Shown here: piece by piece, positions 1 to 38,097 of the stretch
Layout of the letters: the number at the start of each line of letters is the position of its first letter
Numbering within the stretch: position 1 is the first letter of the stretch
NCBI GenBank assembly: GCA_001790315.1
Contig: MGCE01000040.1
Span: 1-38,097, forward strand
DNA: 38,097 bases
Source of the DNA: Candidatus Rokubacteria bacterium RIFCSPLOWO2_02_FULL_72_37
GTDB lineage: Bacteria; Methylomirabilota; Methylomirabilia; Rokubacteriales; CSP1-6
Direction: 5' to 3'
The notes under the pieces: generated by a model
Told to the model about the DNA's origin: nothing
What the model saw: the letters and a program-made list of their open reading frames with translations, nothing else
The model's database searches: none
Position numbers and translations under genes: made by a program

Positions 1-564
1 ATGCGCATCATCGTTTCGTCGATCGCGCTCGTCGTCCTCGCCGCGGCGGCCCCTGCGGCGCGGGCGCAGGAGGTCCACGAGCTGCTCGGCTCGTGGATCA
101 TCGACGGCTACACGTTCCAGCCGGGCGACCGGAGCCCGCGCGGGACGATCGCGTACGACCCCCAGGCCAACACGTTCAGGGGGACGTACGTCGGCGTGAA
201 GCTCCCGGGCGACCGGCCGGAGCTCCACGCCTGGCTCTATAACACGCAGACCAGGAAGGCGCGCCACATCGGCACGATCGGATACAAGACCGGGACCGTC
301 GGCAAGACCAAGGGCGACTTCGCGCTCGCGCTGCCGGGCGACTTCAAGGGCGGCAGGTTCGCGGGCTGGGAGCTGGTGGCGTTCAGCGCCGAGGCCGCGG
401 GCGCCACGCCCACCGAGCCGAGCGGCAGCAAGATCCAGACGGCGCAGAAGCCGGCGTTCTACCTCTACGCGCCGCTCCCCGGCGCGAGCGTGCCCGGTGT
501 CTATTGCGGGCACGGGCAGGATTTCTCGTTCACGTCGAACCAGGACCACACCTGCTTCGACTGA
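1..564 (+). CDS. Secreted hypothetical protein
   Basis: The ORF is complete and starts with ATG at nt 1. The N-terminus MRIIVSSIALVVLAAAAPAARA/QE looks like a Sec signal peptide with an AxA cleavage site. GC3-rich codons. No family recognised. Confidence 0.6.
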   Translation: MRIIVSSIALVVLAAAAPAARAQEVHELLGSWIIDGYTFQPGDRSPRGTIAYDPQANTFRGTYVGVKLPGDRPELHAWLYNTQTRKARHIGTIGYKTGTVGKTKGDFALALPGDFKGGRFAGWELVAFSAEAAGATPTEPSGSKIQTAQKPAFYLYAPLPGASVPGVYCGHGQDFSFTSNQDHTCFD

Positions 565-642
565 CTCTGCGGTCAGCCGTACCGCGCCTGCATCGCGGCG
601 GGGCGAGCCCAGCACGCGGTGAAGTAGGCGAGGGACGGCGTC

Positions 643-662
643 GGGCCACCGGGTGGTGGCCC
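643..662 (+). terminator. GC-rich hairpin downstream of the first gene (possible intrinsic terminator without a U-tract)
   Basis: gggccacc-gggt-ggtggccc forms a perfect 8 bp stem with a 4 nt loop, about 80 nt after the stop at 562-564. No T-run follows. Confidence 0.25.
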
Positions 663-726
663 ACGACACGTGGCGGGGCGGCCTTCCGCGACCGGACGCG
701 GGGGGCCGCAGCCCGTCCGAACACGG

Positions 727-732
727 TATAAT
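727..732 (+). promoter_or_regulatory. -10-like hexamer TATAAT immediately upstream of glcD (short-leader or leaderless geometry)
   Basis: A perfect TATAAT lies at 727-732 in GC-rich DNA. The glcD ATG at 743 is only 10 nt downstream and has no Shine-Dalgarno sequence. No convincing -35 element. Confidence 0.3.
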
Positions 733-742
733 CCGACCCACC

Positions 743-2218
743 ATGGCCGCCCTCGCGGAGTTCAGGAAGGCGTCCCTCCGCCGGGAGCTCGAAAGCATCG
801 TCGGCGCGAGCGCGGTGCTCACGGATCCCGACGAGCTGCTCGCCTACGAGTCCGACGGACTCACGATGTTGCGCGCGCTCGCCGACTTCGTGGTGTTCCC
901 CACGTCGGCCGAGCACGTGTCCGCCGTGGTCCGCCTCGCGAATCGCGAGGGCGTACCGTTCGTCGCGCGGGGCGCCGGCACGGGGCTCTCGGGTGGATGC
1001 CTGCCCGCGGAAGGGGGCATCGTCGTCTCGCTCATGCGGATGAACCGCGTGCTCGAGGTCGACTACGAGAACCAGATCGCCGTCGTCGAGCCGGGGCTCG
1101 TGAACCTGCACCTCTCGTGGGCGGTGGGCCGGCGCGGCTACTACTACGCGCCGGACCCGTCGAGCCAGCAGGCGTGCACGGTCGGCGGCAACATCGCCAA
1201 CAACTCCGGCGGCCCGCACACCCTCAAGTACGGCGTCACCACGAACCACGTGCTGGGGCTCGAGGTGGTGATGCCGGACGGCGAGATCGTGTGGCTCGGC
1301 GGGCGCACCCGCGCGTCCGCGGGCTACGACCTCGTCGGCGTCTTCGTCGGCTCCGAGGGCACCTTCGGCGTCGCGACGAAGATCGTCGTGCGGATCCTCA
1401 AGAAGCCGCAGGCGGTCAAGACCGTGCTCGCGGTGTTCGACGAGATCGACCAGGCCTCGGCGGCCGTGTCGGCGATCATCGCGCGCGGTCTCGTGCCGGC
1501 CGCCGTCGAGATGATCGACCAGCTCACGATCCAGGCCGTCGAGGACGCCTTCGACTGCGGCTACCCGCGCGACGCGGCGGCCGCGCTGCTCGTCGAGCTC
1601 GACGGCCTCACGGTCGGCATGGAGGCGCAGGCCGAGCGCATCGTCCAGGCGTGCCGCGACTCGGGGGCGCGCGAGGTCCGGACGGCGCGCGACGAGGCCG
1701 AGCGGCAGCTCTTGTGGAAGGGGCGCAAGTCGGCGTTCGGCGCCTACGGGCGCATCTCGCCCGCCTACATGGTCATGGATGGCGTGATCCCGCGCACGAA
1801 GCTCCCGTACGTGCTCCGCCGCGTGAACGACATCGTCGCCGCCCACGGCCTCCGCGTCGGCAATGTCTTCCACGCGGGCGACGGCAACCTCCACCCGAAC
1901 ATCCTGTACGATCCCCGGAGAGCGGGCGAGGAGGCGCGCGTGCTCGCGGCGGGCGCGGCGATCATGCGGCTCTGCGCCGAGGTCGGCGGCTCGATCTCGG
2001 GCGAGCACGGCATCGGCCTCGAGAAGGCGGACTTCATGCCGTTCATCTTCTCCCCGGACGATCTCGCCCTCATGCAGCGCCTCAAGAACGCGTTCAACTC
2101 CAGTGGCCTCTGCAACCCCGGCAAGATCTTCCCGACGAGCAAGTCCTGCGCCGAAGTCGGCCCGGCCGCCTACCGCCCCCACGCGATCGAGGAAAAGGGC
2201 CTCGCCCAGCGCTTCTAG
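743..2218 (+). CDS. glcD: Glycolate oxidase subunit GlcD (FAD-linked oxidase)
   Basis: The FAD-binding PCMH-type region (FVVFPTSAEHVSAVVRLANREGVPFVARGAGTGLSGG) and the C-terminal GEHGIGLEK motif are typical of GlcD/D-lactate dehydrogenase. It is followed by glcE- and glcF-like genes. Start placed at ATG 743 (MAALAEF), inside the longer ORF 653..2218. Confidence 0.85.
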   Translation: MAALAEFRKASLRRELESIVGASAVLTDPDELLAYESDGLTMLRALADFVVFPTSAEHVSAVVRLANREGVPFVARGAGTGLSGGCLPAEGGIVVSLMRMNRVLEVDYENQIAVVEPGLVNLHLSWAVGRRGYYYAPDPSSQQACTVGGNIANNSGGPHTLKYGVTTNHVLGLEVVMPDGEIVWLGGRTRASAGYDLVGVFVGSEGTFGVATKIVVRILKKPQAVKTVLAVFDEIDQASAAVSAIIARGLVPAAVEMIDQLTIQAVEDAFDCGYPRDAAAALLVELDGLTVGMEAQAERIVQACRDSGAREVRTARDEAERQLLWKGRKSAFGAYGRISPAYMVMDGVIPRTKLPYVLRRVNDIVAAHGLRVGNVFHAGDGNLHPNILYDPRRAGEEARVLAAGAAIMRLCAEVGGSISGEHGIGLEKADFMPFIFSPDDLALMQRLKNAFNSSGLCNPGKIFPTSKSCAEVGPAAYRPHAIEEKGLAQRF

Positions 2219-2238
2219 CGCGGGCGGCGGAAGCCTCC

Positions 2239-3561
2239 GTGCCGGACGCGTTGCTCGACGGACTGCGCGGCCTCGTCGGTCCCGCGAACGTGCTCACCGG
2301 CATCGAGCTCGGCCCGTACGTCATCGAGGGGCGGACGCCGGACGCTGCGGTCTTCCCTCGATCCGTGGCGGAGGTGGTCGGGGTCCTCGCGCTCGCCACC
2401 GAGGCCGAGCTCCCGGTCGTTCCCTGGGGCGGCGGCACGGCGGCGGCCGTCGGCCTGCCGGCGGCGCGGGCCGGCATCGTGCTGGGGCTCTCGCGCATGA
2501 CCCGGCTCGTCGAGCACGAGCCCGGTGACCTCACCGCCACGGTCGAGGCCGGCGTCACGGTGGCCGGACTCCAGTCGGCGTTGCGCGCGCGCGGTCAGTG
2601 GCTGTCGCTCGACCCGCCGGACGCCGAGCGGGCGACGGTCGGCGGGGTGGTGGCCGCTGACGCCTCGGGACCGCGTCGCCACCTCTACGGCACGCCGCGC
2701 GACCTGCTCATCGGCGTCACCGTCGTGACCGCCGAGGGCGCCGTCGTGCGCGGCGGCGGCAAGGTGGTGAAGAACGTCGCCGGCTACGACCTGCCGAAGC
2801 TCTTCATCGGCTCCTACGGGACGCTCGGTGTCGTCGTCGAGGCGACCGTGAAGCTGCGGCCGCTGCCCGATGCCGAGCGCCTCGTCTGCGCGAGCTTCGA
2901 CCGCTTGAAGGACGCCGGCGACGCCGTGCGGGCGCTGATGAGCTCCGACCTGGTCCCGAACGCGGTGGAGCTGCTGGACGGCGCCGCCGCCGCGGCGCTC
3001 GGCGCCGGCGCCGGGCTGGGCGCCGCGCTGGTCGTCGGATTCGACGGTCTGGACGAGCAGGTCGTCTGGCAGTGCGACGAGCTGGCGCGCCTGGTGACGT
3101 CGCTCGGCGGTCGCGACCCGCGCGCGCTGCCGCCCGAGGCCTGGGCCCGGCTCGCACCGGCCGCGCGCGCGGCGGTCGGCCAGCCGGTGGCGGTGATGTC
3201 GTTCGCGCTCCTGCCGACGCAGGTCACCGAGACGATGGAGCAGGGCGCGAACGCCGCACGCGCCCGCGGCTTCCACACGGCGTGGGCCGCGCACGCCAGC
3301 GTGGGCGTCGTGAGCGCGGCGATCGCCCCCGAGCCGGCCCGGCCCGAGCCGGCGCCGCTCGCCGCGGTGCTCGCCGAGTGGCGTGAAATGGCGCACGCGG
3401 GCGGAGGGCGGGCGACGCTGGAGTGGGCGCCGCTCGCGGTGAAGGCCCAGGTGCCCGTGTGGGACGATCCCGGGGCGGCAGGCCGCATCATGCAGCGGAT
3501 CAAGCGCGAGTTCGATCCGCGGAACGTCCTGAACCCCGGCCGCTTCGTCGCCGGGATCTGA
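2239..3561 (+). CDS. glcE: Glycolate oxidase FAD-binding subunit GlcE
   Basis: This is the 3' part of track ORF 670..3561. It has a FAD-binding fold (AVFPRSVAEVVGVLALATEAELPVVPWGGGT, KNVAGYDLPKLFIGSYGTLGV) and ends with a DPxNVLNPG-type tail. The start is tentatively GTG 2239, just after the glcD stop, and is uncertain. Confidence 0.75.
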   Translation: MPDALLDGLRGLVGPANVLTGIELGPYVIEGRTPDAAVFPRSVAEVVGVLALATEAELPVVPWGGGTAAAVGLPAARAGIVLGLSRMTRLVEHEPGDLTATVEAGVTVAGLQSALRARGQWLSLDPPDAERATVGGVVAADASGPRRHLYGTPRDLLIGVTVVTAEGAVVRGGGKVVKNVAGYDLPKLFIGSYGTLGVVVEATVKLRPLPDAERLVCASFDRLKDAGDAVRALMSSDLVPNAVELLDGAAAAALGAGAGLGAALVVGFDGLDEQVVWQCDELARLVTSLGGRDPRALPPEAWARLAPAARAAVGQPVAVMSFALLPTQVTETMEQGANAARARGFHTAWAAHASVGVVSAAIAPEPARPEPAPLAAVLAEWREMAHAGGGRATLEWAPLAVKAQVPVWDDPGAAGRIMQRIKREFDPRNVLNPGRFVAGI

Positions 3562-3572
3562 CGGGCGCGACG

Positions 3573-4970
3573 ATGGCCCACACCGTTCAGGCGCAGCCGC
3601 CGGTCGCGGCCGGACGGCTCGCCCTCCACGGGCTGTCCGTCGAAGGGGTGAACCAGTGCGTCCACTGCGGTCTCTGTCTCGCCTCCTGCCCGACGTTCGC
3701 CGAGCTCGGCACCGAGATGGACTCGCCGCGCGGGCGGATCTTCCTGATCAAGGCGCTCGCGGAGGGCCGGATCGCACTCGGCGCCTCGACCGCGGGCCAC
3801 CTCGAGCTGTGCCTCGACTGCCGCGCCTGCGAGACCGTCTGCCCGGCCGGTGTGCCCTACGGGCGGCTGATCGAGGCGGCGAAGGCCGAGATCGAGCGAC
3901 AGCGCCCCGGCGGCGTCCTTCGGCGGGCCTTCCGGTGGCTCAACTTCGGCCTGCTCCTCACGAGCCCCTGGCGGCTCCGGCTCGCCGCCACGGTGCTGCG
4001 CGCCTATCAGACGAGCGGCCTCGGGTGGCTCGTCCGGCGCGGCGGCCTCGCGCGGCTCTTGCCGGGGACGCTCGCCGCCGGGGAGGCGTTGCTGCCGCCG
4101 CTGCCCCCCGCGCGGGAGCGCGCGGCACTGCCGCCCCGAATCCCGGCCGAGGGCGCCCGACGCGCGCGCGTCGCGATGCTCACGGGCTGCATCCAGTCGG
4201 TCGTGTTCGGCGCACACAACCGCGCGACGGCGCGGGTGCTCGCGCGCAACGGCTGCGACGTCGTCGTCCCCGAGGCGCAGGGCTGCTGCGGCGCGCTCAA
4301 CGCGCACGGTGGCGATCACGCGCGGGCCCTCGCGCTCGCACGCCACACGATCGAGGTGTTCGAGGCCGCGGCCGCCGACGCCGTGGTCGTGAACACCTCC
4401 GGCTGCGGCGCGCACATGAAGGGGTACGGGCACCTGCTCGCGGACGACCCCGCCTGGGCCGAGCGTGCGCGCCGCTTCGCGGCGTCGGTCGTCGACGTGG
4501 CCGAGTTCCTCGCGCAAGAGCCGCTCCGCGGGCCACTCGGTCCGGTGCCGATGACGGTCACGTACCACGATCCGTGCCACGTCGTGCACGGTCAGAAGAT
4601 CCGGAGCGAGCCCCGGCGGCTGCTCGCCCAGATCCCCGGGCTCAGCGTGGTCGAGCTGGTCGAGTCCGACTGGTGCTGCGGCTCGGCGGGAATCTACAAC
4701 CTCACCCAGCCCGCGATGGCGACCCGCTTGCTGCGCCGCAAGATCGGCCACGTCGTCGCGACCGGCGCCGAGGCGGTGGTCACCGCCAACCCCGGCTGCA
4801 TCCTGCAGATCAGGGCCGGCCTCGCCGCCCACGGCGCCACCACACGCGTGCTCCACATCGTCGAGCTCCTCGACCAGGCGTATGGCAGTGCGAGCCGAGG
4901 CGGTGCCTCCGGCGAGGCGAGCGGTGAGATGGGGCGGGGCAGTGCGAGCCGAGGCGGTGCCTCGACGTGA
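3573..4970 (+). CDS. glcF: Glycolate oxidase iron-sulfur subunit GlcF
   Basis: Two ferredoxin-type cluster motifs (CVHCGLCLASCP and CLDCRACETVCP) are followed by cysteine-rich CCG-type repeats (CCGA, WCCGSAG). Start ATG 3573 (MAHTV). The C-terminus carries an unusual Gly/Ser/Ala tail encoded by a direct repeat. Confidence 0.85.
   Translation: MAHTVQAQPPVAAGRLALHGLSVEGVNQCVHCGLCLASCPTFAELGTEMDSPRGRIFLIKALAEGRIALGASTAGHLELCLDCRACETVCPAGVPYGRLIEAAKAEIERQRPGGVLRRAFRWLNFGLLLTSPWRLRLAATVLRAYQTSGLGWLVRRGGLARLLPGTLAAGEALLPPLPPARERAALPPRIPAEGARRARVAMLTGCIQSVVFGAHNRATARVLARNGCDVVVPEAQGCCGALNAHGGDHARALALARHTIEVFEAAAADAVVVNTSGCGAHMKGYGHLLADDPAWAERARRFAASVVDVAEFLAQEPLRGPLGPVPMTVTYHDPCHVVHGQKIRSEPRRLLAQIPGLSVVELVESDWCCGSAGIYNLTQPAMATRLLRRKIGHVVATGAEAVVTANPGCILQIRAGLAAHGATTRVLHIVELLDQAYGSASRGGASGEASGEMGRGSASRGGAST
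4884..4963 (+). repeat. Perfect 26 bp direct repeat (two copies, 54 bp period) within the 3' end of glcF
   Basis: ggcagtgcgagccgaggcggtgcctc occurs at 4884-4909 and again at 4938-4963. The period is in frame and both copies encode GSASRGGAS. Each copy contains a small gaggc-ggt-gcctc inverted repeat. Confidence 0.9.
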
Positions 4971-5485
4971 CCACGCCCGACAGCACGCCCCGGGAGCACA
5001 AGGCACACGCGCCGCGCTCGATCGGGTGTTTCGTGCTCACGATCTCCGACACGAAGACCCCCGAGACCGACTCGAGCGGCGGCCTGATCAAGAAGCTCCT
5101 GCTCACGGGCGGCCACCAGGTCATCGCCACGGCGATCGTCCGCGACGAGCCGGCCGACGTGGCCCGTGCCATCCGCGCGGCGTGCGCGGACGCCGCGGTG
5201 CAGGCGGTGATCGCGACGGGCGGCACCGGCATCACGTCCCGTGATTCCACGTTCGAGGCGATCGACGGCCTGCTCGACAAGCGCCTGCCCGGGTTCGGCG
5301 AGCTGTTCCGCATGCTCTCCTTCCAGGAAGTCGGGGCCGCGGCGATGCTCTCGCGGGCGCAGATGGGGATCCACGCAGGACGGATCATCGTTTCCCTGCC
5401 GGGCTCCCCGAACGCCTGCCGCCTGGCCCTCGAAAAGCTTCTGCTTCCGGAACTGCCACATCTCGTGCGCGAGGCCCGGCGCTAG
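4967..5485 (+). CDS. moaB: Molybdenum cofactor biosynthesis protein B (MoaB/MogA family)
   Basis: The motifs VIATGGTGITSRDST and LPGSP are typical of MoaB/MogA. The GTG start overlaps the glcF stop (GTGA). Confidence 0.8.
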   Translation: MTTPDSTPREHKAHAPRSIGCFVLTISDTKTPETDSSGGLIKKLLLTGGHQVIATAIVRDEPADVARAIRAACADAAVQAVIATGGTGITSRDSTFEAIDGLLDKRLPGFGELFRMLSFQEVGAAAMLSRAQMGIHAGRIIVSLPGSPNACRLALEKLLLPELPHLVREARR

Positions 5486-5514
5486 GTAGAATGGGAGTCC
5501 CAGGGAGGGTGCTC

Positions 5515-6648
5515 ATGCCGACATCCCGTAACCGCGTCCCAGCCGTCCTGTTCCTCGCCTGTGCGCTGCTGCTCGGCTGTGCCGGGCCGGCGCGCGCGGA
5601 GAGCCCGCGGGCCATCTGGCGGGAGAGCCCGGACGCGAGCCCGGCGCCCGAGCTCCAGCGCTTCAACAACCTGCTCGCGGACCTCGCCGAGCGGCTCAAG
5701 CCCGGGCTCGTTCACGTGCGGGTCCGCCGGGCGACCGCGTCGCAGAGCGACGCCGACGGCGAGGGGCCCGCGACGCCGCGCCGGAGCACGGGCTCGGGCT
5801 TCATCGTGGACGCCAGCGGGCTCGTCGTCACCAATGCCCATGTCGTCGAGGGCGCCGATTCGATCCAGGTGAAGCTCGCCGACGGGCGGCGCTTCGCGGG
5901 TCGCGTCGTCGGGAGCGACGAGCGCGTGGATCTCGCCCTCGTCCGGATCGACGGCGCCCAGGACCTCAGCGTCCTGCCGTTGGGCGACTCGAACAGGCTC
6001 CGGGTGGGCGAGTTCGTGCTGGCGCTCGGCCACCCCTTCGGCCTCGAGCAGACCGTCTCCTTCGGCATCGTCAGCCGCAAGGGCGCTCCGCTCTCGGTGG
6101 CGGCGCCCGGGTTCGATTTCATCCAGACCGACGCGGCGGTGAATCCCGGGAACTCGGGCGGCCCGCTCGTGAACATGGCGGGGCAGGTGGTCGGCGTCAA
6201 CAGCATGGCGGCGCGGAACGGATCGATCGGGTTCGCGATCCCGTCGAATCTGGTGAAGTTCCTGCTCCCGCAGCTCGCGACCAAGGGCAAGGTCGAGTGG
6301 GGCTGGCTCGGCGTGTCGATCGCGGAGGTGACCGACGAGGACGCCGCCCGGCTCAAGCTGCCCGAGGCGCGCGGTGTCCTCGTGCGCGGGGTGATGTCCG
6401 GGGAGCCGGCCGAGCAGGGCGGGGTGCGCCCGGACGACGTGATCATCGCGATCGACGGCACGTCGCTCCAGACACCGCGGGACCTGCAGCGGCTCGTGTC
6501 GAGCACACCCGTCGGCAGGCGCGTGCGCGTGTCGCTCGTGCGCGATGGACAGCCGGCCGAAGTCGAGGTCACGATCGGGCCCTACAAGGGGAGTGGCCGC
6601 CGGACCGCGCCGCACCCCGTGCCGAGCCGGCCCGACGCGCCGAAGTAG
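5515..6648 (+). CDS. HtrA/DegP-family serine protease with PDZ domain, probable lipoprotein
   Basis: All three catalytic motifs are intact: TNAHVV (His), DLALVRI (Asp), GNSGGPLVN (Ser). A C-terminal PDZ domain is present. ATG 5515 follows a GGAGGG SD. The N-terminus VLFLACALLLGC has a lipobox-like LLGC. Confidence 0.85.
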   Translation: MPTSRNRVPAVLFLACALLLGCAGPARAESPRAIWRESPDASPAPELQRFNNLLADLAERLKPGLVHVRVRRATASQSDADGEGPATPRRSTGSGFIVDASGLVVTNAHVVEGADSIQVKLADGRRFAGRVVGSDERVDLALVRIDGAQDLSVLPLGDSNRLRVGEFVLALGHPFGLEQTVSFGIVSRKGAPLSVAAPGFDFIQTDAAVNPGNSGGPLVNMAGQVVGVNSMAARNGSIGFAIPSNLVKFLLPQLATKGKVEWGWLGVSIAEVTDEDAARLKLPEARGVLVRGVMSGEPAEQGGVRPDDVIIAIDGTSLQTPRDLQRLVSSTPVGRRVRVSLVRDGQPAEVEVTIGPYKGSGRRTAPHPVPSRPDAPK

Positions 6649-6660
6649 CCGCTCGCGCCT

Positions 6661-6688
6661 CGGGGGGCGTGAAACATCGCTCCCCCCG
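6661..6688. terminator. Hairpin between convergent genes (candidate bidirectional terminator)
   Basis: cgggggg...ccccccg forms a 7 bp G/C stem, plus 2 further bp across a 2 nt bulge, with loop tgaaacat. It lies between the htrA-like stop (6648) and the PPOX-like stop (6697). Confidence 0.4.
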
Positions 6689-6696
6689 GAGTCTAT

Positions 6697-7197
6697 TCAG
6701 GCGCGCGCGCGGGGCTCGGCGAGCGCCGCCAGCGTCGCGCGCGCCCAGGGCTCCTCGAGCGTCGGCGCCGGCTCGTAGCGGAGCGCGCCCGTCATCCGCA
6801 TGCCGCCCTCCCACTCCGCCGTCGCGTCCTCGAGGACGTCCTCCACGGCGAGCAGGAAGTAGCCGAGCCCGAGCTCCCCCGCGCCCGCGACGGGCAGCGG
6901 CCCATCCACCGCGCGCGTCTTCACGTACACGGTGAGATCGGGTTCGACGATCAGCAGTGTGCCGGTGCCCCGCTCGACGAGGTTCCGCGCGCTCCGGCTG
7001 CGCGCGACGATCACGAGCCCGAGCGTGCCGGCGTCGTACGCCCGCACTTCCACGTAGGAGACCAGCATCGGGTGCGGCCGACCGTCGGCGTCCACCGTCA
7101 CGAACGGCAGCGCGAGCCCGAGGCGCCGGCGGAGGTCGCGCTGCGAGAGACGCTCGACGAGCGTGGGCGGCAGCGCGTTGCCGAGGCTCTGCGTCAC
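6697..7197 (-). CDS. Pyridoxamine 5'-phosphate oxidase-like (FMN-binding split-barrel) family protein, tentative
   Basis: GTG at 7197 is preceded by GAGGA at 7 nt. The 5' extension to 7407 in the track has clearly lower GC3 (about 67% by my count) and is probably not coding. The family call rests on general pattern only (VTVDADGRPHP..., ARNL..., LLIV). Confidence 0.45.
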   Translation of the reverse strand: MTQSLGNALPPTLVERLSQRDLRRRLGLALPFVTVDADGRPHPMLVSYVEVRAYDAGTLGLVIVARSRSARNLVERGTGTLLIVEPDLTVYVKTRAVDGPLPVAGAGELGLGYFLLAVEDVLEDATAEWEGGMRMTGALRYEPAPTLEEPWARATLAALAEPRARA

Positions 7198-7241
7198 GGG
7201 TCGATCCTCATGACGCCCGTTGTGGAGGACAGGCCCGAGTC

Positions 7242-7247
7242 TGTCAA
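7242..7247 (-). promoter_or_regulatory. TTGACA -35-like hexamer upstream of the PPOX-like gene
   Basis: The minus-strand sequence reads ccccTTGACAgactcgggcctgtcctccacaacgggcgtcatGAGGAtcgacccGTG. The -10 candidate (cacaac/acaacg) is poor. Confidence 0.2.
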
Positions 7248-7524
7248 GGGGGTGACGACCCGCTGCCAGACTGCGCCGTCCGCGCCCTCCGCAACCGTGG
7301 GATTCTGCGCGCTTCTCAGGGTGGTACGCGACTTGCGGCAGCGACTGCCGGGTGAGGAGGGCGCGCACATGCACCGCACGAGGCAGAGGACCGACGACCC
7401 AGCGCACTTCGCCTCGGGGCGCCTCGTGCTGACGCGGGCGCGGTGACGCCGTGGGCCGCGGCCGGATGCGTCTTCGGCTCGTCGCCTCACGCGCGGTCGA
7501 GCCGACCGAGGCCGGGCGACGGGA

Positions 7525-8694
7525 TCAGCCGATCGCGCAGGCGGCGCCGCCGTCCACGTGGATCGAGAGATCCTTGATCGTCGGTGACGTGCCGCAGAGG
7601 GGGCACTTCGGATCGCGGCGGAGCTTGACCTCGCGGAAGCGCATGCCGAGCGCATCGTAGGTGAGCAGCCGACCGACCAGCGGCTCGCCGATGCCGAGGA
7701 GAAGCTTGACGGCTTCCGTCGCCTGGACCAACCCGACCACTCCTGGGAGCACGCCCAGGACGCCGGCCTCGCTTCAGGATGGCACGAGACCAGGCGGCGG
7801 CGGCGTCGGATAGAGGCAGCGGTAGCAGGGCCCCTCGTTCGGGACGAAGACCGTCGCCATGCCCTCGAACTGGAAGATCGAGCCGTGGACGTTGGTCTTG
7901 CCCGCCAGGTAACAGGCGTCGTTGACCAGGTAGCGGGTCTCGAAGTTGTCCGAGCCGTCGACGATCAGGTCGTAGTCCGTGATCACGTCCATGACGTTGT
8001 CGACGGTGATGCGCATCGGGAGCGCGATCACGTTGACGTCGGGGTTGATCGCCTTGATCGTGCGCGTGCCGGACTCGACCTTCGCCTTGCCGATGTCCGC
8101 GGTGGTGTGGAGGACCTGCCGCTGCAGATTCGTGATGTCCACGACGTCGCCGTCCATCAGCCCGAGGGTGCCGACGCCCGCCGCGGCGAGGTAGAGGCCG
8201 ATGGGCGAGCCGAGCCCGCCGGCGCCGATCAGCAGGACCTTCGAGCGCAGCAGCCGCCGCTGCCCCTTGTCGCCCACCTGCGCGAGGAGGAAGTGCCGGC
8301 TGTACCGTTGGATCTGGTCCGGGGTCATCGGCACCTCACGGACGACGGGGAGGCCCGACTGGACCCATTTCTGGTAGCCCCCCTGGAGGTTGATGACCGT
8401 CGTGTAGCCGAGCTCGCGGAGCGCCTTCGCGGCCAGGACCGAGCGGAGCCCGGTCTGGCAGTAGAGGACGATCGGCGTGTTCGGGTCGGTCACGGCGGTG
8501 CCGATGCGGAACTCGAGGAAGCCGCGGCTGATGTTGTTCGCCGCCTCGATGTGCCCGTCGCGGAACTCGTCCGGGTCGCGGACGTCGATGACGACGACCT
8601 TGTCTCCGGACTTGAGCCGGCGCTCGAGGTCGGCGGGGCCCTCTTCGGGAACGACCCGGCGCGCCTCAGCGAGCATTTCCTTCAGGGTCTTCAT
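7525..8694 (-). CDS. Rhodanese-MoeB/ThiF (E1-like adenylyltransferase) fusion with an in-frame TGA at 7774-7776: candidate selenoprotein, otherwise a disrupted gene
   Basis: Track ORFs 7774..8745 and 7525..7752 are in the same frame and separated only by the TGA. The N-terminal rhodanese domain has the active-site loop YCQTGLRS. The ThiF fold has GAGGLGSP and the first Zn pair CYRC before the TGA, and the second Zn pair CPLCG after it. The junction reads PPPGLVPS-TGA-SEAGVLGVLPG, matching the conserved PSC(A/V)EaGVlG motif with the TGA at the Cys position. Confidence 0.7.
7741..7760 (-). promoter_or_regulatory. Candidate bacterial SECIS-like hairpin downstream of the in-frame UGA
   Basis: The mRNA reads UGA-agcgaggccggcg-UCCUGGG-CGUGCU-CCCAGGA. 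This is a 7 bp perfect stem starting 13 nt after the UGA, with a 6 nt apical loop that has G at its second position. Confidence 0.4.
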
Positions 8695-8701
8695 GGTGAG
8701 G

Positions 8702-8707
8702 ATATTA
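8702..8707 (-). promoter_or_regulatory. -10-like TAATAT 7 nt upstream of the rhodanese-MoeB start (leaderless geometry)
   Basis: The minus strand reads ggTAATATcctcaccATG, with no SD. It sits in the most AT-rich stretch of the divergent intergenic region 8695-8792. Confidence 0.3.
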
Positions 8708-8775
8708 CCCCATTTCCGGTCGGGTGAATAGTGATTCCCCCACACAGCCGGGTCGCGGCTCGCGGCAGCGGCTGC

Positions 8776-8781
8776 TATACT
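8776..8781 (+). promoter_or_regulatory. -10-like TATACT 11 nt upstream of the rfbA start (short-leader or leaderless geometry)
   Basis: The sequence reads gctgcTATACTctcaaaacttcATGATG, with no SD between the hexamer and the ATG at 8793. Confidence 0.3.
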
Positions 8782-8792
8782 CTCAAAACTTC

Positions 8793-9677
8793 ATGATGAA
8801 TGCCAGAAAGGGCATCATCCTCGCCGGGGGCTCCGGCAGCCGCCTCTACCCCTTGACGCTCGCCCTCAGCAAGCAGCTCGTCCCGATCTACAACAAGCCG
8901 ATGATCTACTACCCGCTCTCGACGCTGATGCTCGCCGGCATCCGCGAGATCCTCGTCATCACCACACCGCAGGACCAGGGCGCGTTCCAGCGGCTGCTCG
9001 GCGACGGCGGCCAGCTCGGTCTTCGCCTCGAGTACGCGGCGCAACCGCGCCCCGAAGGACTCGCGCAGGCCTTCGTGATCGGCCGGCGCTTCATCGGCGA
9101 CGGCCCCGTCGCGCTCGCCCTCGGCGACAACGTCTTCTACGGGCACGGGTTGCCCGATTACCTGCGACGCGCCGCCGAACGCACGGCGGGCGCCACGGTC
9201 TTCGCCTACTGGGTGCGTGACCCGGAGCGCTACGGCGTCGTCGAGTTCGACGCCTCGGGACACGCGATCGGGCTCGAGGAGAAGCCGGCCAAGCCGCGCT
9301 CCTCGTACGCGGTCACCGGCCTCTACTTCTACGACAACCGCGTCGTCGAGATCGCCGCGGACCTCAGACCGTCCGCGCGCGGCGAGCTCGAGATCACCGA
9401 CGTCAACGCGGCCTATCTGGCCTGGGGCGCGCTGCACGTCGAGAAGCTCGGGCGGGGCATCGCGTGGCTGGACACGGGGACGCACGAGGCGTTGCTCCAG
9501 GCGTCCACCTTCATCCAGACGATCGAGGAGCGGCAGGGGCTCATGGTCGCCTGTCTGGAGGAGATCGCCTTCCGGCTCGGCTGGATCACCGCCCACGACG
9601 TCCTGCGGGTCGCGAAGCCGATGAAGGACAACTCGTACGGCCAGTACCTGTTGCGCCTGGTCGAGACGGACACGTAA
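8793..9677 (+). CDS. rfbA: Glucose-1-phosphate thymidylyltransferase
   Basis: The N-terminus [51 protein letters not shown] is the classic RmlA signature. 294 aa from ATG 8793. Confidence 0.9.
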
Positions 9678-9688
9678 GATCACCGGTG

Positions 9689-10225
9689 ATGGAGCTCACC
9701 CCGCCCGCCAAGCGCGCCTTCCAGCTCCAGTCCTACGGCGCGTCCGCGTCCATCGATGGCGTCCACGTCGTGGAACTCCGACGCCACCACGACGACGGCG
9801 GCTCGATGACGGAGCTCGCCCGCCTGACCGACGGGCGGACGGGGGCGCTGCCGGGGTTCGAGGTCCGGCAGGTCAACTACAGCGAGGTCGCCCCGGGCGC
9901 GATCAAGGCGTTCCACCTCCACGCGCGCCAGACCGACGTCTGGTACGTGCCGCCGGCGGACCGCATGCTCGTGGTGCTCCTCGACGTGCGCCAGGGTTCC
10001 CCCACCGAGGGCGCGCGCGCGCGCCTCGTGTTGGGCGACGGGACCTCGCGCCTGCTGCGCATCCCGCCAGGCGTCGCCCATGGCGTGCGCAATCTCGGCG
10101 CCGCGACCGGACGGATCGTCTACTTCACGGACGTCCACTTCTCGCCCGAACCCTCGATGTGCGACGAGGGGCGCCTGTCGTGGGACTTCGCGGGCGCCGA
10201 GATCTGGGAACCGGTGCGCGGATAG
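9689..10225 (+). CDS. dTDP-4-dehydrorhamnose 3,5-epimerase-related cupin (RmlC-like)
   Basis: The pattern IKAFHLHARQTDVWYVP...LLDVRQGSPT...RIPPGVAHGVRNLG resembles the RmlC/COG1898 cupin. It lies between rfbA and rfbB. The exact activity (3,5-epimerase versus another epimerase or isomerase) cannot be decided by eye. Confidence 0.65.
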   Translation: MELTPPAKRAFQLQSYGASASIDGVHVVELRRHHDDGGSMTELARLTDGRTGALPGFEVRQVNYSEVAPGAIKAFHLHARQTDVWYVPPADRMLVVLLDVRQGSPTEGARARLVLGDGTSRLLRIPPGVAHGVRNLGAATGRIVYFTDVHFSPEPSMCDEGRLSWDFAGAEIWEPVRG

Positions 10226-10229
10226 GCGC

Positions 10230-11228
10230 GTGAAGCTGCTGGTCACGGGCGGCAGTGGCTTCATCGGCTCCAATTTCGTCCGCCACGTGCTGGCGACGCA
10301 CCCCGGCGACAGCGTCGTCAACCTCGACAAGCTCACGTATGCGGGCAACCCCGCGAATCTGGCCGACGTCGCGCACGACCCGCGATACGCGTTCGTGCAG
10401 GGCGATGTCTGCGACGCCAAGCTCGTGCGCGACGTCGCCCGCGGCGTGGACGCCGTGATCAACTTCGCCGCGGAGAGTCATGTCGATCGCTCGCTGATGG
10501 AGCCGGACGCGTTCTTGAAGACCGACGTGTTCGGGGTGTTCACGCTGCTCGAGGCGGTCAAGGATCTCGGCATCCCGCGCTTCGTCCACATCTCCACCGA
10601 CGAGGTGTACGGCTCCGTCGAGCGCGGGTCGTCGCGGGAGAGCGACCCGTTGCGGCCCTCGAACCCGTACTCGGCGTCGAAGGCGGGCGGCGATCTGCTC
10701 GCGCTCGCGTACTGGCAGACGCACCGGATCCCGGTCGTGATCACCCGGTCGTCGAACAACTTCGGGCCCTTCCAGTACCCGGAGAAGGTCGTGCCGCTGT
10801 TCATCACGAACGCGCTCGAGGACAAGCCGCTGCCGCTCTATGGGGACGGCAAGAACGTCCGCGATTGGCTGTACGTCCTCGACAACTGCTCGGCGATCGA
10901 TCTCGTGCTCCGCCAGGGCAAGGACGGCGAAGTCTACAACATCGGGGGGGGCAACGAGGTCGAGAACGTCGTGCTCACGCGCCAGATCCTGCGCCTCGCC
11001 GGCAAGCCCGACTCGCTGATCCAGCCCGTGAAGGACCGTCCCGGTCACGACCGCCGTTACTCGCTCGATTCGAAGAAGGTGCAGCAGCTCGGCTGGAAGC
11101 CGCGCCACCCATTCGCCGCGGCGCTCGAGGCGACGGTCGCGTGGTATCGCGAGCACGAGCCGTGGTGGCGGCCGCTCAAGTCGGGGGAATTCCGGGCGTA
11201 CTACGAGAGGCAGTACGGCCACCGCTGA
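10230..11228 (+). CDS. rfbB: dTDP-glucose 4,6-dehydratase
   Basis: Rossmann motif VTGGSGFIGSNF. The STDEVYG and YSASKAG (YxxxK) motifs and the PGHDRRY tail are present. GTG start at 10230, 4 nt after the preceding stop. Confidence 0.9.
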   Translation: MKLLVTGGSGFIGSNFVRHVLATHPGDSVVNLDKLTYAGNPANLADVAHDPRYAFVQGDVCDAKLVRDVARGVDAVINFAAESHVDRSLMEPDAFLKTDVFGVFTLLEAVKDLGIPRFVHISTDEVYGSVERGSSRESDPLRPSNPYSASKAGGDLLALAYWQTHRIPVVITRSSNNFGPFQYPEKVVPLFITNALEDKPLPLYGDGKNVRDWLYVLDNCSAIDLVLRQGKDGEVYNIGGGNEVENVVLTRQILRLAGKPDSLIQPVKDRPGHDRRYSLDSKKVQQLGWKPRHPFAAALEATVAWYREHEPWWRPLKSGEFRAYYERQYGHR

Positions 11229-11241
11229 GGAGGGAGTCCGC

Positions 11242-12273
11242 ATGCGCGCGCGGACACGGGCCCAGGGCCTCGCCATACTCGCCCTGGTCGTGCTCGGCCC
11301 CGCGCTGGCGCTCGGTGCGCCGCGGGCTCGCGTGCCCGAGCGCGCGCCCGGGCCGTTTCCGGCGCAGCCGTCCTTCGTCCAGCGCGTCGAGGCGGCGGTC
11401 GTCGGCCTCAGGGTGCGGAATGCCCCGGACGCGGTCTCGTCCAGCCGGTTGGGCGCGCGCCGCTCGGGAAGCGCCGTCGTCTTCGACGCGCGCGGCTACG
11501 CGGTCACCGTCAGCTATCTGCTCCTCGATGCGCTGGAGATCGAGGCGAGGATGCGCGACGGCCGGACCGTGCCCGCGCGGCTCGTGGGCCTCGACCTCGA
11601 GAGCGGCCTCGGGGTCGTGAGGCTGGAGGATGGCGGCCCGTGGGCCGCGGCCGCGCTCGGGCGCTCCGAGGACGTCGAGGTCGGCGCGCGCACGGCGACC
11701 GTGGGCGTGAGCGACGACGGCGAGTTGATCGCCGTCGTCGGTGCGGTGCACGCCATCCGGCGGTTTTCGGCGTACTGGGAGTATATGCTCGAGCGCGCGC
11801 TCTACCTGGCGCCGTCGAGCCCAGACTGGGCCGGCAGCGCGGTCGTGAACGACCGCGGCGAGGTGGTCGGCATCGCCTCGCTCCGCCTGGGCGAGGACCC
11901 GCACGTGAACCTCGCGATCCCCCTCGAGACGTTCGTCCCCGTCAAGGACGAGCTGATCGCCGCGGGGCGCATCGCGAGCCGGCCCACGCGGCCGTGGCTC
12001 GGACTCTACACGCTCGACCTCGACGGCGGCGTCGTGGTCAGCGAGGTGTCGCCGGTCGGTCCCGCCGCCCGCGCGGGCTTCCGCCGCGGCGACGTGATCG
12101 TCGGTGTCGACGGCGTGACCGTCGGCTCTCAAGAGGAGTTCTACCGGCGACTCTGGTCCCGGCGTGCCGGCGACCTGATCGAGGTGGCGGTGCGACGCAG
12201 CGACCGCGTCCACGTGATCACGGTGCCCTCGATCGACCGCTACCGCCTCTATCCCTCCCGGACGGGAGAGTGA
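11242..12273 (+). CDS. Secreted S1C(HtrA)-like protein with PDZ domain and a degenerate catalytic triad
   Basis: GGAGGGAG SD and a signal peptide. Aligned by eye to the intact HtrA at 5515-6648: TNAHVV becomes TVSYLL, DLALVRI becomes GLGVVRL, and GNSGGPLVN becomes DWAGSAVVN. The PDZ-like C-terminus is retained. Confidence 0.7.
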   Translation: MRARTRAQGLAILALVVLGPALALGAPRARVPERAPGPFPAQPSFVQRVEAAVVGLRVRNAPDAVSSSRLGARRSGSAVVFDARGYAVTVSYLLLDALEIEARMRDGRTVPARLVGLDLESGLGVVRLEDGGPWAAAALGRSEDVEVGARTATVGVSDDGELIAVVGAVHAIRRFSAYWEYMLERALYLAPSSPDWAGSAVVNDRGEVVGIASLRLGEDPHVNLAIPLETFVPVKDELIAAGRIASRPTRPWLGLYTLDLDGGVVVSEVSPVGPAARAGFRRGDVIVGVDGVTVGSQEEFYRRLWSRRAGDLIEVAVRRSDRVHVITVPSIDRYRLYPSRTGE

Positions 12274-12277
12274 CTGC

Positions 12278-13681
12278 GTGAAGGGGGCGGCCGACACCTA
12301 CCAGGGGCGCGGCCTCATCGCCGACCCGATCCACCGGTACATCCTCTACACACGCCCGGGCGGGATCCCCGGCGAGGCGACCGAGCAAGACCTGATCGAC
12401 ACCTCCTGGGTCCAGCGCCTGCGGCGCGTGCCGCAGCTGCAGTCGGCGCGCTGGGTGTTCCCGGCAGCGGAGCACAGCCGTTTCCAGCACTCCCTCGGGG
12501 CCATGCACCTCGCGGGGCGCCTCGCCCAGCAGCTCTACCCATCGCTGCGGGCGATCTTCCCCGACGCCCCGTCGCCCGTGCTGCTGGAGGAGCTCCTCCG
12601 CATGGCGGGACTCCTCCACGATGTCGGTCACGGGCCGTTCGGCCACTTCTTCGACGACAATTTCCTCGTCGACTTCGATCTCACGCACGAGCTCGTCGGC
12701 CAGCGCATCATCCGCGAGGAGCTGGCCGACACCCTCCGGAACCTGCGGCGCAGCCCCAGCGGCGCCTTCGGCGCGAGCGAGGCCATCGACCCGGAGTGGA
12801 TCTGCTATCTCATGGGGAAGACCTACACGCAGCCACTCGAGTCGCACCCGAAGTGGCTGCCGTTCCTCAAGCCGCTCCTGTCGGGGGTGTACACCGCCGA
12901 CAACATGGATTACGTGCTCCGTGACGCGTACATGTGCGGCGTCGCGGTCGGCCCGATCGACATCGAGCGCATCATCTACTACTCGTTCTTCTCCGAGAAG
13001 GGGCTCACGCTCGACCGGGGCGGGCTGCAGGCGTTCACGATGTTCCTGAACGCGCGCTTCTACATGTACACGAACGTCTATTACCACCGCACGACGCGCG
13101 GGATCGACCTGCACCTCAAGGAGATCTTCCGCGACACGATGCGGATCGCCTTCCCGCACGATCTCCGCACGGACCTGCACCCGTACCTCCACCTGACCGA
13201 GTGGACGCTGCTCGAGGACGTGGGCAAGTGGCACCACACCGAGGACGCCGATCGCCAGCGCCTCGGGCTCGAGTGGCGGCACGTCCTCGACCGGAAGCTC
13301 AAGTGGCGCATGTCGCACGAGGTGATCCTCGACCTGTTCGAGCCCCGGCGCGGCCACAGCTTTCTCGACGCGGACACGGTGAAGCGCCGCGTGCGGAGCT
13401 TCCTGCCGGCCGCGCTCCGAGACTTCAACTTCGAGATCGACATGGCGCTGCAGGACCCGCGGCCGCTCAACCCGCTGAAGATGGGTGACCGCCAGATCTA
13501 CGTCTACGATGCGGCGACGGGCTCCGTCTCCGAGGAGCCGTTAACCGAGATCCTCAAGTACCTGCCGGGCAAGGTCGCGCAGTGCCGCATCTTCGCCACG
13601 AGCCACGAGCACGACGCGATCCTCGCCCGGGCGCTCGAGCGCGCGCTCGGCGACGAGCCCGCGATCCCGACGAACGTATGA
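12278..13681 (+). CDS. HD-domain phosphohydrolase, SAMHD1/dNTP triphosphohydrolase-like
   Basis: RFQHSLG...LLHDVGHGPFGHFFD...DNMDYVLRDAYMCGV is the HD...D metal-binding signature of SAMHD1/EF1143-type enzymes. GTG start preceded by GGGAGAG. Confidence 0.75.
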   Translation: MKGAADTYQGRGLIADPIHRYILYTRPGGIPGEATEQDLIDTSWVQRLRRVPQLQSARWVFPAAEHSRFQHSLGAMHLAGRLAQQLYPSLRAIFPDAPSPVLLEELLRMAGLLHDVGHGPFGHFFDDNFLVDFDLTHELVGQRIIREELADTLRNLRRSPSGAFGASEAIDPEWICYLMGKTYTQPLESHPKWLPFLKPLLSGVYTADNMDYVLRDAYMCGVAVGPIDIERIIYYSFFSEKGLTLDRGGLQAFTMFLNARFYMYTNVYYHRTTRGIDLHLKEIFRDTMRIAFPHDLRTDLHPYLHLTEWTLLEDVGKWHHTEDADRQRLGLEWRHVLDRKLKWRMSHEVILDLFEPRRGHSFLDADTVKRRVRSFLPAALRDFNFEIDMALQDPRPLNPLKMGDRQIYVYDAATGSVSEEPLTEILKYLPGKVAQCRIFATSHEHDAILARALERALGDEPAIPTNV

Positions 13682-14337
13682 GCTGGCGGTTCGTCACGGT
13701 CGCGGCGCTGTTCATCGCCTGCCTGCTCACCGCCAACACGATAGCGTCCAAGCTGATCGTGCTGGGCGGGCTGGTGCTCTCCGCCGCGATCGTGATCTTC
13801 CCGCTGTCCTACGTCGTCGGCGACGTGCTCACCGAAGTCTGGGGCTACGGGGCCGCGCGGCGCGTGATCTGGCTCGGCTTCGCCTGCAACGCCGTCATGG
13901 TGGTCGCGATCTGGCTCGGGGGCGTGCTGCCGGCCGCGCCCTTCTGGAAGGCGCAGCTCGCGTACGACGAGATCCTCGGCACGACGCCGCGCATCCTCGC
14001 TGCCTCCCTTCTCGCGTACCTCGCGGGCGAGTTCGCCAACGCCTACGTGCTCGCGCAGCTGAAGATTCTCACGCGCGGACGGTGGCTCTGGGCCCGGACG
14101 ATCGGGTCGACGGTCGTGGGTCAGGCGCTCGATACCGTGGTCTTCGTGACGCTCGCGTTCGCCGGGACGGTGCCGGGAGCGGTCCTGACCGGGCTCATCG
14201 CCGGCCAGTGGGCGGTGAAGGTCGCCTACGAGGCGGCGGCGACGCCCCTGACGTACGCGGCCGTGGCCTGGCTGAAGGCGCGCGAGCGGGTCGACACGTT
14301 CGACTACGGGACGGACTTCAACCCGATCCGGCTCTGA
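13678..14337 (+). CDS. yhhQ: Queuosine-precursor transporter (YhhQ/DUF165, VUT family)
   Basis: Polytopic membrane protein. The stretch LLTANTIASKLI...IFPLSYVVGDVLTEVWGY is typical of YhhQ. The ATG overlaps the HD gene stop (ATGA). Confidence 0.75.
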   Translation: MSWRFVTVAALFIACLLTANTIASKLIVLGGLVLSAAIVIFPLSYVVGDVLTEVWGYGAARRVIWLGFACNAVMVVAIWLGGVLPAAPFWKAQLAYDEILGTTPRILAASLLAYLAGEFANAYVLAQLKILTRGRWLWARTIGSTVVGQALDTVVFVTLAFAGTVPGAVLTGLIAGQWAVKVAYEAAATPLTYAAVAWLKARERVDTFDYGTDFNPIRL

Positions 14338-14410
14338 CGTCGGCCCCTGAGGGCGACGAACGCTCGGCGTCGCGCCGTACGGTGCGCCGCTGGAGTCTGA
14401 GAGGCGACCA

Positions 14411-15718
14411 ATGAAAACGATGTCGGTGCCCTCTTTCCTTCCGGCTCTCCGAATCCTGCGCGTGGGGTGGATGCTCGCGCTCGGGTTGGTCACGATTTCG
14501 ATCGACGTGAGAGTGAACGGCCCGGGGCACTCGTTCCGCGCCCACGATGCGCACGCCGACACGAGCTTGCCGCCGCTCACGGTGTGCGCCGCAGCGGAGT
14601 GGGTCATCACCAATCCCACTCCCGACTCCGTCGTCTATCAGTGTCACAGTGTCTGCCCCGCCCAGGACGGGAGCGAGTGCGTGTACGCGACGACCGACGT
14701 GCTGGGGAACTCGCTCCAGACCATCGCGTTCGTGGTGGACTCGATGGGCGGGCAGATGCGCTGGAACACGCCGCCGCAGATCGTCGCGGGTGTCGTGCAG
14801 CACTATGGCGGGACGGGCACGGCGTACACCTCGGACATATACGGGGCGGACATCCGGGCTCTGTGGGTCGAATTCGAGAACGAAGGCTACCGCCTCGTCG
14901 AGCCGAAATGGGAGACGGGGGTCGCGGGGTGGTTCTCTCGCAAGAACGGCGACCCGACGAGCCTGCCGGCCCTGCTGGTCCGACCCGCGGCCGTCATCCA
15001 GTGGGCGCGGGCGTATCTCATCCCATCCAGCGTCAAGTTTGCGACCATCGGGTGTAGCGGAGGCAGCATCGCGACCTTCGGGCCGGTGTACTGGCTGGGC
15101 CTGGCCCCGATCGTGGATTATCAATACCTCTCGAGCGCACTGCCAGGTGTGTACGACATCCCGGCCGCGTGCGCCAAGACACAATCCACCTACGGCATCT
15201 GTGAGAACGACCCGACCCGGTCCTGCCGGGACGACCGGGCCTGCGGCGATGACTACCGCTGCGCATTCCCTCAGCCCATCGGCTCACTGGGTTCGACGTC
15301 GGGGAATCCGCTGGGAGAATCGGTCAAGGCACTGATCGACTACGTCGGGGTCACGGGCGGCAAGTGCGTTGCCGGGCAATCGGACCCTTCCTTCTACCGG
15401 TCGAGCTTCAAGTACGTGCCCGGGGACCTGAGCTACGAGTACCCGATCGATCTGGACATCGGTATCGGTGGACATCCGTACTGGTGGACCGACCCGGATC
15501 CGGTGGAAAACCAGCAGTATCCGAATCTCATGACCGACACGAATCTGGGCGTCACCTACAATACCGGAAAGATCTACACTGAGATCCAGTCGAACCAGTA
15601 CAAGACGCATACCCTCTTCCCGGGGACTCACTGCGAAAGCCAGCTGAATTCTTCTCATCTCCCGGACGTGCTCAACAAGATCCGAAGCGGTCTGGGCGTC
15701 ACGCCCCGCCCCCGCTGA
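14411..15718 (+). CDS. Cys-rich exported alpha/beta-hydrolase-like protein with a tannase/feruloyl-esterase-type CS...HC signature (function tentative)
   Basis: GAGAGG SD and a hydrophobic N-terminal anchor or signal. The nucleophile elbow IGCSGGS (Cys215-Ser216) and the C-terminal GTHCES (His407-Cys408) resemble the CS-D-HC arrangement of the tannase/feruloyl esterase/MHETase family. About 13 Cys. Visibly lower GC than its neighbours. Confidence 0.4.
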   Translation: MKTMSVPSFLPALRILRVGWMLALGLVTISIDVRVNGPGHSFRAHDAHADTSLPPLTVCAAAEWVITNPTPDSVVYQCHSVCPAQDGSECVYATTDVLGNSLQTIAFVVDSMGGQMRWNTPPQIVAGVVQHYGGTGTAYTSDIYGADIRALWVEFENEGYRLVEPKWETGVAGWFSRKNGDPTSLPALLVRPAAVIQWARAYLIPSSVKFATIGCSGGSIATFGPVYWLGLAPIVDYQYLSSALPGVYDIPAACAKTQSTYGICENDPTRSCRDDRACGDDYRCAFPQPIGSLGSTSGNPLGESVKALIDYVGVTGGKCVAGQSDPSFYRSSFKYVPGDLSYEYPIDLDIGIGGHPYWWTDPDPVENQQYPNLMTDTNLGVTYNTGKIYTEIQSNQYKTHTLFPGTHCESQLNSSHLPDVLNKIRSGLGVTPRPR

Positions 15719-15930
15719 GCCCGACCCGGAACAACGCGGGTTACTCGCGCCGCTCCCAGGCCGTGCCGGCGGGCGTGTTGGGCAGACCGATCGTTCCTAC
15801 CTCCTCGAGTTCGCCGGGTCAGTGCCGGGAGAAGGATGAGACCAACTGTTGATGGTCGATGGGAGCTGAGCTAAGCTCCGTCTGACTCTTCATCTGCGAC
15901 CCATTCCGGCTGCGCGGAGGGCTCGGTATC

Positions 15931-18012
15931 GTGGTTCGCCGACCGGCGGTGACCCGCAGTCTGCAGTTGCTCCGACGCGTTCGGCGCCTCGTGCTCGTTG
16001 CATGCCTGGGGGTTGTAGCCGCCCCGACCGAAGGGCCCGCGGAAGAGGCGCGTGCCGCGCCGGGCGCGACTGAAAAGCAACGGACCGGAGACCTGACCGA
16101 GCTGCCGCTCGAAGCCCTGATGGAGCTGGAGGTCACCTCCGTATCGAAGAAACCTCAGCGGGTCGCCGACGCGGCGGCGGCGATCTACGTACTCACGCAG
16201 GAGGACATTCGCCGCTCGGGAGCGACGAGCATCGCGGAGGCGCTGCGGTTGGTCCCCGGGCTCTACGTCGCTCGGATCGGTTCGAACGCGTGGGCCGTGA
16301 GCGCCCGGGGCTTCACGGGGCGCTACAGCTCGCAGTTTCTGGTCCTCGTGGACGGCCGCGCCGTCTATACGCCGACCTTCTCGGGCGTCTTCTGGGAAGT
16401 CGTCGACACGGTTCTCGAGGACATCGAGCGCATCGAGGTGATCCGGGGACCCGGGGCCGCGCTCTGGGGCGCGAACGCCGTGAATGGCGTCGTCAACATC
16501 ATCACGAAGCGCGCGCACGACACACTGGGCGGGTTGGCGACCTTCGGCGCGGGAACCGAAGAGCGGGGCTTCGGGACTCTTCGATACGGCGCGAAGCAAG
16601 GGGATGTCGCGGTTCGCGGCTACCTCAAGTATTTCAATCGTGACGAGTTCGTCCTCGACACGCCGCAGCACGACGGCGCGGCGGACGCGTGGGAGATCTT
16701 CCGGAGCGGATTCCGCCTGGATGCCGACGTCAGCGCGCGCGACACGGTGACGCTGATCGGAAACTGGCACAAGGGGACGGTCGGCGAGACTGCCCTGGTC
16801 TCGGATCTGATGGCGCCCACTCCCGTTGGCAAGGAGTTCGTCAATGGGGTCGAGGGTCTCGACATCACGAGCCGGTGGGTCCGAGCGATCTCACAGGCCT
16901 CGAGTCTCCAACTGCAGCTCTACTACGATTGGTTGCGCCGGGAGGACTTCCGGATCCACCTGTCCATCAGAACCTACGACGCCGACCTCCAGTATCGCTT
17001 TCCGGTGGGCACCTTCAACGACGTGATCGTTGGCCTCGGCTATCGCCATTATCATCTCGACTCGACGGCGGGGCAGTTCATCGGCATGGTGCCTCCTACC
17101 GCTGATCTGCACCTGTTCAGCGCCTTCGTCCAGGACGACGTGAGCATCGTCAAGAACGTTCTGCACCTGATTCTCGGGACGAAGCTCGAGCACACGACCT
17201 ACACCGGGCTCGAGTGGGAGCCGAACGCGCGGCTCCTGTGGACTCCCACGACGGGGCACACGCTGTGGGGCGCGGTGTCTCGCGCCGTGCGGACCCCCTC
17301 GATCGGCGAGCGCCAGCGCACCTTGACGTTCGTGACTCCGCCCGGACCGGGTGTCCCGGTTCCTACGGTCTTCGTCATACGCCCTGATTCGCAGACCGAT
17401 GGGGCCGAGTCGGAAAAGCTGCTCGCGTACGAGGTCGGGTACCGGACGCAGGTCCGTCCCGGGCTGACGTTCGACGTCGCCGCTTTCTATCATCGATACA
17501 CGGACCTGATCCTCTCCGAGCTGCAATCGACGACGCTTCAGCCGGCGCCGGTTCCCCATGTGCTCGTCGCGAGCACAACCAAGAACGCCTTCGACAGCGA
17601 GGTGTACGGCTTCGAGCTTCTGGCGGAATTCGAGCCCTTCACGTGGTGGAAGCTCCGCGGCGCGTACGCGTTCCTGGCACGCCAGGACGACAGGCGCGTG
17701 GTCACGATCCAGACCACGGACGCGAACCGGAGCCCGCAGTCCGTGGCCCACGTGCGGTCGCTGCTCGACCTCGGCCGCGGCTTCGAGCTCGACGTCGTCG
17801 CGCGGTACGTCGGTAACCTGCCCGAGGGGAATGCGCGCGAGTACTTCGAGCTCGACGCACGACTCGGCTGGCGCTCGCGCGCGGTCGAGCTCGCGCTCGT
17901 CGGCCGCAACCTCGTGCACGCTCAGCACCTCGAGTACAACAACGTGGCGCTGGGACCGGTGCCGGTCGGGGTCCAGCGAGAAATGCTCTTCAAGGCGACG
18001 CTCAGGTTTTGA
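15931..18012 (+). CDS. TonB-dependent outer-membrane receptor
   Basis: GGAGGG SD plus GTG start, and a signal peptide. The plug region reads LPLEALMELEVTSVSKKPQRVADAAAAIYVLTQEDIRRSGATSIAEALRLVPGL...IEVIRGPGAALWGANAVNGVVNIITK. A beta-barrel follows, ending in the terminal ...TLRF. Confidence 0.9.
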   Translation: MVRRPAVTRSLQLLRRVRRLVLVACLGVVAAPTEGPAEEARAAPGATEKQRTGDLTELPLEALMELEVTSVSKKPQRVADAAAAIYVLTQEDIRRSGATSIAEALRLVPGLYVARIGSNAWAVSARGFTGRYSSQFLVLVDGRAVYTPTFSGVFWEVVDTVLEDIERIEVIRGPGAALWGANAVNGVVNIITKRAHDTLGGLATFGAGTEERGFGTLRYGAKQGDVAVRGYLKYFNRDEFVLDTPQHDGAADAWEIFRSGFRLDADVSARDTVTLIGNWHKGTVGETALVSDLMAPTPVGKEFVNGVEGLDITSRWVRAISQASSLQLQLYYDWLRREDFRIHLSIRTYDADLQYRFPVGTFNDVIVGLGYRHYHLDSTAGQFIGMVPPTADLHLFSAFVQDDVSIVKNVLHLILGTKLEHTTYTGLEWEPNARLLWTPTTGHTLWGAVSRAVRTPSIGERQRTLTFVTPPGPGVPVPTVFVIRPDSQTDGAESEKLLAYEVGYRTQVRPGLTFDVAAFYHRYTDLILSELQSTTLQPAPVPHVLVASTTKNAFDSEVYGFELLAEFEPFTWWKLRGAYAFLARQDDRRVVTIQTTDANRSPQSVAHVRSLLDLGRGFELDVVARYVGNLPEGNAREYFELDARLGWRSRAVELALVGRNLVHAQHLEYNNVALGPVPVGVQREMLFKATLRF

Positions 18013-18545
18013 GAGGGAGGCGCGGCATCAGAAGCGTAGCGCTTCTTGCCTCGGTCGCGATCTTCGGCGCCGGCGCGCTGGCGCAGGGCGCCCCCCTGGA
18101 GGATTCGAGCGTCAAAGCGGCGATCCTCTTCAACGTCGCGCGGTTCACCGAGTGGCCCGCGGCGGCGTTCGGCAGCGAGGCCGCGCCCGTCGTCCTGTGT
18201 GTCCTCGGGACCGATCCGGCCGGTGCGCTGGGGCGCCTCGAGGGAAAGCTCCTGAAGGGGCGGTCGCTCAGCGTCCGCCAGGGCGCGGAGGTGCGTCTGG
18301 GTCAATGCCACATCGCGTACATCAGTCCCGAGCGGCCGAACCTCGGTGAAGTCCTCAAGGCCGTCGAGAAGCTCACCGTCCTGACCGTCAGCGACATCGA
18401 TCGGTTCGCGCGCAAGGGCGGCATGATCGGCCTCGTCAACGAGGGCGGCAAGATCCGCTTCGAGGTCAACCTCGGCGCGGCCGAGCGCGCCGGACTCAAG
18501 CTCAGCTCGAGGCTGCTCCAGCTGGCGAGCATCGTGCGGAACTGA
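18009..18545 (+). CDS. YfiR/DUF4154-like periplasmic protein
   Basis: Signal peptide. The stretches VKAAILFNVARFTEWP, LTVSD and GGMIGLV..GGKIRFEVNL..A...GLKLSSRLLQLA fit my recollection of the YfiR family. A TTG start overlaps the receptor stop (TTGA). The start codon is uncertain. Confidence 0.65.
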   Translation: MRGRRGIRSVALLASVAIFGAGALAQGAPLEDSSVKAAILFNVARFTEWPAAAFGSEAAPVVLCVLGTDPAGALGRLEGKLLKGRSLSVRQGAEVRLGQCHIAYISPERPNLGEVLKAVEKLTVLTVSDIDRFARKGGMIGLVNEGGKIRFEVNLGAAERAGLKLSSRLLQLASIVRN

Positions 18546-18546
18546 G

Positions 18547-20868
18547 ATGCGCCGATTCCGCGACTTCTCGATCCGGGCGAAGCTCACGACCATCGTGGTC
18601 GGGACGACGGCCCTGGTGCTCCTGTTGGCCTCCGCGGGCTTCGTCGTCAGTGGCGTCCAGAACGTGAAGCAGGCGATGATCCGCGAGCTGGCGGCGCTGG
18701 CCGATGCCATCGGCACGAACACGGTCGCGGCGCTCGTGTTCCACGACGCCGCCGCGGCCCGCGAGACGCTGGCGGCGCTCCGCTCCCAGCCCAACGTCAT
18801 CAACGCCCAGGTCCTCTCGCCGGCCGGCGATGTCTTCGCCAGCTTCACGGCTGTGGAGACGTCGGATCCCCCGGCGGCAGTGATTGGACCGGAGGTCAGG
18901 CACCTGGTGGAGACGCGCGCTGACGGCACGTACGCGTGGGGCCACAGCCTCACCGTCGTCCGGCGCGTCAGGCTCGACAACGAGAGCGTCGGGTTCATTC
19001 GTATCGAGGCGAACCTGGATCGGGTGACGGCGGCGGTACGCAGCGTCCTGATCACCGTGAGCGCGGTCGCGATCCTCCTCCTGGGGGTGGCCCTGGCGGT
19101 CGGGTATCGCCTGCAGCGGCTGGTCTCCCAGCCCATCGTGAAGCTGACGTCGACGATCTCGGCGGTCGGTCGGGACAAGGACTACACGCTCCGGGCCGAG
19201 AAGACCTCCTCGGACGAGCTCGGTGTCTTGATGGACGGGTTCAACGAGATGCTGGCGCAGATCCAGTCGCGGGATGAGCAGCTGGCACGCCAGCGCAACG
19301 AGCTGGAAGACCTGGTGACCGTGCGGACCGCCGAGCTGCAGCGGGCGGTCGTGGCGGCCGAGGAGGCGAACCGGACGAAGACGACGTTCCTGGCCAACAT
19401 GTCGCACGAGCTCCGCACGCCGCTGAACGCGATCATCGGCTACAGCGAGATGCTTCAAGAGGAGGTGACCGAGGCGGGCGACGAACGCTTCGCCCGCGAC
19501 CTCCAGCGGATCAACGCCGCGGGCCGGCATTTGCTCGAGCTGATCAACGCCGTCCTGGACCTGGCGAAGATCGAGGCGGGCAAGATGGAGCTCCACCTCG
19601 ACAGCTTCGCCGTCGCGACGATGGTGGACGAGATCGCGGCCGTCATCGAGCCCCTGGCGCACCAGCACCGGAACGCGTTCCACGCCCGTCTCGAGGGCGA
19701 CGTCGGAGTCATGAGGGCCGACCTCACCAAGGTGCGCCAGGTCCTGCTGAACGTGCTGAGCAACGCCTGCAAGTTCACGGAACAGGGCGAGGTAGCCCTG
19801 GTCGTTGGCCGCGAGACGCTCGAGGAGCGCGAGTGGCTGACCTTCCAGATCATCGACAACGGCATCGGCATGACCGAGGCGCAGCTCGGTCGGCTGTTTC
19901 AGGAGTTCGCGCAGGCGGAGGATTCCGTCGCGGGCAAGTACGAGGGGACGGGACTCGGGCTGGCGCTCAGCCGGAAGATCTCCTGGATGATGGGCGGCGA
20001 CATCACGGTCGTGAGCGAGCGGGGGCGCGGAAGCGCATTCACGGTCCGGTTGCCGGCGAGTGTCCCCGACCAGAGCGGCGAGGAGAAGCGCGACGACGGA
20101 TCGGCGCGCCTGCCGGGATCGGCGGGGACGGTCCTCGTCATCGACGACGAGCCGGCCGCGCGGGACCTGATGCGCCGATTCCTGGTCGCGGCCGGCTTCG
20201 CAGTCGCGACGGCGGGCGACGGCGATGAAGGCCTCCGGATGGCCGCGGAGATGCGGCCGGACGTCATCACCCTGGACGTGATGATGCCGGGGCGTGACGG
20301 CTGGGCCGTCCTCGCGGCGCTGAAGGCCAGCCCGGAACTGGCGGACATCCCGGTCGTCATGGTGACGGTCGTCGGCGAGCGCAATCTGGGATTCGCGCTC
20401 GGCGCGGCCGACTACCTGACGAAACCGCTCGACCGGCCCCGGTTGACGGCGGTGCTGCGAAAGCATTGCCGGGGGCGCTTCCGTGTGCTGATCGTGGACG
20501 ACGACGCCCAACTCAGGCGCCAGATACGGCAGGCGCTCGAGCAGGACGGGTGGTTGGTCGTGGAGGCCGCGAACGGCGTGAGCGCCCTCGAACGGCTGCG
20601 CGAGGAGTCGCCGGCCCTCATCCTGGTGGATCTCGCGATGCCGGCACCGGACGGGTTCGAGTTCCTGGCCTCCATTCACGACCACGACGAGTGGAAACGC
20701 ATCCCGGTCGTCGTCCTGACGCCGGAGCGCCTGTCCGACGAGGAACGCCTGCGCCTGGGGGGGCAGGTCGCGAGGATCCTCGAGCAACGGACGTTCAGCG
20801 CGGAGAGGCTGCTGGGGGAGATCCGGGCGCTGATCGGCTCTCCCGAGAAGGGGCGTCGCCATGGCTAG
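18547..20868 (+). CDS. Hybrid sensor histidine kinase: TM-CHASE8-like periplasmic domain-TM-HAMP-HisKA-HATPase-REC-REC
   Basis: The N-terminal region AIGTNTVAALVFHDAAAARETLAALRSQPNVINAQVLSPAGDVFASF resembles CHASE8. H-box NMSHELRTPLNAIIGYSEML. ATPase G-boxes DNGIGM and GTGLGLALS. Two receiver domains (VITLDVMMPGRDG and LILVDLAMPAPDG). Confidence 0.85.
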   Translation: MRRFRDFSIRAKLTTIVVGTTALVLLLASAGFVVSGVQNVKQAMIRELAALADAIGTNTVAALVFHDAAAARETLAALRSQPNVINAQVLSPAGDVFASFTAVETSDPPAAVIGPEVRHLVETRADGTYAWGHSLTVVRRVRLDNESVGFIRIEANLDRVTAAVRSVLITVSAVAILLLGVALAVGYRLQRLVSQPIVKLTSTISAVGRDKDYTLRAEKTSSDELGVLMDGFNEMLAQIQSRDEQLARQRNELEDLVTVRTAELQRAVVAAEEANRTKTTFLANMSHELRTPLNAIIGYSEMLQEEVTEAGDERFARDLQRINAAGRHLLELINAVLDLAKIEAGKMELHLDSFAVATMVDEIAAVIEPLAHQHRNAFHARLEGDVGVMRADLTKVRQVLLNVLSNACKFTEQGEVALVVGRETLEEREWLTFQIIDNGIGMTEAQLGRLFQEFAQAEDSVAGKYEGTGLGLALSRKISWMMGGDITVVSERGRGSAFTVRLPASVPDQSGEEKRDDGSARLPGSAGTVLVIDDEPAARDLMRRFLVAAGFAVATAGDGDEGLRMAAEMRPDVITLDVMMPGRDGWAVLAALKASPELADIPVVMVTVVGERNLGFALGAADYLTKPLDRPRLTAVLRKHCRGRFRVLIVDDDAQLRRQIRQALEQDGWLVVEAANGVSALERLREESPALILVDLAMPAPDGFEFLASIHDHDEWKRIPVVVLTPERLSDEERLRLGGQVARILEQRTFSAERLLGEIRALIGSPEKGRRHG

Positions 20869-21238
20869 GATCCTCCTCGTGGAAGACAACGAGATGAACC
20901 GCGACATGCTCTCGCGCCGGCTGATGAAGCGGAGCCACGAGGTCATCATCGCCGTCGACGGGCGCCAGGCTCTGGAGATGGCGGAAGCGCGCGTCCCGGA
21001 CGTGATCCTGATGGACATGAGCCTGCCGGTCCTCGACGGCTGGGAGGCCACCCGGCGTCTCAAGGCCCTTCCTGCGACCCGGGCGATCCCGATCATCGCA
21101 CTCACGGCGCACGCCCTCTCCGGAGAAAGGGAGAAGGCCCTGGCGGCCGGCTGCGACGAGTTCGACACCAAGCCGATCGATTTCGCCGCGCTGCTGTCGA
21201 AGATCGACGCACTCCTCGCCCGGAGGCCAAGCGCGTGA
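20861..21238 (+). CDS. Single-domain CheY-like response regulator
   Basis: RILLVEDNEMNRDML...DVILMDMSLPVLDGWE...IIALTAHA...DEFDTKPI is a canonical receiver. It overlaps the kinase stop by 8 nt. Confidence 0.85.
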   Translation: MARILLVEDNEMNRDMLSRRLMKRSHEVIIAVDGRQALEMAEARVPDVILMDMSLPVLDGWEATRRLKALPATRAIPIIALTAHALSGEREKALAAGCDEFDTKPIDFAALLSKIDALLARRPSA

Positions 21239-21269
21239 CCAGGTCCGGGCACGGCGGGAGGCGGCGCGC

Positions 21270-22973
21270 ATGACGGGCCGCGCCCGCGTGCTGATCGTCG
21301 ACGACGATGCGACGAACCGCGATCTGCTCGTCCGCATGCTCGAGCGGCACGGACTCGCCACGGCCGTCGCCGAGGACGGCGACCAGGCGCTGCGGATGGT
21401 CGCGGGCCAGCGGTTCGACCTGGTCCTGCTCGACATCATCATGCCGGGGATGAGCGGCCACGAAGTGCTCGGGCGCCTCAAGGGCGACGACGCGCTTCGC
21501 CATCTGCCCGTGATCGTCATCTCGTCGCTCGACGACCTGGAGAGCACGACCGCATGCATCGAGCTGGGCGCCGAGGATTATCTCCTGCGGCCGTTCAACT
21601 CGACGATCCTCCGCGCCCGCATCGACGCGTCCCTCGAGCGGAAGCGTCTGTACGACGAAGAAGCGGCGGTCCGGCGCCGGCTCGAGGCGTTCAACGAAGA
21701 GCTCGAGGTCCGGGTGCAGGAGGCGACGGCCGAGCTTCACCGTCGCCTCCGCGAGCTGACGGGCATGATCGACGTGGCGCGATCGATCATCTCCGTCCTC
21801 GAGCTCGACAGCCTGCTCGCCGGCATCATGCGGCTGAGCAAGGAGGTCATGAACGCCGAGGCGAGCTCGCTGCTGCTGGCCGATCCGGAGACGCGCAGCC
21901 TCCGGTTCCACGTCGCCACCGGCGCGGCGGGGAAGGCGATCGAAGGGCACACGGTGAGATTCGGGCAAGGGATCGCCGGGTACGTCGCCGAGACGGGGGA
22001 GTCGGTCCTGATCGCCGACGCCTATGAGGACCCGCGATTCGACCCGGGCTTCGACCGGCTCTCCGGATTCCGGACCCGCTCGATCCTGACCGTGCCGCTC
22101 AGGACCACGGAAGGCATCGTCGGGGTCGTGCAGGTCATGAACAAGATCGGTCGCGAGTCCTTCGACGTGCACGACCTCGAGCTCTTCGAGTCGTTCGCGA
22201 GCATGGCCGGCATCTCGCTGCACAATGCGAGGCTCTTCGAGCGCCTCCGCCGGATGGCCGACGACCTGCGTGTCGCGCTCGAGAAGGAGCGGTGGCTCTC
22301 GATCGAGAAGGAGAAGATGCGCGCCTACATCCCCAGGAACGTCGTGGACGAGATCTCGCGCAATCGGGAGCAGAAGCTCGCGCTGGGGGGCAAGATCGTG
22401 GACGCCACGGTCCTCTTCGCGGACATCCAGGGGTTCACGCGGTTGTCCGAACGCCTCCCGCCCCAGCAGATCGTCGGATTCCTGAACGAGTACATGACGG
22501 CCATGACGTGCCTCATCGAGGCCGAGGGCGGCATCATCGACAAGTTCATGGGCGACGGCATCATGGCGATCTTCCTGCCCCGCGACGCGGGCGACAATCA
22601 CGCGCTGCGCGCGGTGCGTGCCGGACTTCGCATGCAGGATGGGCTCAAGACGCTGAAGGAAGGGTGGCACGAGCGCCGGCCGGAGATCGCAGAGCTCACG
22701 GCGCGCATCGGCGTCAACACGGGCGAGATGGTCGCGGGCAACGTCGGCTCGGAGACCCGCATGGACTACACGGTCATCGGCGACAACGTCAATCTCGCCT
22801 CGCGGATCGAGTCGAACGGCCGGGGAGGCGAGGTGCACGTCAGCGGCGCCGTGCACCGGCTGGTCGCCGGGCACGTCGCGGCCCACCCCCTGGGCAGCAT
22901 CAGCGTGAAGAACCGTATCCAGCCCGTGCAGGTCTATTCGGTGAGCGGGCTCTCCGAGGCCGGGCGCCAATGA
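21270..22973 (+). CDS. REC-GAF-class III adenylate/guanylate cyclase
   Basis: GGGAGG SD. Receiver domain (LVLLDIIMPGMSG) and a GAF region. Cyclase motifs ATVLFADIQGFT, IDKFMGDGIMAIF, GVNTGEMVAGNVGS and VIGDNVNLASRIES. Confidence 0.85.
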   Translation: MTGRARVLIVDDDATNRDLLVRMLERHGLATAVAEDGDQALRMVAGQRFDLVLLDIIMPGMSGHEVLGRLKGDDALRHLPVIVISSLDDLESTTACIELGAEDYLLRPFNSTILRARIDASLERKRLYDEEAAVRRRLEAFNEELEVRVQEATAELHRRLRELTGMIDVARSIISVLELDSLLAGIMRLSKEVMNAEASSLLLADPETRSLRFHVATGAAGKAIEGHTVRFGQGIAGYVAETGESVLIADAYEDPRFDPGFDRLSGFRTRSILTVPLRTTEGIVGVVQVMNKIGRESFDVHDLELFESFASMAGISLHNARLFERLRRMADDLRVALEKERWLSIEKEKMRAYIPRNVVDEISRNREQKLALGGKIVDATVLFADIQGFTRLSERLPPQQIVGFLNEYMTAMTCLIEAEGGIIDKFMGDGIMAIFLPRDAGDNHALRAVRAGLRMQDGLKTLKEGWHERRPEIAELTARIGVNTGEMVAGNVGSETRMDYTVIGDNVNLASRIESNGRGGEVHVSGAVHRLVAGHVAAHPLGSISVKNRIQPVQVYSVSGLSEAGRQ

Positions 22974-24520
22974 CGATCGATCCGGTCGCGCGTCTCCGTC
23001 ACGACCTCCGCACGCCGCTGAACCACGTGATCGGGTACTGCGAGATGCTGCTGGAGGAGATCGACGAGTTCCCGGAGTTCGCCGAGGAGCTGCGGCTCAT
23101 CCATCGCCAGGGGCATCGCCTGCTCGCGGTCGTCGGCGAGCTCCTCGCCGGGGCCCAGGGAGCGGGGACTCGTCTCCCGCCGGTGCCACCCGAGGCCGAG
23201 GCCGCGCTGCGTGAGCTGGTCGCCGCGCACGACCGGCTGCGCGATCGAGCCCCGGCGGTCGGCGCGGACCGCCTCCTGCCCGATCTCGCGAGGATCGGGG
23301 CGGCCGTCCGACAGCTTGCCGTGCTCCTCGGCCTCGCGTCCGCGGACGCGGCCTCCGGCGGCGCGGCCGCGCCGGAGGCGGCGGGCGCCGACTCGACGTC
23401 GGACGCTCGCGGGACGATCGTCGTCGTCGACGACAACGAGGGCAACCGCGACGTGCTGGCGCGGGGTCTCGCGCGTGAGGGCTACCGCGTCCACGTGGCG
23501 TCGGGCGGTCTCGAGGCGCTGCAGATCCTGCGCCGCGCGACGATCGATCTGGTGCTGCTCGACGTCATGATGCCGGAGGTCGACGGGTACGAGGTGCTCA
23601 AGCGCATCAAGGCCGACGGGCGCCTCCGCGACATTCCCGTCTTGATGATCTCCTCGCTCGATCAGATCGAGAGCGTGGCGCGCTGCATCGAGCTCGGGGC
23701 GGACGACTACCTCACGAAGCCCTTCAGCCGGGTGCTCCTTCGGGCACGGATCGGTGCCTGCCTCGAGCGGAAGCGGCTCCACGACCAGGAGCTCAAGCAC
23801 CTCCAGGAGCTGGCCGAGTGGAATCGCCGCCTCGAGCAGCGCGTCCAGGAGCAGGTGGCGCAGGTCGAGCGGCTCGGCCGGCTCAAGCGCTTCTTCTCGC
23901 CCCAGCTGGCCGAGCTCATCGTGGCCGGGGGCGCGGACGACCCGCTGAAGGCGCACCGGCGCGAGATCACGGTGGTGTTCCTCGACCTCCGCGGCTTCAC
24001 CGCGTTCGCGGAGACGGCGGAGCCGGAGGAGGTCATGAACGTGCTCCAGGAGTACCACGCCGAGATGGGCCGGCTCATCGTCGAGCGCGAAGGCACGCTC
24101 GAGCGCTTCACCGGTGACGGGATGATGGTCTTCTTCAACGATCCGGTGTCGGTCGAGAACCCCGCCGAGCGCGCCCTGCGCATGGCGGTGGCCATGCGTG
24201 AACGCGTCCAGGCGCTGTCCCGCGCGTGGCGCAAGCAGGGTTGGGATCTCGCCCTGGGCGTGGGCATCGCTCAGGGCTACGCCACGATCGGCGCGATCGG
24301 CTTCGAAGGGCGCCGCGACTACGGCGCGATCGGCACCGTCACGAACATGGCCGCCCGGCTCTGCGGCGAGGCCAAGGGCGGTCAGATCTTCGTGTCGTCC
24401 CGCGTCGTCGCGGCGGTCGAGGGAATCGTCGTGGCGGAGGAGGTGGGGCCGCTCAGCCTCAAGGGCCTGCTCCGGCCCATCCCCACGTTCAACGTTCTTG
24501 GATTGAGACCGGGCGCCTGA
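22970..24520 (+). CDS. HisKA(DHp)-only domain-REC-class III nucleotide cyclase
   Basis: ATG 22970 overlaps the upstream stop (ATGA). The H-box RLRHDLRTPLNHVIGYCEML has no downstream HATPase motifs. A low-complexity linker follows, then a receiver (LVLLDVMMPEVDG), a coiled linker, and cyclase motifs ITVVFLDLRGFT, LERFTGDGMMVFF and IGTVTNMAARLCGEA. The 5' part of track ORF 22292..24520 is an out-of-frame overlap with the upstream gene. Confidence 0.8.
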   Translation: MTIDPVARLRHDLRTPLNHVIGYCEMLLEEIDEFPEFAEELRLIHRQGHRLLAVVGELLAGAQGAGTRLPPVPPEAEAALRELVAAHDRLRDRAPAVGADRLLPDLARIGAAVRQLAVLLGLASADAASGGAAAPEAAGADSTSDARGTIVVVDDNEGNRDVLARGLAREGYRVHVASGGLEALQILRRATIDLVLLDVMMPEVDGYEVLKRIKADGRLRDIPVLMISSLDQIESVARCIELGADDYLTKPFSRVLLRARIGACLERKRLHDQELKHLQELAEWNRRLEQRVQEQVAQVERLGRLKRFFSPQLAELIVAGGADDPLKAHRREITVVFLDLRGFTAFAETAEPEEVMNVLQEYHAEMGRLIVEREGTLERFTGDGMMVFFNDPVSVENPAERALRMAVAMRERVQALSRAWRKQGWDLALGVGIAQGYATIGAIGFEGRRDYGAIGTVTNMAARLCGEAKGGQIFVSSRVVAAVEGIVVAEEVGPLSLKGLLRPIPTFNVLGLRPGA

Positions 24521-24604
24521 GCCGCGCGTTCATCTGGCCGAGGCCCTGGCCGCGCGCCTGCGTGAGACGCTGCGCGAGACGATGGGGAGGCACCACCACC
24601 GGGA

Positions 24605-26176
24605 ATGACCAATGGCAAAGAGGGCGACGAGATGGGGAACGCGCTTCCGTTGACGCTGGCGGCCCGGCTGGCGGCGCAGGCCGATGGGCTGGGGGACAAG
24701 TGCTTCTTTCACTACGGCGGTGCGGCCCACTCTTATGCCGGGGTGGCCGAACGGGCGGGCCGCGTGGCGGCGGGCCTGCAGGCCCTGGGCCTGGGCAAGG
24801 GCGACCGGGTGGCCACCTATCTTCCCAACGGCCTCCCCCTCGTGGAAAGCTATTTCGCCCTGGCCGCCCTCGGGGCCGGCGCCGTCCTGCTGAACCCGCA
24901 GCTCACGCCGCGCGAGATCGGGTACATCCTGGGGGACTCCGGCGCCACAGGCATCATCACCCACGCCTCGCTGCTGCCGAACGTCCGGGCGGTCCAGAGT
25001 TCGCTGCCGGCGCTCCGCACGGTGGTGGTCGCCGGTGGCAGCGCGGGAGACGGGGCCGTGGCCTTCGAGGGCCTCGGCCAGGAGATGGGGCCCCTCGGGG
25101 AACAGGGCGTGGATCCCGAGGACGAGGCGTGGCTGGCCTACACCTCGGGCACCACGGGGAAGCCGAAGGGCGCGATCCTCACCCACCGGAACCTCCTCTG
25201 GACCGCGGACGTGACGGCCCTCACGGTGGGGTTTCAGCCGGACGACGTGATCCTCTGTCCCATCCCCCTGTTCCATCTGTTTGCCCTGGGGGCGTGCTTC
25301 CTGGAGATCCTCACCGTCGGGGCCACCACGGTGATCCACGACCGGTTCTCGCCGGAGGGCGTGCTGGACGGCATCGGGCGCCACAGGGTCACGATCTATC
25401 CGGGTGTGCCCACCATGTACGCCTACCTACTCAACAGCCCGGCCCTGGCCGGGGCGGACACGGGGTCGCTGCGCTTCGGGATCACCGGGGGCGCCATCAT
25501 GCCCCAGAAGCTGATCGAGGAGACGGAAGCGAAGCTCAAGATCCAGGTGCTGAACATGTACGGGATCACCGAGACCGCGTCCTGGGTCTCGTGCGTCCAC
25601 CACACGGTGCGCCAGCCCTTCGGGTCGGTGGGCAAGGCGCTGCCCGGGCTCACGGTGCGCGTGGTGGACCGGGAGGACCGGGACGTGCCCATGGGCGAAA
25701 TCGGCGAGATCATCGTGCGGGGCCCCAACGTCATGCGGGGCTACAACAACCTGCCCGAGGCCACGGCCGAGGCCACCCGGGGCGGGTTCTACCATACGGG
25801 GGACCTGGGGACGCTGGACGGCGACGGGTTCCTCTACGTCCTGGACCGCCTGAAAGACATGATCATCAGCGGCGGCTACAACATCTACCCGAAAGAGGTC
25901 GAGGACGTCCTGTACGCCCACCCCGCGGTGCTCGAGGCCGCCGTGGTGGGGGTGCCGCACGAGGCCAAGGGCGAGGTGCCCCGGGCCTACGTGGTCCTCA
26001 AGGAGGGGGCCTCCGCCACCGCCGACGAGGTCCAGGCCTACCTCCGCGGGCAGCTTGCGGCCTATAAGCTCCCAGCCTCGGTGGAGTTCATCCAGGCCAT
26101 CCCGAAGACCGGGTCCGGGAAGATCCGGCGGGTGGAGCTGCGGGAGAAAGCCCGGCCGGCCGGCCGCCGGGGATGA
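24605..26176 (+). CDS. AMP-dependent acyl-CoA synthetase/ligase (ANL superfamily)
   Basis: AMP-binding motif YTSGTTGKPKGA, GYNNLPEAT...FYHTGDLG, and C-terminal GKIRR. The start is ATG 24605 or ATG 24632, and the latter has the better-spaced AGAGGG. Confidence 0.85.
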   Translation: MTNGKEGDEMGNALPLTLAARLAAQADGLGDKCFFHYGGAAHSYAGVAERAGRVAAGLQALGLGKGDRVATYLPNGLPLVESYFALAALGAGAVLLNPQLTPREIGYILGDSGATGIITHASLLPNVRAVQSSLPALRTVVVAGGSAGDGAVAFEGLGQEMGPLGEQGVDPEDEAWLAYTSGTTGKPKGAILTHRNLLWTADVTALTVGFQPDDVILCPIPLFHLFALGACFLEILTVGATTVIHDRFSPEGVLDGIGRHRVTIYPGVPTMYAYLLNSPALAGADTGSLRFGITGGAIMPQKLIEETEAKLKIQVLNMYGITETASWVSCVHHTVRQPFGSVGKALPGLTVRVVDREDRDVPMGEIGEIIVRGPNVMRGYNNLPEATAEATRGGFYHTGDLGTLDGDGFLYVLDRLKDMIISGGYNIYPKEVEDVLYAHPAVLEAAVVGVPHEAKGEVPRAYVVLKEGASATADEVQAYLRGQLAAYKLPASVEFIQAIPKTGSGKIRRVELREKARPAGRRG

Positions 26177-26297
26177 TCCAGGTTCCCTCAACCAGACGCG
26201 CTCCCGATGCGGCTTGATGTCGATCGCCACCGCGATCGTCGTCGCCGGCGTCATGGCCACGTCGAAGGGGTTGGGTCCGTGGGAGCGACGCTGCTGG

Positions 26298-28079
26298 TTA
26301 GGCGCGCGCGCCCTTCTTCGGGCGCTCCTGTCCCTTGACGACCTGGGAGCGGATCAGCCGTGGCAGCAGCATGTGGTGGTGGGGGCAGATGGACGCCGGG
26401 TTCTGGTACGCGGCGCCGGCGAAGGCGACCAGGTAGCGGCGCAACTCCTCGAAGCGCACGACCTCGTCGACGAAGCCGCGAATGGCGCAGTAGATGGGGC
26501 GGGACTGCTCCCGGTAGAGCTGCGCCAGCGCGTTCATCTGGTCGATCACCGGCCCGAGCGGCCGGCCGGCCTCCTTCTCCTTGACGAGCCGTCGCGAAAA
26601 CGAGGCGACCGCGGCCGTCTCGCCGTGCATCACGTTGAGCTCGGTCGTGGGCGTGCCGAGGGTGAAGGCGTTGTTGTTGTTGGCAGTGGGGCCGCCCATG
26701 ATGTAGTGCGCCGCAGCCGTGCCCTTGCGGAGAACGACCAGCATCATCGGCAGATCGGTCCGCTCGATGGAGTAGATGAGCGACTGGCCGAGGCCGAGCA
26801 GTTCGGCCTTCTCGGCGGTGTCGCCGACGTCGATCCCGGTCGTGTCCTGGAACCAGACGATCGGCACCCGATCCCGCCCGCACTGGGTCACGAACTCATT
26901 CAGCTTGATCAGGCCCTGCCGGTAGAGCTTGCCGCCGACGCCGATGTAGTCGGTGGCGTACTCCGGGTAGTTGGTCCCGAGCAGGCCCTGGCGATTGCCG
27001 ATCGCCCCGACCAGCAACCCGTCGACCTTGACCAGGCCCGTGTACACCTCGGGACCGAAGCCCGGCCGGAACTCCAGGTGCTCGCTGCCGTCGACCAGAC
27101 GCGCCAGCACGTCCTCGAAGCTGTAGACGGCCTTCGGGTTCACGGGGACGATCGAGGCGAGGTCCGAGAGCGGATACCTCGGCTCGGCGGGGACGGCGAC
27201 GCGGAAGAACGCCGGGTCGTACGCCGGCATCCGGGCGACGCACTCCCGGAGGGCGTCGAGGACTTCGGGTTCCGTGTCGAAAACGGCGCGGAAGAACCCC
27301 GTGGAGTCGTAATGGACGCGGGCGCTCCCCGGGGGGACCTCTTTGAACCGGCGCGCAGCCGCGATGATCTGCTCCGCCCCGGCCTCGTCGAAGGAACCCT
27401 TGGGACTCATGCCGCTGACGATCCCTCCACCGCCGACCGCCATGTTGGCGTTCTTGTGCGCGAAGAGGATTGTCGGGCTGATGCTCTGATAGCCCCCGCC
27501 GGCCGGATTCGTGCCGTAGATGCCGGCCACGACGGGGACGCCGAGTTTCTCCAGCTCGGCGTGGCGAAAGAACATCGTGCCGCCGCCCCTGCGGTCGGGA
27601 TAGACCTCGTCCTGCTGGGTCAGCTTCACGCCCGAGCAGTTGACCAGCCAGACCAGGGGCACCCGGAGGCGCTTGGCCAGGTCGGCGACGCGGAGCTGGT
27701 TCTCGGCCTGCCCGGGCACCCACGCCCCGGCCATGACCTTGTTGTCGAACCCGATCAGCACGCACCACTTGCCGCCGATCCGGGCCAACCCGTCGACGAC
27801 GCCGGTCACGCCCTCTTCGGTCTGGCGCGGGTTGTAGAGCGTGTGCAGGGGACAGAACGTCCCGGGGTCCACGAGGTACTCGATCCGGTCCCAGACGGTC
27901 ATCTCGCCCCGCTCGTGGATCTTCGCGGCGGAGAGTCCGGCGTTCTTGACGCGGTTCGCCTCGGCGTCGAGCTCCGCGAGCATCGCCGCGATCTGGTCGC
28001 GGTTCGCGGTCATCTCCTCGAGGTCGGTCTGCTTGAGCGGCTTGCCGAGCGCGTCCATCTTCTCGAAGTACGGGCGCAT
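26298..28079 (-). CDS. gcdA: Carboxyltransferase subunit of a biotin-dependent decarboxylase, most likely glutaconyl-CoA decarboxylase alpha subunit
   Basis: 593 aa carboxyl-transferase fold (GKWCVLIGFDNKVMAGAW, GIYGTNPAGGGY, IVWFQDTTGIDVG). ATG 28079 is preceded by GGGGGAGA. Assignment to Gcd rather than Mmd/Pcc rests on its length and the adjacent glutaryl-CoA dehydrogenase-like gene. Confidence 0.65.
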   Translation of the reverse strand: MRPYFEKMDALGKPLKQTDLEEMTANRDQIAAMLAELDAEANRVKNAGLSAAKIHERGEMTVWDRIEYLVDPGTFCPLHTLYNPRQTEEGVTGVVDGLARIGGKWCVLIGFDNKVMAGAWVPGQAENQLRVADLAKRLRVPLVWLVNCSGVKLTQQDEVYPDRRGGGTMFFRHAELEKLGVPVVAGIYGTNPAGGGYQSISPTILFAHKNANMAVGGGGIVSGMSPKGSFDEAGAEQIIAAARRFKEVPPGSARVHYDSTGFFRAVFDTEPEVLDALRECVARMPAYDPAFFRVAVPAEPRYPLSDLASIVPVNPKAVYSFEDVLARLVDGSEHLEFRPGFGPEVYTGLVKVDGLLVGAIGNRQGLLGTNYPEYATDYIGVGGKLYRQGLIKLNEFVTQCGRDRVPIVWFQDTTGIDVGDTAEKAELLGLGQSLIYSIERTDLPMMLVVLRKGTAAAHYIMGGPTANNNNAFTLGTPTTELNVMHGETAAVASFSRRLVKEKEAGRPLGPVIDQMNALAQLYREQSRPIYCAIRGFVDEVVRFEELRRYLVAFAGAAYQNPASICPHHHMLLPRLIRSQVVKGQERPKKGARA

Positions 28080-28117
28080 ACGTGGTGGTCTCCCCCGCCT
28101 AGCTGGCGGCGTATCGC

Positions 28118-28146
28118 GGGGCGCCACGGCTCTGCCGTGGCGCCCC
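28118..28146 (-). promoter_or_regulatory. Perfect 12 bp GC-rich hairpin in the gdh-gcdA spacer
   Basis: ggggcgccacgg-ctctg-ccgtggcgcccc (plus-strand reading). It lies 39 nt upstream of the gcdA start. No U-tract. Confidence 0.5.
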
Positions 28147-28159
28147 GAACGTTGGGGGT

Positions 28160-28184
28160 CTGGGGGCCATTTCGGGGCCCCCAG
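28160..28184 (-). terminator. 9 bp GC hairpin immediately after the acyl-CoA dehydrogenase stop
   Basis: ctgggggcc-atttcgg-ggcccccag (plus-strand reading), one nucleotide from the TAG at 28186-28188. It could be a terminator, an attenuator or an mRNA-stabilising element. Confidence 0.4.
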
Positions 28185-28185
28185 T

Positions 28186-29349
28186 CTATCGGTTCGCCTT
28201 GCGATAGCCGAGCTGGTCGAGCGCGATGATCATCTTGCAGATGTTGGCCGAGCCTTCGACCATGAAGTACGTCGGGGCGTCCCGGTAATAGCGCTCGACC
28301 GGATACTCGGTCGAGTACCCATAGGCGCCCAGGATGCGCATGGCGTAGCCGGCGGCCTTGTTCACGACCTCGCCCGCCAGGTACTTCGCCTGGGCCACCT
28401 CCAGCGTGTTCCCGAGGTTGCCCTGGTCCTTCTGCCAGGCCGCCTTGTAGACGAGGAGTCGCGCCGCCTCGATCTCGGTCACCATCTGCGCGACCATGTC
28501 CTGATTCATCTGGAACTGGCCGATCGGCTGCCCGAACTGCTCGCGCTCGTTGCAGTACTTGGTCACCTGATCCAGGCAGGCTTGCGCGAGTCCGACGCCG
28601 CCGGCGGCCGCCTGCAGGCGCGTCTGGTTGAGCGACCCGAAGACGATGGCGGCGCCGTCCCCGGGCTTGCCGAGGATGTTCTCCTTCGGAACGCGCACGT
28701 TCTCCAGGATGATCTCACCGGTGGGCGACAGATGCGTCCCCATCTTGTGCCAGTCGGCCGTGCTCACGCCCTCGACGTTCTTCAGCTCGACGACGAACGC
28801 GGAGAGCGATCTGCCCCGGCCGCCGCGATCCGTGTGCGCGTAGTAGATGATCACGTCGGCGAGGCTCGCGTTGGAGATCCACGCCTTCGATCCGTTCAGG
28901 AGCCAGTGGTCGCCCTGGTCTTCCGCCCTGGACTTCATGCCGGCGACGTCCGAGCCCGCCGTCGGCTCGGTGATCGCGAACCCTCCCAGGTACTCGGCGC
29001 TCACCAGCTTGGGGACGTACTTCCGCTTGAGCTCCTCGGACCCGTAGCGGAGGATCGGGAACGCGCACCCGACGGTTTCCATGTTGATCTGGACGCGGAG
29101 CGAGCTGCAGGCGCGGGCGATCTCCTCGGTCACGAGCATGGTCGCGAGCCAGCCCATGTCGTTGCCGCCGTACTCCTCGGGGATCACCGTGCCCAGGAAG
29201 CCCAGCGCCGCCATGGGCTTGACGACTTCCTCGTAGGGGAAGTAGTGATCCTTGTCCCACTGCTCGACGAACGGCGCGATCTTGTCGGCGGCGAACTCCC
29301 GCGCCACCTGCACGAGCGCCTTCAACTCGTCCGACAGCTCGAAGTGCAT
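28186..29349 (-). CDS. Acyl-CoA dehydrogenase, glutaryl-CoA dehydrogenase-like (possibly the non-decarboxylating type)
   Basis: 387 aa from ATG 29349, preceded by GGAGGAGGGG. ACAD motifs FAITEPTAGSDVAGM and LNGSKAWISNAS (GDH-like WI(T/S)N). The catalytic Glu lies in FMVEGS, preceded by Val instead of the usual Tyr. The longer track ORF (to 30009) is a spurious 5' extension. Confidence 0.8.
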   Translation of the reverse strand: MHFELSDELKALVQVAREFAADKIAPFVEQWDKDHYFPYEEVVKPMAALGFLGTVIPEEYGGNDMGWLATMLVTEEIARACSSLRVQINMETVGCAFPILRYGSEELKRKYVPKLVSAEYLGGFAITEPTAGSDVAGMKSRAEDQGDHWLLNGSKAWISNASLADVIIYYAHTDRGGRGRSLSAFVVELKNVEGVSTADWHKMGTHLSPTGEIILENVRVPKENILGKPGDGAAIVFGSLNQTRLQAAAGGVGLAQACLDQVTKYCNEREQFGQPIGQFQMNQDMVAQMVTEIEAARLLVYKAAWQKDQGNLGNTLEVAQAKYLAGEVVNKAAGYAMRILGAYGYSTEYPVERYYRDAPTYFMVEGSANICKMIIALDQLGYRKANR

Positions 29350-29554
29350 GTCGTCGCCCCTCCTCCACCGCGCCGTCCGTCCGGCCCTCCGGAGCCCGCA
29401 CCGGGAGTGATCCGCCGCGCGCGACGCCGGCCCGGGGATGTGGAAGGATACCAGAAGACGTCGAACGCGACGTAGAGGTAGCGCGTTTCGCCTAGGGCGC
29501 GGTCGCGCCGGCGGCTGGTTTGACTCGCCAGCGTGCCCATGATAGCGTGCCGCG

Positions 29555-29776
29555 GTGGCCGAACAGATCGTCGAAGCGCCCGCGCCAGGAAAGATCCTCA
29601 AGGTATTCGCAGAGGTCGGGAAGCCCATCGCCGAGGGCGACCGCATCTGCATGCTCGAAGCGCTCAAGATGGAACTCCCGATCGTGGCCCCGGTGAGCGG
29701 CACGGTCAGGGCGCTTCCCATCGCCCCCGGCCAGAGCGTCGAGGCCGGGGATCCGCTGGCCGTCATCGAGGGGTAG
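29555..29776 (+). CDS. gcdC: Minimal biotin carboxyl-carrier domain protein (decarboxylase gamma/GcdC-like)
   Basis: A 73 aa biotinyl/lipoyl hybrid-barrel pattern: APAPGKILKV...GDRICMLEALKMELPIVAPVSGTV...GDPLAVIEG. The biotinyl-Lys lies in ALKM rather than the canonical AMKM. GTG start, no clear SD. Confidence 0.7.
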   Translation: MAEQIVEAPAPGKILKVFAEVGKPIAEGDRICMLEALKMELPIVAPVSGTVRALPIAPGQSVEAGDPLAVIEG

Positions 29777-29790
29777 CCGCGGGAACCCCG

Positions 29791-29937
29791 GTGCTCCACG
29801 CCACCTGGTTCGTCTTGGCTGGCATGGGCATCGTCTTCCTCACGTTGGGCCTCCTCGTGCTGGTGATGAGCGGCCTCAACCGGTGGTTCGGGCCCGGGCC
29901 GCAGACCAAGCAGACCAAGAAGCCGCGGAATGCCTGA
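29791..29937 (+). CDS. gcdD: Small single-TM subunit, OadG/GcdD-like
   Basis: About 48 aa (VLHATWFVLAGMGIVFLTLGLLVLVMSGLNRWF...). It sits between the biotin carrier and the beta subunit, as in Na+-decarboxylase operons, and overlaps the next gene by 8 nt. The start codon is uncertain (GTG 29791 or ATG 29824). Confidence 0.5.
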   Translation: MLHATWFVLAGMGIVFLTLGLLVLVMSGLNRWFGPGPQTKQTKKPRNA

Positions 29938-31066
29938 CAACGAGTTCCTGGGCGTCCTCGCGCTGACCTGGCAGGCTGCGGTCATGCTCGGGCTCGGCGG
30001 CCTCCTCATCTATCTCGGGATCGCCAAGCAAGTGGAGCCCGTCCTCCTCGTTCCGATCGGCGCCGGCGTCATCCTCGCGAACATCCCCCTCGGCGGGCTC
30101 ACGGAGCCGGGGGGGCTCCTGGCGGTGCTTCGCGCCGCCGGTATCGAGACCGAGCTGTTCCCCCTGCTGATCTTCATCGGCGTCGGCGCCATGATCGATT
30201 TCGGGTCCCTGCTGGAACGGCCGTACACCGTCTTCCTCGGCGCGGCCGCCCAGTTCGGCATCTTCGGGACGTTCTTCCTGGCCTACTTCCTCGGCGACGG
30301 TGGCCTCCGCCTCTTCGACTTCAGCTTCAAGGACGCGGTCTCGATCGGCATCATCGGCTCGGCGGACGGCCCGACGTCGATCTACGTGGCGACCGTCCTC
30401 GGCTCCAAGTACGCGGCCTCCATCGTCGTCGCGGCATACTCCTACATGGCCCTGGTGCCGATCATCCAGCCACCCATCATGCGGGCGCTCACCACGGACG
30501 CCGAGCGACGGCTCACGATGCCCGCTCGGGCACGAGGGGTGTCCCGGCGCACCCGCGTCCTGTTTCCGGTCGTGACCATCGTCGTCGTCGGGCTCATCGC
30601 GCCCAAGGCCACGCCGCTGATCGGCACCCTGATGTTCGGCAACCTCTTGCGCGAGTCGGGAGTCCTGGAGCGGCTGTCGCAAGCCGCGCAGAACGAGATG
30701 ACCAACATCGTCACGATCCTCCTCGGGCTCACCGTGGGCGGCATGATGTCGGCAGCGGACTTCCTGCGGCCCGAGACGATCATGATCTACGTCATGGGGG
30801 TGGTGGCCTTCGCCGCCGGCACCGCCGCCGGACTGGTCTTCGGCAAGGTGATGTACGTCGCCTCCGGCAAGCGGATCAATCCCCTGATCGGCGCGGCGGG
30901 GATCTCCGCGTTCCCGATGTGCGCGCGTGTCGTCCAGAAGGTCGGCCTCGAGGCCAACCCGCACAACCATCTGATCATGCACGCGGCGGGCGCCAACACG
31001 GCGGGCCAGATCGCGTCGGTGGTCGCCGGGGGCGCCGCGCTGGCGCTCGTGCCCTTCTTCGCCTAG
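29930..31066 (+). CDS. gcdB: Na+-translocating decarboxylase beta subunit (OadB/MmdB/GcdB family)
   Basis: Polytopic membrane protein with YLGIAKQVEPVLLVPIGAGVILANIP, SADGPTSIYV and AAGISAFPM, typical of the beta subunits. Confidence 0.85.
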   Translation: MPDNEFLGVLALTWQAAVMLGLGGLLIYLGIAKQVEPVLLVPIGAGVILANIPLGGLTEPGGLLAVLRAAGIETELFPLLIFIGVGAMIDFGSLLERPYTVFLGAAAQFGIFGTFFLAYFLGDGGLRLFDFSFKDAVSIGIIGSADGPTSIYVATVLGSKYAASIVVAAYSYMALVPIIQPPIMRALTTDAERRLTMPARARGVSRRTRVLFPVVTIVVVGLIAPKATPLIGTLMFGNLLRESGVLERLSQAAQNEMTNIVTILLGLTVGGMMSAADFLRPETIMIYVMGVVAFAAGTAAGLVFGKVMYVASGKRINPLIGAAGISAFPMCARVVQKVGLEANPHNHLIMHAAGANTAGQIASVVAGGAALALVPFFA

Positions 31067-31103
31067 CTGGCCGCAGATGTTCGCGCGGCGGCCGGAGGGA
31101 GCC

Positions 31104-31901
31104 ATGGACAGGGGAACCGTGCTGATCGTCGACGACGATCCCGAGGTGCGGGCGACCCTCGCGGAATACCTCGCCGAGGACGGGTTCGAGGTCGCCGAGG
31201 CGGGCAACGGACTCGAAGCGCTCGCCCACGTCAAGCGCGCGCGGCCCAGGGCCATCGTGCTCGACCTCATGATGCCGCGCCTCGGCGGGATCGACGCGCT
31301 CCAGAGGATCCGGGGATTCGATCCGACGATCGGGGTGGTCGTCGTCACGGGCGCCGAGGACATCGAGCTGCACCGCAAGGCGCTGGCGCTGGGCGCCCTC
31401 GCCGTCTTCACGAAGCCGGTCGCGCCGTCGGACGTCGCCGTCGCGCTCGGGGGGCGGGGGCCCGCGCCCGGGAGGCCTGCACCGGCGCCGCGCGCGGCGG
31501 ACACGCCTGCCACGCCGCCGCTCGCGAAGGTCCTCGTCGTGGACGACGAGCCGCAGGTCCGCGCGATGCTCGAGGAGCTCGTGGGGGCGATGGGCTACGA
31601 AACGCGGAGCGCGCCCGACGGCCTGACCGGGGTCCGCGCGGTGCTCGACTGGGACCCGGACATCGTGCTCCTCGACATCGGCATGCCAGGTCTCAGCGGC
31701 GTCGGCGCGTTGCCCGTGATCGCGAGGCTCGCCCCCACGACGAAGGTCATCATGGTCAGCGGCATCACGAACCTCGAAGTGTCCAGGCGATCGCTCGCCT
31801 ACGGCGCCTTCGACTATGTCGCGAAGCCGGTGGACGTGGACTACCTGCAGCGGTCCCTCGAGACCGCGGTGATGATGAAGCGGCTGGAGGAGGCCCGCTG
31901 A
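31104..31901 (+). CDS. Response regulator with two receiver domains and no output domain
   Basis: REC1 is VLIVDDDPEVR...IVLDLMMPRLGG...FTKP. A Pro/Ala-rich linker follows. REC2 is VLVVDDEPQVR...IVLLDIGMPGLSG...YVAKP. ATG 31104 follows GGAGGGA. An alternative ATG lies at 31077. Confidence 0.8.
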   Translation: MDRGTVLIVDDDPEVRATLAEYLAEDGFEVAEAGNGLEALAHVKRARPRAIVLDLMMPRLGGIDALQRIRGFDPTIGVVVVTGAEDIELHRKALALGALAVFTKPVAPSDVAVALGGRGPAPGRPAPAPRAADTPATPPLAKVLVVDDEPQVRAMLEELVGAMGYETRSAPDGLTGVRAVLDWDPDIVLLDIGMPGLSGVGALPVIARLAPTTKVIMVSGITNLEVSRRSLAYGAFDYVAKPVDVDYLQRSLETAVMMKRLEEAR

Positions 31902-31941
31902 CGTCCTGACCCGCATCGGCTCTCGGCCCGCGCGCCTCAGC

Positions 31942-33120
31942 TTGGCGATCGCGGCCGTGACGCTCGCCATCCAGAACGGCATCGTCATGGCGTTCGCCGT
32001 CCTCTACCTGCCGCTGATCGACGAGTTCGGCGCCTCCCGCGGCGAGGTCGCGGCGGTGCAGTCCGCGGTGCTGCTCCTCGGCGGCTTCGGCTCGCCCCTG
32101 ATCGGCTGGGCGCTCGACCGGCTCGGCCCGCGGCGCCTGTTCCAGTACGGCGCGGTGGTCGCCGCGGCCGCGTTCGTCGTCGCGAGCCGCGTCGACTCCC
32201 TTCCCCTGCTCGTGCTCGCGTATGGCGTCGCGGGCGGGCTCGGCCTCTCCGCGCTCGGAAGTCAGGCGAACCTGGTCGTCGCCGCGCTCTGGTTTCCGGC
32301 CGCGCGCGGGCGCGCGATCGCCGTCGCCGACCTGGGCACCGGGCTCGGTGCGTTCGCGTTCACGCTGCTCGGGCAGACGCTGGTGTCGGCGCTCGGCTGG
32401 CGGACGACGCTGCTCGTGTGGTCGGCGCTGCTGGTCCTCGTCGTGGTTCCGCTCAACGGGCTCCAGCGCCTGCCACCCCGCGAGCCCGCGGTAGCCCCGG
32501 GGGCGCGCCCGCCCCCGGACTGGACGCTCTCCGACGCCCTCGGCGCGGCGCCGTTCTGGTGGCTCGCGGCCATGCGCTTCTTCGGCGCGTGCGCGTTCCC
32601 CCTCATGAACACCCACATGGTCGCGTACGCGATCGGGCAGGGGATCGCCCCGCGGACCGCCGCCGCGGCGCTCGGCGCGGTCAGCCTCGTGAGTCTCGCG
32701 GGACGGCTGACGACCGGCTGGCTCTGCGACCGCATCGGCCGGCCCGAGACTTTGACGCTCACCTACGCGAGCGCCGCGCTCGGCATCGGCGGCCTCGTGC
32801 TGCTCACGATGACCGGCTCGCCCGCCTGGCTCGTCGTCTACGTCGCGCTCTACGGTGTGGCCCAGGGTTCGAGCGGGATCGTCGCCTCCGCGCGGGCCGC
32901 CGACGTCTTCGCCGGGGCGTCGTTCGGCGCGATCTACGGCTGGCTCTCGCTCGCGATCGGGCCGGGGGAGGCGCTCGGGGCGTGGGTGGGCGGCTGGTTC
33001 TTCGACGCCTGGGGCAGCTACCTGCCGGCGTTTGGCTTCGCGGTCGCCGCGCTGGCGGCGGGGCTCGTCGCGATCTGGCGCGTTCGAGCCGGTCACCCCG
33101 GGCGGGCGGGATCGACGTAG
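31942..33120 (+). CDS. MFS transporter
   Basis: About 12 predicted hydrophobic helices with MFS-like loops (GWALDRLGPRR, GWLCDRIGRP). The start (TTG 31942) is uncertain. Confidence 0.7.
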   Translation: MAIAAVTLAIQNGIVMAFAVLYLPLIDEFGASRGEVAAVQSAVLLLGGFGSPLIGWALDRLGPRRLFQYGAVVAAAAFVVASRVDSLPLLVLAYGVAGGLGLSALGSQANLVVAALWFPAARGRAIAVADLGTGLGAFAFTLLGQTLVSALGWRTTLLVWSALLVLVVVPLNGLQRLPPREPAVAPGARPPPDWTLSDALGAAPFWWLAAMRFFGACAFPLMNTHMVAYAIGQGIAPRTAAAALGAVSLVSLAGRLTTGWLCDRIGRPETLTLTYASAALGIGGLVLLTMTGSPAWLVVYVALYGVAQGSSGIVASARAADVFAGASFGAIYGWLSLAIGPGEALGAWVGGWFFDAWGSYLPAFGFAVAALAAGLVAIWRVRAGHPGRAGST

Positions 33121-33530
33121 AGCTCGATCTCGTGACCGTCCGGGTCGCGGACGCAGAATGAGTGCGGTGTCTCGCCGAAGGCCGCGAGGCCGCGCGCCTC
33201 GCACCAGCGCAGCGCGACGGCGAGGTCCTCGAGCGAGGCGCCCACGTCGAAGGCGATGTGGTAGAGGCCCGGGACGCCCTTGGGCTGCGGGCCGGGCCCG
33301 TCGGCGCGGGCGAGTTCGCAGGAGAGGTCGTGATGATGAACGCCCGCGGAAAAGAACACGATGCGCCCGTCCTTGCCGGTGCCCGTCTCGGCGAGGCCCA
33401 GGGTGTCGCGGTAGAAGCGTCGGGTCGCACCGAGGTCGCGCACGAAGAGCGAAACGTGGCCCAGCTCGCGGATGCGCACGGCCGGCGCGCGTGTCTCCAC
33501 CGGGCGCTTAGTGTAACATTGACGGGTCAT
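33093..33530 (-). CDS. VOC/glyoxalase-bleomycin resistance family protein
   Basis: IRELGHVSLFVRDLGATRRFYRDTLGL...HHHDL...GLYHIAFDV...RDPDGHEIELY is a typical VOC beta-alpha-beta-beta-beta module. ATG 33530 is preceded by GAGGAA at 7 nt. In-frame GTGs at 33500 and 33479 are alternatives. The 3' end overlaps the convergent MFS gene by 28 nt. Confidence 0.75.
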   Translation of the reverse strand: MTRQCYTKRPVETRAPAVRIRELGHVSLFVRDLGATRRFYRDTLGLAETGTGKDGRIVFFSAGVHHHDLSCELARADGPGPQPKGVPGLYHIAFDVGASLEDLAVALRWCEARGLAAFGETPHSFCVRDPDGHEIELYVDPARPG

Positions 33531-34752
33531 GGCTGATTCCTCGCCGGCGGCGTACGACGAAGCCGCCGCATCCCCCTTCGCCGCGCTGCCCGTCGAGCGC
33601 GTGAAGCCCGACGCGCGCCTCATCGCCCTCCTCTCGCTCGGGCATCTCGTGGTCGATCTGAACCAGGGCTCGCTCCCCGCCGTGCTGCCCTTCCTCAAGG
33701 CGGCGCACCAGCTCTCCTACGCGGCGGCGGCGACGATCATCCTCGCGGCGAACCTGACGTCCTCGCTGATCCAGCCGCTCTTCGGCTATCTCGCGGACCA
33801 GACGGCGCGACGCTGGATGCTGCCGGTCTCGGTGCTGCTGTCCGGCGTGGGGCTCGCGCTGACCGGCCTCGCGCCCGGGTACGGCGCGTTGCTCGTGCTC
33901 GTGGTCGCGATGGGGCTCGGCGTCGCCGCCTACCATCCGGAGGGCTACAGGACGGCGACGGGTGTCGCCGGTGACCGCAAGGCGACCGCCCTCTCGTGGT
34001 TCTCGCTCGGCGGCAACGTGGGCCTCGCCCTCGGACCGCCGGTCATCGCCGGGCTCGTCACCGCGCTCGGCGTCACCGGCAGCCTCGGCATGCTCGTCCC
34101 TGCCGCCGTCGTCTCGCTCCTGCTCCTCGCGGTGCTGCCGTCGTTCGCGCCGGCGCCCCCGCCCCGCGTGGTCAGGGCGGCGGCCGCCCACGGCGTGAAC
34201 ATGCCGGGCGCGATGGCGCTCCTGGTCCTGGTCGTGACGATCCGCTCGTGGACATCGCTCGGCTTCACGACGTTCGTGCCGTTCTATTACATCGACGTCC
34301 TCCACGCGGACCCACGGCTCGTCGGGCCGCTGCTGTTCGTCTTCCTCGGCGCGGGCGCCCTCGGCACCGTCGCGGCCGGCCCGCTCGCGGACCGGTGGGG
34401 GCCGCGCCCGTTCATGCAGTGGGTGTTCGTGGCCGCGATCCCTTTCGGCTTGCTCTTCCTCCAGACCGGGGGCCTCCTCGCCTTCGTCATGCTCGGGCTG
34501 TTCGGCGCCGTGCTGACGTCGAGCTTCACGGTGTCCGTGGTCCTCGCCCAGGCCTACTTGCCCCGCAACCCGGGGATGGCGTCGGGACTCATCGTCGGCT
34601 TCGCGATCGGCACCGGCGGCCTCGGGGTCACGGCGCTCGGCTGGGTCGCGGACCACCACGGATTGCCCATGGCGCTCTGGACGAGCGCGCTGCTGCCGAT
34701 CGCCGGCTTCGCGGCGACCCGCTTCCTGCCCGCCCCGCTCGACGCGAAGTGA
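33529..34752 (+). CDS. MFS transporter (Fsr/fosmidomycin-resistance-like, tentative)
   Basis: Twelve-helix MFS pattern with LIQPLFGYLADQ..RRW and PLADRWGPR loops. The ATG at 33529 has no SD but has a TAACAT hexamer 9 nt upstream. Confidence 0.75.
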   Translation: MADSSPAAYDEAAASPFAALPVERVKPDARLIALLSLGHLVVDLNQGSLPAVLPFLKAAHQLSYAAAATIILAANLTSSLIQPLFGYLADQTARRWMLPVSVLLSGVGLALTGLAPGYGALLVLVVAMGLGVAAYHPEGYRTATGVAGDRKATALSWFSLGGNVGLALGPPVIAGLVTALGVTGSLGMLVPAAVVSLLLLAVLPSFAPAPPPRVVRAAAAHGVNMPGAMALLVLVVTIRSWTSLGFTTFVPFYYIDVLHADPRLVGPLLFVFLGAGALGTVAAGPLADRWGPRPFMQWVFVAAIPFGLLFLQTGGLLAFVMLGLFGAVLTSSFTVSVVLAQAYLPRNPGMASGLIVGFAIGTGGLGVTALGWVADHHGLPMALWTSALLPIAGFAATRFLPAPLDAK

Positions 34753-35588
34753 ACGAGGGACTCCCCTTCCAGGACGGTGAGCAGGTCCTGCTCATCGACC
34801 AGCGCGGGAAGCGCCACCTGATCTTCCTGCGCAAGGCGGAGACGTTTCACTCCGACCGAGGGTGGATCCCGCACGACGCGATCATCGGCCAGCCGGACGG
34901 AAGCTGGGTGCGCAGCTCGCTCGGCCTCCGTTACCTCGCGCTGCGGCCGACGCTCGCCGAGTACGTGCTCGACATGCCGCGTGGAGCGCAGGTCATCTAC
35001 CCGAAGGATCTCGCGATGATCCTGTTCTGGGCCGACGTCTATCCCGGCTGCCGCGTGCTCGAGGCCGGCATGGGCTCCGCGGCGCTGACGCTCGCGCTGC
35101 TGCGCGCGGTCGGCCCCGAGGGACGGGTGATCAGCTACGAGCAGCGCGAGGAGTTCGCCCGGCGGGCGCTCGCGAACATCCACACGCGGCTCGGCGAGGT
35201 GACGAACCTCACCGTGCGACTGCGGCCCGTCGAGGACGGCCTCCTCGACGAGGAGCCGGTGGATCGCGTGCTGCTCGACCTGCCCGAGCCGTGGCGGCTC
35301 ACGGCGCCCATGGCGGGCGTGCTGCGACCCGGCGGCATCCTCCTGTCCTACGTGCCGACGATCATCCAGTCGCAGCAGTTGTGCGAAGCGCTGCAGCGGG
35401 ACCGGCACTGGGCGTTGATCGAGACTTTCGAGATCCTCTTCCGGCCGTGGAACATCGAGGGCCAGTCCGTGCGGCCGTTCCACCGGATGGTCGCGCACAC
35501 GGGCTTCATCACCGTGGCGCGGCGTGTGGTGCCGGAGGAGCACGGCGGCACGGGGCCGCGCGCACGGCCGGCCGAGGCCGAGGAGTAG
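34749..35588 (+). CDS. trmI: tRNA (adenine-N1)-methyltransferase TrmI/GCD14 family
   Basis: N-terminal beta domain (GEQVLLIDQRGKRHLIFL), RGAQVIYPKDLAMI, the SAM motif VLEAGMGSAALTLALL, and DRVLLDLPEPW. The GTG start overlaps the MFS stop (GTGA). Confidence 0.8.
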   Translation: MNEGLPFQDGEQVLLIDQRGKRHLIFLRKAETFHSDRGWIPHDAIIGQPDGSWVRSSLGLRYLALRPTLAEYVLDMPRGAQVIYPKDLAMILFWADVYPGCRVLEAGMGSAALTLALLRAVGPEGRVISYEQREEFARRALANIHTRLGEVTNLTVRLRPVEDGLLDEEPVDRVLLDLPEPWRLTAPMAGVLRPGGILLSYVPTIIQSQQLCEALQRDRHWALIETFEILFRPWNIEGQSVRPFHRMVAHTGFITVARRVVPEEHGGTGPRARPAEAEE

Positions 35589-35597
35589 AGCGGACCC

Positions 35598-37496
35598 ATG
35601 ATCACGCTGATGCGCCGCCAGCGCAGGGCCCTCCAGGTGGGGCTGCTGCTGGTCGTCGCGGCCTTCGTCGCCTCGCTGTTCGTGTTCGGCACGCGCGGTT
35701 TCGACGGCGGCGGCCCGCCGGACACGGTGGCGACGGTCAACGGCGAGCGCATCTCCTTCGAGCGCTATCAGCGCCGGTACCAGGCCTACTACGACGCCTA
35801 TGCGCAGATCTACCGGGAGCGTTTTTCGTCCGAGCTCGCGGAGCGCCTCGGGCTCGCGCAGCAGGTGGTCAACGACCTCGTCCAGGAGGCGCTGGTCGTG
35901 CAGCGCGCCCGGGCGGAAGGCTTCGAGCTCTCGGACGAGGAGCTCAACGCGCGCATCCAGGCGATTCCCGCGTTCCAGGACGGGGGCCGCTTCGTGCTGA
36001 AGCGCTACGAGGAGTTCCTGCGCCGCCGCGGGATCAGTGCGGCCGCGTTCGAGGACGAGGTCCGCCGTGAGCTCACGCGGGCCCGCGTCGAGGCTACCGT
36101 GCGGGGGAGCGTCACGGTGTCCGAGGCCGAGATCGAGCAGGCGTTCGCGATGCGCCGTGAGGAGGTCCGGGCCGCCTGGGCACTCGTCGAGCTCGGCCCG
36201 CTCGTGGCCGCCGCGACGGCGGCGGACTCCGAGCTCCCGGACTACCTCGCGAAGCACGGCGACGAGTTCCGGCAGCCCGAGCGGCGGCGTGTCCAGTACG
36301 TGCTGCTCGCGGAGAAGGACTTCACGAAACCCATCGGCGACGCGGAGGTGGAGAAGTACTACGCCGCGCACCAGAAGGAATTCGAGACACCGCACCAGGT
36401 GCGCGCCGCCCACGTGCTCGCGCGGGTGCCCGACACGGGCGGCAGTGCGGCCGAGGACAAGGCCCGCGCGAAGATCGTCGACGTCATCCGCCGGGCGAAG
36501 GCCGGCGAGGACTTCGCGAAGCTCGCCCGGGAGCTGTCGGAAGATCCGGGGTCGGCACCGAACGGTGGCGACCTCGGCCTCGTGAGCCGGGGCGAGATGG
36601 TGCCGCAGTTCGAGCAGGCCGTCTTCGCGCTCAAGAAGGGGGAGGTCTCGCCCGAGCCCGTGCGCACGCCGTTCGGCTTCCACGCGATCAAGGTCGTCGC
36701 GGTGCAGGAGGGCGGCCGCAAGCCGCTCCGGGAGGTGGCCGCGCAGATCCGCGGCCGGCTCGTGGCGGAAGCCGCCGAGGCGGCGGCGCGGGCGCGCGCG
36801 GACGCGATCGGGTCGGAGCTCCGGGCGGCGAAGGACTTCGGGGCCGCGGCAAAGGCGCTCGGTCTCACGCCGCTCGAGGCCACGCTGGTGAAGAGCGATC
36901 GGCTCGCCGGGCTCGGGGCGCCCGACGTCCTCGAGGAGGCCGCGTTCGCGCTCACCGTCGGCGGGGTGTCGGCGTCGGTCAAGACGCCGACCGGCATCGT
37001 CCTGCTGAAGTCGGTCCAGGCGATTCCCGCGGGCGTGCCCCCGCTCGAGGAGATCAAGGCCAAGGTCGCCGACGCCGTGAAGCGCCAGAAAGCCGAGGCC
37101 GTCGCCGCCGAGCGTGCGCGGCAGCTCGCGGCCGATGCCGCCGCGGGAGACTTCGCTGCCGCGGCCAGGAAGGCTGGGGCGGTCACGGGGCAGACGCCGC
37201 GCTTCTCGCGCGCGAAGCCGGCGGAGAAGCTGCCCGGCGACGCCCAGGTGGCGGGGCTCGAGACGCCCGCAGGCCGCGTCACGGCGCCCGTGCGGACGCA
37301 GCAGGGTTACTACGTCCTGAACGTCCTCGAGCGCGTCGCACCGGACACGGCAGGGCTCGCGGCCGAACGCGAGAAGATCCTGCGGGAGCTACTGAACCGG
37401 AAGCAGAGTCTCGCGTGGGAGTCGTGGCTCTCGGTCGCCCGGCAGGGCGCGACGATCGACGTGTCCGGCCGACTCTCCGCGCCTCGCCGCGGGTAG
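35598..37496 (+). CDS. ppiD: Periplasmic chaperone / peptidyl-prolyl isomerase PpiD-like (SurA_N plus parvulin domain)
   Basis: N-terminal TM anchor, VATVNGERIS, and a parvulin core VRAAHVL...SEDPGSAPNGGDLG...MVPQFEQAVFALKKGEVS.PV.TPFGFHAIKV. Confidence 0.8.
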   Translation: MITLMRRQRRALQVGLLLVVAAFVASLFVFGTRGFDGGGPPDTVATVNGERISFERYQRRYQAYYDAYAQIYRERFSSELAERLGLAQQVVNDLVQEALVVQRARAEGFELSDEELNARIQAIPAFQDGGRFVLKRYEEFLRRRGISAAAFEDEVRRELTRARVEATVRGSVTVSEAEIEQAFAMRREEVRAAWALVELGPLVAAATAADSELPDYLAKHGDEFRQPERRRVQYVLLAEKDFTKPIGDAEVEKYYAAHQKEFETPHQVRAAHVLARVPDTGGSAAEDKARAKIVDVIRRAKAGEDFAKLARELSEDPGSAPNGGDLGLVSRGEMVPQFEQAVFALKKGEVSPEPVRTPFGFHAIKVVAVQEGGRKPLREVAAQIRGRLVAEAAEAAARARADAIGSELRAAKDFGAAAKALGLTPLEATLVKSDRLAGLGAPDVLEEAAFALTVGGVSASVKTPTGIVLLKSVQAIPAGVPPLEEIKAKVADAVKRQKAEAVAAERARQLAADAAAGDFAAAARKAGAVTGQTPRFSRAKPAEKLPGDAQVAGLETPAGRVTAPVRTQQGYYVLNVLERVAPDTAGLAAEREKILRELLNRKQSLAWESWLSVARQGATIDVSGRLSAPRRG

Positions 37497-37524
37497 GTCA
37501 CCGCACGCCACGCGCCCGGTGACC
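37496..37524. terminator. Hairpin between convergent genes
   Basis: ggtcaccg-(13 nt loop)-cggtgacc forms an 8 bp stem that starts at the last base of the ppiD stop. The loop is large and there is no U-tract. Confidence 0.3.
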
Positions 37525-37535
37525 GGCGGTCCCGG

Positions 37536-37922
37536 CTAGCGGTGGTCGCCGCCGGCCTCGATGCGCTCCCAGGAGAGGAGGCGGACGCGGTAGGTGCCGC
37601 TCGGGCCGGGCGCTGGCACCTCGAAATAGGCCCGGCCGCCCGGCTGGACCTCGCTGAACACGTACGCCACGGTCGTCGCGACCACCGCCCCGCTGCTGTC
37701 CAGTCCCTCGACGAGGAGCTGGATGCGGGTGGCGGGCGCGCCGTACTCGTTGACGACATGCCCGCTGACCATCGGGCGATCGCGGTGGGCGCCAGCCTCC
37801 CACTCGAGCCTGAAGAACTTCTCCCAGCCGACCGCCGCGAAGTTCTGCGCCGCCGCCGTTGTGGCCAGCAGGAGCACGCCGCCCAGGCCCGCCGCCGCAC
37901 ACCTTCCGAGGCTTGTCATCAT
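37536..37922 (-). CDS. Small secreted hypothetical protein (possibly FxLYD-like beta-sandwich)
   Basis: GGAGGG SD before ATGATG at 37922/37919, and signal peptide LGGVLLLATTAAA/QN. The pattern SGHVVNEYGAPATRIQLLVEGLDSSGAVV...VQPGGRAYFEV loosely resembles the FxLYD domain. Confidence 0.55.
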   Translation of the reverse strand: MMTSLGRCAAAGLGGVLLLATTAAAQNFAAVGWEKFFRLEWEAGAHRDRPMVSGHVVNEYGAPATRIQLLVEGLDSSGAVVATTVAYVFSEVQPGGRAYFEVPAPGPSGTYRVRLLSWERIEAGGDHR

Positions 37923-38039
37923 GTCGCCCTCCGCCGCGGCGTCCGACCGCACGCCGCGACCGTCACTGCCGAGCATACCGCGTCCCACAAGACCCGGCCC
38001 CGGCCGGTGGCCCGCGGAGCCCCATGGTAAGGTAGGCCC

Positions 38040-38097
38040 ATGTCGGTCCAGCGCACGCCGATGACGCGCCAGGGCTACGAGAAGCTCCGTGACGAGC
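38040..38097 (+). CDS. greA: Transcription elongation factor GreA, 5' fragment (runs off the window)
   Basis: MSVQRTPMTRQGYEKLRDE matches the GreA N-terminal pattern (P-hT-x-x-G-x-x-x-L-x-x-E). Only 19 codons are visible. Confidence 0.5.
   Translation, partial: MSVQRTPMTRQGYEKLRDE

Follow-up and report, generated by a model that had tools for sequence, protein, structure and literature searches.

A YfiR-like/CHASE8 sensor triad joined to a candidate phosphorelay and two class III nucleotide cyclases in a Candidatus Rokubacteria contig

The window analysed here is a 38,097-nucleotide stretch of Candidatus Rokubacteria bacterium RIFCSPLOWO2_02_FULL_72_37 (contig MGCE01000040.1), and six of its genes, between 15931 and 24520, appear with moderate confidence to constitute a single signalling operon in which a YfiR/CHASE8/TonB-dependent receptor (TBDR) front end is connected to a phosphorelay back end that drives cyclases (Table 1). 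What is directly observed is which domains are present, that the catalytic and phospho-acceptor residues are intact, that synteny is conserved, that the kinase is of chimeric origin, and that the link between sensor and cyclase recurs.

Table 1. Genes and domain of the cassette, with coordinates in the window
Feature	Coordinates	Strand	Evidence
TonB-dependent receptor, 693 aa (gene 1)	15931..18012	+	Pfam Plug 85 bits, TonB_dep_Rec_b-barrel 88 bits
Periplasmic YfiR-like protein, 178 aa, TTG start (gene 2)	18009..18545	+	PF13689 (DUF4154/YfiR) 139 bits, signal peptide
Membrane hybrid histidine kinase, 773 aa (gene 3)	18547..20868	+	Pfam CHASE8 60.8, HAMP, HisKA, HATPase_c, Response_reg x2
Stand-alone receiver (REC125), 125 aa (gene 4)	20861..21238	+	Response_reg 83 bits
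REC-GAF-class III cyclase, 567 aa, cyclase 1 (gene 5)	21270..22973	+	Pfam Response_reg, GAF, Guanylate_cyc
His-bearing four-helix domain-REC-class III cyclase, 516 aa, cyclase 2 (gene 6)	22970..24520	+	Pfam HisKA 42.9, Response_reg 103, Guanylate_cyc 70.8 bits
N-terminal 125 aa of cyclase 2, candidate phosphotransfer domain	22970..23344	+	AlphaFold2; H-box His11, codon 23000-23002

All six open reading frames lie where an earlier note on this DNA had placed them, co-directional and tightly packed, and the boundary sequences match its description of the junctions. Genes 1 and 2 overlap at TTGA (18009–18012), genes 2 and 3 are separated by 1 nt at 18546, genes 3 and 4 overlap by the 8 nt ATGGCTAG (20861–20868), genes 4 and 5 are separated by a 31-nt spacer with GGGAGG upstream of the ATG at 21270, and the two cyclase genes overlap at ATGA (22970–22973). 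A GGAGGG motif is positioned about 9 nt upstream of the GTG start of gene 1 at 15931. No promoter or terminator signal delimiting the cassette was found, and no cNMP receptor, TonB or ExbBD genes were present among the window genes scanned. Because the gene order recurs in L114, a relative with 92% identity, and in the more distant L001, we regard the cassette as more than a chance arrangement. Pfam profile searches bear out the domain assignments of the earlier note, including DUF4154 and CHASE8, with all matches above the gathering score; for gene 6 the receiver and cyclase domains stand, but an N-terminal HisKA-like four-helix domain had been overlooked.

The receptor has a hydrophobic N-terminal leader, the motif DLTELPLEALMELEVTSVSKK preceding the plug (a motif common to many triad TBDRs), a plug at aa 78–187, a barrel and a C-terminal Phe, and is 50–53% identical to the receptors of loci L001 and L003. 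It aligns over its full length with the NCBIfam 'TOL_0244 family' model NF053590 (565.6 bits, cutoff 645), and no FecA-type N-terminal signalling domain was detected in it by Pfam. The YfiR-like protein has a hydrophobic leader at aa 6–28 and scores 123.1 against the 'TOL_0243 YfiR-like' model NF053591 (cutoff 125), but misses the equivalog threshold of the model for YfiR proper (NF053586; 38.6 against a cutoff of 85). It nonetheless aligns over its full length with P. aeruginosa YfiR (4zhu, E 1.3e-5), with C64 and C100 pairing with two YfiR cysteines. The residues invariant in its family (F151, N154, S166, S167 and L170) all fall in the C-terminal region, and in YfiR the C-terminal region binds YfiN and YfiB (PMC4887326). 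The periplasmic domain of YfiN is classed as CHASE8 (PMC8085984), and as judged from sequence the combination of DUF4154 with CHASE8/HAMP is a pairing of the YfiR–YfiN type.

The kinase has a CHASE8 domain (aa 41–153) between membrane segments predicted by hydropathy at about aa 11–38 and 159–190, followed by HAMP (189–240), HisKA (278–345, with His287), HATPase_c (392–504) and two receivers (529–637 and about 646–760). Residues 8–240 score 172.9 against NF053592, 'HK, YfiR-like protein-associated' (cutoff 194), and the sensor (aa 1–250) is 47–50% identical to those of L001 and L003 and groups with triad sensors. Its transmitter and tandem receivers are instead 63% and 58% identical to those of the multi-GAF kinases of L085 and L086. 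These kinases belong to a conserved module, HK-REC-REC followed by REC125 and HisKA-REC-cyclase, that we found at seven places, usually behind giant multi-GAF kinases. The cassette transmitter, kinase receivers, REC125 and cyclase 2 are 58–77% identical to this module, whereas identity of the transmitter, receivers and REC125 to their counterparts at other triad loci is only 27–41%. REC125, with its E-D/D/T/K active-site set intact, is 69–72% identical to the 125-aa receiver upstream of every HisKA-REC-cyclase gene examined (L001, L085 and L086; 72% for the latter two), and this gene recurs at further loci as well. The acceptor Asp is retained in all five cassette receivers. Since its sensor half groups with the triad sensors and the rest matches the conserved cyclase module, the kinase is, on sequence grounds, a sensor/relay chimera.

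The closest solved relative of cyclase 1 is P. aeruginosa CyaB (3r5g, E 2e-37). Both metal-binding Asp residues, the Asn and the Arg are kept, and the substrate pair is Lys/Thr, matching CyaB; from this adenylate cyclase pair we infer that the product is cAMP. Its receiver keeps the acceptor Asp but has Arg for the conserved Lys, and is paralogous to that of cyclase 2 (52% identity). The cyclase 1 gene is present in L114 and missing from L001 and L113. For cyclase 2 the mechanical reading frame opens at 22292, but the ATG at 22970 is backed by full-length homologues sharing the N-terminus; the public gene call (P0125) is a truncated 367-aa product. Among the matches listed there are more than 120 full-length homologues, mostly 63–67% identical, and this three-domain make-up is shared by 118 of 120. 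H11, D198, K250, D339, D383, R379, G452, N459 and R463 are invariant in 23 family members, and the Asp residues of the metal site are kept, as are the Asn and the Arg. The catalytic domain is 77% identical to that of the L085/L086 module, and the catalytic domain of CyaC (1wc0) ranks with the top relatives of known structure for the cassette cyclases. The substrate pair of cyclase 2 is Arg/Gly throughout the family, and its product is therefore left unassigned, such that the cAMP/cGMP output proposed earlier can be given for cyclase 1 alone, as cAMP.

The HisKA match in cyclase 2 covers residues 6–59 and has no accompanying HATPase_c domain by Pfam. Lacking an ATP-binding domain the protein cannot autophosphorylate, and its phosphoryl groups would have to come from the hybrid kinase encoded upstream. 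AlphaFold2 predicts, for the N-terminus as a monomer, a single-chain four-helix bundle (pLDDT 92.3, pTM 0.83) with helices at 5–29, 35–62, 74–93 and 100–119. Foldseek searches with this model returned generic four-helix bundles only (best E 0.16) and no specific Hpt or DHp match, and Pfam Hpt matched no cassette gene in the window. In the L001 orthologue the second hairpin still aligns to kinase DHp (E 2e-9), but without the His.

We consider that the four-helix domain probably supplies the missing phosphotransfer His of the relay. A possible but rather unlikely alternative is that it is a structural dimeriser or a phosphatase module, that the kinase phosphorylates the cyclase receivers directly, and that the kinase receivers and REC125 are phosphate sinks. 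The Thr at H+4 of the H-box is compatible with HisKA phosphatase chemistry and counts towards the phosphatase reading, class III cyclases require dimerisation, and cyclase 1 has no such His domain and yet a paralogous receiver. In Dictyostelium ACR a HisKA domain beside the cyclase enforces its dimerisation (PMC3009899), although that domain lacks the His, whereas in the cyclase 2 family the His and the whole H-box (RH[ED]LRTPLN) are invariant in 23 members. Moreover, the predicted structure of the domain is a bundle closed within one chain, not a hairpin of the dimerising kind, a hybrid kinase cassette without Hpt needs a second His, and a fused relative (L117) has four canonical Hpt domains at the equivalent position.

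The triad of TBDR, DUF4154 protein and CHASE8 sensor is widespread and catalogued by NCBIfam, whose three models (TOL_0244, TOL_0243 and 'HK near YfiR-like') are defined side by side; the cassette proteins score just below the trusted cutoffs of all three. In a survey of 79 GTDB loci a TBDR gene adjoins at 64 of 75, and at 74 of 79 the next gene encodes a CHASE8 protein (19/19 and 21/22, respectively, for metagenome loci). The range is much wider than the Proteobacteria suggested by the earlier note, including Acidobacteriota, Desulfobacterota, Nitrospirota, Verrucomicrobiota and Methylomirabilota. Its suggestion that GGDEF/EAL enzymes are the usual outputs agrees with our survey, in which a GGDEF, EAL or HD-GYP gene lies within 6.5 kb at 32 of the 79 GTDB loci and a cyclase gene at none of 104 surveyed triad loci. 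We found no experimental paper on the TBDR/DUF4154/CHASE8-kinase triad, in keeping with its description as undefined in ligand and mechanism. At L051, L064 and L065 the TBDR is downstream of the sensor, the position that yfiB has in yfiRNB.

It is unlikely, in our view, that the TBDR is solely a co-transcribed importer or otherwise outside signalling, leaving the YfiR-like protein and CHASE8 kinase to sense periplasmic redox or envelope state. The TBDR is not obligatory, being missing at 11 of the 75 GTDB loci and beside L117, and the cassette receptor has no N-terminal signalling domain; YfiR itself is a redox sensor able to act independently of YfiB (PMC4887326), and the cysteine alignment described above is consistent with such a role. 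However, in more than eight phyla the TBDR gene very commonly lies next to its partners, in many cases with a stop codon that overlaps the next start, and the triad TBDRs are a family of their own, modelled alongside the other two proteins. The flanking genes are unrelated and vary between loci, so that the linkage is not accounted for by a common pathway of transport or catabolism.

The link between sensor and cyclase recurs in four architectures: the cassette with both cyclases (L114), the same cassette with the cyclase 1 gene missing (L001), a TBDR and DUF4154 protein with a CHASE8-HAMP-GAF-PAS-cyclase fusion (L003), and DUF4154 followed by a single 1759-aa CHASE8-HAMP-HK-REC-REC-Hpt x4-REC-cyclase protein (L117). 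That the cyclases are only fortuitously adjacent, which the earlier note had raised against itself, is very improbable. The lack of cyclases at the surveyed triad loci and the location of most HisKA-REC-cyclase genes examined behind multi-GAF kinases would fit such an accident, but the kinase is itself half sensor triad and half relay module, genes overlap by 4–8 nt, the transmitter varies in step with the cyclase module, and the transmitter, receivers, REC125 and cyclase 2 match the conserved module in a link that recurs, twice as direct fusions. Anti-phage cyclases of the Pycsar type are hardly credible here: PADLOC PycC models match both cyclase domains (best scores 95 and 72 bits), but span just the common class III fold, are equalled or outscored by Pfam Guanylate_cyc, CyaB, Cya2 and CyaC, are accompanied by no Pycsar match to any other cassette protein, and concern receiver-gated enzymes within a two-component operon. 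At L003, a Crp-type cNMP-binding regulator is encoded two genes from the fusion.

For the operon reading that we favour, we infer the physical contacts (including that of TBDR with YfiR-like protein), direction of regulation, order of phosphotransfer, ligand and products. The front end would comprise the TonB-dependent receptor, the secreted YfiR-like protein and the CHASE8/HAMP membrane sensor. By analogy with YfiR–YfiN, the YfiR-like protein would bind the periplasmic CHASE8 domain and set kinase activity, and the TBDR would govern the amount of free YfiR-like protein, either by importing a small ligand that this protein senses or by binding it directly, as YfiB does. In the back end, a multi-step phosphorelay, the kinase would autophosphorylate on His287 and then phosphorylate its own receivers, REC125 or both; from there the phosphoryl group would move to His11 of the four-helix domain and on to the cyclase 2 receiver, and possibly also to the paralogous receiver of cyclase 1. 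The receivers would switch the class III cyclase domains, with cAMP as the output of cyclase 1 and a cyclic nucleotide left unassigned as that of cyclase 2.

As in YfiBNR/HmsCDE of P. aeruginosa, E. coli and Yersinia, a secreted YfiR-family protein and an inner-membrane CHASE8-HAMP sensor are encoded with an outer-membrane partner, and in YfiBNR the periplasmic repressor is released by the outer-membrane protein (PMC4887326, PMC8085984). Here, however, that partner is a 22-strand-type TonB-dependent receptor rather than the OmpA/Pal-like lipoprotein YfiB, and the sensor has a hybrid histidine kinase as its output instead of GGDEF. The NCBIfam triad has the same three proteins in the same order and provides the best full-length NCBIfam matches, but is associated with c-di-GMP enzymes in the genomes surveyed, rather than cyclases. 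CyaC of Spirulina and Anabaena (REC-GAF-GAF-HK-REC-class IIIb cyclase) resembles cyclase 2 in that a class III cyclase is activated via a His-Asp step inside one protein (PMC3009899). Unlike CyaC, cyclase 2 has a His-bearing helical domain only, with no ATP-binding domain. In the Spo0F-Spo0B-Spo0A and CckA-ChpT-CtrA relays a DHp-derived non-kinase His protein passes the phosphoryl group between receivers. The same is described for Pak-PhyT-PhyR (PhyT: PMC5898713), but the His domain of cyclase 2 shares one polypeptide with the receiver and enzyme that it would target, and is predicted to be a single-chain bundle from a tandem DHp repeat.

A precedent for input from an outer-membrane protein to adenylate cyclases of the membrane is Sinorhizobium meliloti NsrA-CyaK/CyaD1/CyaD2-Clr, in which an outer-membrane receptor is needed for activation of inner-membrane class III adenylate cyclases and cAMP signalling (PMC7529298). 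The S. meliloti enzymes are classed as adenylate/guanylate cyclases with a CHASE2 domain (PMC13001267), and the system is described without a YfiR-like protein, kinase or phosphorelay, and NsrA not as TonB-dependent (PMC7529298). As in FecA-FecR-FecI, a TonB-dependent receptor would stand first in a trans-envelope signal path, but the cassette receptor lacks the N-terminal signalling domain of FecA, and neither an anti-sigma nor an ECF sigma factor was found in the cassette, as the earlier note had reported. The relatives of this sensor usually control c-di-GMP, whereas here the sensor appears to be coupled to a relay ending in two cyclic-nucleotide cyclases.

Six genes on the forward strand between 15931 and 24520 form a tightly packed cassette, and the junctions described in the earlier note are exact: a TTGA overlap at 18009, a 1-nt gap at 18546, a ATGGCTAG overlap at 20861-20868, a 31-nt spacer containing GGGAGG between genes 4 and 5, and an ATGA overlap at 22970. 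The window has a G+C content of about 70%, codon-position GC gives one coding frame per gene (GC3 of 0.85-0.92 for the first five cassette ORFs), and the source organism is uncultured. Profile-HMM searches against Pfam matched every domain that the note had named, each above its gathering score, together with one that it had missed, a HisKA domain (42.9 bits, residues 6-59) at the N-terminus of gene 6 with no accompanying HATPase_c. The mechanical ORF of gene 6 starts at 22292. We place the true start at the ATG at 22970, with a predicted product of 516 aa, because the N-terminus MxIDPxAxLRH[ED]LRTPLN is common to more than 120 full-length homologues. The public call of this gene (protein P0125, 367 aa) is truncated; it begins within the gene and therefore drops the His-bearing N-terminal domain.

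Coordinates of the cassette genes, of other features in the window, and of L-numbered comparison loci from other genomes and metagenomes
Feature	Coordinates	Strand	Remarks
435-aa Cys-rich protein	14411-15718	+	N-terminal hydrophobic leader; 212 nt 5' of the TBDR
Gene 1, TonB-dependent receptor (TBDR)	15931-18012	+	NCBIfam 'TOL_0244 family TonB-dependent receptor', 565.6 against a cutoff of 645
Gene 2, YfiR-like protein (DUF4154)	18009-18545	+	NCBIfam 'TOL_0243 family YfiR-like periplasmic protein', 123.1 against a cutoff of 125
Gene 3, CHASE8 hybrid kinase	18547-20868	+	NCBIfam 'sensor histidine kinase, YfiR-like protein-associated' (HK_near_YfiR_like), 172.9 against a cutoff of 194
Gene 4, stand-alone receiver (REC125)	20861-21238	+	
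Gene 5, REC-GAF cyclase (cyclase 1)	21270-22973	+	
Gene 6, HisKA-REC cyclase (cyclase 2)	22970-24520	+	
274-aa double receiver	31077-31901	+	6.5 kb downstream of the cassette
SurA-like chaperone	35598-37496		
L003	3564-7409		TBDR, DUF4154, cyclase fusion
L117	2397-8369		DUF4154, cyclase fusion (P0347); NCBI GCA_973786405.1
L085	2671-11554		Multi-GAF kinase with cyclase relay
L086	2686-11566		Multi-GAF kinase with cyclase relay
L051	928-5721		Fluviicoccus; TBDR last
L064	9965-14632		Fluviicoccus; TBDR last
L065	9908-14506		Acidobacteriota MAG; TBDR last

The cassette is flanked by unrelated housekeeping genes, with a Vut_1 transporter and an orphan secreted protein on the 5' side and an acyl-CoA synthetase-like gene on the 3' side. 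The orphan, the 435-aa Cys-rich protein, has a lower GC3 (0.83), gives no Pfam, PADLOC or NCBIfam-type match, and has no homologue in any fetched locus. A seventh conserved 5' gene was rejected, as neither this protein nor the 188-aa protein of L001 has a counterpart in other loci. Promoter and terminator scans returned no usable operon boundaries in this 70% GC DNA, and Rfam, consulted for a riboswitch as a clue to the ligand, gave no match in the window and none at E values up to 1 in 15600-16050. Elsewhere in the window are two genes for HtrA-like trypsin-PDZ periplasmic proteases (5491-6648, 11242-12273 (+)), one for a SurA-like chaperone, and one for a protein of two tandem receivers with no output domain, with an oxaloacetate decarboxylase beta subunit gene on one side and MFS transporter genes on the other.

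The first gene product has TBDR plug (85 bits) and barrel (88 bits) domains and ends in ...TLRF with the expected aromatic residue. Pfam identifies no FecA-type STN signalling extension, the plug beginning at aa 78 after a short leader, and the absence of an ECF sigma/anti-sigma pair noted previously holds for the window genes scanned. Residues 54-74 (16090-16152), ahead of the plug, read DLTELPLEALMELEVTSVSKK, and close versions of this segment, DLTxLS[LI]E[EQ]LMx[IV]EVTSVSKK, are present in many TBDRs encoded with a YfiR-like protein and a CHASE8 kinase; it may belong to a TonB box region or make a contact in the periplasm. The YfiR-like protein matches PF13689 (DUF4154) with a score of 139.4 bits (cutoff 24.9) over positions 2-142 of 143, can be aligned with YfiR over its full length (4zhu, E 1.3e-5), and has a hydrophobic leader (aa 6-28) behind a basic N-terminus, as for a secreted periplasmic protein. 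C64 and C100 align with two YfiR cysteines, C100 being nearly invariant, and in our reading of the alignment Glu152 lies opposite YfiR Glu163, in the same C-terminal region as the family-invariant residues F151, N154, S166, S167 and L170. It scores 38.6 bits with the equivalog model for YfiR proper (NCBIfam NF053586), below the cutoff of 85. A metagenome scan with this protein produced a single close relative, carried by a contig of 1.3 kb.

NCBIfam models for the triad of TBDR, YfiR-like protein and CHASE8 kinase are the best full-length matches to genes 1-3, all scoring just below the trusted cutoffs for membership of the individual proteins, and the gene order in the window is the catalogued one. 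To describe the spread of the triad, a GTDB scan (one genome per species) using a YfiR-like alignment as query returned at least 593 confirmed relatives, of which the best 80 loci were kept and domain-mapped by phmmer with seeds from the window and from Pfam-verified loci; the DUF4154 ORF was recovered in 79. These best 80 include Acidobacteriota, Desulfobacterota, Nitrospirota, Alpha-, Beta- and Gammaproteobacteria, Verrucomicrobiota, Methylomirabilota and others. Named hosts among them are Geomonas limicola (L026), Ampullimonas aquatilis (L053) and Fluviicoccus keumensis (L064). Of the 75 with space for an adjacent TBDR, 64 have one, and a CHASE8 protein is encoded next after DUF4154 in 74 of 79 (69 histidine kinases, 45 of them hybrid). 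Among 25 metagenome loci the corresponding figures are 19/19 and 21/22. In some loci (among L025, L031, L062, L043, L097 and L107-L109) a single CHASE8 kinase is preceded by two or three TBDR genes in tandem, by a pair of DUF4154 genes, or by both, and in L051, L064 and L065 the order is DUF4154, CHASE8 kinase, TBDR, the TBDR gene occupying the place that yfiB has in yfiRNB.

The recurrence of the triad and its usual GGDEF/EAL outputs, both stated in the earlier note, are borne out by this survey, with c-di-GMP enzymes as the usual output. Nine of ten large receiver proteins encoded beside triads are REC-(PAS)-GGDEF-EAL, the 14 small ones include eight REC-HD-GYP and five REC-GGDEF, and a GGDEF, EAL or HD-GYP gene lies within 6.5 kb in 32 of the 79 GTDB loci (from the best 80 of at least 593). 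No class III cyclase was found within 6.5 kb in any of these 79. An exhaustive HMMER search with the sensor (aa 1-250) gave 638 representative proteins at E values up to 1e-30, and the best 148, which were domain-mapped, include 111 HisKA-type kinases (63 hybrid), further HisKA_2/HWE-type kinases, one chemoreceptor, four GGDEF/EAL fusions, and two proteins with cyclase domains. A cyclase is thus a rare output of the triad. Full-text literature searches found no paper joining DUF4154, CHASE8 and TBDR, and no experimental paper on the triad.

The hybrid kinase has the expected anatomy, with transmembrane segments at about aa 11-38 and 159-190 around CHASE8, followed by HAMP, an H-box (His287), HATPase_c and receivers, and its sequence is that of a chimera in which a triad sensor has been joined to the transmitter and receivers of a putative cyclase relay. 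Over the sensor half (aa 1-250), identity is 47-50% with the L001 and L003 sensors and 31-37% with those of other triads. The transmitter (63%) and the two receivers (58%) resemble the C-terminal parts of 2300-aa multi-GAF kinases in L085 and L086, with only 27-41% identity to other triad kinases. REC125 is likewise 69-72% identical to its counterparts in L001, L085 and L086 versus 41% to a triad receiver, and the cyclase 2 catalytic domain is 72-77% identical to its counterparts in the same three loci.

These parts correspond to a recurrent module, a hybrid kinase with two receivers, a receiver of about 116-125 aa, and a HisKA-REC-cyclase of about 512-584 aa, which we identified in L001, L085, L086, L087, L113, L115 and one further place without DNA; the genes overlap by 4 or 8 nt where the junctions are readable. 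Six of these places have a multi-GAF sensor; L001 and the window have that of the triad. Metagenomes are very rich in members of the HisKA-REC-cyclase family (more than 120 among the matches listed, mostly at 63-67% identity). Their genes usually lie behind that of a giant multi-GAF hybrid kinase of 1600-2300 aa, a 125-aa receiver usually being encoded between the two, as in L085 and L086 and also L087, L115 and L116; in L116 two further multi-GAF kinases lie between receiver and cyclase genes. Named relatives of cyclase 2 are from Rokubacteria/Methylomirabilota, Binatia and Terriglobales. L114, whose cyclase 2 is 92% identical to that of the window, encodes REC125, a REC-GAF cyclase and a HisKA-REC cyclase in the same order. 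The REC-GAF cyclase is absent from L113 (75% identical) and from L001, and its gene is therefore a recent insertion.

Two independent sensor-cyclase fusions provide a further connection. In L003 the TBDR and DUF4154 genes are followed by a single CHASE8-HAMP-GAF-PAS-cyclase protein, and in L117, which has no adjacent TBDR, DUF4154 is followed by one 1759-aa protein (P0347) with the arrangement CHASE8-HAMP-HisKA-HATPase-REC-REC-Hpt x4-REC-cyclase. The earlier note had allowed that the cyclases might be only fortuitously adjacent to the triad. The chimeric kinase, the recurrence of the module, the same link in the L114 and L001 relatives, and the two fusions argue against this, and together the comparisons indicate that the sensor-cyclase link is genuine.

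The cassette provides two candidate relay histidines (H287 and H11) and five acceptor aspartates; the acceptor Asp is kept in all five receivers, with the conserved Lys replaced by Arg in REC2 of the kinase and in the cyclase 1 receiver. A hybrid kinase normally needs a second histidine, and Pfam gives no Hpt (PF01627) match in any of the six proteins. An H-box, RH[ED]LRTPLNxxIGY, unchanged across 23 family members, lies in the N-terminal 125 residues of cyclase 2, which AlphaFold2 models as four helices in one bundle (pLDDT 92.3, pTM 0.83). Foldseek matched this model to generic four-helix bundles only (best E 0.16), which supports the fold class without supporting a specific Hpt or DHp family. 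The second hairpin of the L001 orthologue aligns to a kinase DHp (E 2e-9) with Arg replacing His, and the whole domain resembles a DHp unit repeated in tandem and closed on itself. At the equivalent position L117 has four canonical Hpt domains. On the combined strength of the missing Hpt, the invariant H-box, the predicted bundle, the DHp-like hairpin and the L117 arrangement, we read this domain as bearing the candidate phosphotransfer histidine of the relay. DHp-type phosphotransferases that are not kinases include Spo0B and ChpT. PhyT offers a precedent of the same kind (PMC5898713). It is possible that the domain is purely a dimeriser, as the His-less HisKA of Dictyostelium ACR has been shown to dimerise (PMC3009899), although the invariant H-box is less readily explained by such a role.

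Both catalytic domains are closest to Pseudomonas aeruginosa CyaB (3r5g), Synechocystis Cya2 (2w01) and Spirulina CyaC (1wc0), and both keep the two metal-binding aspartates and the Asn/Arg transition-state pair. Cyclase 1 has the features of adenylate-specific, CyaB/CyaC-like class IIIb enzymes, and because its substrate positions are Lys/Thr, as in CyaB, its product is likely cAMP. The same pair is present in the cyclases of L003 and L114, and the P0347 cyclase has Asn/Thr. Cyclase 2 has neither the canonical adenylate cyclase pair (Lys/Asp or Thr) nor the guanylate cyclase pair (Glu/Cys or Gly): Arg379 corresponds to Lys in CyaB and Glu in Cya2, Gly452 corresponds to Thr in CyaB and Gly in Cya2, and both residues are invariant in 23 family members. 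At L003 a divergent Crp-type regulator (cNMP_binding/HTH_Crp), a candidate receptor for the product, is encoded two genes downstream. An anti-phage Pycsar reading was rejected, since the PADLOC PycC matches reflect only the shared cyclase fold and no other cassette protein matches any Pycsar model.

The periplasmic domain of YfiN is now classed as CHASE8 (PMC8085984), YfiR binds and represses YfiN (PMC4887326, PMC8085984), and YfiB sequesters YfiR by way of a surface shared in part with the one that binds YfiN, the same hydrophobic pocket also binding vitamin B6 and L-Trp weakly (PMC4887326). The most economical model for the front end is that the YfiR-like protein would bind CHASE8 and that the TBDR would alter its availability, either by importing a ligand of the YfiR-like protein, or by binding that protein directly in the manner of YfiB. 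The one functional datum found in the literature is on TOL_0244 of Thalassolituus oleivorans, which was shown by proteomics to be up sevenfold on n-C28 alkane and was likened by the authors to Alcanivorax OmpS, an alkane-sensing outer-membrane protein (PMC6304351); it may point to hydrophobic ligands for TBDRs of this family, though too weakly to name one. An adjacent TBDR is missing at 11 of the 75 GTDB loci with room for one (from the best 80 of at least 593) and at L117, which argues against an obligatory role.

At the envelope level the cassette is like YfiBNR, but it is not a member of that system, as it has no GGDEF domain and no OmpA-like YfiB, its YfiR equivalog score is sub-threshold, and the partner is a histidine kinase. 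The likeness to FecAIR is limited to the TBDR start. In Sinorhizobium, NsrA with CyaK/CyaD also has an outer-membrane protein feeding membrane adenylate cyclases, although the parts differ (PMC7529298). Among known cases in which a His-Asp step controls a class III cyclase, cyanobacterial CyaC comes nearest; it has its own ATPase domain, whereas cyclase 2 does not. A bolder interpretation, which we consider rather unlikely, is that this is a third kind of TBDR signalling besides ECF-sigma signalling and import, in which occupancy or import would act through the YfiR-like protein, the CHASE8 kinase and a fused single-chain DHp phosphotransferase on a cAMP-forming cyclase and on a very abundant soil-bacterial Arg/Gly cyclase family, perhaps making a non-canonical cyclic nucleotide.

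None of the domains is new in itself and the triad has already been catalogued; the novelty lies in joining a TBDR/YfiR-like/CHASE8 front end to a putative cyclic-mononucleotide phosphorelay with a fused His-bundle. Two components can now be put to the test: a compact four-helix domain whose histidine may make it a substitute for Hpt, and a cyclase family, large and tightly conserved, whose substrate site is Arg/Gly. The triad is present in hundreds of species across many phyla, and the window and its relatives present the sensor as a portable front end for c-di-GMP enzymes, plain kinases, a chemoreceptor and a cyclic-mononucleotide relay. Should the TBDR indeed feed the YfiR-like protein, Gram-negative bacteria would have a general means of linking outer-membrane uptake to second messengers that dispenses with sigma factors.
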